From Reclinomonas americana ATCC 50394 (lineage: Eukaryota): a stretch of 57,645 nucleotides of DNA. The position numbers were made by a program, and so were the translations under genes. Under the pieces are notes generated by a model, which was not told where the DNA came from, ran no database searches, and saw only the letters and a program-made list of their open reading frames with translations. Of this stretch, positions 1-57,645 are shown piece by piece (position 1 is the stretch's first letter; every line of letters starts with the position of its first letter). The DNA lies in the NCBI GenBank assembly GCA_048213135.1, contig PS015105.1, positions 53,638 to 111,282 of the forward strand. Reading direction: 5' to 3'.

Positions 1-137
1 TCCCTGTCTATCCCTCCTTTCGATCTTGCCTTTTTGCCACCGGGTGCCAGTGTACGTGGCTTTTTTTCTGTGCAGAAAATGTCGAAATTGCTCATGGTGC
101 GCACTTTTAATTGTCTATGTGGGGGGAATGCTGGCCA

Positions 138-1140
138 TTACTCCTCCTCCTCCGCGTCCTTGCCGTACGAGTTGAACTGCGACCAGTAGGCGTGCATGTC
201 AAGTGCCACCACACAGCTCTCGGCGACAGGAGCCGCCGCGTCCTTCTCGTACTCGTGCAGCACATCGAGGGTGTCCGGATCGGCAATCGAGCCCAGCGCT
301 GTGGGATGGCGATTGAGATCTTATTCTTCTTCTCCGACACCTGCCCTGTCCTCAGCACTCTCTCTCTTCCCCCTTCCCTTCCCACCCTTCCCGCTTTCAC
401 CCACCTTCTGCCGCCTCATGCCGCACCATGTAGTGCTCATCCTTCTTGGCGAGCGCCTTGCGCAGCGCATCACACGACACCGGATGCTGCAACTGCCCCA
501 GCACAAACGCACACTCGTGACGGAACAGCGCCGACTCATCATTCAGCATCCCATCGCACAGCGCCAACACCGCCTCCTCCGCCCGCGCTCCCCCCTGCGA
601 ACCGCGATTGCGCAGCGAAAACATGGCACGGTACCGCTCAAACAGCGGCAGCGTGGCATCCAACAGCGTCGCCCGCAGCTCCTCCGTGCTCAGCTTGCGA
701 TCCTTTTGCTTGGGCGGCGCCGGGTCCACCGACACCCACACCGATCGCTCCGCTTCGGCGCCTTCAACTGCAGCAGAAGCTGCGACTGCCTTTTGCTGCT
801 GTGCCCACTCGATGCGCTGCACGGCCAGCTCGCATGTCTCGCGCACCTCGCGCACATTCTCGACCTCCGCATCCGCGTATCTTCGCAGCAGTGGGAGCGA
901 ATCGACGCAGCCGATTGCTCCCAGAGCCTCCGCGGCCTTTTTTTTGTTGTTGTTGATACGTGAGGTGAACAACAGAGAGACAGAGTACATAGTAAGAGCA
1001 GTGTACCTCGTGTCGGACCATGACATCCTCGTCCACGGTCTCCACCAGTCGATTGAGAATGGGAATGGCGACCTCGTGCCCAATCTGACCCATGTTGTAG
1101 GCGATCTCGTGGCGCAGCAACGCAGAAGGGTCCGCGAGGC
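138..1140 (-). CDS. DOHH: Deoxyhypusine hydroxylase (HEAT-repeat metalloenzyme), 5' part lost in gap
   Basis: Spliced exons 1140-1007, 936-405 and 298-138 (GT-AG introns 1006-937 and 404-299). They give four HE motifs (SALLRHEIAYNMGQ, MVRHEAAEALGAIG, SALFRHECAFVLGQ, MVRHEAAEALGSIA) plus EVRETCELA, SVDPAPP and LFERYRAMFSLRN. TAA at 140-138. Confidence 0.96.
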
Positions 1141-1224
1141 CTTTATGTGAAGAGGAGAGAGAGAGAGAGTGAGAGTGAGAAACTCCGTTTTCAATCTCCG
1201 GATGCAGCAAGGACTCTGCAGTAT

Positions 1225-1457
1225 CTCTCTCTCTCACTCTCTCACTCACTCACTCACTCACTCACTCACTCACTCTCTCTCTCTCTCTCTCACTTACTCC
1301 CACTCTCTTCGCTTACTCTCACTCTCTCTCTGTCTCTCACTCTCTCTCTCCTCTCCCTTCCCTCTCTCTCCCTCCCTCACTCACTCACTCACACACACAC
1401 TCTCTCTCTCACTCGCTCACTTGCACACTCTTTCCCTCTCTCACTTGCACACTCTTT
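1225..1457. repeat. CT/CACT microsatellite tract running into an assembly gap
   Basis: Visible (ct)n and (cact)n runs. Confidence 0.9.
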
Positions 1458-2424
1458 NNNNNNNNNNNNNNNNNNNNNNNNNNNNNNNNNNNNNNNNNNN
1501 NNNNNNNNNNNNNNNNNNNNNNNNNNNNNNNNNNNNNNNNNNNNNNNNNNNNNNNNNNNNNNNNNNNNNNNNNNNNNNNNNNNNNNNNNNNNNNNNNNNN
1601 NNNNNNNNNNNNNNNNNNNNNNNNNNNNNNNNNNNNNNNNNNNNNNNNNNNNNNNNNNNNNNNNNNNNNNNNNNNNNNNNNNNNNNNNNNNNNNNNNNNN
1701 NNNNNNNNNNNNNNNNNNNNNNNNNNNNNNNNNNNNNNNNNNNNNNNNNNNNNNNNNNNNNNNNNNNNNNNNNNNNNNNNNNNNNNNNNNNNNNNNNNNN
1801 NNNNNNNNNNNNNNNNNNNNNNNNNNNNNNNNNNNNNNNNNNNNNNNNNNNNNNNNNNNNNNNNNNNNNNNNNNNNNNNNNNNNNNNNNNNNNNNNNNNN
1901 NNNNNNNNNNNNNNNNNNNNNNNNNNNNNNNNNNNNNNNNNNNNNNNNNNNNNNNNNNNNNNNNNNNNNNNNNNNNNNNNNNNNNNNNNNNNNNNNNNNN
2001 NNNNNNNNNNNNNNNNNNNNNNNNNNNNNNNNNNNNNNNNNNNNNNNNNNNNNNNNNNNNNNNNNNNNNNNNNNNNNNNNNNNNNNNNNNNNNNNNNNNN
2101 NNNNNNNNNNNNNNNNNNNNNNNNNNNNNNNNNNNNNGTGTGTGTGTGTATATGGAAAGAGAGGCATATGTGTGTGCGTGTGTGTGGATTGGTGTGTGGT
2201 GTCCACGTGTGTTGCGTCACTGTGATGATTCGAGAAATATGCTGATTGATTGTCAGACGCCCTCGCGCTGTCGTCACACTTGCTCTTGTCACCCTCGTAG
2301 TGTGCGTGTTCTTTGTGTCGAGAGGCGTAGCAATGTAGCAGTGGTAGTGGGGGCGTGTGCGCGGCGTGTGTGTGGGAGTTGCGGCATGTCTGACCGTGAC
2401 CCCCCCTTCCCTCCTCGTCAGGTG

Positions 2425-5400
2425 ATGGGTGGATTGGCGTTGGTGGTGCCACCAAAGCCACGGCGTGTTCCGTCTGGTCCTATAGCGGTGCCGCCTGGCG
2501 CTGGGACTGCTCCGCGAACACCGACAGGGGCTGCTGCACCCGCCCCCGCACAACCGCTCTATCATCAACAACATCACCCACACCAGGCGGGCGCGTATGG
2601 CGTTCCACACGCGCAGCCACTGGCCCCGGCCGCACCCGTGTACCACGCCGCACCGTTGGTGCAACAGCAGTTGCAACCCCAGCAGCAGCTGCAGCAGCAG
2701 CAGGGCTACGGGGTGCAGGCTATGCGGAAGGGGTGTGTACTCTTTTCAAGCAATGTGTTTGTGTGCAGACGGTGGCTGACCTGCGTGCGTGGTGCAGACT
2801 GGCCATGGTACCGGCGTCACAGGCAGTGCCCAAGCAGGTGTTCGACGCGCATACCTTGCCACCGAAGCGACCGCGGAAGCAGAAGCATCTGGATTCCGAC
2901 TACGTGGAGGATGTTCCCGGCACAGCGTACGGTGCGACGGTGCCGCGGAGCAGCGGCGAGTGGGACGACGACGAGGACATGTATGTGGATCCCGATGCGT
3001 ATGACGATCTCGATCCCGACGCGTCACCTGTGCACGGACGACGTGGTTCCGGAGGTAGTGGTTCCTTTGGCGTGCGTCGTGGTGCGGCAGCTCGTGGTGG
3101 TGGCGGCGGCGCAGCGGCACGCAGTGCTGGTGGTTTGCGACCTGGCGGGAAGGTGCGTGTGTGTGTATTAGTGTTGGAAATGAGCGGCATGCTCACTTAG
3201 TGGAAGCAGGCTGCACCCACGGACTGGGTCAAGGCAGCGCAGGGGGTGGTCAAGGCGCTGCTGGCCAAGAAGAAGGATGCAATGTTCTTTGAGAAGCCGG
3301 TGAATCCGGTGGCGCTCAACATTCCACACTACGCCGACATGATCAAGCACCCGATGGACCTCGGTACCGTCATGAGCAATTTGAAGGGTCGCCAGTACCG
3401 TCATCCAGACGAGTTCTCGGCCGATGTCAGGCTAGTATGGGACAACTGCATCACCTTCAATGGCCGCGATCACCAAATCTCGCAAGCGGCGTTGCGGCTG
3501 GCGGCGCTTTTTGATCAGAAAATGCGGGCGCGCGTCTTCACTTCGGTGCCGCCCTACGATCCGAATGCGCCGCTGCCACCACCGCCTGCGCCCAAGGCCG
3601 CTCGTCCTGCCCACGGACTGGCGTCGGGGTTGCCAATGGCCACGCCGACTGCCATTTCACCGTATGGCGGTGCGGCTGACAGCCAGTCGGCCAGCGAGGT
3701 TGCGCGGTTGCAGCGAGAGCTGGAGACGGCCAAGCGATTGTTGGCGCAAAAGGAGACGCCATTAACGCCGTCGGCTGGCACGCCAGTTGGCACGCCGACG
3801 CTGGACGCCAAGCCGCCAAAGCGGCGTGCTGCCGAGGCGGCGACGGCTGCCAGGCGGAAGAAGATGTTGCGTGGTTGGACGGGCAGGCCGGTGACAGGGT
3901 TGATATTTTGTGTACTGATGTTGTTGTTGTTGGTTGTTGTTTGCAGGTCGGAGGGTGATGGAATGGACGAGGATGAGGATGGTGGTATCGATGCGAATGA
4001 TTTGGATGCGTCGCGGCAAGGTGCAGCACGAGCTCCTCGAGCTCGGAAGCCGGCACCACTGCAGCGACAACACAGTGCTGGTGGTGGTGTCGGCAGTGCT
4101 GCTGGTACACCGACGGGTGGAGCGGCGCGCAACAAGCAGTACCGAGAGATGGACATGGAGGAGAAGAGGCGGCTGACGAACAGAATCGGCAGACTGCCGG
4201 TGGAGAAGCAGACGCGCGTGTTGGAAATCATCCAGGAGGCCATGCCGGTACAGCAGGGTGATGAGGAGGTGGTGGTGGATATTGATTCGTTGCCGGCGGA
4301 GACGCTGCGCAAGTTGGAGGCGTATGTCATGTCACATCGAACCAAGCCGCCGGTGAGAGGGCCCCTCCCCCCTTGTTCTCTTCTCCATCCCTTCTCTTTT
4401 TTNNNNNNNNNNNNNNNNNNNNNNNNNNNNNNNNNNNNNNNNNNNNNNNNNNNNNNNNNNNNNNNNNNNNNNNNNNNNNNNNNNNNNNNNNNNNNNNNNN
4501 NNNNNNNNNNNNNNNNNNNNNNNNNNNNNNNNNNNNNNNNNNNNNNNNNNNNNNNNNNNNNNNNNNNNNNNNNNNNNNNNNNNNNNNNNNNNNNNNNNNN
4601 NNNNNNNNNNNNNNNNNNNNNNNNNNNNNNNNNNNNNNNNNNNNNNNNNNNNNNNNNNNNNNNNNNNNNNNNNNNNNNNNNNNNNNNNNNNNNNNNNNNN
4701 NNNNNNNNNNNNNNNNNNNNNNNNNNNNNNNNNNNNNNNNNNNNNNNNNNNNNNNNNNNNNNNNNNNNNNNNNNNNNNNNNNNNNNNNNNNNNNNNNNNN
4801 NNNNNNNNNNNNNNNNNNNNNNNNNNNNNNNNNNNNNNNNNNNNNNNNNNNNNNNNNNNNNNNNNNNNNNNNNNNNNNNNNNNNNNNNNNNNNNNNNNNN
4901 NNNNNNNNNNNNNNNNNNNNNNNNNNNNNNNNNNNNNNNNNNNNNNNNNNNNNNNNNNNNNNNNNNNNNNNNNNNNNNNNNNNNNNNNNNNNNNNNCTCA
5001 CTGTCGCTGCAGTCCAAGTCGAACTCGAAGAAGAAGAAGAAGCCGGCAGGCAGCGCTGCCGACACACCGGGCACGCAAACGAGCACGCCGTCGGCAATGA
5101 CGCCCATGGCCACACCGTTGGACATGGCGAGTGTCACGTCGACCACGCCGAGTGCGGCCTATGGTGGTGTTGGTGGGGTGGCTGTATCACCACAGTCGCT
5201 GGATTCCGCGGGCGCAGCAATGGCAGCACAGCATCAGCAGCAGCAACAGCTGTATGGCGGCTCTGCTGCGACGGCGGCAACCATGGCGGCGGGTGGTGAG
5301 GCGGGTGGTGCTGGTGCGGAGAGCATGGATGTGGATGGCGCGTCAAGACGACCTCCAGAGGTCGAGGAGTTGCGTGCACATGGTGTCTGCAGAGGTTAAA

Positions 5401-7131
5401 GGCAGTGGCTCACGTCAAGGGCTTTGCGCGCAGCACGTCGTCCGACGGCTCCAGCAGCGACAGCAGCGATGATTCGGATTCGTCAGAAGAGGAATCGGAC
5501 TCGGACGACGATGATGATGAGGAGGAGGAGGACGAGGAAGAGGAGGACGAGGCAGAGCAGCAGCAGCAGCAACCTGGTGGTGCCAATAGGGTGAGTTCAC
5601 CGGTGTGAGTGTGGTGAACGCGAGGGGTGTGTCATCATCGGCTCAAACAACTGTGGATCAGGCTTCGGCGACCGCTGAGGCCTCTCGGTCTGCCGCTCCG
5701 AGTGCCTCTGGCACGCCGAGTTTGTTATCATCATCGGCGCGGCAGTCGCCGCCATGTCACCGGCGGCGCTGGTCGAAGAGGTCGCGGGCTTTGAGCGGTA
5801 CACTCGGGGTTCTAGTGTGCCACTTAATACTGGTGATGACGGCTTGTTGTCCGCGGTGGATGTGGCTCGTCACCTCATCTGCTGACTGCGCTCTCCTCTC
5901 CTTCCTTCCCCACACATGCATTTTGTTGCTGCTCCTGCGACAGAGAGTGGGGATGATGCCGATATGGTGATGGACGTGGATGGACGGGGAGCTAATGGGC
6001 TCGACGTGTCTGCGACGGGCACCGGTGCGCATCATCATGACGGTTCACCGTCGGCGCTCGGAGGCATCACTGCTGCTGTGCAAGATGGAGAGGCTGGGAG
6101 TGCTGCTCCCGCCGTCGGCGACGCAGAGGCTGTTGGCACCGAACTCGACTCTTTTACCTGGGCGCAGCTCGGTCAGGAGACGCCTGAGCAGTCGTCACCG
6201 TCGCCATCGCCAGCCGTCGTCGGGCACTCCGTGGCTCCAAGCGGCACCGATTTGTTCTCGCAGTTCAAGGAGATTGGCGAACAGCAGAAGCAGCGGGTGC
6301 GTGTTTATTTTGACTGGCGACACGCTGCTCCATACGCGCGCGAGCTCACTCTCCCCTTACTCGTGTGTGTCAGGCTGAGGAGCGGCAGCAGTTCCAAGAT
6401 CGGCTGCAGCGCGAGCGTGAAGAGCGCGAGCGCAAGCGCAAGGAGGATGTGGAGCGCGAGCTGCGAGAGGCGCGGGAAGCCAAGGTGCGTGNNNNNNNNN
6501 NNNNNNNNNNNNNNNNNNNNNNNNNNNNNNNNNNNNNNNNNNNNNNNNNNNNNNNNNNNNNNNNNNNNNNNNNNNNNNNNNNNNNNNNNNNNNNNNNNNN
6601 NNNNNNNNNNNNNNNNNNNNNNNNNNNNNNNNNNNNNNNNNNNNNNNNNNNNNNNNNNNNNNNNNNNNNNNNNNNNNNNNNNNNNNNNNNNNNNNNNNNN
6701 NNNNNNNNNNNNNNNNNNNNNNNNNNNNNNNNNNNNNNNNNNNNNNNNNNNNNNNNNNNNNNNNNNNNNNNNNNNNNNNNNNNNNNNNNNNNNNNNNNNN
6801 NNNNNNNNNNNNNNNNNNNNNNNNNNNNNNNNNNNNNNNNNNNGTGAGACACTTCCACATCCCGCCTGCACGTGCCGCCGGTGATGTCGGCGATGGCGTG
6901 CAGCCGCAGCAACCAGCAGCGGGATCAGGGGCAGCCTCGGCAGCAGCCGCGGCACCCGAGGGTGAGGATGAGGCGGTGGTGGGTTCGAGCAGCGGTGGTG
7001 TGGAGTCTGCATCGCAGGCCACCTTCCGCCGCCGCAGTGTACCGTCGCTGGAAGCAGAGGAGGACGATGGAGAGGACGATGATCGGGCGTCACTGCTCCC
7101 TCGACGCGACGCGCCTGCATCAAGATTATGA
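2425..7131 (+). CDS. BET/GTE-family bromodomain and extra-terminal (ET) domain protein, multi-exon; start uncertain, two internal gaps
   Basis: Bromodomain FEKPVNPVALNIPHYADMIKHPMDLGTV...FSADVRLVWDNCITFN (about 3250-3530). ET domain REMDMEEKRRLTNRIGRLP...VVDIDSLPAETLRKLEAYV (about 4140-4330). Ser/Asp/Glu-rich tract and a C-terminal charged coiled coil. Introns splice in frame. Confidence 0.92.
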
Positions 7132-7402
7132 AACTACCACAGCAGCAGCAAGAGTAAACATTAGTGTTTGGCATTTTATATTTGCCGTTTTCTCTTTTAG
7201 GGTTGGGGGGTTTCGGTGATAAGCAATGACACACAGAAGGGTGGGAAAGAATGAGAAGTGACAGTCAGAGGAACGAAAAATTTCTTCAGCAGAGAAGGAA
7301 AATGGTGACACACACACAATGGAAAAAAGTGGAAGCACAGTATCTACCTGACACAAGAAAAATTACCAAGCAATACACACACATCACACAAGCACAAATC
7401 AC

Positions 7403-10253
7403 TCAAGGCAACGATTCGGCCACAAGAGGTGCGACTGCGGCAGCATTGCTGCCGTGGTCATCTTCGTGGCCATTGTGGTGATGATGATGATGATGATGGT
7501 GCTCGAGGTGGTGATCGAGTGGCTGTGGATCCTCCTCATCCTCCTCTTGCTGCTGTTGATGCTGGTGGTGCTGCTCTTCATGCTCGACACCGGCGTCCTC
7601 AATCGCCGCCGTCACCGTCGCGGCATCAGCGGCCACCTCGGCGGCGGCATTGTCGTCGTCGTCGTCGTCGTTGTTACCGGGCATCGGCTCATCCGCCTCA
7701 GCAGCCTCGTGCGAGTCGTCCTCCATCAACACACTACCGCCCATGTCCTCGTGACCCTCGGCGGCACTCGCGTCGCTACCCGGCGCCCCATTGACAGCCG
7801 GTGCATCGCCACTGCCCATCGTCGACATTTCGCGATGGAAATCAACACCCATCAAGCCGGCAGGAAAGCCACCACCAAAGCTCGACGCATGCGGATCGAA
7901 TGACATGAGTGTGGTGAAATCAAGGTCGACCGTTTTCTCCGCCTGCCCATGCAAAAGTTANNNNNNNNNNNNNNNNNNNNATCCACGTCGTCTGCAAGGC
8001 AGCGCAACCCGTCAGTGTCTGTGTGTGAGTTGTTACGCATTCCGCAGTGTGTACACAAAACCTCGTGGAACATTGTCGGCGTCCCCACCGTCGGCTGCTT
8101 GCGCATTGTTGTTCACCAGCACGTTGTTTTCGTCAAACGGATTCCATTGCAGCGGTGCTCCTCTGCGCATCAGCCAGTCAGCAGTGCACAGACGCAAAAA
8201 AACGACAATCACTCTGCACGCGTGACGAACTCGTCAACGAGGACTGGGGCCGGTGGAATCGTAATGTACGAGGGTCTCGGGCGGAAAGTCCAGCCGACAA
8301 CCACAAACACCACCAGGCCGAGTGCCTGCTCCACAGCCTCGGAGAGGAACTCTGAGCTCGATCGAGTCAGTAAGGGGAGAGAAAGAGAGAGGATCGATCA
8401 CGTTGGAACGTAACCTTGCCGCCACGAGAGAATGGAGAAGCGAATGAAGACGAGAAAGATGGGAACCACCAAGTAGGAGAGGAAGGCCCAGCGGAAAGCA
8501 CTGTGACAGGGAGAGAGTGAGCGGACGACTTGTGGCACGCTCGGCATGAATACTCCGGTGCACACAACGTAAACAACCGCAGGCGAGCCACCAACTCCAT
8601 GCGCAGTTCCACCCACGCCTCCCCTGTGATCATGCTGCGTAACCGCTGGATGTTGGTGTTCATCGTCACCAGGATGCCAAAGGTGATGAGGAAGCGAATG
8701 ACGTTGAATGAGAGCTGTTGCGACGAGGAATGACCGTCAGTGCACCAGTGGTCACCCGTACAGTGAGGCCACACACTCGCTTACCATGTAGGCTGGACAC
8801 AGGTTCGGTTCGCGGCACAACGCATTCAAGATCTGGAACACCACGTATAACATAAAGGCGGCCCAGAACAGTTGATTTTCACGCGCACTGAGCAGCGGCC
8901 GTGTAATGCTGTAGCCTGTGTTGCGAAGGCATATGAGTGGGTGAGGTGCATGGCAGAGAGGTGACGCAATCTCGTTGCGCGACGAACCCATGGCTGTGAG
9001 GAGCAAGAACGCCAGAAACATGGTGTTCGAGACGATGACCAGCAGCTGCGATGCATTGCTACGGACTGGATGTGAGGCAAGGAGAACAAAAGTACGCATG
9101 TGCACAGGCGATTAAAGAAAACGCAACGCAATGAGAGTGTGATCATCGCCGGTGCGTGAGAGCGACACCAGCGCCCAGTAGGAGGTGATCATTTCGAAAA
9201 ACTTGAGGTACACGGAGAGGGTGAAGATTTGGTGGATTTTCAGCAGATGTTGCCGCTCTCGCATGTATACCGTCACCCACAGGAACGTGAAGATGAGGTA
9301 CACAAAGGCCAGCGTCTGGAACGTGCGGAGCAGCGGTGCCATGTCCAACGACAAGTGTGATCCCTTCGAGTCCACAAAATTGATTACGCCCTGCACTCCA
9401 ACACGATGAGTGGCGACGGCGACAGCGGCCACAATTACGGTACGTGCCACACCTGCACATCCAAGGCCACTCGATCGCAGTTCATGATGAAAAGCGTGTA
9501 CTGCTCGAGCGAATGCACAATGCCAGTGAACTTGATCTTCTTCACCAATGTTCCCTTGACAAGCTCAGCCGGCTGGTCAAAGTAGAAGCGCTATGCGTGC
9601 CACAGTTGCCGTCATCATCACCATCATCAAGCACGGAGAGACACGACAGAAACACACACACACACACACACCAGTGCGGCAGGCGTATCGCAAATCGATC
9701 TCTTCTCGTACAGTTTGATGGCCTTGAGTGAGAGCTGCGCCAGCATGGTCAGCCAAGGTACCACCACCACCACCACCACTCCGACTCAACACATCAACGC
9801 ACCCAGTCAGCATACGTGAACGAGACCACAGCCAAGTGCGGAGATCGCTCTTCGGGAGTTGTCTCCTACCGCATCGTCGCATGACAGAGAATCAGCACAC
9901 ACAGAGAGAGCAACGGAGCCAATAAGCACACTGCGCTCTGTGTCTCTCTCTCACTCGCTCACCAGCAGCGCCACTGACAACTCGCCAAAGATTCGTGATC
10001 CCGGGTCCAACCCAAACGCCTTGGGGTACAGTGGATACACGAATGTCGAGTTTGCCTCAAACTCTACCCAACACACCACATTAGCACACACACTCACTCA
10101 CTCACGAGCGCACACACGCACACACACACAGAGTCGCCAACACACACACTCACCGAGGTCGACATTGTGTGAAATGGCGTCGACTGGCGTGGCTAACCTG
10201 ACAAGCATGAGCTGCACGACGAGCGCACATGTCAACACGCATAATCGCCTCAT
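7403..10253 (-). CDS. GOST-family (lung seven-TM, GPR107/GPR108/TMEM87-like) membrane protein
   Basis: Signal peptide MRRLCVLTCALVVQLMLV. Lumenal domain with QYTLFIMNC, then SHLSLDMAPL...LLKIHQIF and LLLTAMGYSITRPLLSARE. Several hydrophobic helices and an acidic/His-rich C-terminal tail. Confidence 0.8.
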
Positions 10254-10361
10254 GTGGGCACAGCGAGGGAGTGAGTGTGTGTGCGAAGTTGAGTGTGCGG
10301 AAATTTCATGTCTTACAGGCTCAGAGTTTTGCGCGTTGTTGTTGTGCGGCGATTGCTGGGG

Positions 10362-12770
10362 ATGGAGAGGTGAGTGGTTGCCTGTGCACACTGCGTCGCC
10401 CTTTCTGCCGTGAATCGATTTCTTTCTCTGTTCTCGTGTGTGCGCGCGTGTGCGAGAGTGTGCGCGACATTTTCGCTCCTTTTTTCGCTCGCTCATGTGC
10501 GTCTCTCTGTGTGTTTGCGGTGCGCAGTCGTCTTGCCACTGCCAGTGCGCCTGGCAAGGTGTGTTTTGTTGTGCTTGCCGATCATGGAGAGGAGATACTG
10601 AGTGCGATCATCGCATAGGTGTTGGTCACTGGTGGATACCTGGTGCTTGATCGCAAGTGGGAGGGACTGGTGTTAACAGTGTCGGCGCGCTTCCACAGCG
10701 TGGCACGGTGCTTGAACACGGTGAGTGTGTGTGGGAGATAAACTCCGCTCGACATTGAAAGCGTGATCCGAACACGCACGCACAGGCATCGTTGGACGGC
10801 GTGCTGGTCGTCGAGAGTCCGCAACTGGGCGAGGAGCGTGCGTACAGAGTACGTTACGGCAGTGGCGATGATGAGGAGGTGTCGCTGGTGCAGGTGGCCG
10901 GTCCGCCATCGTCCAACCCGTTTCTCGAGAAGAGTTTGGTGTGCGCACTGGCCTCGGCGGCGGCGGTGCTCGGCTTGGACGGGCTGGCCGCTGCGCTTGT
11001 CGGTGGCGTGCATCTGACCACGCTCGGCGACAATGACTTTTACTCGCAGCGTCGATGGGTGCGTTTGTGTGTCGCCTTTCTTGTTATGCGAATCGCGTAC
11101 TCGTGGCTCACACTGTGTGCTGTGGTTGTCGCGCGATGCAGCTGGACGCACTGCAGTTGCCGTTGTGCTCCGAGTCGCTGCGATCGCTTCCGCTGTTCTG
11201 CCAGCCGTTTGTCGAGGGAGTCGTGTCGCCGCAGTCGTGTCGGCCGAGAATACACCGTGGTGTCGAAGCCGAGCAGTTTGTGGCGACGGGTGTGTGTCTC
11301 TCACACTCCCTGTTTCGGGTCTCCTTTATCTGACGAGACGCGTGAATGCGTGGGGAAACAGGTGCTCGACTAACAGCCGCCCCGCAACAAATCAACAAGA
11401 CAGGTCTCGGCAGCTCGGCGGCACTGGTCGTCAGCGTGGTGGCAGCAGTGTTGAAGTACGTGGGCATCCTGTCACCGGAGGTGCGTTGTGTGCCTTTTCT
11501 CTCCCTGTGCAGCAATTACTTACCCACTGTTTTGTGTCGCACAGCGAGTGGATTTGGAGTGCATTCACCGGCTATGTCAGCTGGCGCACTGTTCGGCGCA
11601 GGAGAAGATCGGCAGTGGTTTCGATGTGTCGAGTGCGGTGTTTGGTTCGCACGTCTACAGACGCTTCTCGCCGCTGCTGTTGGTGGATTCGCTGAGTGAG
11701 GTGTGTGTATGTGTGCGCGTGTGTGTGCATGCATTCATCTCCGGTGACCTCTCAACCACCGACAGATTCGCTCGCATCGCGACGAGTCGACGCAGTCGTT
11801 GCGTCACACCGTGTCACCGCATCGCATGTTCCAGCAGCTGGGCATTGCAAAGCGAGCCGACGGGAACGCGTTGTGCGTCGAGGCACATGGTCATGCCGTT
11901 GCGTTGACATCAAACTCAGTTGTTTGTGTGAGACCACGTCCTCACCGCACGTGCAGTGGGATCACGAACATGTGGAGGTGCACTTGCCGCCACATTTGGT
12001 TCTGTGCGTTGGTGACATTGAGGGTGGATCGAGCACGCCGTCGATGGTACGCTCGGTGCTGCAGTGGAGGGAGCAGAGCGCCGCCGAGGGTGCGTGTGTT
12101 GCCGTCACTTTCAGTTCACAGTACGCAATGCACACTCACGATCTTCTTTCATTTTTCCCCTCGTTGCTGCAGCCGAACCACTGCTGTCCTCGCTGGCCGA
12201 GAGCAACGGCTTGGTGGCCAGTGGTCTGCGCGCTCTGTGCATGCTGGCGGCTGAGAACGGCGAAGTATATCGCGCGACGCTCGACGCCCTGGCGCAAAAG
12301 CCAGCAGAGGCGTGGTCAGCTGTGTTTTCCGCGGAGCAGCCGGAGGCTCTGCAGTCACGCATCGCGGCGCTCCTGCTGCAGATTCGACACGATTTCGTGC
12401 ATGTGCGATGCCAGTTGAAGAAGATGGGCGACCTCGCGGCAGTGCCCATCGAACCGGACTCGCAGACGGTAATCTGCGACAAGTCCATGGCGCAACCTGG
12501 TGTCTTGCTGGCCGGTGTCCCCGGAGGTTTGATTTTCCCCCGCGCAGCTGGCGATGTTTTGAAAGGTGGCTGAAGTGCTGGTGCGCAGCGGGTGGTTTTG
12601 ACGCAATCTTTTGCCTGGTGCTCGGCGAGGAGGCGAAGAGGCGGTTGGAGGTGGATGTGTGGTCATCGTGCGAGCAGCTGCGCGTCGGCTGTCTCGGTCT
12701 CTCGCAGTACGACGCCGGACTGAGCTTGACACCGAATGCCGAACTGCTGCGCGTGCTCGACGGTGAATAG
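10362..12770 (+). CDS. ERG8: Phosphomevalonate kinase, ERG8/plant-fungal GHMP type
   Basis: Spliced motifs [64 protein letters not shown] and GVPGAGGFDA. The first coding exon ATGGAGAG (10362-10369) splices in phase to 10528. Confidence 0.95.
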
Positions 12771-12845
12771 CGACCGCTGTGCTCTCTTTTATGTGCCGTC
12801 ATTTTCTCTTTAAGTATAACAACACCCTGCAATTAACACACTACT

Positions 12846-14624
12846 TCACTTGAGATCATAATACCGATACAACTCATCTATTTTGGCCTGCATCTCCTTG
12901 ACTTGCGCATCGGTGAGGTTCTCGACGTCACCCACTACGCCGCTGTGGAAGATCTCCAGCAACTGCGCCTCTTCTTCGGCACTCTCCGGTCCTCGCGCGG
13001 CCGCCTGTTGGTACGCCTGGTCGATGCGCCGTGCAATGTCAAACTCGAGCGCCGTCAGCACCTCCGAGCCATTGACTTGCGGTTGCACAATCACTTCGAC
13101 GCCACCCGGATGCAACTCGAGGGTCGGCGGTGGCACGCCCAGCTGTATACGTGTGTGAGAGAAGCATTCCACAACTTACGTAGAGAAGCACAGTGCACCT
13201 CTCGCATCTCCAGCTCGACTTGCTGGCGGAACATGTTGAGCTTGTCGCTGGTGATAAATGCCGCCGACATGCGCAATGCAGGCGGGCGCTCAGCTCCGCT
13301 CAACCAGTACGACGCCAGCTGTGCATCCTCTGTGCAGCGCAGGGTGAGAATGTGGTTCGCGACGTGCATTTCACGCTGGACTCACCAGCCTCGGGCGACA
13401 AGCCGTCGGCGTGCCGTGCCATGCGTCTCCAGAACTCGTCGATTCGCTCCGCCACGGGTCTCAGTTCGTCGGCGGTCGGCACGGGTTCCCGCGGTGACAG
13501 AGGCGGCAGCGGACCCTGACGCACAGAGCGAGTGTTTCAGCACTACTCGACGGCCGGACGCACACAACTGAGACCGACCACTCACCGCCTTGAAGTCGGG
13601 GTCGTAGTTGCCGGGGCCGTACCGCTCATCAAAGTGATCCTTGAACACGCGCGCAGCCGGTGGAGCGATGACACGCATGGCTCGCACAAAGTCCTCGTCT
13701 TTGAACTCACCAGTCCACGTGCCGTCCTTGGAGGCCATTTGCTCCAGCTCGCGGAACGTGGCATCAATGGCCTCCGCCACATCGTCGTCGGTGAGAGTCG
13801 AGAACTTTTGCACCTCGTCGTGGTTGTACAAGACGGCATTGTAGGCGGCCATGGTGGCCTCGGCGCGTTTCTGCTCACCAGTGACATGAGAACGCTGTGT
13901 AAACACACACGCATTGCGTACCCGCAACAAACTCACGGTGGCATCGCGGGGCAGCAGGTACTCGTCGGCGAAGCGCTTGGCGTCAAAGTACAGCGGTGCA
14001 TCCGCAAAGCCATCCACCTACAGAAGACGAATGAATGGGTAAACACACGCGCGCACGCTGTGTTTCTCTCACTCCCATCACAGTACCTTCCAGTTGGACG
14101 AGACCGCCTGCAGCGCCTGCTCCACCTGCGCCCACTGGTCGAGTCGCTGCGCCTGCAACTTGGCGCGCCACGCGCTCCAGTCGTTCTTCCGCGTACCATT
14201 CTCAAAGTCAAACTCTTTCCACTCGGGATGCCGCGGTCCCAGTGTCTCCAGGTTCTCGTGCAGATACGAGTCTGGCGTGGCAAGTGAGCAGCGAATTGGT
14301 AAGAGTGAGTGAGTGAGTGAGCAACAACACACCGGGGTTCAGCTTGGGCGCGTACTTGAGATCCTCGACCTCACGATGCACGTTGCCATACAACACATCA
14401 CGCACGTATCGCTGCTCGTCCTCTGACAAGCGCGAGTCGGCCACTGTCACCGTCTCTGATGCAGCAGCAGCAGCAGAGGTGGGCGACGATGAGGTCTCCT
14501 CCTGTCTCTTGCGTCCACGCTTCTTGCTCTCGTTGACACTGGCAGTCGATGATGCCCATCTGAGTGTGGCAGACAGCAGGCGCGGTCCAGGTCGCGGCAC
14601 ACAACACGCTCGCACCCACCACAT
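12846..14624 (-). CDS. Hypothetical protein, probably mitochondrially targeted
   Basis: Several exons joined by GT-AG introns (e.g. KLNP/DSYLHENLE). Arg-rich, acid-free N-terminus. No family recognised. Confidence 0.65.
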
Positions 14625-14686
14625 AGCAACGAAGCAAACAACGAAGACAAACTCGCTCTGTCAACGATTGTCTTCCGCTCTTCTCG

Positions 14687-16031
14687 ATGCGTCCCTGGGC
14701 GGTGGTGATCGCCGTGCTGCTGTTCCTTTACATAGCCACGAGCTGTGCACATGCAACAGTGTGCGACGACGAGCACTGGATCGATCCGCTCCCGTCAACA
14801 GTGATGCGCCACGCATTTTGCAAGGACAAGAGTGGTGCGAGTCGCCCCTCGTGCCTCCCTTCTGTGTATGCCTCACTGACTGACCATGGTGTGTCAGAGT
14901 GCCTGTTCGAGCCCTCGGTCAAGTTCGCGGGAGGGCGACTGGAGAGCAATCGTGGAGCGATCTTTGGATCGCGGCCGGCATCGGTGCAACGAGTGCGTCT
15001 GGTGGCGCGAGTGATGCATGTGCCATCGCGTGTGCTGGACTGGATCGATGGGCTGGAGCGTGCGCAGTGGGGCATTGTGGGGCAGAAGCTTCCGCGGCTG
15101 TACGTGGGCATTGGCTCGGCGGCCGGCTGTGTTCGCAAGTTTTACGTGGAGCGGCCGGACGGGGTGCCCGACGAGAACCTCGAGTGGCGCGACAATCTCG
15201 CCATGGTGGGCTGGGAGTGGCAGCACGATGGAAGGTCACGTGTATGCCGCGGAAAAGAGGGAAAGGCGAAAACCACTGACTGGGGTTTTTTCGTGCGCGT
15301 GCGCAGTGTGACGACGCTGGTGCCGATTGCGGTCGAGGGCTCGGCGTCGTATCGGCGCGAGCGGGAGCGCACGGCCGCGTGGCCGGTGGTGGTGCGACGC
15401 TACTATCGTGTGCGTCAGCTACATTCGTGGCGAGGTACCGAGTTTCTGCTGCGACAAGCCGCCGGCAGTCAGCAGTGGCCGGCGGTGAAGCACCTGCTGT
15501 GGAACACGTTTTATGCCGGCGGTATGTGTGTTTCTATCGTGGGTTGACGACGTGCTCTCTCACGCTCGTGATTGTCGTCAGGCGAGTGGAACCAGGCGTT
15601 GTACATGAAAGACGTCGTGTCTCTGGCACAGGGTGAGCCGCAGGTGGCCATGAAGTACTCTGTGGAGACCCCGCTGCCATTCGTGTACGACGCACTGCGG
15701 CGAGTGGCGGTGGCGTACGGCGTGAGCGCGTCGGAGTTTGACTTGTGGCTGGACCAGGTCGAATTGGCGCCCGAGGCGCTGTGGGATGCCAGCACGAGTG
15801 AGACAGTTGCGCGAGTTGTATGTGTGCGTGCTGTGCTCCCTGCGACCTTCAATTGACTGGACGCGCGCGTCGCAGGAGACAGAGGCTGCCGCTCGCACCG
15901 TCCGCATCACCAACTTCCAGTTTGGCGTCAATCGCAACGGGGAGAGCGTGTTCACTGTGTACTACACCTATGGCGGTGGCAGCACAAATGACGACGGCGA
16001 CGATGACGGGCTTGCATGGCGGTCGATATGA
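14687..16031 (+). CDS. Secreted hypothetical protein, possible PT-barrel (ABBA prenyltransferase-like) fold
   Basis: Signal peptide MRPWAVVIAVLLFLYIATSCAHA and three in-phase introns. Motifs FEPSVKF...RGAIF, LYVGIG...RKFYVE, MVGWEW and FQFGVNRNGESVFTVYY. Confidence 0.7.
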
Positions 16032-16399
16032 TATGCTGTCAGTTGTTGTGCCATGGCCGTCCAAGGTTGCGATGGTCACAGCTTGCCGGCGACGTATTGG
16101 TCCAGCACCTGGCCTGTATGTCCACTCTCGGAAGATTTCTGCGGCACTTGGACTGCAGTAGACGAGTAAGATACACTCTGTCCTTGCCTCTGCGTGAGGG
16201 CAAGCGCCAGCTGGAGACGAATGCCAACGTTGACGTCGACGATGTCACTCGGAAAATAATAAATCCCACCTCTCTCCGAATGCTTGCGCTGTAAGCACAC
16301 GAGGGGCAGAGAATGACATGACGTGTGCATTCAGTACGAGGCGCGAGGTTCGACGTGGCGCCCGCGGAGGAATGTCACGGGACAGTGTTTGATTGTGCG

Positions 16400-18905
16400 A
16401 TGGACGGAGAGGCTGAGGAGCGCCCGGTGAGACACGCGCCTCTCACTCGCCCTCCCTCTCTCCCCTCGTCTCTCACCTCTCCTGTCTGTGCATGTGCAGT
16501 CGGGGCGCGAATCCGCTGCTGAGCTCTTGCACAGTGCGCGTGAGCGCGCGTCGCCCGAGAACGGTGGAGTGGTCCTCGGGGCGGCTCCCACCGCGGCTGC
16601 ACCCTCGCAGGTTCCTCTCCGACTGTGCACTCTTGTGATGGCACCACTCCCTCTCACTCGCCGCGCCCTCCCACAGTCTGGGCGCGAATCCGCTTCGGAG
16701 CTCTTGCGCAGTGCGCGTGAGCGCGCGTCACCCGAGAATGGTGGAGTGAACCTCAGGGTGGCTCCCACCGCTGCTGCGCCCTTGCAGGTTCCTCTTCGAT
16801 TGTGCACGCTTGTGATGGCACCTAATTTGTTTAATCTCACTCACGGAGTATTGCGTGACAAGCAGGAGGATGACGAGCCGGAGGAGAATCGTGTCGGCCT
16901 CGTGTCACCCAATGACGTGTTGATGTCGTATGGCGCCACAGACCACATGCAAGAGGTGAGCGTCTCTCCACTGTCATGATGTGCAGTGTGCGCTCAAATG
17001 ATGAACCAACCATCGTGTTCGGCCTTGTAGCACGCCACTTTTCTCGTGTGTTTCGTCAACACACTGTCGGGCTCGCGAGGTGGCAGCACCATTGGTGAGG
17101 CGGTGTGCACAATGGCGGCGCTTGGAGCCACAGGGTGCTCATAGAATAGATGCAGTTAAGCGGCTTGAAGACTTGCACGGCAAGCACTGCGAGGTCAGGG
17201 TATTCGACTTGGCGCACCGCGCTGATAATGGCTGCTTTGAGTGGCTCGAAGAGCACGCCGGCGAAGCAGGATTGCGCATTTTGGTGTGCGGTGGCGATGG
17301 AACCGTGTCATGGGTGCGTACCCACTCGTTTCCCAATCCAAGCAAGTCGTTGCTCTTCCTCAACCTGCTTGCAGATCGTGAACCGACTGTCGTCGTTGGA
17401 TGCACACCGGCGCTCTCCAGTGCGTCTTGTTGTTTTTTTTTTTTGTTGATGCCGTCGTTGACTGCACGCCACTGACACACGTTCCAGATCGCCATCATGC
17501 CCCTCGGCACCGGCAACGACTTGTCACGTTCACTCGGCTCTGGACCTGGTGAATCCGCCTCCTCCAGTGTGGAGCCATACGTGATGCACGGATCGCATGG
17601 GCGTGTGGTTCCGCTCGATGTGTTGCGTCGGCGAGCCGCCGTATTGTTCTGCGCCTATACTTTTTTACTCAACACTGTGATGACAGATGGCGAGTGCGCA
17701 TTCGACATGTCGACGGCTTCACTGTCGAAGGTTGCTTTGTTCTCCTACTCGTTTTCTTCGCTCTCATCTGTCTACTGCTGACATGTGGCCGCGTTGCAGA
17801 GCGGCAGTCATGGGACTGGTTGGAGGAGCCCGATGCGCAGGCCACAGGTTCATTTGCTCGGGCACAGACCACTGGACAGGAGGTGCGTGGTGAGGTGGCG
17901 CTGCAGTCGTTTCTGTTCTCCAACTCCCCGTATTACATGCAGTCGTTCCTCATGACAAACTACTGGAGTATTGGTGAGTGAGTGAGTGAGTGAGCGAGGA
18001 TGTGAGGAAGATCTGCTGAAAACTTTCGGTGCAGGTGTCGACGCGAGGACATCACAAATGTTTCACGAGCATCGTGAGGGTGGTGGATGCTGCACAAGTC
18101 TGAGATGTTGCAACAAATTGTGGTGCGTATCTGTGGTTGTTGTCAAGTGCGAGTGGGTGATCTCGAGAACATAACACATGTTTCACAGGTACGGATTGTT
18201 CGGCCTGAAGTTGTGCTGCTGCTCGAGACAGCGCAAGATTGCCGACCTGCTCGAATACTTTGAGGTGAGAGTAGAGAGTGTCTGTCCTGCTGTTGTGTTG
18301 GGCTGACGGCCGCTGTGTCGCTGCAGGCCGATGGTGAAATGATGGACATACTGGACTCGTTGGAGACCCTCATATTTGTCAACATTCCGAGCTATGCCGC
18401 AGGTACTTACTTCTCGTGTCCGCTGAGTATCATGGCTGTCACTCAAAGCTGACGCAATACTGCAGGCACGAAGTTGTGGAATCTGCGTGGCGTTGATGAG
18501 CAGGTATGTCGAGCTGTGAATCTGTGAGTGCGATGTGCCTTGGTCGGTGACGTGATTCGTGTGCGCCTGCAGTTCGACGAGCAGCACATTGGCGACGGTC
18601 GCCTGGAAGTCCTTGGTGCCAATGGAGTGGCACACCTGGTCCGTTGCTGTTGCCTGCATAAACTGTTCAATCCCACAGCTCACTCTGCTTTGGCCGTGTC
18701 ACAGTTGGACATTCGCACTGGCTGTCGTCACCCAATCAAAGTCGCGCAGTGCAGGTCATACCGCCTCGTGCTGGGCGGCGACTGCTGTATGCAACTCGAT
18801 GGTGAGCCTCGCCGCTCCGGTCCCTGCCAGGTGGCGATTGAGCACGTCGGCGTGCAGAATATGGTGGAGTTTCCACCAGAGCACACCGCATCTTGCTGCT
18901 GCTAA
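16400..18905 (+). CDS. Diacylglycerol kinase (catalytic + accessory domains, no C1 domains seen)
   Basis: FVNTLSGSRGG, RILVCGGDGTVSW, MPLGTGNDLSRSLG, MTNYWSIGVDA, NKLWYG, NIPSYAAG, DGRLEVLG and MQLDGEP. Ends ASCCC*. Confidence 0.94.
16500..16822 (+). repeat. Tandem 177-bp duplication (111-nt exon plus intron 5' part) within the DGK gene
   Basis: 16500-16610 and 16677-16787 are near-identical, each flanked by AG and GTTCCTC. Confidence 0.92.
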
Positions 18906-18958
18906 TAATCATGGCACCCAATGGCGTCGTGCTGCGGATCAAATTTATGTATCAACGT

Positions 18959-20244
18959 TTACTTCTTTACGCGAGGAGTGTCGTCGTAGAATGGCTGCTC
19001 ACAGTTCTTGACGGAGGTCGGCGACTCCTTCAGCTGCCTGGCGGCGGCTCTGGCTGAGGCGCGCAATCGACGCCGGAGACACAGGAACAGGCAGCACAGC
19101 GCACGCTGCAACGCAGAGCGGTAGTGCCAGAGCATCCACAATAGGGTGAGGAAGCACCAGCACATGGTGGCGATGGTGGGCAGACTGAACGGCGTCAGCC
19201 ACAAGGTTGATTTCCAGCGGTCCACCTGCCACGCGCCGCCCACGCACACTGCCTGCAGACGGCGCTGTTCGACACACACACTTGCTGAGAATAGTGCCTC
19301 TGATTCTAGTCACGGTAAGGAGGTACCTCGAGTGTGCCAGGAGGTGTGGCGACAACGTCTACGCGCGCCACATGAGTGCTGAGGTCGACTGGTAGTGGTG
19401 AGACTGTGGCCTGCGCACCAACCAGCATGACGCACAGTTGGAAAGTGGTGGCACGTGATGCAAGGTCTTACCTGTGAGGTTGTGCCCTCGGAACCTGTGC
19501 ACGCGCAGACGCCATTGAGAAAAAGCGCAGAAATATTGTGAAGGACTGGCACGCAACAGATGCTGCAACGACCGCCGATGCACGACAGGCCCGGTCCACA
19601 CGACAGATTGCGGTTCACGCTGCCGTCGGCGTTGGTGACCAGGGCCGAGCAGCGTGCGTTGTACAGTGGCGAGTCCACCAACTTGGCGCATCGACCTTGA
19701 AACGCAAGAAGGATAAAACGGATTTGAATTCACGAATCGCCTTCGTGCACGGAGACAACTCGTGGATACACGCACCATCGTCGGTGCAGTACTGGTTGCG
19801 TTCGCAAAAGTAAAAGGGAGCGTAGAGAGTGTGCTTTTGCGATCGGCACACGGCGATGCCCGACGGCAGCTTGCTGCACGACGACGCGCGACGGTAGCGA
19901 TAGGGTATCGTGGTCTCGAATTGCCAGTTTCCGTGTGTGCCGGGAATGCATTCGCCGCACAAGACTTGCGGACCGCCATCGACCGCATACGGTACGTGGC
20001 TCTACGTGCCACACACGCCTCCTCAGCACGTGCACACACGCACAGCAGCTTCCCTCTTTTCTCCACAAACCTCATCACATTGCAGATTAACGCTGCGCAG
20101 GAGTGCACGGCGGGTGAGAACCCGCGCCATCGGCCCATCGCACTCACCAGCTGGCGAATCCATCGAACACACACCATAAACACCCACTGCGAACCCCAGC
20201 AACACCAGCAGCATCAAGGCGATCACCAGGCGACACTCGCTCAT
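18959..20244 (-). CDS. Cys-rich type I membrane protein of unknown family
   Basis: Signal peptide MSECRLVIALMLLVLLGFAVG. Cys-rich exons (CGECIPG, CERNQYCTDDGAC, CGPGLSCIGGRCSIC). TM helix TIATMCWCFLTLLWMLW followed by a basic tail. Confidence 0.7.
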
Positions 20245-20492
20245 TGCACCACGACAACTGACAGAAATCGGATCACACTCAACGCCACCTGCCACTGCTC
20301 GACAACTACGCACACAACTCAGACACAGTGCAAGCGCACTGCCTGCTGGCATCACACCCGCACACAACAAAACAACAACAACAACAAGATGTATTTCGTT
20401 GTTGTCGTCATCATCCCCGCCTGCATGCACACACGCACACAGAGAACCACAGAAAACACAGGATGCAAGGAGAGGGAGAGACAAACGCCCGC

Positions 20493-21185
20493 TCACTTTC
20501 CGCCCCCAATCAACGATGTCACAGAGTCCTTGGCCTGCGTGAACAGATCCTTGGCGCAGCGCACCAGATCCTCTCCAAGCGTCGGCCGACCCGCACCCTA
20601 CGCACACACACGCATGCATGTCACACACTCACACACATAGACACACTCTCCACTCTGCGCTTGGCACTCACCCACTCAGCGTCGAGCGCACCCGGCTTCT
20701 GATACTCCACCTCCGCCCTACGAGATGCGTCGCGTGTCAGATCGCATCCGCCGCATCTCACACATGGAGAGCGAGAGAGGCATGCACACTCCACACACAC
20801 GCGAGACACAGAAAGACAACAGACAAGGGTGCACACGCAGAGGAGAGCACGAGAGCAACAGAGCAACAGAGACATGTCCACATCTGCGCGCAACTTGGTG
20901 AGCCCCCTGCCGGCGCCAAAGCCCGCGCCAAACGTCAAGATGGACAGCGCCACCGCCGGACCTGCTCGCTCACTCTTGAGACTCTCTACCGTAGCACGCA
21001 TGCACAGCACAACATAGGCGACACGTACGTTTCCGAGCAAACAGCAGCGACGGCAGTGCAGCGACCACCACACCAGAGCCGACCTCGCGTGAGACCTGGC
21101 TCATGGAGCGGTTCCATCGCTCACCAGCCTGGAAGTCGGTCTTGATGGCCTCGACCTTGGACGACGACGACGACGGGGACGACAT
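20493..21185 (-). CDS. Small (~125 aa) hypothetical protein with one Gly-rich hydrophobic segment
   Basis: Four exons joined in phase by GT-AG introns: MSSPSSSSSKVEAIK...VGS/ESLKSERAGPAVALSILTFGAGFGAGRGL.../AEVEYQKPGALDAEW/GAGRPTLGEDL...GGGK*. Confidence 0.6.
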
Positions 21186-21237
21186 GAGCTCTCTGTTGCA
21201 GCAGATAATGATCGGATCGATCAACCCGCCTTTTTCG

Positions 21238-22973
21238 ATGTTGCGCCTTGCAGCGATCGCCTTGCGACTTGCTCCCGCGAGGTGCGGTCGCGCATGCTCA
21301 TCGAGCAGCTCGTTTGCTGCACTGGCGGCCGCCGATGCCGCGTGGAAAGGCGGCGATATCAGCCAGGCGCTGCAATTGGCTCGAGAGGCCACGGCCGAGG
21401 CCACCGATCCGCAAGCTCTCTGTGCGTGCTCGTCTGTCAGTGTGCGTGCGTTGCTGGGGAGGGACTCACACTGTGGTGGAGTAGTGCGTGTTGGCGATAT
21501 GCATCTCGTGGCGGAGGAGCTGGCGACGGCGTTGGAGTGGTACAACAAGGTGTTGCGCGTGGATCCGAGTGAGGTGGCGGCGTACACGCATCGTGCGCAG
21601 TGTTTTGAGCGGATGCAGCAGTTTGGAGAGGCGGTGGTGCGTGCTGATGCATGGCCTCTCACTGACTGTGTGACTGACGGCATTGTGTTGTTCAGCGCGA
21701 CTATGAGGAGGCGCATCGATTGGTGGTGGAGACGGCGACCGATGACATGGACGACGATGCGCTGCGGCAGACGAGAGCAGAGATCCTCATGTGGTTCGTC
21801 TGGCGTGTGTGTGCGTGACTCTCTATGTGCACATGCGGTCTCACGCTCCTGCCGCACAGCAAGGGCTACGCTTTTCTCAATCAACACGCCAAGCTGATCG
21901 AGGCTGCACGCCAAGAGGACGATCCACAGGTTCTTCTTCTTGCTGTCTCTGTCTCTCCCCGACTGGTTGCTCACTCGGCTGCAGCGGCGAGCGTCGCCGG
22001 AGATTGCGGACACACTAACTGCGGCGATTGTGTCGTACTCGGAGGTGCTGGCGCTCGTGCCCGACAACGTGGACGCCATGTACGGTCGCGCCCTGTGTTT
22101 CGTGCGTGGCGGTCAGTACGATGCGGCCATTGTCGATGCAAAGGCCTGCTTGCAGATCGACGACGGCCACGTTCCGTGCAACCACGTGCTTGCCGAGTGT
22201 TTCCAGCTGAAAGGTACATCGCTCGCCGCCGTCCGCCCTCCGCCCTGCGCAGCTTCCCGTGTTCTTACTCTCTCTCTCTCTTGACTGACAGAGCAATGGG
22301 CGGAGGCTGTGGCCTACTACACGCGCTACCTCGACGGACTCGATGCGTACGTGACACAGGCGATGCAGCGTGGTTTGTGAGTTGTCTCCGACAAACCCTG
22401 CACCTTCCCTCATCCATGCACACAGGTGGCCAGGGTGTTGGCGAGATTCCGCGTGCCATGTGTCAGGCGGCCTTCAAGCGCTCCGTGTGCCTCGTGAACA
22501 TGAACAAGTTCCAGGATGCTGTCGAGGGCTTTACGGGATACATTAGCGTTTCGTCCATCGCCCCCTTTTCCCCCTCCCCCGCTCCTGTCTCACCGACTCC
22601 TTCCTTATTCACAGCTGGTGGAGATGCTGGTGCAGAACTCGCCGCCCGACGCGGCCCCCTATTGGACCGATCGTCTCGGCCTGGCGTACTTGCGGCGCGG
22701 CAGGTGCTGGGCGGCGCTGAACGAGAACTTCAAGGTACACGCACCGCACGCACATATCACGCACATTCTTGTCGCACACTGTCCTCACGAGGCTCGTGGC
22801 AGGCGGTCGAGGATTTTACGCTGGCGGCGAGGCACATTCCGCAGCACTTTGACATTTTCGAAGCGAGAGCGCAGGCCTGGCGCAACTTGGCCATGCACGA
22901 GAATGCGGAGAAGGATATGCAAGAGTATCGCCGACTCAAGCGCACCGCCATCTTCGAGGTGTACAACGAATGA
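21238..22973 (+). CDS. Tetratricopeptide-repeat protein with putative mitochondrial presequence
   Basis: TPR-like units ALEWYNKVLRVDPSEVAAYTHRAQCF, YSEVLALVPDNVDAMYGRALCF and AVEDFTLAARHIPQHFDIFEARAQAW. N-terminus MLRLAAIALRLAPARCGR. Confidence 0.85.
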
Positions 22974-23128
22974 AACGAGAGGACCAATAGACATTGTGTA
23001 AAGTAGCGAACGCTTGATTTCACGCTCTGCCTTCCTAATCTCTCTCTCCTCTCTCTTAATCTCTCTTTTCTTATCCACACAGCCACACAAATGTTTAGTC
23101 TTTAGCTAACTAACATAACAACGGCCCT

Positions 23129-26100
23129 TCACATGGCTAGCCGCCGTTTGGAGGACGGTCGACCAGCACTGGACGACGGCGAATGCGCAGTCATATTCAC
23201 GTCGGTGATGGTGGCAGCCGCCAGTGCCGACGGCAAGCCCTTGCCTCGTCGTTTCGGAGTGCCATCCGAAACCGGCGTCACCACCGCCGCTGCTGCAGGT
23301 GGTGGCGACGAAACATGTAGTGGAACTGGCAAGCCACCGTCAAGTGGCGGCAGACTCGCCATCAACACGTCCGGTGACTCACCCGGCGCCGCGGGCCATA
23401 CAGGCAACGGCGGTAGTGGTGGAATCGTCGACGTGGCCGACGAGGCCGACGACGATGATGATGACGACGACAGCGCATCGGCTCCTCCAACTGTAGTGGT
23501 TGTTGTGGTCGTCGTTGTCGTTGTCGTTGTGCTGTCGTCACCATACCGAATGTCGCTCCGATCAATCACCGGCATGCACGGTCGTGCGGGCGGCACGGCC
23601 AGATGAAGAAGTGAGTACGGCGCGCCGTAGTTGACCGAATCCACCTCCGACGTCGGCAGCGACGACGCCGCATGTCGATGTGTGCCCGTTGCCACCGGCA
23701 CAGCCGGCACTGCCCCACCAGGTGGGACAATGCCGGCGGCCAGCATCGCAGCATGTCGCGCTTTCCGCCTCTTTTCTTGCATCTTGAGAAACGCCTCGTA
23801 GGCAGCCTTCTCCCGTCTCTGCCGCACACCATGTGCCTTCACGTACGACAGCAGCTCTGGGTCGTCGGCCAGCAGCTCCTGCAGTGAGACCTCCTGCACC
23901 GCCTGAGCTGCAGTCTCTGACTCGACCACGGTCGCCACCTCTGCTGCTGCTGCTGCTGCAGCCGCAGCCGCCGCCGCTGCCGAAACCGTCGCCATTGGTG
24001 TGAACTCGGATTCGCCAGCATTGTGCATGGTTGCAGTCGTCGTCGACGCAGTGCGTGCTGCAGTGGTGTCATCCTCGTCCAGCTCGCCGTCCAACAACGA
24101 GTCGTCCTTGGTGAGGTGCTCGTCCAACATGTCGGAATCGAGCGAGAACGGCGGTGGTGAGAACCAGTCGTTGGGCTCCTGCGACGACGGCGTGTCAATG
24201 TCCATCGGTGGCGAGCCACCGACCCCCGTCGAGATGGGTNNNNNNNNNNNNNNNNNNNNNNNNNNNNNNNNNNNNNNNNNNNNNNNNNNNNNNNNNNNNN
24301 NNNNNNNNNNNNNNNNNNNNNNNNNNNNNNNNNNNNNNNNNNNNNNNNNNNNNNNNNNNNNNNNNNNNNNNNNNNNNNNNNNNNNNNNNNNNNNNNNNNN
24401 NNNNNNNNNNNNNNNNNNNNNNNNNNNNNNNNNNNNNNNNNNNNNNNNNNNNNNNNNNNNNNNNNNNNNNNNNNNNNNNNNNNNNNNNNNNNNNNNNNNN
24501 NNNNNNNNNNNNNNNNNNNNNNNNNNNNNNNNNNNNNNNNNNNNNNNNNNNNNNNNNNNNNNNNNNNNNNNNNNNNNNNNNNNNNNNNNNNNNNNNNNNN
24601 NNNNNNNNNNNNNNNNNNNNNNNNNNNNNNNNNNNNNNNNNNNNNNNNNNNNNNNNNNNNNNNNNNNNNNNNNNNNNNNNNNNNNNNNNNNNNNNNNNNN
24701 NNNNNNNNNNNNNNNNNNNNNNNNNNNNNNNNNNNNNNNNNNNNNNNNNNNNNNNNNNNNNNNNNNNNNNNNNNNNNNNNNNNNNNNNNNNNNNNNNNNN
24801 NNNNNNNNNNNNNNNNNNNNNNNNNNNNNNNNNNNNNNNNNNNNNNNNNNNNNNNNNNNNNNNNNNNNNNNNNNNNNNNNNNNNNNNNNNNNNNNNNNNN
24901 NNNNNNNNNNNNNNNNNNNNNNNNNNNNNNNNNNNNNNNNNNNNNNGGCCGGTCGCCACGGGTACTGACCCAGTAGTGTCGCCGACACCAGCGGCCGTGA
25001 GGCGGAGCCCTCGACGCCATCATCGAGTGCCACCGTGTCGAGCCGCCCAAACTTGCTCTCGTCGTCGTCCTCCTCCCCGACGGCCTCCATGCTCACATCA
25101 CCCGTGGTCAGCAGTGGCGACGATGGCGGCGGTGCCAGTCGCCACGAAGGAGTCTCGACAGCATACGGCAGCGATCTGGAGACCTCCGACACCGGCAGCA
25201 GATGTGGCGGCAGCTCCACACACGCAGCCTCTGCCACAGCATGCGCATTTGCCGAATGACTGCCTGACGAGGTCGCCAGGAGCGCATTGTGCACGACAGC
25301 CGGAATCGACCGCGTCAGGACCACATTCGTCGTCGGCGTCACGAGTCGCGAGTCGGTGCGCAGCTGTCGCGCAGTGGTCTGATCCACCGGCAGCATACCA
25401 GACAGGAAACGGCGACCGACACACGGCGCCGTCGGCGGCACAAACGACGGGGTCGAGAGCGCCAGTGCAGTCGGTGCGCCCGGCACGTCGTGTCTTATCA
25501 AGTCGGGCAGCTCAGAGCGCGCGCTGGCGGCCCACATGAGCGCCGACAGCGACACACTGCGCAACACTGACGTGGCCGGCAACACGGTGATGGCCCCCTG
25601 CGGCAACGACGACGGTGATCCGACAGCCGGACCGCAGTTGGCCACCGCAGCCATGGCGGCGGCGGCGAGAGCGAGACGACCGCGTGTCGCCCGCTGACCC
25701 TCAGCAACGGGGGAATTCGGTGCCTCGCCGCCATCAACAGTGATGAGGTAGAGACGGTGTAGGGTGGACTGTGCGGCCGCCATCGATGCCAACCATTCAC
25801 GAATGTACGGCGACACGGCCCGCTTCTTCTCCGCCGTTTGCAGCTAAAGGTGCGGAGTGCGTGAGCACGGCTGAGGACAAAGAGGAAACAAAGCATCTCA
25901 TCTGAAAAACTCGGCACTGACCTGCAGACGTGCGGCACACCGCGAGCAACAACCACCGGTCTTGGAGTAGCGCAGTCGAATGGCATGCAGGAGCTCTTGG
26001 TCGACATCGAGGCCGAAAAACAGAGTGACATCGTCGTCCGGCAGCACACTCGCCGCCTCGGTGGCGGCCGTCGATAGCGGTGACACCAGCATGCCGGCAG

Positions 26101-29100
26101 CAGAAGCAGAGTCGGCACCATCCGACGAGATCTCGCCCAGCGGACGCTTCCGCCCGACGAGCACCGCATCACGCACCAGAGCCAGTCCACCGTTAGGCTG
26201 CGCACAACGGGAAGGGGGCATGAGTTACTGACAGATAGTGTCGCACACCAAAAACCAAAATCATCACTTGCCTCTTGCTTGGATGGTCTGTCGGCGGCCC
26301 TGACATGCAGGTACTGCAGCTCGTCGCGCGCCGCTGGCATCAACGACGTGACCATTTGCCGCCGATGGTCGTACCCGCGGTACACGTAGTAATGGTACGG
26401 GAGCGACCACAGTGCCGCCGAATCCCACGCCGCTGCAATTCGAGTGTCACACACACAGCCAAGTGTGAAAAAAGCACGTGGCCATCGCAGTCACGCAACT
26501 CTCTTCCGAGTCCACCATGTACACACACGCCACACCATACACCGACGACATGAGGTTCACGCATAGCCTTTCGGTGACAAACAACTCGCCACCCCAGTGC
26601 GGACGGCATCTGTCACATGAAATACATGAATACACATGTTTTTTCACGGCATCGGAAAAAAAGGGCGGAGACAGTACGCAACGGTGGTTGAATGCTCATG
26701 TCCGACTCGGTGAGATTGAGATCGCACGGACGGTAGAACCATCGGCCGATGAACCAGTGTCTGTGTTGCTCGTCCTCGAAGAAGCCCAGCACTTGCGCAC
26801 ATTGGCAGTCTCCGGCCTTGACAACATATAGAGTGTCAGTGAGCAACAACGAATAGTATGCATCGACGTCAACAGCACGATGAGCACCTTTTGAGATGCC
26901 GGAAGAAGCACAAAGTCATTGAGGAACACCATGGTGCCGTCCTCAAATCGGTAGCCCAGTGCCTGCTGCGGTTCCACACTCATGCCGCTCTCGACATCCT
27001 CCAGCACCGCCGCCAGCGGCACAGTGTTCTCGAGGATAAATGAGCCTGGAGTCGGTACGTCGGCAATGACCTCGTGCATCCGCTGCATGGTCGGAATGTC
27101 GCCGTCGCTCGATTCGCCCAACATGAACGCCGACGGGTGACTCATACTCAGTGCCGGCACGAGTGACGCTGGCGATGGAATCGCCACTGCTGGCGCGAAG
27201 GAGAAGCTGCCGGCAGTGGGTGCCGCTGCCGTTGTTGGCGTCAGCGACAGTTCCGTAGGCAACGGTGGCAGCGGGGGCAGTGCCACACCACCACTCGACG
27301 CTCCTGCATCTCCGTTGCCGTTGCTTCTCAGCGGCTCCACGCCGAGACCACGTCCAGCAGCAAGTGCCTGCAGCGCGACGGAGGCCGGAGCCAACGACGG
27401 CGACAACAACACAGGTGTGGCAGGAGACGCAGTCGCCGGTGGTGGTTGTGGTGTTGCTGCTGCTGCTGCGACTGCTGGCGGCGGCGGCGGCGGTGGTGGT
27501 GGTTGCGGCGGTGCCGCCGCCGTGGCGCTGGTTGGTGTCAGCGAGGTGGCGACCGGCGGCAAGGCCGGTGTCATGGCCGGCGGCAACGTGGGCGACGTGA
27601 GCAGCAGGCCAGCAGTGTGCGGCAGCTTCCCGCGACCCCGTGGAGGTGGGGAGGTTGGTGTGGCGGTGATGGGCGATGAAAACAACGGTGTCGCAATGTC
27701 CGCCTGCGCAGCGCCACCCGCAGCACCATTGGTGTCACTGTGTGGACGTAAAGCAGCCGGTTCGTCGGCCGAATCGGCGGGCCGATGCCGCTTGCGCGGT
27801 GGAGACGACCCAGAGGACGCGTTGTCGGGTGAGATCGCCGATGTAGCAGCCGACAACGACGCCGGCGGCGGTAGCGAGCCCAGCAGCGACATGGACGGCA
27901 GCGACGGCAGCGGCGGGATTAGAGAGGCAGCTGCGGCGTCCACCGACATGGTTGCGGAGTCCGCATGTGGCGCCGACATGGCCGACACGGCGCGTGGAGG
28001 CAACAGCAGTGGCCGCGAGCGATGCTTCTCCGTGGCGAGCATCCGCACCAGCTTGTAGGGCGCCAGGTGATGCAGCACCGGGTCACGCAGTTGGTGCTGC
28101 TGGTCATGAAATGGTGGGGCGCGAGGGCGCTGTGTGTGCGCGGGGGATAATTTAAATGAGCACATGTGGCGGGGCTCACACACACAAATACTCAACAAGC
28201 AAGGAGACAAACCGTCAGCAGTTTCGACACATCGCTGGGACCCGATGAACGACGCGTCGACACCGATCCACCGGCGAATGGTGGAGGCGGCGGCACTTGT
28301 GGCGCTCCAAACATGGGTGAGAAGGATGCGCCCAGTGCTGATGCGGCCGATGCGTGTGGCAAGTCTGCTCGATCGACGGCATTCATCATCAGCACGTCGG
28401 GGAGCATTGTCGACGAGGCCGACGATGAGCGCGTGTGAGGGTGGTGCGCACCACCCACAAACGACAGCGGCGGCGGCGGCGGCACGAGCGTCGACGACAG
28501 CGGTGGTGGAAGCAGCGGTGGCGGTGACGAATCCGACGTCACCGACGTGGTGGTCACACTCGTGGAGGTGCCGTGCGAGCTCGCACGGCGTGTGGTCGGT
28601 GTCGACGCCGCAAACGGCGAGTGCTGACTGTGCGACTTGTGCGAGCCAGCCGCCGGTCGAGGCGGTGGCGCAGGAGTGAGAGAAATGCGGGAGAGCACGG
28701 CGGCCGACCGACTGCCCTTGTTGGCACCGGAAGGCGACGACGGCCCATCGCCCTTCTTGACACGTGCGCTGGCGGCCACGGCCTCCGCAGCCACAATCGC
28801 AAACGAATCCGGGTCGGTGACCTCTTTCGGTGGCGCCAGCAAGCACGGAGGAACTGCTGGACGTGCGGAAGAGGGGAAGAAGTTAAGGAGTGACAAAATA
28901 CGGATACTCGCATCTGGCAAGGCTTCAAGAGACAAAAGGATATTGTTCAGTGGAAAGTACGACGACAGGCCGCGCAACGTCCAGTAGCCTGCACAACACA
29001 CGAGAGAAAAAAGGTTGAGTGTGCATGTGGTGATAAAGATACGGAATGGGGGGTTGACAGCACCAGATTCCAAGCCAACTTCAACACTCGATTGAAAAAT

Positions 29101-29999
29101 GGGTCTCCGTGTGGTGATGCTGGCCGAAATCGTGTTGGGCCACGTTGACGTGCCTGGCGAACACGAACGGGTGAGGGGAGTGGTAGTGTACACAAAGGGA
29201 AACAAACAACGAAACGAGTCTTGTCGTAGCACACAAGTCGCCAGTGCTTGTCAATGTAGTTGCAGATTTCGGAGGTCTTGAAGAAGCGCCGGCAGTCGGT
29301 GAGCGCGTGCTCCACAATGAGACGGAAGAGCGCGATACGAGCACACTCGGACCACTTGCGCCCGAGCATCTCAAAGCGCTCCACTGCACCAGACGCGCCA
29401 CCACTACTCGCGGCAGCTGCAGCAGCGGCAGCAGCCGCCGCACGTTTCTTGGAAGAGCCACTGCCGGCGCCCGCATTGCAATTGGCGCAGGTGAACTTGT
29501 AGAACGTGTCGCCAATGCCAATGGGCACCGAGTCGCCACCCATCTTCAAGCAGCCTACAAACAAATCATCAGCTATGCGCGCGCGCGAAATGCACCCATC
29601 AATCATCATCACAGGCGACTAATTTATCCCCCCACACACACACACACGAATGGTGCGCGCACGCGCTCGTGTGTGAGAGAGTGAGTACGCAACTCTTGTG
29701 ATACATACCACCGCACGAGTCGCAGCACAGCATCGGGTCCGCTCTGTATCGACACACTCATCAGAAATCAAAATGCATGCACATTACGCACACACACGCA
29801 AAGCACAAGTGTGCATATGTGTGTGTGCGTGTAGGCGCGCGGAAGTGCGCAAGTGCGTGTGTGTGTGTATCTCTCTCTGCAAACGCAACAATCGATACCC
29901 CCCATCGCAGTAGCAGTAGACATCATCGTCGCGAAAGGCAAACTTTGCAAACACATCCACCTCTTGCGCCGACAGGTCTTCCTTGTTCTTGCGACCCAT
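23129..29999 (-). CDS. Large chromatin protein: ASH2L-type atypical PHD + winged helix, low-complexity linker, BAH domain
   Basis: Spliced YCYCDGGADPMLCCDSCGGMYHKSC...DTFYKFTCANC...ERFE...W...ALFRL...FFKTSEICNYIDKHW...TWPNTISASIT. BAH-like segment VFLNDFVLL...CAQVLGFFED...WFIGRWFYRPCD...ELFVT (about 26500-26960). The gap at 24240-24946 means continuity of the 3' part is inferred. Confidence 0.8.
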
Positions 30000-30270
30000 C
30001 TTCTCTCCTCACACACACGCACCACGCAGACGAGTGTGTGTCAGAGAGCGAGAGAGACACACACACACACGTGCGCAAGACGGTGTGCGCGCGCAAGACA
30101 ATGTGCGCGTGACAGGCACACACAGCAGGAAATGCAGATGTGCACTGTGAACACAATGCGCCTCGCACACACGCGCGCGCTTTGCAATGCACGGACAATC
30201 ACCGCAGCCACGTCACCCGCCACTGTCCACTTGCACATCTATTTCACGCATCGTGTGAGCAAAAGAGAAC

Positions 30271-30926
30271 ATGGGATCATCATCATCACAGTCGGAGCAG
30301 CAGCAGTACGCGAGCAATGGAGACGAGCGCGCAGCCATGATGCGCCGCTCTCCGTGGCAGCACGGACGCGGCAATGTGCCGACCATGGAGGGCGAGGAGA
30401 TTGACGCGTTTGACCCGCGCTCTCCCCTCGCACGCCGCACACCGCTCAAGTACGCCATTGAGGTGCAAGACCGCAAGAAGAAGCCAGTCGCCGCCGAGGA
30501 TGCAGCAGCAGGTGAGCGCCAACCGAGAGAGCGAGTTGTCTTGCGTGGAAATGTGACACTGACGCGTGCCATGTGCGTGCTGTGTGCGCAGAGTTGCATG
30601 TGCGACAGCCGCAGTTGGACACGGCGCCTACACACGCGCCTAGCCGCTTTGCACCTGCGCCTCCTGCGGTCGCAGAAGACGAAGGCGTGGCGAGTGCCAG
30701 CGACAGCGACGATGACGATGGCAGGAGCCCGTTGGCGTCCGTTGCGGTCATTGGAGGCATGTTGTCGAGCATGAGCAACAGCAACAGCAGCAAGGGCATT
30801 AGTGCACCGGGCACGCCGTCCAAGCTGGCGCCGGTGCCGGCCTTCCATCGCAACTCGCCAGTGGCGAGTGGCAGTGGTCGGCGGTACTCGGATGCGGTGC
30901 CTTCGTCGCCCTCGCGCTCGCGATGA
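30271..30926 (+). CDS. Small disordered protein, putatively N-myristoylated, CDCA3/Tome-1-like motif
   Basis: Two exons (intron 30512-30591). Starts MGSSSS and contains FDPRSPLARRTP with many SP/TP sites. Confidence 0.65.
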
Positions 30927-31289
30927 TCTTTTTTAGAGGTCCTTTTCGTCTCTTGTGTGTACCGCGGCCCTTGCGAGGAGCGAGAGGTGTAGAAGCGGAG
31001 AGCTTTTTTCGTGTTTTTTTGTCGATTATTTTTGATTATGTAATGTACGTCCCCAACAGTGGCTGTGATTGATATGGTTCACTGCTCGTGCACATGTACG
31101 CACATAGCGATGCACTCATTAGTCCTCCTTTGGTGGTGGTGGTCCGCACGGTTGCAGCATTTTCTGTGTCGGAGAAAATGCACGCGGTGAGCATGAGTCG
31201 AATATTCTCTGTTCAACGCAAGTCCCCATCAACAGCACTTGCATTCTGCCTCGGTCTGTGCAGTCGTACTCCAACAGTCCTGCTGAATG

Positions 31290-32329
31290 TTGCCTCCATC
31301 TCACTTCGCATTCTCGTCTCTGTGCTCCTTCATTCCTCTGTCATGCAGCTTTCTTGTTCTCGCCATGCATTCTGCAAGTCTCTTTCTCTCTTTCCTGCAC
31401 TTTACCTCAATCTCTACTATCGTCCTTCTCGGCTTGCTTTTTGTCTCCTCTCTGCTCCTTCATTCCTCTGTCGCGCAGCTTTGCTGTGCTCTCCACCTTC
31501 TTCCCTCGCCCTTTCGCATTCACAGCTTCTCGCCATGCACTCTGTGCATTGCAAGTCTCATTCACTCTCTCCCACACTGCTGTCTACCTTCTCAGTCTTC
31601 TCCCTTCATACTCTCGTGGCCCTGCAGTTTTCCATGTCACCTTGCATCCTGTTCTCTACGTGCTCTCTGTTCCTTTACTCTCCCCCTCCAGTCCAAGCAT
31701 TCTGCCTTACTCAGCTGTCTTCCTTCTCGCCTCGCAATCTGTGCAGTGCAGCTCTCCCTCCCAAGATATTGTCTCGGTCCCTGCTGTCTTCCTTCTCACC
31801 CTGCTTTCTGTGCATCGCAAGCCTCACTCTCTCCCTCTGCACACATTCTGCTCCTGCACCTTATCTACACTGCCTTCCTTCTCGCTTCGCTTTCTGTCTT
31901 CTGCATACTCTCTTGTTCCTGCTGTCTTCCTTCTCGCCTTGCATTCTGTTTTGTGTGCTCTTGATCTTCTTCCCTCGCCCTTTCTCATTCATAGCTACTT
32001 GTCTTGCATCCTGTTCATCGCAAGTCTCCCTGCATTCATGCCGCCTCAGTCCTTGCAGTCTTTCTCACCCTGCTTTCTGTTCATCGCAAGCCTCATTCCC
32101 ACCCTCAACAACACACACTCTGCTTAGGATCCTGCAGTCTTGCTTCTCGCCTTGCTTTCTGTCACCCTCCCTTCTCGTTGTCTTGTATCCTTGATGTCTT
32201 TTTTCTCAAATCGCATTCTGTTCATCACAAGTCGCCCTTCCTTCCTGCTGCCTCCGGCCCTGCAGTCTCTTCTCGCCATGCTTCTGTTCTGTGTACTCTC
32301 TCCCTCTCCCCTCCCTCCACTCCCTCTCG
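31290..32329. repeat. Degenerate pyrimidine-rich repeat / low-complexity tract
   Basis: Recurring words tgctccttcattcctctgtc (31323, 31453), tctcaccctgctttctgtNcatcgcaagcctca (31794, 32063) and cttctcgcc (many copies). Confidence 0.75.
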
Positions 32330-33174
32330 NNNNNNNNNNNNNNNNNNNNNNNNNNNNNNNNNNNNNNNNNNNNNNNNNNNNNNNNNNNNNNNNNNNNNNN
32401 NNNNNNNNNNNNNNNNNNNNNNNNNNNNNNNNNNNNNNNNNNNNNNNNNNNNNNNNNNNNNNNNNNNNNNNNNNNNNNNNNNNNNNNNNNNNNNNNNNNN
32501 NNNNNNNNNNNNNNNNNNNNNNNNNNNNNNNNNNNNNNNNNNNNNNNNNNNNNNNNNNNNNNNNNNNNNNNNNNNNNNNNNNNNNNNNNNNNNNNNNNNN
32601 NNNNNNNNNNNNNNNNNNNNNNNNNNNNNNNNNNNNNNNNNNNNNNNNNNNNNNNNNNNNNNNNNNNNNNNNNNNNNNNNNNNNNNNNNNNNNNNNNNNN
32701 NNNNNNNNNNNNNNNNNNNNNNNNNNNNNNNNNNNNNNNNNNNNNNNNNNNNNNNNNNNNNNNNNNNNNNNNNNNNNNNNNNNNNNNNNNNNNNNNNNNN
32801 NNNNNNNNNNNNNNNNNNNNNNNNNNNNNNNNNNNNNNNNNNNNNNNNNNNNNNNNNNNNNNNNNNNNNNNNNNNNNNNNNNNNNNNNNNNNNNNNNNNN
32901 NNNNNNNNNNNNNNNNNNNNNNNNNNNNNNNNNNNNNNNNNNNNNNNNNNNNNNNNNNNNNNNNNNNNNNNNNNNNNNNNNNNNNNNNNNNNNNNNNNNN
33001 NNNNNNNNNNNNNNNNNNNNNNNNNNNNNNNNNNNNNNNNNNNNNNNNNNNNNNNNNNNNNNNNNNNNNNNNNNNNNNNNNNNNNNNNNNNNNNNNNNNN
33101 NNNNNNNNNNNNNNNNNNNNNNNNNNNNNNNNNNNNNNNNNNNNNNNNNNNNNNNNNNNNNNNNNNNNNNNNNN

Positions 33175-36100
33175 GACGTCGCATCGCCGAAGTCGAGGAA
33201 CAGCTGGCCACGCACAAGCGGGCGGCAAAGGAGACGACGGAGCAGCAACTCGTCGAGTGCGAGCAGCAGTGGTGCGTTTTCAGAAAAAAGAACAATGGAC
33301 GTGCCGTCGTGAGTCTCACTACTCCCGTTCCCCATCATGCAGGTTGGCGGCGACACAGGAAATCGAGATGCGCTTGACCACGCAGCTGAACGACATGCGC
33401 AAGGCCATGGAGGATGTGGAGACGAAGAACCGCCTCATGCAGCAGTCGATTGCCGAGTTTGAGGGCACACAGAATGGGATCAAGCAGAAACTGCGGTGAG
33501 TGTCAAGTGCCATCCACCACCACCACCATATGTTTGTGGCACTCACCGCAAAGCAGAGCGCGAGACGGATCACTGGCCGACATTCGTGCACAGCTGGACG
33601 ACGCACGGCAGCAGCTGTCGGAACGCGATCGCATGATCGACATGCTGCGCATGGACATTGAGGCCATCACCAAAGAACTCATTGGACAGACGCAGTGCTT
33701 GGAGAGAGATCACCATGTGTGTCGTGAACTGACCGCTCGCGTGGAAGAGTTGCATCGCGAGCGTGCACAGTTGATGACCAGCAACAAGGTGAGAGCAATA
33801 ATACTGGCACGGCGGCCCCATAACGCGCGTGTGCTCACCGCCGGTGAGTCGCAGACATTGGAGGAGGGCAAACTGGTAGCCGAGGGAATGGTGGAGCTGC
33901 TGCGACAGCAGCTGAACAAGTTTACACGCTCAAACTCGCTATCGCACGAATTCGAGCAGCAGACGCGACAGTTGGAAGAGATGAACGCCTCACTGGTACG
34001 TTGTGGCAGACAAGACTCAGGAGCAAATGATGCCGACTCTTACCATCTCTACGCCGCACACAGATGACCAAACTGGGCGAAGGTAATGCCGACCGGGAAC
34101 GCCTGGCTGGCGAGCTTGAGCAATCGCGCCAGAAGATTCGCGAAGCAGAGGAGCGCGCCAACACGCTGGCGCAGCAGCTGGACAACAAGGACAAGCATCA
34201 CCGCAAACTGGTCTGTGAGCATGCCGAATTGCGCAAGAAGGTGAGAGACGGCGCGCAGATGCAAACGTATCGCGACTGCGCACCAACACGTGAGTGCAGG
34301 AACAAGAGTGGGAGGAGGAGAAGCAGCAAATGTCGGGTAAGGTGACACACCACACCGATCTGGTGTCGCGTGCCAACGACACCGTGGCGCAACTGAATCG
34401 GCGCATCGAGCGACTGGAGAAGGCCAACCGCGAGCACGTGCAACAGAGCGAGGAGCTCAGAAAGTGCGTCGTGAGTGGAAAGAATGCCATTCCAACTGTA
34501 TGCTCATCCACATGGCTATTGTGTTTTTTATGTGGGTGCAGGCAAGCGCAGGACCAAGCAGACCTGATACAGCGACTCCGACAGCAAGTCGATGTGCAAC
34601 GCGAATCACTGGACCAGTCGGAGAAAGACATTGCCAGCTTGCGGCTAAAGGAGAAGCACTTGCAGGAGGCATTGAAGGAGAGCAATCAGCGAGTCGCTCT
34701 CTTCCACACTGACGCCCGTGAGATCGTGACGCACACTGAGAGGTTTGAGTGCAGGAGTCGACAACACTGTAGTTGCCGTCACTCACTTGTTCATTTGCAG
34801 ATTGGTGGCCGACAACGAGACACTGAAATCGACACTGCGAGATCGCGATGCGACGATTGCTGTGCAATCATTGAGTCTGAAACAGATGGCCGAGGAGAGT
34901 GAGAGGCGGCACGCCGAGCAACGCCAGGCCAACGAGCAGCAAGTGCAGAGACTGCGGCAGGAGATGACCTCGATGCACGCTGCGCAGGTCAATGTGGAGG
35001 CCGAGCTGGCCGAGGCGTCGGCGATTAACAATGAGGTCGGTGACGTGCTGATCTTTGCACCCTTGCCACCCACGATGCTCATTGGTGCATCAATCCGTAC
35101 AGTTTCGTCTCTTGTTGCACGAGAGCACGGTGCAATGTTCGCACCTGGAGGCTGCACTTGCGCAGGTGCACGAAAGCGAGAGGCACTTGCGATCGTCGGT
35201 GGTGGAGGCGGGCCAGACGGAGCGCCGAGCCGCCGAGCTGGAGCAGCAGCTGAATGAGCTGCGCCTTGCGCATGTCGAGACGGAGACCAAGGTGCGAGGA
35301 TAACGACGAAAAATACGTACTATGTGGTTTACTAACGATTTTGGCACAGTTGGCCAGCGCAACGCAAGAGCACGAGGCACTGCAAAGCAAATACGCCTCG
35401 TTGCAGCAGCGACTAAAGGAGGCCGACAAGACTCGAACAGCACTGCAGAAGGAGCGTGAGGAGCTGCAAGCACAGCACGCGACGCTGGAGAGCGAGTTGA
35501 AGCGAGAACAAGCTGTTGGTCGCCGGACAAAGGTGCGTTGCCGACGATGGTGCTGTCGACTCTCTGTATTATTTCGTACTCACGCAGGCACGCATGCACA
35601 CGCACGCACAGGAGGAACTGCAGAAGCGCATGGATCAGCTGCGAAAGAAGGAGCGTTCCAGCATGGAGAATGGCACACGAGCCCGTGACCTGGAAGACGA
35701 GGTTCACAGACTCGGCGAGCGCCATGAGCAGATGCGCCAGTTTGTCAGCCGACTCAGCAGCCTGATGGCGGCCCGGCGATCGCTGAGTGCCACTGGCATG
35801 GGTGAGTCGACAAGCTGCATCCATAGGAGAATGAGAGTCTCACCAGTTTGTATTGTCGTAGCTGCTCTGGATGGAGACACGGTGTTGCTGGAGGCAGCGC
35901 TGTTTGAGCAGGATCTTCCACGCTGCCTGGAGCGCCTCGGCACCTGGCTGGATGAGGTGTGTCGCTCATAGCCGCGTACCGTGTGTACGCAAGGAGAGGC
36001 ACTCACGTGTGTTGTGTGGCATGCAGACTCTGGTTGCGGGAGAGGACGCACAACGCATGACAGTGCAACTGGAGGCCGCCGTACTGGAGCTCGCTCGAGG

Positions 36101-39100
36101 TGTGGAGGCGATGGAGGCGCAAAACAAGGTGGCCACCAACGGTGAGTTGCTGTTCCGGCACCCGGCACTTGTCTACTGCATTTCTGTTGTCTCACCATGC
36201 TCACAGACTGCCAAGAGCTGCGCGGGTTGCTGGAGCAGACGCTCAGCGACCGACAACAGTTGGAGTGTGAGGTTCACCGGCTGCAGGGCCAGTTGGAGGC
36301 TCTGGGACGGAAGACCGAGAAGGCACAGGCTGATGTTACTCACCAGAGTGCGCCACCGGCCCCTGTCCACGAGGCAACTGCCACCCAAACGCAGGCACAA
36401 ATTGACGAAGCAGCGCTGCGCATGACGCAGGTGGAGGCCGAACGTGCACGATTGGAGACGCAACTGAAGGACGTGCGCACTCGCATGGAGAGCAAGCGCG
36501 AGCGGTGGGCGAAGCAAAAGGATTCATTCAAGCAGCAGTCGGAGCAGTGGGCACAAGAATCGGCTGCACACCGTGCCGAAATGGACCGCCTGCGTGACCA
36601 AGTTGCGGAAAGCGACGTATATCTTGAGTCGCCCCTTGTCGCCATGCCACTGACGAGCGCGTGAACAACACACAGTTGACTGAGAGCACCGACAAGAAAC
36701 GCGAGTTGTACCACAAGTGGCAAAAGACGCGCGACGACCTGCAGCAGCGCGAGTCCACCATTGCGTCACTGAAGAGCATGGTATGCATGTGTGTTCATTT
36801 TTTTATCTCCCGACTCGTGAGCTAACTTGTTTGTGCTAGATTGCCGAGCTGCAGAGCAAGGCTGAGGAGTCGGAGATGGAGCGTCGCAAGGCCACCACTC
36901 TGCTGCGTGAGATGCGCGACAAGAACGTGGAGCTCCGCACGCAGTTGGACGCGCGTACGCTCGTCTCCAGTCGACATGCCGACGATGTGGTCACGGAGAA
37001 GAATAAGGAGATTCATGCGCTCCACGCAGAGCTTCGCGACGCGCAGAACCTGCTGGAGCAGAGTCGCGACTGCCTGCAGAAGCTGGAGGCTTCATGCATG
37101 CAACGGGACTCGCACATTCAGAAGCTGCATGCAGATTTCACCAGCGCCAACGCCAGAGTGCGTGAGCTGGAGGCCAATGCCGAAATGGATGCCACCACGC
37201 GTCAGCAGCTGACAGACGACAATCGACAACTGCGCTCCAATTGGCAGTCGATGCAAGAGGAGAGTCGCCGACACAACCAGCAGTTGCAGGAGTCACGCGA
37301 TACGGTGAGGGGCAAGTAAAGCGCGGAGGTGTGACCCCTTTGTGTGCAAGGCAACTCAATCGTGTGTTGTCTGTTGTTGCAGGTCGCACATCTTGAGGCC
37401 GAGGTTATCAAGCTCTCGACCAATCTGCAGTTGGCACAGCAGCGCATTCATGAGGTCCAAGATGCTGGCGAGCGAGCCAAGTTGTGCCCAGATTTTGTCT
37501 GCACACTTTAGCTTGCGGTGAGCTCATCTCTTTTTCAATCGTTGGCTGCTTGTCAGGTCACGGACGCAGGCCAAGAGCGTTGAGCGCAAGAAGATGGAAG
37601 ATGAGCTACGCGACGCCAACGATCGCAGCACGAAACTGCAGGAGGAACTGGAGAGCAAGTTGCGTGTTTTATGAGTGTCACGGCATTGTCTTGTTCGTCG
37701 TGCTCAACAGAATGCTCTGTGTCGTGCAGGCTCAAGAAGGTCCGCAAGTTGACGGAACGTGTGACGGAACTGCAGAACAAGGGTCAAGCAGATGAGCGGA
37801 AACGCTCAAACATGTCCAAGGAGCTGGAGAAGCTGCGATTGAGTGTGGTGCAGCTGGAGAGCGAACGCACGCAGTTGCAAAGGCGCGTTTTGCACGACAC
37901 AACGCACAATTGGTTTTGAAGCGGTTTCTCACGACGATTTTGTGTACCACGTGCAGTGCCAACAAGGCTAGTTCGGCCGTCCTGGCCAACTTGCAACTCG
38001 AGGTGCGCGAACGAGACACGCAGATCCGAATTCTGCGCGATTCGCTGCACGTGTCGGAGCAGCGTGCCGGTGCGTTCGAGTCGCAGACGCGAGATGTGGA
38101 GCGGGCATACAGCAGCGAGTCACGTGAGTAATGTGGCGCTTATTTGCGTGACTCTGCTTGTTGCTGAGCTTGCGTGTCGCGGCCATGCAGAGCGACTGCA
38201 GCGTGACGGTCAGCAGTTTGGTCAATTGTGCGCAGCCGAGGCAGCAGCTACTTGTGCGCGCCTCCTGGCCAAGCATGTGGGCTACACTGACTCGGCGGCT
38301 ACCGAGGGCAGGGCAGCGAATGGCGACGATGATGGAGATGACGATGGTGGCATCGGCAGCGGCACGTTCTTGTCGGGCTTTGCTGCAGAGCTGTCGGAGC
38401 AGCAACAGAGTTGAGTGTTCCTCCGTGGCATGCATGCAACTGATGGGCGACTTGGCTGACCCGATAACATTCTCGTGACAGGCATGAGCAAGCACTGGGC
38501 TCCACTGCTTCGCGAAGTCCGAGCCAACGCGCAGCGCATGTGCATCGATGTGGCCGAGTTTGCCAAGCGTAAGATTGCACAGTTGCACGGTCGAGCTGTG
38601 CGGGAGACGGAACGAAGGGAGACCGCAGAGCGCGCACTCTCCGAGTCAGCGGAGAAGTTGTCGTTGCAGAGTGGTGCGGCGGAACAACGCATGCTCTTGA
38701 TCTCTTGGTGGGGCGGTGACTGACTCGCATTGTGTGCTCTGCATGTAGCGCTGCTGTCGTCGACCGTGTCTGCTCGCGAGTCGGTGGAAGCTCAACTGGC
38801 CGAATACAAGGTACTCCTCGACAGAGATTGGCTCCAGCAGCGTATGCATGCACGTGCTCACTTTGTCTGTGCACAGCAAATGGCTGCCAAGGAGCAGGCT
38901 GCACTGCGCGAGCAAATGGATCGACTGCAGGAGACGGCTCGTGAGCACAAGGCGCAGGTGAAGACATTGGAGAAGGAGGTGCGCCAAAAGTCGCAAGACT
39001 CGGCCAGTGCTCGTGACGACCTCGGCAAGCGGCTGGAGGAGGCACAGTCGCGCATTGCGGATATGGAGGAGCGAGCTCGGACCGCCGATGAGACCATTGC

Positions 39101-40468
39101 CGGTCAACGTGAGCGGTGAGTTTTCCCAGCAATCTGAGCAAGGGATTTGTGAAGCTGACATGCATGTGCGTGCTTTCCACAGCATTCAAACGCTGTTCAA
39201 GCAGAACGAAAAGGCGCTGAAAACGCGCAATCGTACCTCGGAGGAAGTACATCGACTGCAGAAGCAGGTGGTCAAGCTGCAGACACAGCTGGATATGGAG
39301 ACGCAGGTCAGTCCAATCGTTGACTCCTTCATTTCAAGCACTTGTTCACGGTCGCTACAGGCAAAACGCACCACGCAAGAGGAGCTGCGTGATCGAACAA
39401 CCAAGCTCTCACGAGCACAGGCTGAGATCCGCACGCTGAAGAGCAAGCTGGAGCACAGCGTGGAAGAGGGCAATGTTGCGTGCGTCGCCACCCAGGCGGA
39501 GAGCGACCTGGCTCAGTTGCAAGTCGAGGTCGCCGGCCTTCTCTCGTTCTCATCTGAGGTCAGTGTGTGACAAGGGAGGTGACGGTGCTGGATATGCTGT
39601 TGTGTTGACTTGCCTGTGCACACAGATGGAGAAGCAGTTGGCGGCCGCGCTGCAGGACCTGCAGATGCGCGACGAGGAGAACCGAGAGCTCGCCAAGGCG
39701 TATACGGTGTTGGAGGCCGAGTACCTCGACTACGTGCAAGTGCAGGAGATTGAGACGGCAAGGCTGAGTGCGCGCTGCGAGCAGCTGCAGCAGTTGTACC
39801 AGAACCGCTACGACAGCGCCATGGCCGCGCCCGCGCCAACTCCGACACCGCCGCAAGTGCAAGCACCAGCACAACAACAGACCCCGGCACCGGCTCTTGC
39901 GCCGCCCGCCACGCTGATTACGCCTGCCACGGCGCCACCTGCAGCACCACCAGCGCCGATTAGTGCACCGACACCCATTTTGCAGGCACCCGCATCAGCA
40001 CCCGCTGCACCACCAGCCCCCACGCCGGTGGAGAGTAGCGAGAATCGATGGTTTACGCCGTCGTTCCGCCACCCGTCCATTGTGTTCCCGTCGTCGTCCG
40101 CGTCCGTGTCCACCGTAGCCACGGCGGATAGCGCCACTCGACGACACGTGCAGCTGGTGTTGCCGCAAGAGTCAGTGTCGCCACAGCTGACGGCCACTGA
40201 CCTGCTGGACATGGATGCGAGTGTGCTCGACTCGGGCCGTGCCCTGGCAGCCACTCGCGCCGCCGCTGCGGCTGCTGCCGTGGCAGCCGAGCAGTCACTG
40301 AGTGGCCACATGCCTTCAGCTGCCGCGCAAGCATTGGCTGACGAGACGCCACTGGTGCTACGTAGTGGGGCCGCCAAACCTGCTGCTTCATCATCAACAT
40401 CCATGGGTCCACCACCACCAAGTGGCTACGCGCGAATGTTTGGCGAGAAGAGGCGAGCGCAGCGGTGA
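33175..40468 (+). CDS. Very long coiled-coil protein (5' end in gap), >25 exons, Pro/Ala-rich tail
   Basis: Continuous E/Q/R/K/L heptad-like sequence after in-phase splicing of short introns. Ends GEKRRAQR*. Confidence 0.85.
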
Positions 40469-40565
40469 TTTACACATCACAACCTTTACCCTCCTTTCGT
40501 TTCCCTGTGATTTTTGTCGCTGTATTATGTAAATGCACACATGTTTTTTTGGTTTACTGCAATGT

Positions 40566-43500
40566 CTATCTAGGGTGGTGGTGATGCTGCAGCTGCTTCT
40601 TTTTCGAGTGCTCCAATATGAATGCGAAGTCCTCGGCCACAGCAGTGTATCGTGAAATGCGTCCACCGTCGCCTGCGTGGCCTCCCACGGACAACACTCG
40701 GCACACAACAGGGGCCGTCACACCGTGCTGCTGACGGGCAGCTCGCAAACGTGCCACGTACTTGACTGGATTCCACGTCGGCACTCGCGCATCGTTCACA
40801 GCCGACACGACGAGCACTGCCGGGTGTGCCATGCTGTCACACAGGCATGTCAACGAAAACAACATCTCACCAGTGAATTCAAGAGCAGAAGGTGCATACC
40901 GCTGTTCAGGGGAAGCCGACCACCTATGCACACTGCTGTCAATGTTCTCGTAGGGACTGTACGAGGCCACATAGTCGTAATCCATCTGGTTGTTCTCCAC
41001 ATCGCCCCATTCCTGGTTTCAGCACATGCAGTGAGCGGTGCGGGGAGAGGAGGGGCAGTGAACACATTGTGGACCTCCGTGTCAATCGAAGAAATGGCAT
41101 CCTTGTGCGACGTCATGCTGGTGAGAACGTCCACAAACGGAGCCTTCAGCACGGCACTCCGAAACAGGTCTGGTCGCATGTTGATCGACGCCGCTGTGAC
41201 AACAGATCGTCAGACGGGGAATGAGAGGGAGGTAGAGGGGGAGGGAGTCGCCGCGAACCAACGAGCAGGCCGCCGGCACTCATACCCCACGCAGCTAGGT
41301 CACCCTCTGCCGCATACTTGGACTGCTGCAAGTGTGCGGCACAGGCCACGAAATCGTGAAACGAATTCATCTTGTTGTGCAGCTTGCCGTTCTTGTACCA
41401 CGACTGTGAGAATTCACCACCACCACTGCGCACAAGCACTGTCAGAATGCAGAAGCAGAGAGAGTGTGCTAAGCAACCTACCGCACAAGGGCTACCGCCA
41501 CAATCCATCCACGGTCGAGCAGGCTGAGGTAGCCTGGATCGAAATTCGTGTCGGCCGAGATGCCGTACGCACCGTAGCCACGCAGGAATGTCGGGTTGCT
41601 GTTCACCATCACTTGTGAGTGAGACAAGAATCGCGTGAGACGTGGCAGTACCAAACAGACCCGTCAACCAGGTCGCGTAGGCTCCTGCGGTAACCCACAA
41701 GAGTCGGCACTTGCACACCGTCGTGCGACGTCGCATGCACGACCTCCAGGGTGTACTCGGAAAAATCAATTTGCCGCTGCCCGTCTGCGCCACAGTCCAG
41801 TGATTCGTTGCGGGGGAGGGGAAGAGAGAAAACACACTTGTGCATACCAAAGAGCTGCACTCGATCCAGCTGCCGACACTGACCAGTGCGCAGGTCCAAG
41901 TCACACGTGGTGAGTGGATGCACCGGAGACGAGTACGTGAAGCGGAACACCGCATTGTCGACATCCTGTGGCACATCACGTGAGTACGAACGAACACAGC
42001 GAGTGGGAGAGAGAGACAACAAAAAATGCTGTGCCAGTACCGCATTGGCTCCTGGCTCCACGGCCACGGCTCCCTCCGGCAACTCAGCCTCCACCAGCTG
42101 ATATCGCGACGGCTGCAACACGCGGCTCGCACCAGCAGTCGGCACAAGTGCCTGATGGGGAGCAGCAGCTTCGGGTGAATTCGGCCGAATGTTAAACCAA
42201 CGCCTGCGTACCGACGATGTGCGTGTTGGTGGTGAGGGCTGTTGGGTGGAGGCACCACCACCAACATCGTGCAATACGTGCACGAACGCCCGACCGCCAC
42301 TTCTGCCAAAGATCACCACCGACGACTGCACAACCAAGCGTCAGCATTCAAGGCCCGCAGATTGCGCGCCAGACATCCCACCGAAAACACGTGAAAGCCA
42401 TGCGGACACTCGCCCGGCAGCGGTCTGTACACATCGGTCCATGCGTGGCGGTCGGCGATCTTGTCGAGTGGGGCGCACGACAACACAAAGTCGTCTGGCG
42501 AGCCGCCGGCGAAGTTTTGCAGAATGTAGAAGAGGCCCTGATCGAGAAAGGGGAAAGGGTTAGGGAGGGAAGTGAGGGAAGGGAGAGGGAAGGGAGAGGG
42601 AAGGGAGGAGAAGGGAGAGGGAAGGGAGGAGAAGGGAGGGAAGGGAGGGAAGGGAAGGGAGAGGGCAGGGAGGGAAGGGAGGGAAGGGAGGGAGGGGAAG
42701 GGAAGGGTGTGGGGAGGGAGGAAGGGAGGCAAGGGAAGGGAGGCAATTGAGAGAAGGGAGGGGAAGGGAGGGAAGGAAGGGAGGGAAGGGGAAGGGAAGC
42801 GAAGGAAAAGGGAAGCGAGGAATGAAGGAAAGCAGGCAGGATGGAGGAATGAACCAAGGGTGGAAGCAAGGAGGTGAAGGCAGCATGATCGACAAACAGA
42901 GAGGAGTGTGTGAGAGATTACATGACTCTGCGCAGACGCACTTGGTAGTGGTCCACCAAAGTGACCTGGTCTTGCTTCTGACCCGGCACTGCTGTCAACT
43001 GCGTTGGCTGTTGCGTCGGGGCGACAAACACGGTGGACTCGCTCCGACTGGCCAGTGTCAAAACAATGAACTCCTGCGATGAGCAGAGAGGTCACCAATT
43101 GTCTCTCAGCGTGCACAAGTGTCATCACACAAACCTTGTCGCGCGACACATGCACGTCCACCAGAGTGGATGGATCGGCCGCATACAGCAGGCGCACATC
43201 GGTTGCCTGCGGCGTTCCCAGCACATGGACCAGCACCTGCAGTGACGACAGCATGAGAGAGTGTGTGTGATTGAGCGAGGACAGTGAGAGACAAGTGCTG
43301 CACCTCGGAAGGTCGGCGGTTCTCGTCGATTCTCGTGTACACCACTCTCTCGTGGTCGAGGTACTCAAAGGCAAGGACGTTGCGCAGCTCACAGTGCAAC
43401 ATGCCATCAACCACGTTGCGCACGTACATGTCATACGTCTCCGTACCGTGGGCATCCAGCAGGAAACCAAAGTGACTGCCGGCGATCAGCACCGCTTCAC

Positions 43501-44149
43501 ACCATTCCCCTTCCGCTGCACTTACCGATCGTCCGGCGACATGTGCGTGCTCGTTCCCATGCCCACATACGCCGCATTCAACGTCGTCGTATTAAGCAGC
43601 ACCTGTTCCGCACCACGCAGCCGCCGTGGAGGCACATCACCAACACGATACGGTCGCCGACAGTACACCGACGTGTTATGCCCCTCGTCGACACGCTCAT
43701 AGTACCAGTAGCCACGACACAGCTCCGCCGTCGATGCGTGCGTCGGCGACAAGCACTCACGCATCTCCTACGCACACACGCACACGAGCAGTCGTCGTCA
43801 GCAGCAGGCAGCAGCGCGCAGACAACTCCACGAGTGGTGGAATGCACATTGAGCAGCTGTCGCTTGAGTGCATCGTACGACGCTCCCTGACTGTGTGCGT
43901 ATTGATTCTCTGCGGCAATGTGGCTGCGCAGGAGGTGTGCTTGTTGTGCGTCTTGCATCCATGCGTAGGGATCGATGCGGCGTCGTGTGCCGCTGAAGAG
44001 CGATTCACTGGCGACAACACGGGCGATGGGTGGTGCAACGCGACTGTGTGTGAGTGTGAGAGGGAGGGCAGAGAGGGAGGTGAAGGGGGAGGGTAGGGAC
44101 ACACGTGCCTGCGCAGGAGAGCGCGGACCATGCCGCCCACTCCACTCAT
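40566..44149 (-). CDS. Oligopeptidase B / prolyl oligopeptidase (peptidase S9A)
   Basis: DPYAWM...AENQY, GYGAYG, RGGGEFSQSWY, KMNSFHDFVAC, nucleophile GMSAGG, PFVDVL, YSPYENI, Asp in NDARV and His in GGH. Confidence 0.95.
42555..42875. repeat. Purine-rich GGGAA/GGAG microsatellite inside an oligopeptidase intron
   Basis: Visible degenerate (gggaa)n tract. Confidence 0.9.
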
Positions 44150-44228
44150 CGCAGAGCAGACAGTGTCGCGAGGCTCGCGATTTTGAATGTCCACTACACA
44201 TAAGCCTCGCTGCTCAACGCCACTGTTG

Positions 44229-45500
44229 ATGAGTGTCCCCAGCAGCAGCAGCAATCGGAGCCGTGGCAGTGGCAGAGGTGGAAGCGGAAGCAGTGGCCAT
44301 GGTTCAGGACCACAACTTACCGGAGATGACGGCAATGACGAAGATGTCGTCATTCCAGTTCTTAAGTCTCTGGGTGCACTACTGCGTCAACTGTCGGCCC
44401 ACCAACATCTTGCCGATCATGCCAGGAAATTCAGGGGCATGGTGTGTGTGTGATTGTGGTGCAGTCATGTTGCATTCCGATACGTACCAGTCAGTCACAC
44501 TTTCCGCACGCACATGCGCAGATGTGGGGTCTCGCAGTGCTTTGGACCCAGACAACCCGGTTTTCACTGTCGCGCTGCCCAACATTCCAGTGTGATACTC
44601 CAGAAGCGGAAGAGGTGGACGATTTCGATGAATCCGAGTGCTGCTTTATCCTTGCCAAGTGTGGAGGAAGTGTGCGCATGCGTGCTCTCTTCTTGCTCAG
44701 GTGGTCGCTCGATTCCAGTTACTAACTAACATGACCTTTAGAATGGTTACGTCCTGCTGCGGTACTGCCAGTACATGGCGGGTCTGCTATCGCAGTTCGA
44801 GCGACCACGCTCTGTCAACGAAACTTCTTGGAAGGAAGTTTTTGGCAGGCTCAATCCAGGCCTTCATGTCGTGGCAACTTTTGCATCACTTGGGCCTCCG
44901 CCAAGGGACGGTCTCACGTCATCGCATGCATGCCACTCTCCAGAGAACAAGCGTTGCATCAACCCAAGTCACTTCAGCTGGCAATCTCTTTACGCCAACA
45001 AGCAACGTGAGTCACATCACGATGAGGAGGACTGTGAAGCTGCCGACGAGCCGTGCGATCCACGCTGTCGGTTCGCCGGACCCGTCCCACTGGTGGTCGA
45101 GGAATCTCCAGCGACAGCGAATAAGGAGGTCCGACAAGCCCTCCTTCGCCGACTGGAATTCTTGCGCGAAGAAATGGAGCGCATCATGTTACGAGGCATT
45201 GTCTTTCCACCACCGGCAGTAGTCCTTTGTCGTTGTTTTTCACTCACCGCAACATGCGCATTCAGAGCGCGGACGATGGAGAGCGCTCGGGAAGCGCGGA
45301 TCGCCGAATTCGAGACCTTGCTTGCTGATTGTGTTGCCAGGGCGTTTAGACGTCGGGTTACCCGAGATGGTACAATCGCACGAGCGTTGGTCACGTACAC
45401 TGTGAACGATTTTCATGCCCGTGTGGTCAACCCGCTGCTGATCACGCTGGGTACACTCGAGTTTTCGGAGAGTACAGAAGAGGAGGAGGTGGTCAACTGA
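44229..45500 (+). CDS. His-Cys-box (His-Me finger, I-PpoI-like) endonuclease-domain protein with spliceosomal introns
   Basis: Exons 44229-44441, 44522-44671 and 44742-45500 (phase-0 GT-AG introns). Motif ECCF...NGY...LHVVA...GPPP...SHACH...CINPSHFSWQSLYANKQR...C...CDPRC. An upstream in-frame ATG lies at 44187. Confidence 0.8.
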
Positions 45501-45822
45501 TATCAGGACTCTCCCGTCTTCAGAATCCACGGTCAGTGGTCGACTGCCGCGTGGGATGTAGATGGAGAGGGTCAATGTAACCTGACTGAGTGATGCATGC
45601 AAGCATGTACATATGCATGTCTTGCAGAGTGGTTCTTCGAGCAATAACCTCTGGTGGCAACGGGGCGTGATTGACAGAAATCACCTCGATTGTCAAGAAT
45701 TGGCTCCTTACCGCACAATGACCACAACGCGTACGAGCCAGGAATTTATTTTATTATTCCTATTCCAAGCATGTTGTGTGAGTCGATCAAGTGGTCGGTG
45801 GATCACACCTCTCACCACAAGC

Positions 45823-46658
45823 ATGAGGTGAGCGACGAGCATCTCTTCCTTCTCCTCTTTTCTTCTCTCACTCACTCACCCTTCCCCGCTACCCTCAGCG
45901 CCACCACCACCAAAGATCTGCACCTGTCACACGAGTTCCACGCACCGGGGCTCAAAGCACAGCACATTTACGATGTGCTCACTGATGGAGAGAAGCACGG
46001 GCGCATGATTGGTGCTCCAGTGACGCAAGAGGGACCGGTGTGTGATGCCTGTGTGTGTGAGAGAGAGACAACAGGGAATCATTCGCGATCTCATCATCGT
46101 GTGGAGTGCAGGCCGCAGTCGGTGTGGCGTACACGGCATGGGGAGGGTACATTGACGGGTCGTACACGGAGCTGAGCCCGCCGCACCGCATCGTCTCGCA
46201 GTGGAAAGTGAGTGCGCTGCTTTGCCAGTTTTTCCGAACACAGCAACTCACGTGCACTCATTATCACACGCAGGGACGTTGCGCAGTCGCAGCACGCTGC
46301 GCATCCCCCAGCTCGCCGTTCACCAGTCACTGACGTACATCTGTGTGCTTCCGAGCAGGTGACTTTGCAGAGTGGTCGCAGGTGGTGTACACGCTGACGG
46401 AGACGGCGGCGGACACGGTGCACACGCAGCTGGATCATCTCGGCGTGCCGGCATCGTGGGGTTTGTGCTCCCTGCAGTCCTCTGCGAGTGCCTCGCTCAC
46501 TATCTCCGCAACGCAGAGCATGGCTGGGACGCGCACTACTTCCAGCCGTTGCAAAAGCTCGTTGCTTTGCTCTCTGTCTCGCGATGAATAATGATGGTGA
46601 AGCGCTGACTTTGTCACTCTGGCACAGGTACCTGACGGAGGAGCTCGGCAGCAAGTAA
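45823..46658 (+). CDS. AHSA1/SRPBCC (START-like) domain protein
   Basis: IYDVLTD, VGVAYTAWGGYIDGSYTELSPPHRIVSQW, HLGVP and GWDAHYFQP, typical of the Aha1 C-terminal-like domain. The start could be 45718. Confidence 0.85.
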
Positions 46659-46745
46659 CAGCCCACCACCGTAATCCTCTCCACGCCATCAGTGCCAATG
46701 CACCACAATCATGGTCGTCGTCGTCGTCGTCGTCATCCCGGAACT

Positions 46746-48075
46746 TCATTCACACAGCACATCGTAATGACCGGGCTTGTACAACAGTGTGACCACAGGC
46801 ACTGCTGGTGGTCGTGGAGGTGCTGCTTCTGCTGCTCCTGCTGCAACCGGTGGTGCATCGGCTGCGGCCGCCCTTGCCTCCTCGATCGGATCCACACCCG
46901 AGTACACATGCGTAACCACGTCGTTCTCCGAGGCGTCGAGGTACTCGACCCGGATGCCGAGTCGCAGACACCTTGTGAGAGCGATGATGTGCAGTTCCTC
47001 ACACTCGCGACCATTCACCTCCTGTGAATGCACCAAGAGTCAGCACACGTCTCCGGTCACAAACCACAAGCAATAACAATGATACACGCACCACTTCCTC
47101 GCGACAGTACTGCACAATCGAGCGACCGTTGGGCAAAAACGGCGCAAACTCCTCGGCATTCATTTGCAGGTAGGCCGAGATGAGGAAGCGCAGGTAGGTG
47201 ACAAAGTACTCGGAGATGTACGGCACACGGAAATCGGCAATCATCGCCTCCACCGTCAGCGTCCTCTCCAACACACCTGCACTCCCACGACAATCAACAA
47301 GTCGATCACCAAGCCTTACTTTCCCTCCGCACGCGTACCTCCAATCACCCGCATCACAGTCTCGTGGAAATCCTCGACCACAAAGTCGGCAAAGCCGGCG
47401 CCAATCAGGAAATTGACACTCTCCAACAGCGTGCTAAAGATCTGCTGCGTCAGTTCCCGATCGCCGCTCAGCAGCAGTCCCTCCAGCATGCCCACCGAGA
47501 ACCCACGCAGGAAGCAGTTGCCATCTGCACGTGTGGAAGGTCACACAAGGAATGCAGACACTCGATTGTCTTTTTTCCGCGTACACAGCTCACCGCCCTT
47601 GATCTTGCGCATGTGACGGTATCGCGCGGCCAGCGTCCTCACCTTGGCCTGCACGTACGGCACATCAGCATTGTAGTGCTCCAGCTCTCGAATGTCCATG
47701 CGATCGCTGACAAGAGGCATGTCGCGCAGCATTTCCTGCAACAGTGCGCGTTGCTGCTCAAACGTGCCTCCCATGCTCATCAACTTGAGGCACACGAAGA
47801 ATGTGTGAGTTATCGTCAGAGAGCAGTATGAGAGAGTGGAACTCACAGGTGATGAGGCGCCTGGTGGTTCTACTGCTGCTGCTGTGAGTGTGTGTGTGAG
47901 GAGAGAGATGAGAGGAGGTATTTCTGGCAGCGCACTCACCATCGGCGACTGGCGAGTCTGGCACCACCTCCTCGCCCTCTGGCACTACAGGAGGTGGTGG
48001 TGGTGGTGGAGGAGGAGGAGGTGCAGGCTGCTCTTGTGGCTGCTGTGCAGCGTACGTGTTGTCTCTCCGCACCAT
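46746..48075 (-). CDS. OTUB1: Otubain-family deubiquitinase (peptidase C65)
   Basis: RKIKG/DGNCFLRGF (catalytic Cys), FVVEDF, YLRFLISAYLQ, ECEELHIIAL, RVEYLD and LLYKPGHYDVL (catalytic His). Confidence 0.93.
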
Positions 48076-48116
48076 CACGTCAACAACGAAGTTGTCCTCT
48101 CACGTTCTTCACTTCG

Positions 48117-49327
48117 CTATGACATTGGCTTGCGAGCGTGACAGGCCCACAGCTTGGCGCCACTTTCCAGCACAATGTACTCGGAGCGTACCAGGAGCCA
48201 CTGCTGCTCGACGTGCGGACCGAATAGCGACGCGTGAGCACGTTCCGAACTGACGCCAGAAAACAGGAGAAACGAGCCGCCTGGTCGAAGGCATCGATGG
48301 ACGACGCTCACGGCTGCAAGAAAAAGAAGAAGGGAGAGGTGAGCGACGCTCCTCGACCGCGGGGGAAGGGAAGCGCGACGCACAGTCACGAATGATGGCA
48401 TCGTCGGCAGAAAAGGCGGTCCACAGAGCGTCGAGCCCGCCCTTGTCGAGCACCAGGTCGATCGATGCCTCGCGAAACACCAGGTCCTGAAAGCGAGAGC
48501 ACACGGCATCCACCTGCGCGGAGCGATCGGAGGCACGCTGCTGTCGTTGCGCCAGGAGCAGACCTGCACCAACAGTCAGTTCATGCAGTTTACTCGCCAA
48601 CGAGCGTTCCGGATCCGCACCACTCGCCGCAATGTCGGTGTTGATCACGTGCCCGCACCACGCCTCCTCGGCCAGCCGATGCCCGACATCCGACGATCCG
48701 GCGCCCATGTGCACGCACACCAGTGCCTCCGCGGCCTCCACGCTCGCCACAGCCGCCCGCACAAACGACTGCACAGCCTCGTAGCCGGCGTACCACTCGT
48801 ATGAGCGACCATTGCTGTCGACGTAGAAGCTCTCCCAGTACGCTGGCTCCACGAATGGATCGACGCCCGATCGCCACGCTTCGCGAGTGCACGCTCGAAG
48901 CAGCTCCGCACACTCGTGGTGGTCGCGCATCAAGGCCACTGCGCGCATGTTACGCCTCAGCCAGCGAGCAAGCCACAAACAGAGAGAACGCAACGAAAGA
49001 GTGGTGTCTGCCCGAATGCAGTCTCCGCCTCGACACATGACTCAAACAGACGCCAGTGTTGCCTCAACAGCTCGAGGCACTCTGTGTGTCCTTCGAAGGC
49101 GCACGCATGGATGGCGTTGCGATGCGTGGACGGGTCGAGGAACACGGACTCTGTGTGGCCAGTCAGCAGCAAGCGAGCGATAGGAGGAGATGAGAAAGAT
49201 GTCGACCTTGGCATTGTGCATCGTCCGGGTCAGTGGAGGAGAGCAGCTGGCTTATACACGCGACGTCGCCGACCTCGCAGGCGAGGTACAGCCGCTCACC
49301 CATCGCCGCGAGCGCAAACGAGTTGTC
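48117..49327 (-). CDS. Ankyrin-repeat + class I methyltransferase (EEF1AKMT4/METTL12/METTL13-like) fusion; 5' end uncertain
   Basis: Ankyrin-like LYLACEVGDVAC, NAIHACAFEGHTECLELL and GQTPLF/LALMRDHHECAELL, spliced in phase to YWESFY...YEWY, VHMGAGSS, INTDI, DLVLDKGGLDAL and LRPGGSF. Confidence 0.82.
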
Positions 49328-49431
49328 CTGCGCACAAGAAAAATGTCGGCAGGTGGGTCGGCGCCGTCACCAGCAACGACCCGCACTGTCACTGTGCGCT
49401 TTCGCGCGGAGCAGGTGTGTGTAGGAGATAC

Positions 49432-49655
49432 CTCTCTCTCTCTCTCTCTCTCTCACTCTCTCTCTCTCTCTCTCTCGTCTCGTCTCGTCGTCGTCGTCGT
49501 CGTACGTCGTACGTCGTACGTCGTACGTACGTACGTCGTCGTCGTNNNNNNNNNNNNNNNNNNNNCCGGCCGGTCCGTACCACCGACGACGAACCGACCC
49601 GACCACGTCGTACTCGTGTCGCGTTCGTTCGTCGGCGGCGACGTGTGTGTGTAGA

Positions 49656-49692
<37 letters not shown>
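49432..49692. repeat. (CT)n and CGT/CGTA microsatellites around a 20-N gap
   Basis: Directly visible. Confidence 0.85.
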
Positions 49693-49694
<2 letters not shown>

Positions 49695-49877
49695 TGTCGG
49701 CGTTGCGTTCCTGAACGATCAAGCAGGTGACTGCAGAGTGGGCAGAGGTATCTTCCGGGGCCTCCATCCGCGGTCTCATTGGCCAGCTGCTGTCAGTGCC
49801 TCGAGAGTCACTGAAGCTCAGTTGAGTCGGCGGTCTCTCCCTCGCTGCATGCCGATCTCTCACGAGAGAGAATTGTC

Positions 49878-50186
49878 ATGATCATGGCAGTCGATGGTTC
49901 GCGAGTGTTGACGGATGACGATCTGGCGGCCTTTTCTGGGCACGTGCTGATGGCCATGGGCACAAGGGTGGATCCGGCCACCGACTGCTCACCCGAATCC
50001 ATTCAGCTGATCATGCGTTGCGCACAATTGAACACACTTGTTAGTGCTTCCGATTTCGTGAGTGTGTTGATCGTGCCTGGATGTGCAGAGCAAATGCCGG
50101 GTGTGACACGCGATGCTGTGATTGCGGCACTTCGCCGGCACAAGCACGATGTGGTCGATGCCATTCTCGATCTCGGCAACTCGTAA
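49878..50186 (+). CDS. Small protein with NAC-alpha/HYPK-type UBA domain
   Basis: After removing intron 50017-50088: IQLIMQQMPGVTRDAVIAALRRHKHDVVDAILDL. Confidence 0.75.
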   Translation: MIMAVDGSRVLTDDDLAAFSGHVLMAMGTRVDPATDCSPESIQLIMRCAQLNTLVSASDFVSVLIVPGCAEQMPGVTRDAVIAALRRHKHDVVDAILDLGNS

Positions 50187-50369
50187 GTAAACGTCGGTCT
50201 TTTTTCGGTTTTATCAGGGGCAGTCGTCCACAAGGAGAAGGAGGCGGAAAGAACAACGACCGAGATAGGTCAAGCGAGGCACAGTGGTGTGCACTCGAAT
50301 GTATAAAGCGGGGAGAGAGAAAGGAAGGGAGGAAAGGATTGTACGCAGCAACAGACACCAGAGAACATA

Positions 50370-53300
50370 TTAGCAGCATCCACTCTTCTTGCGACCGGCG
50401 GCCGTCAGCTGCGGTTGCGTCGGGTCGTCCAGCACACTGTGACGTGACCTATCAGAGGAGAACAGAACGACACGAATGATGAGGGTCAGCGACAGGAGCA
50501 GTGGCACCAAACGCAAGGAATGGACGCAACGGCGGTCGAGCCAGCTCCTCCGGCGTCTTGCGCGCAATCAGCGCCAGCGTAAAGTCAGCCACAATGTCCT
50601 GCAGGTGCTTGGGCGTGTCGGCCACCGCCGAGGCGCGGAAGACTTTTGTGAGACCCTCGCTTCGGCACAGACGGGCTATTTGGTGCTCAGGAACCGTCGC
50701 CGGCAAGTCGGCCTTGTTGACCACGATCGATTCCATGAACAGCTCGCCACCCTGCCGCCGTGCAGACTCGGCAATGGCCGCTCGCTTCCAGTGCGGAATC
50801 GCCTGTGTGCGACAACACCAAACATGAGCTCATTCCCATCTCCATCATGGACGATCACGGCCACCAGCACACCTCCAGTGACGAGGGATCAGACTGATCG
50901 AACATGAACATGATGCCGTCGGCACGGTTAAAGTAGTTGCCGAGCAGCTTGCACTCGCGATCCGAGCCTTGCGTGTCCATGAGCTGCGTGCAGCAACAAT
51001 GGTGAGACACGCTGTGCACCGGCTCTACAAGATCTGCACACCGACTTCCATGACGCACCCTGACCAGAGTGACCGACTCGTCGGGGTGTCGGAGGCGCAG
51101 AATCACCACATCCACACCGACGGTAGGTGTGGTCGCTGCACAATCGCATCGCGGATGCGTGTGAGAAGGAGAAACGATAATGATTCTGATTCCATGCGTG
51201 TCATGCACTCACCAGCAACGTGCTTGCCAGTCGAGTTGGCACAGAAATGGCTCTTGCCCACAGACGAGTTACCGATGAGCAAAATCGTGACAGTGCGGCG
51301 AGCCTTGACGCCACCGCTCTCGTCCTATACCCACATGAGTAACATAAAGGTCAAAAGGCCGACAAGAGCACTCGTACCATGAATTGCAGCTCCTGTGCCT
51401 CCGCGCTCGGCTCATTGAACAGCGAGCCACCACGCTTGGCCAGCCACTCATCATCCAGTCGGCGCAGGTCCTCCTGCATCGCAACCGAGTGAATCGACTG
51501 ACTTCAACAACGTGACAAGGAAATACAACCAACCTCAGTCAACTCTACGGCTTCAACGGCCTCCTCCACCGCCTGCTCAAGAGAAAGACAGAGAATTGGC
51601 TACTGCTCAAAATGTGGATCTCACGAATGGAAACCGCACCTCCGAAGCACCAGTCGCGACACTGCCAGCAGCCTCACCGGCAGCGGCCGATGCATGCGAC
51701 GCAGTGGCATCGGCGCGGTGCACCAAGTTACGCTGTCACACACAACAAGCACGAATAAGACAAGATTCGTGTGGTGAATATGACGAGCAGTGACAACACA
51801 CCAGTCCCTCGGTGACCGTGCCCGTGGCCGAGTGCACACGAGATGCGGCCGAGTCACGCAAGTGCTCAGCCTCGTGGGCGGCCTTGGCGCGAGCCTCTTC
51901 CGCGGCCTTCTGTGCACGCTCAGCCTGTGCATGCGCCTCCTGTGCAGCCTTGGCGCGAGCCTCTTCAGCCGCCTTTTGCGCATGCTCCGCCTGCGCGTGC
52001 GCCTCCTGCTCAGCCTTGGCACGAGCCTCCTGTGCAGCCTTCTCTGCGCGCTCCGCCTGAGCGTGAGCCTCCTGCGCAGCCTTGGCACGAGCCTCCTCAG
52101 CGGCCTTTTGTGCATGCTCCGCCTGTGCATGCGCCTCCTGCGCAGCCTTGGCACGAGCCTCCTCAGCGGCCTTGCGCACTCGCTCCGCTTCAGCATGCGC
52201 CTCCTGCTCGGCCTTGGCACGAGCCTCCTGCGCAGCCTTGGCTGCACGCTCCTCCTGCGCACGCACCTCAGCCTCAGCAGCCTGTGCCTTGGCGCGGGCA
52301 TCGTGCTCAGCCTTGGCACGAGCCTCCTCGGCCGCCTTGCGCACACGCTCTTCCTCGGCATGCGCTTCGTGCTCAGCCTTTCGGCGAGCCTCCGCTGCCT
52401 TGGCCTCGGCTTCTGTGCGAACCTTCTCCCGCTCAGCAACAGCGTCGTCCACGGCGTGATGAGCCTTTTCTCCGGCAGCCTTCTCCGCCTCGTGCACCGC
52501 ACCCTGTGTGAGCGCCGCGAATCAGTGAAATCTCACACGCGCACAGTGTGTGAAACCACGCGCACCTCTGCAGCACCAGCAGCCTTCTCGCCCTCTCCCA
52601 CCATGTGCGCACGGAAAAAGTCCTGGTGAATGGCAGGAGTGTCTCCCAGCTTCGCCTTGTTCTCCAAGCGCAATTCGTGGGCCAAACGCTGTCATCGTTC
52701 CACAACTCCCCCCGCATCAGCAACCGAAAATCTCCCAGCAGCGTGAGAAGGATACACACCTCGGCCTCTGCGTCCACTGCATCCTGCGCAGACGCCGTCG
52801 CCGTGGTGGTCGCTGCCGGCGCATCACCCATCACCTGATTGTCGAGTATGAGTGTCATGACAAGAGTGATCCCGACGTGAGAGAGAGTGGGTGGACAAGT
52901 AACACACCGCCGAGGCCACAATACTCGACGCCACTGCTCCGGTCTCCTCCGAGTCCGACTGCAGAGAGTGTGCGCGGGAAGAACAAGTGAGTGCAGAAGT
53001 CGACAATGGCTGGACATGTTCCCCGCGTGACCTCGAGGCTCTCCGGCGACAAGTACACAACACCCCTCACTCATGTGCCAGGAAAGAGCGCGCACAAACA
53101 TCGCGACTCGCAAGATCATCGATGCAGTTGTCGGAATACACACATTGTATCTTCCTCACACACGCCCACTCCCCTGCTTCCTCTCTGTCTCTCACACACA
53201 GAGACCACAACATACCTCAGTGCCAGAAGCATCAGAGTTCTCAGCACTCTGCACACAGAGAGAGAGACAGAGGACATATTATGAGTTGCAAGATTGCGAT

Positions 53301-53430
53301 TGAAGACAAGTCTCGTCACGCAACCGCTGCAGCCTTCTCCGCGGCCGGTGCACTCTCCGCACCACCCTTCTTTCCTCCCTCTGCGCACAAACACAAACAC
53401 ACACGCGAGTGGCGTCAGTCGCGTCGACAT
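50370..53430 (-). CDS. Large Rab-like GTPase: acidic N-terminus, 22-aa helical repeats, C-terminal Rab domain ending KKSGCC; start uncertain
   Basis: Phase-0 exons 51732-51640, 51572-51534 and 51473-51378 link the repeat exon to G1 GNSSVGKS, G2 PTVGVD, G3 DTQGS, G4 NKAD, G5 ASA and the CC prenylation motif. Confidence 0.8.
51870..52400 (-). repeat. Coding tandem repeat, 66-nt period (AEEARAKAAQEAHAQAEHAQKA)
   Basis: gccttggcNcgagcctc recurs at 66-nt spacing (51881, 51947, 52013, ~52079, ~52145). Confidence 0.92.
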
Positions 53431-53633
53431 TACGACATGGCCAAACAACATAAACTGAACATGAAAGAGCAAAAAACACACAAGCAGGCAAGTGTCGAAA
53501 GACAGTGAGTGGAGACGCAACTCTTCTTGCGGCGATTCGACGGCATGGCGTGTGGCGATCAAACAAAAGTGCGATGGTTTGCTTGGTGGACAAATGCATG
53601 CGCACGAGCACCACTGTCCATCACCTGTTTGCG

Positions 53634-55014
53634 ATGGCGGCGACAGAGGCAGCGGGCCCTCAGTCGCCCTCTCGCGTTATTCTATGGAAAGACCCCGTGT
53701 CGGGTGCCGAGGCGCGGCAACGACGAGTGATGATAACCCCGCGCGCGTTGCAGATTTCTCCGTTGTCNNNNNNNNNNNNNNNNNNNNNNNNNNNNNNNNN
53801 NNNNNNNNNNNNNNNNNNNNNNNNNNNNNNNNNNNNNNNNNNNNNNNNNNNNNNNNNNNNNNNNNNNNNNNNNNNNNNNNNNNNNNNNNNNNNNNNNNNN
53901 NNNNNNNNNNNNNNNNNNNNNNNNNNCGCGGAGGGAGGCGAGAGGCAAGAGGTGTTGTTGGAGCGAGCGGTGCAGGCGCATTGGTGGCAGTCGGTGTGGC
54001 ACATGCCGACGGCGTTGTGGGTGCGTGTTGAGAGAGAGAGCGTTCTCTGTGGTCTGTCGCTCATGCGTGGTTTTAGGTGTGTTACTGGACGGGTGTGTCG
54101 GTGCATGGGGGTGTTTTGGTGCTGTGTGCGCTGCTGGCGGCGAGTGGAATCTGCTTGCTGGCTGGCCTCGCCAACGCCCCAATGCTTCTGCTGGCGTACG
54201 CCATGGTGTCGTCGCTCAGTGCTGTCGGGTACACGATGTTTGGCGCGTTTGGCGATCAGCTGGTGAGTGCAGAACAAGGCGAGGGTGGCATACCTCCACA
54301 TATTCTCATGTGATAGGAAACTCGTAGTTGCTGGAGATCTGTTTCCTTGGTGCACTCGCTGCGCCGTGGTGGTCCACTGGCGTCTTTGCTTCGGGCACAC
54401 CGGAACTGTCGCGCATCGCGCAGTGGCTGTTTCGGTGGCTCTCGAGTCGATTAGCCGCTGGTTTGCATTCCCCCACTGTCTGATTTTTTTGTGGGCGCTC
54501 ACTTCCACTCCCACACAGCTCCGCTGATCGGCAAAGTGGCGGCGGCGCGATGCGCGCTCGACAATGCATGCGTGTGGAACGCGCTGGTGGCCACGAGGTA
54601 AGTCCGCGTCGCTGCATGAGCTCACTTGCGTGCCCGCTCACGGGTGTTCCACACTGCAGCGATCCTTCATCGCCACTGGCCAACGCCGCCGTCATGTGGT
54701 CGCTGACGCTGTTGCGTTGACAGTGCTGCCGGTGCAATCGATGTTTCCTTCTCGCTCACCCTCGTTGTTCATGCAGACCGCTTCTGCTCCTGATTCCACA
54801 CTTTGTGCCACAACGCGTCGCTGCATTGGCGGTGCTGGTGGACGCTGTCGCAGTGCAGCCGTCGCTACTGTCCATTCTGCGCGTTCTTGCTGCGTTGTGG
54901 TCACTGGACGACGGCGTGCTGCACGTCGTGTCGCCTCCGTGGTTGCGCAGCAAGTACGACGAAGTGTGCCGGAGATTAGATCAGCAACAGCAACAACAAC
55001 AACAACCACAATGA
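53634..55014 (+). CDS. Hypothetical multi-pass membrane protein, exon structure partly unresolved
   Basis: Hydrophobic segments VLVLCALLAASGICLLAGL, MLLLAYAMVSSLSAV and AALAVLVDAVAVQPSLLSILRVLAALW. Poly-Q end; internal gap. Confidence 0.5.
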
Positions 55015-55205
55015 ACTCTATAGGTTGGTTGGGAGACCTATCATTGACTTCTTGTGTGTATTCACGGCTTCGATACAACACGAACATTCAGATGGCGACG
55101 CAGTGCCGCCGCCACCGACAGACTTTAACAGGGTACAACAACAAAACACTCATCTCGCCGCTGTTAGAATTACACGATGCCCCTCCCTTCCACCTCCTGC
55201 GACAC

Positions 55206-57645
55206 TCAAGTGGCCACCGCCGATGGCCGCCGGTGTGTGGAAGTGGTGAGGCGCAGCAGCGGTGACATGGGTGGTTGCGTGAGACTCGTTGAACTTCTCG
55301 ACATGGGCGAGCCTGCGCTGGCCACGGATCCGGAGCGTGGTCGTTGCCTCGACCCAGTCGGCGACGAACCGAAGTCCTCCACCACGCTAAAGCGAATGCC
55401 AACACGCTTCGGGGTCTTCTCATTGTCGGCATTTGGTGACGCGGCGGGTGAGGGTGGTGCCACCAGTGGAGTCGCCTTGAGTACGGTGGCCTCGTCTGGC
55501 GGCGGGCAGCTGCTGCCTGTGGCGCGTGGAAAGTTAGTATCCCTTGACCGGCATCTTGTCGGGGAGAAAAGAAAAACAACAACGCAACTGCGACGGTTCT
55601 TCGGGTTCAAGTACGACAGCACTTCCTTCTTCAGATCCACGTCGACGCCGCGCAGAGCTGCACCGCCGGCTCGAAGAAGCTGATGCCGCTCCCGCATGTA
55701 GTCGGGCGTCACATGCACGGTGCGCGAGGTTGCTGTCACCGGCGCCGATTGCGCCTTGCTAGTTGCTGTACGCAGCTTCGAGCTGGCGCCGTCGCCGACG
55801 CCGCCCGATTTGATGGCAAACGAGCTGATCATGGTCGGTTCTGGCGGGCCCAGCGAGGCCGGCGCACTGTGCAACTTGAGTTTGTCGACCGGTGTCGACT
55901 TGACCGGAAGCACGGGAACGGAGGATTCGGGAGATGCACGCCGCACGACCGGCAGCAGCTTTGACACCAGTTGGGAGCGCTCGTGGAGACGAGCATTCGT
56001 CGCCGGCTGCATGACGGGCTGGAGTGTCTGTGCCAGCGCTCTGCGGCACGATGACGAAGGAGAATAGTGAGCGACTGGTCCAGCAGCAAAGGAGCAATCA
56101 TAGGCAACTCAACGACATGGGAATCTCGTCCGAGGCCGACATCGCATCATCAAACACGGTGTCGTCGATCGTGGCCGCCAGGTCCTCCACTGGAGTCAGC
56201 GGTCGGAGCGTCAGTTTGTCCACAGGGAACAGCGGTTCCTGCATTTCTGGGCGTGAGCGCATAGACTACGCAAGCATCACCTGGGGTGGCACAATGGCGA
56301 CGCACCAACTCAATCTTGGATGCCGTGTCCAGCGGTTGCGTGATCGGTCGTACCATGATACGCCTCTCCAAGTACAACTGCTCAATGTAGTCGCGGAACT
56401 TGCGTGCTGCACGGAAAAATGAGCACTACGACAACAGAAAGGGCATGAGAGTGTATGGCAAGGACGCACCACAATCGTGCTGGTTGGCGAAACGAGCGGG
56501 GTCCGGCAACTCCAACGCCTTGTGCATCTCCTTGCGCTCCATGTTCACTGAGGAATGGGGAAGATAAGAGAGAGAGAGCAAGTCAGTGGCCACTGTGTGG
56601 AAGCAGAAAAATGCACGGGACGACCAACCTTTGGGAGTGGTCGACAATGCCTTGGGGTGGGTGGGCAAGTCGGTTCCCGAGTTCGGCAGCACCAAGTGCT
56701 GCGCCTGCACCGAGGCCCACACATCGAGCTCGGCCAGCTTGCGCAGGAAGTTGTTCTGCATGCGCATGAACAGTCGATGGTACTTGGTGGTCGCCGTACG
56801 GAAGCCGCGGTCGAACTCGTCGGCAATCTTGCGATCCTCAAAGCCGAGATCGGACTCAGCACGCACCTCGGCCCGTCGCCATTGACTGGCGATTTGCACC
56901 ACGCGCGTGTTGAGGATGCGCGCCTCGCGATTGCCGTACGCCACCACCTCGGCCAACTGCTTGGACTGCAGCTCGGCGTGGCGGGCAGCCGACGTCGATG
57001 TCTTCAGCGAGTTGATGTGTCCCTCGTGTAGTGTGCGCTGCACTTCCAAGTCGTGCATCTCCTGGTAATTCTTCGGACTCTGGAAGGCGCGCACGCGGTC
57101 CTCGGCGGCATCCAGATGCACGTCGAGCTCGTACTTGCTCTTTTTCTGCATCACTCATGGTCAGCACATGGAAGTCTCTCTCTCTTGCGCGGGAGCGAGA
57201 AACCAACCGTCAATGCCTCGCGCTGCACTCGTGCCTGCTCCTCCAGAACGTGGTGTGCGCCCTTGTAGTTTTGCACCAGCGTGAATGCCTCCTCCAAAAA
57301 GGCGTTCTCCAAGTCCTCCTTGGCCACCTTGAATTGCGCGTACAGATGGTCGTAGTGCAGCTCTGCCACGTCGCAAATCATGCGCGACCGCGCCTGCACA
57401 AACAGCGTGTACACGTCGTAGCGGTGTTCGGCGCGCGAGTCTTGCAGGCGGCGACGCAGTTCTTGCAGGTAGAGTTGGTAGGTCTGTGCGCAGGCGATGA
57501 GTCCACGAGCATTGAACAAACACAAGGAGACACACATGTGGGCGTCACCTGTTCGCTCTGCATCATACGCGTGAGTTGCTGACCCAGCTGGATGCGGTGG
57601 AGAAGCGCCTTGTCGGGCAACGCCGCCAGTCGCAGCTCCAACGCT
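55206..57645 (-). CDS. Hypothetical helical/coiled-coil protein with Ser/Pro-rich tail; 5' end outside the window, stop uncertain
   Basis: In-phase exons (LTRMMQSEQ/TYQLYLQELRR..., REALT/KKSKYELD..., STTPK/VNMERKEM). Confidence 0.65.

Follow-up and report, generated by a model that had tools for sequence, protein, structure and literature searches.

The question raised by this locus is what kind of gene lies at 44229..45500 in a 57,645-base stretch of Reclinomonas americana DNA (the window), and whether it is a mobile element, a resident gene or a remnant. A sequence-only reading had proposed a free-standing, intron-bearing gene for a homing endonuclease of the His-Cys box type. The main open reading frame, taken as exon 3 (44742..45500, positive strand), has 252 codons and a stop and contains the whole of a His-Cys-box-like His-Me finger domain (44766..45068; C9 to C109 in exon-3 numbering, used throughout) followed by a C-terminal extension of ~140 aa (45072..45497) that belongs to no known family and is helical by low-confidence prediction. 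The core motif of the domain, LTSSHACHSPENKRCINPSHFSWQSLYANKQR (44913..45008), which phmmer aligned to I-PpoI residues 94-122, occurred once in a six-frame translation of the window; the same window holds 52 ATG-started ORFs of at least 200 aa, many of them spurious. Upstream, on the same strand, the proposed gene has a putative exon 1 (44229..44441; 71 codons, a Ser/Gly low-complexity start, weakly supported), a putative and uncertain intron 1 read from the sequence (44442..44521; 80 nt, GTGTGT...GCGCAG, phase 0), a putative exon 2 that is plausible but has alternatives (44522..44671; 50 codons, ATG start) and a predicted intron 2 (44672..44741; 70 nt, GTGCGC...TACTAAC...TTTAG, phase 0). Exon 2 as proposed ends in ECCFILAKCGGS, and exon 3 starts with NGYVLL and includes LHVVATFASLGPPP and SHACHSPENKRCINPSHFSWQSLYANKQR; all quoted motifs and coordinates were found exactly where they had been placed. 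The predicted spliced product of the three exons is 373 aa long.

Profile searches pointed to one superfamily. The sole Pfam family matching exon 3 at E<=1 was zf-His_Me_endon (PF05551; E 3.4e-4) over residues 57-109, with a score of 21.3 bits that is under the 27-bit gathering cut-off. Pfam HNH_3 (PF13392) did not match exon 3 at E<=1, no other Pfam family, NUMOD, AP2 and HTH modules included, was found in exons 1, 2 or 3 at the same threshold, and NCBIfam likewise gave exon 3 no match at E<=1. All four PHROGs families at E<=1 were HNH or other endonucleases, the best being an HNH endonuclease at E 1.2e-5. In phmmer searches of the PDB, I-PpoI was matched at E 0.012 with the whole of exon 3 and at E 0.0029 with its first 115 residues; it was the sole PDB family in this range (E 0.003-0.012) and supplied five of the seven PDB sequences at E<=10 by phmmer and all five with a profile. 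The HMM search suggested for the His-Me fold therefore gave matches that agree on a His-Me finger, with Pfam below its cut-off, and the I-PpoI-like assignment is borne out by I-PpoI being the sole PDB family matched and by the residues retained (see below). Four independent resources converge on one superfamily, each through a weak match, and the putative His-Me finger domain in exon 3 is more than a chance resemblance.

The phmmer alignment allowed a comparison residue by residue. S61, H62, C64, H65, C72, H77, Q81 and N86 of exon 3 corresponded to S97, H98, C100, H101, C105, H110, E114 and N119 of I-PpoI, respectively, and the 32-residue alignment contained identities at S, H, C, H, C, N, P, H, W, S, L, N, K and R. 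The putative zinc ligands C64, C72 and H77 aligned to C100, C105 and H110, which we take to be zinc ligands in I-PpoI. The general-base His, the zinc-binding Cys/His and the metal-binding Asn had been read as apparently retained; the alignment bears this out for the His, the Asn and these three ligands. I-PpoI H98, H110 and N119, given as the catalytic His-Me motif residues (PMC9587614), were matched by H62, H77 and N86. S97 and E114 are described as conserved specifically in the His-Cys box group (PMC9587614); S61 was retained and the E114 position was Q81, the sole aligned catalytic or zinc position that was changed, a departure also reported for I-DirI (PMC9587614). Eight conserved His/Cys residues build two zinc sites in this group (PMC9587614). 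In exon 3, C9 aligned only to the first Cys of bacterial relatives (see below), and H92/H93, C98, C105 and C109 follow the helix, outside all alignments to I-PpoI; no tool aligned a second zinc site or an equivalent of I-PpoI C41 to the target, and the N-terminal DNA-reading strands of I-PpoI (R61/Q63/K65/T74) lay outside every alignment. One candidate was set aside: the segment CCFILAKCGGS, followed across the exon 2-3 junction by NGY, was considered for the N-terminal zinc motif (CWxWxG...GY) of the domain, which it probably is not, since MAFFT alignment with the relatives placed their CWxWxG...GRPR motif at C9...G14...FERPR, within exon 3.

Two AlphaFold2 models of exon 3 were poor overall (mean pLDDT 49.9 and 55.2), with values of 66-79 in the core (residues 41-60 and 71-90) and 54 for residues 61-70. 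The predicted core had a helix (41-50), a strand (59-63), a second strand (78-82) and a helix (83-100), with H62 in the strand 59-63 and N86 in the helix 83-100 of both models. The predicted succession strand-strand-helix, with His on strand 1 and Asn on the helix, is the arrangement by which a His-Me finger (beta-beta-alpha-metal) is recognised. I-PpoI chains occupied ranks 1-4 in both Foldseek searches, none at E<=0.001 (best E 0.14); I-PpoI had E 0.14-0.32 in the second search, where the next entry was at 3.4, and I-HmuI was at rank 9 with the first model. The comparison of a predicted structure with I-PpoI, which had been proposed as a check, thus placed I-PpoI at the top. As for the extra helical C-terminal extension that had been noticed, AlphaFold2 predicted helices at 123-150, 157-173, 177-203 and 211-238 with low confidence (pLDDT ~45-65), so that the helical tail would account for more than half of exon 3. 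It had no Pfam match, and nothing usable came from searching the Atlas with residues 111-252. A wide PDB comparison of the full exon-3 model returned only generic helical matches (Z <= 9.3) and was uninformative, because the model is dominated by the helical tail and Z is below the caution level for helical folds.

The coding signal of exon 3 was frame-specific, with a codon log-odds of +0.101 in frame vs -0.241 and -0.282 out of frame; true coding sequence had a mean of +0.117 in a leave-one-gene-out reference. The codon usage of exon 3 is native-like. The impression that more codons end in A or T than in the neighbours was also correct: GC3 was 0.567 vs 0.648-0.670 in three neighbouring genes (0.662; Fisher p 0.0056). 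In frame with exon 3, a TAG closes at 44741; the exon does not reach its first ATG until 44775, downstream of the C9 motif. Since this first zinc-ligand motif precedes the first in-frame ATG, an upstream exon is required, and the acceptor of intron 2 is forced because 44741 is the sole AG that can include C9. The length and signals of intron 2 were like those of 11 introns inferred in neighbouring genes (about 51-80 nt, CTNAC-like branch, YAG acceptor), and it looks like one of the host genome's own introns.

Further upstream the structure was less clear. The exon 2 frame was the best of six with a codon score of only -0.026, and splicing from an alternative donor (44661, 44670 or 44682) would draw in the ATG-44514 frame in place of the exon 2 frame. 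At putative intron 1, donors of any phase are available within a (GT)5 run. The exon 1 stretch scored -0.128 in the proposed frame, i.e., non-coding-like, and +0.162 in the next frame; the ATG-44299 frame and an antisense ORF (43757-44386) are likewise open, and the stretch has three alternative readings. The three-exon model with phase-0 GT-AG introns therefore stood in part: its sequences are where they had been placed and intron 2 is host-like, but exon 1 in the proposed frame scored like non-coding sequence. A third, in-frame intron at 45188..45265 (positive strand; 78 nt, GTTACG...CACTCAC...TTCAG), read from the sequence, is possible. It would delete 26 hydrophobic, Cys-rich residues, and 45186-45266 had a positive codon score in no frame.

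The gene stands by itself in an interval of about 1.35-1.6 kb, with unrelated housekeeping genes on either side; the limits are the oligopeptidase B start at 44149 and the next gene at ~45772. The upstream neighbour, oligopeptidase B (40614..44149, negative strand), is divergent with an inferred ATG at 44149-44147; E. coli PtrB gave tblastn HSPs from 44033 down to 40614 (best group E 6.5e-26) and Pfam gave Peptidase_S9 (E 2.7e-13). With the proposed exon 1, no more than 37-79 bp would separate the start codons of the two divergent genes. Both flanking genes had been taken as housekeeping genes; this was upheld for oligopeptidase B, whereas the AHSA1-like downstream neighbour had no Pfam match. 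The second downstream neighbour is an otubain (Peptidase C65; 46746..47800, negative strand), four ORF pieces of which matched PF10275 (E between 2e-15 and 3.2e-3). Rfam gave no match at the gathering score in the 57,645-base window and none at E<=1 in 42000-47500, consistent with the claim that neither rDNA nor a group I intron is present. No terminal, inverted or direct repeats bracketed the gene in 42500-47500, no duplications were seen at its borders, and the distance from the oligopeptidase B start to the next gene is too short to accommodate a transposase; the lack of terminal repeats that had been noted thus held in 42500-47500. No paralogue was found in the window. On inspection, a weak tblastn pair (18736-18934; E 0.16) had no His-Me motif.

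An exhaustive phmmer search of 1,835,955,588 protein representatives gave four matches at E<=1e-3 and no orthologue. The four relatives were 33-41% identical to the target over 44-60 residues and carried HNH_3 and/or zf-His_Me_endon, with HNH_3 present in all four; C9, G14, G51, P54, G57, H62, C64, C72, P75, H77, S82 and N86 were invariant in the comparison with them. Searches for homologous proteins returned 668 candidates for exon 3 at near length, none at E<=0.01, and one candidate for its first 115 aa, none at E<=10. Pattern matches to exon 3 in metagenome contigs (348) and viral contigs (39) yielded no confirmed case, nor did 140 matches in metagenome contigs to an oligopeptidase B exon, used to find a syntenic locus. 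The neighbouring ORF 41146-42267, of which only ~57 query residues are coding, matched no longer protein at E<=1e-10. In an ESM Atlas feature search the nearest clusters (67-274 members of 135-179 aa; score 0.91, 149-150 shared features) were mostly eukaryotic (Ascomycota, Rotifera) with PF05551 in 66-84% of their members, but they serve as a lead only, the recognition value of 2247 being under the level where matches carry weight; phmmer gave no sequence-level match to proteins of the nearest clusters at E<=1e-3. Protein databases hold many uncharacterised eukaryotic PF05551 proteins.

Taken together, we favour, with a probability of roughly 0.6, a free-standing chromosomal gene that combines a very divergent I-PpoI-type (His-Cys box) nuclease domain with a lineage-specific helical tail, as a long-resident, fixed and possibly domesticated descendant of a homing endonuclease. 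We read it as long-resident rather than homing now in view of its host-like introns and codon usage, features that lean towards long residence over recent invasion. In such a protein two zinc sites would hold the beta-beta-alpha-metal fold, the first formed by C9/C64/C72/H77 and the second drawing on H92/H93, C98, C105 and C109; where the first strand ends, H62 would activate water, N86 on the helix would keep a divalent metal at the scissile phosphate, and the helical tail may provide dimerisation or DNA contacts. Against this explanation, every single match is weak (Pfam 21.3 against 27 bits, no Foldseek match at E<=0.001, low pLDDT), E114 of I-PpoI is Q in the target, no orthologue turned up in any searched collection, the significantly lower GC3 would fit foreign or decaying sequence too, and the 5' end is ambiguous, with the close spacing of start codons that the proposed exon 1 implies. 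The more specific idea that a His-Cys box nuclease was domesticated as a host gene, with a bidirectional promoter shared with oligopeptidase B, is tentative.

Several of these weaknesses are what a decaying or silent relic would show, i.e., a homing endonuclease or HNH gene that once arrived from a virus, a bacterium or an rDNA intron, has since lost its expression or function, and would still have an open frame only because too little time has elapsed. The lowered GC3, the lack of an orthologue in the collections searched and of a paralogue in the window, the weak or missing coding signal of the upstream exons and of 45186-45266, and the different architecture of the closest database relatives, which are multi-repeat HNH_3 proteins, all fit this account. 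We consider it rather unlikely, as the 252-codon frame is intact, no aligned catalytic or zinc residue other than E114 is changed, the in-frame codon score is typical of true coding sequence with both other frames clearly negative, and the splice that the first domain motif needs is served by a good acceptor and branch site. An active selfish gene, whose product would cut the empty intergenic site between oligopeptidase B and the downstream gene and be copied in by repair, would agree with apparently intact catalytic residues, a solitary position between unrelated housekeeping genes, an atypical third-position composition and the absence of orthologues, as expected of a patchily distributed element. 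It is nevertheless improbable: there are no insertion marks such as border repeats or duplications, the native-looking codon usage and introns imply long residence, and the window has no second copy. It is a further difficulty that, to our knowledge, every His-Cys box endonuclease described so far is directed at a conserved rDNA site, whereas an intergenic site of low conservation would serve homing badly in the long term. Highly improbable, for its part, is a first free-standing nuclear His-Cys box homing endonuclease gene that is still selfish, transcribed by RNA polymerase II, equipped with spliceosomal introns and homing into an intergenic site instead of rDNA. The Q at the E114 position and a helical tail larger than half of exon 3 could also indicate a non-catalytic derivative, in which a regulatory protein would retain the zinc-stabilised His-Me finger for binding DNA or protein, as in Smad MH1. 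The target keeps both its general-base His and its metal-binding Asn, which inactive His-Me derivatives usually lose; this leaves the option a very slight chance. MH1 is listed as an inactive His-Me finger group in Table 1 of Jablonska et al. 2017 (PMC5714182). Finally, an ORF and a motif that arose by chance in GC-rich DNA might be suspected from the many spurious ORFs of at least 200 aa among the 52 in the window and from individual matches near or under family thresholds, but the agreement of four resources on the superfamily, the functional residues kept except at E114, the single occurrence of the core motif in six frames and the frame-specific codon score make this next to negligible.

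Should the locus prove to be an ordinary gene whose introns and codon usage are of the host type, it would show the fate of a homing endonuclease gene after escape from rDNA. How the genes borne in rDNA are expressed from a locus of RNA polymerase I has long been a puzzle. If the protein is active, it would be a new, very divergent nuclease scaffold.

The known systems closest to the target lie in different groups of His-Me fingers. The HNH_3 or I-HmuI-like endonucleases of bacteria and phages form group 2, in which NUMOD, AP2 or HTH are given as accessory DNA-binding modules (PMC5714182). The target and its four HNH_3-bearing relatives share C-x4-G...G-P-x-P-x-G...H-x-C...C-x-N-P-x-H...N; the relatives have 2-3 tandem nuclease repeats and the target has one, and, unlike the I-HmuI-like group, the target lacks a Pfam HNH_3 match and NUMOD, AP2 or HTH modules. 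I-PpoI and the other His-Cys box homing endonucleases form group 12 (Jablonska et al. 2017, PMC5714182). That group resides within nuclear rDNA group I introns, whereas the target is flanked by protein-coding genes, and we found no description of a free-standing, intron-bearing chromosomal His-Cys box gene in the open-access literature searched. Endonucleases of the His-Cys box group act as homodimers that cleave long semi-palindromic sites with 3' overhangs. Introns inside such genes are known, as the I-DsqI gene has a 47-nt spliceosomal intron (PMC9548176). The one chromosomal exception that we found in print is the I-PpoI-like nuclease of the KolobokP DNA transposons of animals (PMC9587614), which adjoins a DDD/E transposase inside long terminal direct repeats with their own inverted repeats (PMC9587614). 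Unlike KolobokP, the target has no bracketing repeats (42500-47500) and no room for a transposase; like the KolobokP nuclease, it appears as a His-Cys-box-type nuclease in chromosomal DNA outside rDNA. Relative to I-PpoI itself, the target has a 3-residue insertion between the SHxCH and C-x-NP elements, an additional helical tail of ~140 residues and Q for E114, but both contain S-H-x-C-H...C-x-N-P-x-H...W-x-S-L-x-x-N-K-x-R, and the target has a Cys/His cluster after the helix, where the second zinc site of the I-PpoI type is expected.

Exon 3 (44742-45500, +), the 252-aa open frame of the putative nuclease gene at 44229-45500, very probably carries a genuine His-Me domain. In the Pfam search, which the sequence-only reading had proposed as a check and which came out in its favour, one family was found at E≤1, zf-His_Me_endon (PF05551; residues 57-109; E 3.4e-4), though its 21.3 bits were under the 27-bit cut-off. 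PHROGs gave four families at E≤1, all of them HNH or other endonucleases (best E 1.2e-5), and NCBIfam none. A phmmer search against all PDB sequences retrieved seven at E≤10, the top five being the homing endonuclease I-PpoI (E 0.012 with exon 3; 0.0029 with its first 115 residues). The exhaustive phmmer search of 1.84 billion representatives yielded four proteins at E≤1e-3 (1.1e-5 to 7.8e-4) and zero at E≤1e-10; each of the four has multiple repeats and matches HNH_3 and/or zf-His_Me_endon. A profile including these relatives found only I-PpoI in the PDB (5/5, best E 0.0054). By ESM Atlas feature search, eukaryotic PF05551 clusters were nearest to exon 3, with a recognition value under the tool's mark, and we treat this nearness as a lead only.

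Alignment with I-PpoI (chain 1a73_A numbering) paired S61, H62, C64, H65 and C72 of exon 3 with S97, H98, C100, H101 and C105; N74, P75, H77, W80 and Q81 with N107, P108, H110, W113 and E114; and S82, L83, N86, K87 and R89 with S115, L116, N119, K120 and R122. In the KolobokP study PMC9587614, H98, H110 and N119 are catalytic-motif residues and S97 and E114 are group-specific; all were retained here apart from E114, replaced by Q. The aligned residues show a His-Me finger that has kept, as had been proposed, its general-base His and metal-binding Asn, along with three of the zinc ligands covered by the alignment. The strings SHxCH and WxSLxxNKxR were common to I-PpoI and exon 3 and absent from the four bacterial-type relatives, so the domain appears closer to the His-Cys box group than to generic HNH_3. 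It is predicted to act like a His-Cys box endonuclease: C9, C64, C72 and H77 would form one zinc site, a second may be drawn from H92/H93, C98, C105 and C109, H62 would activate water and N86 would hold Mg2+. The tail, with four helices predicted at low confidence and no family matched, may serve in dimerisation or DNA contact.

The AlphaFold2 alignment held five sequences only, and both models were consequently poor overall (mean pLDDT 49.9 and 55.2). The modelled core (pLDDT 66-79) comprised helix 41-50, strand 59-63, strand 78-82 and helix 83-100, placing H62 in the first strand and N86 in the helix, as in a beta-beta-alpha-metal arrangement. I-PpoI chains took ranks 1-4 in both Foldseek searches against the PDB, neither of which returned anything at E≤0.001: the first gave 366 matches at E≤10, and the second placed I-PpoI at E 0.14-0.32 (rmsd 3.3-3.6 Å, 39-47 columns) and the next entry at E 3.4. 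The structural likeness to I-PpoI, with a best E of 0.14 in both searches, is supportive of the His-Me fold, not decisive.

The proposed model comprises putative exon 1 (44229-44441, +), putative intron 1 (44442-44521, 80 nt), putative exon 2 (44522-44671), intron 2 (44672-44741, 70 nt, with TACTAAC ~15 nt 5' of the acceptor) and exon 3, giving a joined product of 373 aa. All the strings and splice boundaries quoted for it were found in the sequence, both introns being phase 0 with GT...AG ends. An upstream exon is required because the domain's first Cys motif, C9...G14...FERPR in the alignments, starts eight codons past an in-frame TAG and precedes the first in-frame ATG (44775). That TAG also supplies the sole usable acceptor AG, at 44741; several suitable donors lie 60-81 nt upstream, and the chosen one, 44672, leads into the best-scoring frame. 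Both introns match the pattern of 11 introns inferred in neighbouring genes (about 51-80 nt; varied donors, e.g., GTGAGC, GTGCGT, GTGTGT and GTCTGT; CTCAC-/CTGAC-like branch sites; YAG acceptors). A candidate third intron, in frame, occupies 45188-45265 (+) in the C-terminal tail (78 nt, GTTACG...CACTCAC...TTCAG); it has a pyrimidine tract, CACTCAC as a branch-like site, and CAG as its acceptor. Codon scores over this stretch are not positive in any frame, and splicing would drop 26 unusual hydrophobic, Cys-rich residues; were a 65-nt intron starting at 45201 used instead, the reading frame would change and the protein would stop 20 codons further on.

Codon log-odds were trained on 1,127 codons of oligopeptidase B, a bromodomain-BET ORF in the window and otubain (leave-one-gene-out windows: +0.117 ± 0.119 in frame, -0.347 ± 0.188 out of frame). 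Exon 3 reads as native-looking coding sequence (+0.101 in frame versus -0.241 and -0.282). The exon model stood there and weakened upstream: the frame of exon 2 scored highest, yet just -0.026, and exon 1 scored -0.128 versus +0.162 in the next frame. The exon 1 stretch may instead be read as a 98-codon frame from ATG 44299, which could splice at donor 44446 inside a (GT)5 run; exon 2 itself opens with an ATG (44522), another possible start. An antisense ORF (43757-44386), sharing the frame of the oligopeptidase B start, overlaps exon 1; that start frame (-) extends upstream without a stop as far as 44386 and contains an ATG at 44353. Several readings are thus simultaneously open across 44187-44441, probably a consequence of its (AGC)n/(GGC)n-like repeats.

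The window, which is eukaryotic nuclear DNA, contains eight runs of N (1458-2137, 4403-4996, 6492-6843, 7961-7980, 24240-24946, 32330-33174, 49546-49565 and 53768-53926; 3,377 bases in all) that are gaps in the assembly or masked sequence; one of them interrupts the BET ORF. The oligopeptidase B assignment was borne out for an intron-split gene running from 44033 down to 40614 (-) (E. coli PtrB tblastn, best group E 6.5e-26; Peptidase_S9, E 2.7e-13). It lies head to head with the nuclease gene, its inferred ATG at 44149 (-), and 37-79 bp separate the two start codons in the proposed model, or ~370 bp if translation begins at 44522. An imperfect purine-rich GGGAAG-like microsatellite (~290 bp, 42546-42832) falls within the oligopeptidase B gene, where it presumably occupies an intron, and similar GA- and GT-rich tracts recur near exon borders. 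On the 3' side the next gene begins near 45772 (45772-46400, +; at least three short introns, donors GTGAGC, GTGTGT and GTGAGT); it had been called AHSA1-like, an assignment its ORF pieces did not sustain (no Pfam match at E≤0.1). Convergent with it is an otubain gene that had gone unmentioned (Peptidase C65, PF10275 on four ORF pieces; 46746-47800, -; three short GT-AG introns). A 310-codon frame (48109-49041, -) gave a faint, sub-threshold class I methyltransferase-like match (Methyltransf_25, E 0.058).

We favour an expressed, resident nuclease gene (probability about 0.6), as its codon usage and introns look native, which argues for a long residence. A silent relic is a considerably weaker candidate, for which the lower GC3 leaves room: the A/T-ending bias noted by eye was real, exon 3 having a GC3 of 0.567 versus 0.648, 0.670 and 0.670 in three neighbours (Fisher p 0.0056). 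The same reading draws on the several possible 5' ends and on the lack of orthologues, none appearing in the protein, metagenome or viral collections searched. An active selfish element seems improbable. The claimed absence of rDNA, a group I core and terminal repeats was upheld: Rfam gave zero matches at gathering score in the whole window and zero at E≤1 in 42000-47500, and no inverted or direct repeats bracketing the gene were found. The tRNA search found no genes, and the window held neither a paralogue (best non-self tblastn E 0.16, inspected) nor a second core motif.

Compared with the His-Cys box group, the domain lacks two marks of membership: it scores below the Pfam threshold, and it is not encoded in an rDNA group I intron. 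The arrangement is also not that of KolobokP, an animal DNA transposon with an I-PpoI-like nuclease. Spliceosomal introns in His-Cys box genes within rDNA introns are already described (PMC9548176), so the introns themselves are not novel; what is new is the stand-alone chromosomal setting and the unique tail.

Follow-up and report, generated by a model that had tools for sequence, protein, structure and literature searches.

The window analyzed in this study is a 57,645-nt stretch of contig PS015105.1 (GCA_048213135.1) from Reclinomonas americana ATCC 50394. On its minus strand, a gene model of 15 exons and 647 codons forms a complete open frame from ATG 53546 to TAA 50370, in which GT..AG introns connect a repeat exon (51802–52503), via three link exons, to a small-GTPase domain that is spread over five exons. 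A local tblastn search of the model against the window did not find a second copy, and a Pfam scan of 73 + 18 long ORFs of the window provided little genomic context.

Proposed exon–intron structure of the locus

All exons described below lie on the minus strand, and their scores derive from a codon model that was self-trained without supervision on 20 ORFs outside 50200–53800 (11,100 nt, which is little training sequence). The proposed first exon (53522–53546, 25 nt) contains the ATG and 8 codons with the polybasic sequence MPSNRRKK, and its donor (GTTGCG) is in phase 1. A 141-nt intron follows and joins it in frame to exon 1, and an in-frame stop is located 4 codons upstream of ATG 53546. 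This exon is without homology support. An earlier placement of the 5′ end at ATG 53430 was rejected, as that frame does not run into the coding-like exon 1 (53380–53325), and ATG 53546 is the better start.

Exon 1 (53325–53380) is Gly/Lys/Ala-rich and scores +6.6 bits, the best of six frames (scored as 53378–53325). Exon 2 (53216–53248, 11 codons) is the weakest exon of the model and does not look coding (+0.9 bits, not the best frame, GC3 of 0.36). Exon 3 (52908–52958, +6.1 bits) is acidic and Ser-rich, and exon 4 (52760–52834, +8.4 bits) contains an alternative in-frame ATG at 52831. The 41 codons of exon 5 (52566–52688, +18.2 bits) are not repetitive and match no Pfam family at E ≤ 0.1. Exon 6 (51802–52503, +128 bits) is the repeat exon; its 234 codons hold approximately nine 22-residue repeats and correspond to residues 122–355 of the model.

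The link exons are exon 7 (51640–51732; 31 codons, Ala/Ser/Gly-rich, +5.5 bits), exon 8 (51534–51572; 13 codons, +9.4 bits) and exon 9 (51378–51473; 32 codons, +21.4 bits), each of which scores best of six frames in the frame of the model. Exon 9 ends in an ATG (51380–51378), and a second in-frame ATG (51479) is located 6 nt upstream of its acceptor. In agreement with the first-pass annotation, which had proposed these three as phase-0 exons, each is bounded by AG and GT, and together they connect the repeat exon (52503–51802) to the P-loop exon (51324–51213) without a stop, giving a product that ends in KKSGCC followed by TAA 50370.

The introns of the model are all of the GT..AG type (14/14) with lengths of 53–257 nt, 12 of them falling within 53–82 nt, and T exceeds A on the sense strand in every one. 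For the N-terminal half of the model, GT/AG pairs that preserve the frame were picked, so the run of nine phase-0 introns arises partly by construction. Intron 11 (75 nt), which is open and in frame, was considered as coding sequence and rejected for its negative codon scores in all three frames.

The repeat exon encodes a predicted long charged helix

The 22-residue (66-nt) period reported earlier for exon 6 is real. Tandem Repeats Finder detected 6.1 copies with 81% match at 51869–52269, and the self-identity of the translation peaks at lags of 22, 44 and 66. One repeat unit reads AHAQAEHAQKAAEEARAKAAQE. The regularly spaced histidines were also borne out: of seven units, five have His at position 2 and two have it at position 7. 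The exon is composed of 37% Ala, 20% Glu, 9% Arg, 8.5% Lys, 7% His, 7% Gln and 2% Asp.

The repeat is genuine coding sequence. A comparison of six units gives 21, 45 and 124 differences at codon positions 1, 2 and 3, respectively, with 84 synonymous and 66 non-synonymous codon differences, and two units specify an identical peptide by different codons. The excess at the third position indicates constraint at the protein level after the units had been duplicated. A plus-strand reading of the repeat as coding sequence was rejected on the scores of those frames, which are −44 to −119 bits.

AlphaFold2 predicted the repeat exon with high confidence as one helix spanning residues 2–233 (mean pLDDT of 90.6). 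The number of opposite-charge pairs at the i,i+4 spacing is 45, compared with 12–22 at other spacings and 18.1 ± 3.5 in shuffled sequences, none of which (0 of 5000) reached 45. The exon contains no Pro, and positions 1, 8, 12 and 19 of the repeat form an all-Ala stripe that could support helix–helix packing. The first reading had taken the periodicity as typical of group 3 LEA-like repeats or hendecad coiled coils. A coiled coil is doubtful because only 11 of the 234 residues are large hydrophobics, and the charge pattern is no less compatible with a single stable helix.

In Pfam, the repeat exon matched only the Apolipoprotein family, and weakly so (E = 0.0089; 16.2 bits, where the cut-off is 90), and LEA_4 (PF02987) was not matched at E ≤ 1. 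The nearest language-model cluster carries LEA_4 with a score of 0.76, which we take as a lead only. A search of 5.8 billion word-indexed proteins returned 4 low-complexity matches, none of them with a Ras domain.

The G domain and its assignment

The five G boxes occur in order in the spliced model. Exon 10 (51213–51324) encodes strand β1 and the P-loop GNSSVGKS (G1, residue 449) and gives weak P-loop matches to Roc and MMR_HSR1. Switch I TVGVD (G2, residue 473) and strand β2 are encoded by exon 11 (51059–51135), and DTQGS (G3, switch II; DTQG at residue 497) by exon 12 (50873–50983), which aligns to positions 42–87 of 162 of Pfam Ras. Exon 13 (50531–50802) contributes NKAD (G4, residue 560), SAV (G5, residue 588) and the C-terminal helix, and exon 14 (50370–50448) the hypervariable tail ending in KKSGCC before the TAA. 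The spacing of the boxes agrees with that in H-Ras. Ser stands in place of the expected catalytic Gln in switch II. A few true Rabs likewise do not have this Gln, so its loss does not exclude membership in the family.

The Pfam scans covered contiguous pieces of the G domain. With Ras (PF00071), for which the gathering threshold is 21.6 bits, the 37-residue exon 12 scored 12.9 bits and an 87-residue piece (exon 11, the in-frame intron 11 and exon 12) scored 16.6 bits (E = 0.0059), both below the threshold. Ras is nevertheless the best family for this switch region, the runners-up on the same 87-residue piece being Roc (11.9 bits) and Arf (11.3 bits). The best solved match of exon 12 was the G domain of RASEF, at a non-significant E of 0.025–0.05. 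The 90-residue exon 13 with G4 and G5 did not match Ras in Pfam at E ≤ 1, nor any solved GTPase at E ≤ 10. By language-model features, its closest neighbors are EutP/PduV and fragments of Arf/Ras type, with scores of 0.90–0.93. AlphaFold2 on exon 13 alone gave a helix–strand–helix–strand–helix order that fits the C-terminal half of a Ras-like fold, with a pLDDT of 52.9, so the model was too poor for a fold search.

A kinship of the P-loop exon with G-alpha proteins was considered and rejected. The E value of 0.00016 was obtained by summing two matches of 10.5 bits to an engineered tandem chain; either match alone has an E of ~9, and the domain is of small-GTPase size.

The C-terminal SGCC conforms to the Rab-type cysteine motif XXXCC. 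The RabF1–F5 motifs, which lie in switch I, the interswitch and switch II and form the surface that REP and GDI recognize, were inspected by eye; RabF1 appeared roughly kept (VGVD), and in the others no more than roughly a quarter of positions seemed to match. The Figure 1 legend of PMC5902227 lists XXXCC as a motif for Rab geranylgeranylation, and RabGGTase is described in the review literature as needing REP, which recognizes the RabF1–F4 surface. As this surface, by eye, is poorly conserved in the model, Rab-type prenylation is not assured. The earlier designation as a Rab is weaker than had been implied, given the weak Ras match (16.6 bits, with Arf and Roc not far below), the unmatched exon 13 and the Gln-to-Ser change, and it rests mainly on the CC tail. 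Overall, the sequence points to a very divergent member of the Ras superfamily with all five G boxes.

One gene or two

The exons of the model are mutually consistent, and its translation carries all five G boxes and a CC terminus. With the codon model, all 14 scored exons were positive, and in 13 of them the frame of the model outscored the five other frames; for 11 of 13 introns, even the highest-scoring frame gave no more than +1.5 bits. The GC content is 0.52–0.71 in exons vs 0.45–0.58 in introns, and around the link exons it alternates sharply (0.45/0.68/0.46/0.62/0.47/0.62/0.45). The segments between the link exons are intron-like: they are 69, 67 and 60 nt long with GT..AG boundaries, a GC content of 0.45–0.47 and more T than A, and unlike the link exons they score as non-coding. 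In these respects they resemble the homology-anchored introns inside the G domain.

The openness of the link exons is by itself uninformative, because composition-preserving shuffles of exons 7, 8 and 9 are also open in 50%, 54% and 31% of cases, respectively. Their codon usage is informative, as their scores were reached by 55, 0 and 0 of 5000 shuffles. When all AG/open/GT segments of equal length in the window served as the null, real exons among them, 27.6%, 2.5% and 1.7% scored as high (n = 254, 362 and 240). Exon 7 is thus only modestly coding-like.

We favor, with a probability of roughly 0.6, the reading that one intron-rich gene (53546–50370) encodes a stalk–GTPase protein of ~647 residues. 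The anatomy proposed in the first-pass annotation (stalk, small GTPase and CC tail) stands, and a single mRNA is favored by codon statistics and by exon and intron composition, which fall short of proof. We infer that all exons of the model lie in one mRNA, and the fused protein should be regarded as a well-supported model rather than a demonstrated protein. A possible arrangement, though one that we think unlikely, is that of two genes on the same strand, in which a repeat-helix gene would read through after exon 6 to a stop at 51736 and a separate small GTPase would start at ATG 51479 (~250 residues) or ATG 51380 (~217 residues), with exons 7 and 8 as open non-coding spacer. The in-frame ATG 51479 leaves room for such a gene, and from either ATG a GTPase of normal size with a typical N-terminus could be made; ATG 51380 would place 17 residues ahead of the P-loop, a length typical for small GTPases. 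The frequent openness of shuffles and the weak coding character of exon 7 are compatible with a spacer. A convergent neighboring ORF ends 184 nt from TAA 50370, which marks the genome as compact and makes closely packed separate genes plausible, and a fused relative was absent from the searched collections. The strong signals of exons 8 and 9, together with the intron-like segments between the link exons, argue against two genes, and a start at 51380 in particular leaves the exon 9 signal unexplained. Were exons 7 and 8 part of the first gene, and exon 9 part of a second one that starts at ATG 51479 and encodes the GTPase, only ~24 nt would be left from stop to start.

A locus with two isoforms, a long stalk–GTPase form and a short GTPase-only form from an internal start with the link exons optionally skipped, seems improbable to us as the explanation of these data. 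The lengths of exons 2–9 are all divisible by 3, so each of them, the link exons included, could be skipped with the frame preserved, and in-frame ATGs are available at 52831, 51479 and 51380. Precedents are the long and short isoforms expressed from mouse Rab44 (PMC8016136) and the short non-Rab and long Rab forms of CRACR2A (PMC4300414). This scheme elaborates the one-gene and two-gene readings, from which sequence alone cannot tell it apart. Less credible still is a decaying or never-expressed gene-like sequence, i.e. a pseudogene or a mis-assembled repeat with a long frame and no product. The locus is an orphan at the sequence level, the motifs of its G domain have diverged and the catalytic Gln is missing, and tandem repeats are prone to assembly error in a window with eight N gaps. 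None of these gaps, however, lies within 50370–53546, the 647-codon frame is intact over 15 exons with canonical splice sites, and the third-position excess among the repeat units reflects protein-level constraint.

Relatives and comparison with known proteins

The absence of an EF-hand noted earlier was confirmed, with no match to a PROSITE-type loop pattern in the 647-residue model. No EF-hand family was found by Pfam on the exons long enough to scan, including exons 5, 6 and 9. Exon 13 returned only two spurious matches from 1.84 billion representatives, to an ankyrin-repeat and an Ig-like repeat protein, and no relatives from the 5.8 billion word-indexed proteins; its 220 pattern matches in metagenome contigs yielded no confirmed one. 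The 87-residue switch piece likewise had no relatives in the 5.8 billion word-indexed proteins. A relative with the stalk–GTPase architecture was not found in the 1.84 billion representatives, the 5.8 billion proteins or the metagenome contigs. With no relative for either part, conservation cannot vouch for the fusion or for its function.

The model resembles mammalian Rab44, Rab45/RASEF and Rab46/CRACR2A-L in having a long N-terminal non-GTPase part with a long helical region and a C-terminal Rab-type G domain followed by cysteines, which are lipidated in those proteins and putatively so here. The N-terminal domains of the mammalian large Rabs are described as mediating self-association and localization (PMC8303950, PMC7645795, PMC12522834). 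Unlike in these proteins, an EF-hand was not found, the helix is a low-hydrophobicity 22-residue tandem repeat and not a heptad coiled coil, and the G domain is far more divergent, with Ser for the switch II Gln; orthology was not detected. In Entamoeba histolytica RabD2 (EHI_164900), a 69-residue, Glu/Lys-rich extension that is predicted to be partly disordered is reported to drive self-association, and the Rab domain is conserved with the catalytic Gln present (a Q136L mutant was used; PMC12522834). By that description, the R. americana model differs in its extension of ~430 residues with a ~230-residue Ala-rich helix and in its atypical G domain.

Stable single α-helix (SAH, ER/K) domains share with the stalk a long unbroken helix, the enrichment of i,i+4 opposite-charge pairs and an almost complete lack of a hydrophobic seam. 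They are described as stiff connectors or constant-force springs between domains (PMC5812594, PMC4183817, PMC5347031) and as consisting mainly of charged residues (PMC5812594), whereas in the present repeat Asp, Glu, Lys and Arg together make up ~40% and Ala 37%. The periodicity of 22 = 2 × 11 and the Ala-rich charged repeats are shared with group 3 LEA (LEA_4) proteins and apolipoproteins A1/A4/E. The helix-breaking Pro present in apolipoprotein repeats is missing here, and the hydrophobic face consists of Ala only, in contrast to both LEA and apolipoprotein repeats. To our knowledge, no group 3 LEA or apolipoprotein family is fused to a GTPase.

Proposed protein and its significance

If the single-gene reading is correct, the protein would begin with a short tip of basic residues and an acidic region of low complexity (~120 residues in total), followed by an uninterrupted α-helix of ~230 residues built from 22-residue Ala/Glu/Arg/Lys/His/Gln repeats, which would measure ~34 nm if straight. 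A 76-residue linker would connect the helix to the C-terminal divergent Ras-superfamily G domain with its hypervariable tail and two terminal cysteines. These cysteines may carry lipid, by Rab-type geranylgeranylation or S-acylation, and would thereby keep the G domain on a membrane. Owing to the Ser in place of the catalytic Gln, the domain is probably slow in GTP hydrolysis and may stay GTP-bound for long periods. The helix would serve as a rigid spacer, keeping the N-terminal region tens of nanometers away from the membrane, and the protein would thus constitute a built-in tether, ruler or adaptor arm. We infer the lipidation, the nucleotide state and any tethering role, and the pH or metal sensitivity that the first-pass annotation ascribed to the His residues is likewise hypothetical.

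A fuller proposal, which we put forward as speculative and doubtful in its entirety, is a “Rab plus tether” polypeptide in which a lipid-anchored slow GTPase carries a monomeric ~34 nm helical rod made of recently expanded units, with a line of His on one face and a polybasic tip that may bind membrane or nucleic acid. The copy number of the repeat would set the membrane–membrane or membrane–cargo distance, and His protonation or metal could modulate the stiffness of the rod. Its origin would be separate from that of the EF-hand large Rabs of animals, and its lineage is one for which the searched collections contain no detectable relatives.

Ordinary annotation would miss this gene because its exons are short, the pieces of its G domain score below family thresholds and it has no relatives. 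Rab-type small GTPases normally recruit separate long tethers or motor adaptors. Few large Rabs with N-terminal modules of their own are known, namely the EF-hand animal proteins and an Entamoeba Rab whose charged extension is short. If the stalk and the GTPase belong to one protein, it would represent an independent invention of the large Rab idea with a different module, a stiff helix built of repeats, the length of which could change by gain or loss of repeats. Nature would then provide a case in which to test how it matters that a membrane-bound switch lies nearer to or farther from its distal end.

Gene model and its 5′ end

The window is eukaryotic (GC ~58%, short GT..AG introns, eight N gaps), and a single continuous minus-strand reading frame was assembled from 53546 to 50370. 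Fourteen exons were joined with AG before and GT after the exon at every junction, and the frame stays open to the TAA at 50370. They include the three link exons between a repeat and a GTPase domain (exons 7, 8 and 9, counted from 0; 51732-51640, 51572-51534 and 51473-51378) by which the first-pass annotation had fused the two, and their borders and open frame were borne out exactly. That observation is confirmed except at the 5′ end, where the assumed start, ATG 53430, lies in a different frame with a negative coding score; the model frame scored +6.6 bits there. A first exon of 25 nt (ATG 53546, donor GTTGCG), with an in-frame stop four codons 5′ of the ATG, was added and connects to the exon at 53380 through a 141-nt phase 1 intron. 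The complete model has 15 exons and 647 codons and contains no N gap, the closest being 53768-53926. A short open frame upstream (53547-53620, minus strand), with an ATG ~23 codons upstream and a stop four codons before ATG 53546, may be a uORF or mere 5′ leader sequence. Of the 14 introns, numbers 0, 1 and 13 share the unusual donor hexamer GTTGCG (53521-53516, 53324-53319 and 50530-50525, minus strand); the remaining donors are of GTG, GTA and GTT types, and CAG ends 10 of the 14 acceptors.

Coding potential was scored with an unsupervised codon log-odds model, self-trained on 20 ORFs (11,100 nt) from elsewhere in the window. All 14 scored exons were positive, including the five homology-anchored G-domain exons that served as a held-out check, and the model frame was the best of six in 13. 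Eleven of 13 introns scored no higher than +1.5 bits; only 52759-52689 (+7.1) and 50872-50803 (+6.1) exceeded this. Intron 11 (50984-51058, minus strand; 75 nt) is in frame and stop-free, and its retention would add 25 residues between β2 and β3 of the G domain. With codon scores below zero in each of its three frames (−4.8, −7.3 and −2.0), it looks like a true intron.

Elsewhere in the window, a Pfam scan of 91 long ORFs gave no clear matches other than a HEAT_2/HEAT_PBS ORF (400-1233, minus strand; E 1.8e-12), a Peptidase_S9 ORF (41149-42312, minus strand; E 2.9e-13) and a weakly matching TPR ORF (20995-21894, plus strand). The lack of a Pfam family for most of the long ORFs fits the short exons of a divergent eukaryote. 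At 49367-49730, a 20-N gap is bordered on either side by long (CT)n/(GA)n microsatellites, which account for spurious long ORFs (Arg/Glu and Leu/Ser) on the two strands.

Repeat helix

Exon 6 (52503-51802, minus strand) comprises 234 codons and about nine 22-residue units. Tandem Repeats Finder (TRF) gave a period of 66 nt with 6.1 copies and 81% match over 51869-52269, and self-identity of the protein peaks at lags of 22, 44 and 66. The composition is 37% Ala, 20% Glu, 9% Arg, 8.5% Lys, 7% His and 7% Gln; Pro is absent, and large hydrophobics account for only 11 of the 234 positions (9 Val and 2 Leu). The regular spacing of His noted earlier was correct, with His at unit position 2 in five of seven units and at position 7 in two of seven. 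Differences at codon positions 1, 2 and 3 numbered 21, 45 and 124 (15 pairs among the six best units), codon differences among these units were synonymous in 84 cases versus non-synonymous in 66, and two units encode an identical 22-residue peptide with different codons. The coding score was +128 bits in the model frame and −44 to −119 bits on the opposite strand. Judged from these patterns, the repeat is translated in the model frame and has been under protein-level constraint.

AlphaFold2 without an alignment predicted one unbroken helix (residues 2–233; mean pLDDT 90.6), which at ~0.15 nm per residue would be ~34 nm long. Opposite-charge pairs at i,i+4 numbered 45 versus 18.1 ± 3.5 after shuffling, and none of 5000 shuffles reached 45. 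Such pairing is described as a signature of stable single α-helices (PMC5347031, PMC5812594); exon 6 shares it, but is much richer in Ala and poorer in charged residues than they are. On an 11/3 helix, an all-Ala stripe runs through unit positions 1, 8, 12 and 19, and in this predicted geometry the stripe could permit helix packing. Pfam matched the exon only weakly, to Apolipoprotein (16.2 bits; cut-off 90), and language-model features gave a weak LEA_4-bearing neighbour (0.76). The helix is in the style of 11/22-residue amphipathic repeat proteins, yet belongs to none of those families.

GTPase domain

Exons 10–14 encode the G boxes in order (GNSSVGKS 449, TVGVD 473, DTQG 497, NKAD 560 and SAV 588; model residues), with a spacing that matches that of H-Ras, and the product ends in KKSGCC. 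A Ser replaces the catalytic Gln after DxxG. Family and structure searches used contiguous pieces only, and by sequence the domain is very divergent. With Pfam Ras, exon 12 reached 12.9 bits, and an 87-residue piece reading through the open in-frame intron 11 reached 16.6 bits (E 0.0059), both under threshold; for the switch region Ras ranked top, followed by Roc (11.9) and Arf (11.3). Among solved structures the RASEF G domain was the top match to the switch region (E 0.025–0.05); Arf and Rab1 came next, and no match was significant. The 90-residue G4/G5 exon had no GTPase match among solved structures at E ≤ 10; its language-model features adjoin EutP/PduV and Arf/Ras fragments (0.90–0.93), and its AlphaFold2 model, although poor (pLDDT 52.9), has the helix-strand-helix-strand-helix order of the C-terminal half of the fold. 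The stretch before the P-loop (51214-51324, minus strand; …KARRTVTILLIG…) resembles the junction of the Gα N-terminal helix and P-loop. This likeness is probably chance, at ~10.5 bits per match, with a low E-value arising solely from an engineered tandem chain.

Judged by eye, the Rab family motifs are poorly kept except for the switch I motif, and the Rab label therefore depends mainly on the XXXCC ending. This ending is listed among the Rab geranylgeranylation motifs in the Figure 1 legend of PMC5902227, and the same review describes RabGGTase as requiring REP recognition of the RabF1–F4 surface. Since this surface must be recognised and the domain is so divergent, its prenylation is not assured. 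We file it as a Ras-superfamily, Rab-like GTPase and a putative member of the Rab family. The earlier interpretation as a stalk plus prenylatable Rab is supported in part. The architecture is unusual and both the repeat and the GTPase are real; the fusion, the Rab identity and the function are putative.

One gene or two

We favour a single gene encoding the repeat helix and the G domain in one protein, with a probability of about 0.6. The openness of the link exons is no evidence for this, because 31–54% of composition-preserving shuffles of them are also open and all three lengths are divisible by 3, so that the frame survives skipping. What favours it is composition and codon usage. The codon scores of exons 7, 8 and 9 (+5.5, +9.4 and +21.4 bits) are matched by 55, 0 and 0 of 5000 shuffles. 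Equal-length open segments of the window flanked by AG and GT scored as high in 27.6%, 2.5% and 1.7% of cases, a null that includes real exons. The 69-, 67- and 60-nt segments between the link exons resemble the anchored introns, with GC of 0.45–0.47 versus 0.62–0.68 in exons and T exceeding A.

Two adjacent genes, a repeat protein upstream and a separate small GTPase downstream, are a distinctly less likely arrangement. A normal-looking small GTPase would result from either ATG 51479 or ATG 51380, and the genome is compact, as a convergent ORF (49815-50183, plus strand) stops only 184 nt from the model TAA. (This ORF spans 123 residues stop-to-stop, and its C-terminus is weakly UBA-like; UBA_SIK3 E 0.043, UBA_HYPK E 0.066.) Exon 7 is weak and exon 2 especially so, the codon model is unsupervised, and the series of phase 0 introns in the N-terminal half arises partly from the way the model was assembled. 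All these points argue against a fusion. However, a split that leaves exons 7 and 8 upstream and places exon 9 in a GTPase gene starting at ATG 51479 allows a stop-start gap of just ~24 nt, and an upstream gene ending after exon 6 would require the coding signal of exon 8 to be chance. The small remainder of probability falls to isoforms or a dead locus. No relatives were found in any collection searched (protein collections and metagenome contigs).

Possible function and relation to large Rabs

For the single protein, we infer that the G domain would be kept at a membrane by lipid on the two terminal cysteines, assisted by the basic residues before them. Because the catalytic Gln is missing, GTP hydrolysis may be slow and the GTP state long-lived. 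The helix would act as a spacer, tether arm or adaptor, placing the acidic N-terminal region and polybasic tip (residues 1–15) tens of nanometres away. Alternatively, it may self-associate through the Ala stripe, since in known large Rabs (PMC12522834, PMC8303950, PMC7645795) and in Entamoeba RabD2 (PMC12522834) the N-terminal region is described as controlling self-association and localisation. Through the line of His, pH or metal could modulate either role.

Among known proteins, the model comes closest to the large Rab GTPases (Rab44, Rab45/RASEF and Rab46/CRACR2A-L), and among those of protists to RabD2, whose extension is 69 residues and EK-rich. The present locus differs from these: no EF-hand was found in it, the stalk consists of a repeat-built helix low in hydrophobic residues, the G domain has diverged much further, and the locus has no detectable relatives. 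A narrow search of the literature on these comparators found no instance of a Rab joined to a repeat helix of this type, and a prior description is possible. If it is one protein, it would represent a variant of the large Rab GTPase idea that is not matched among these comparators.
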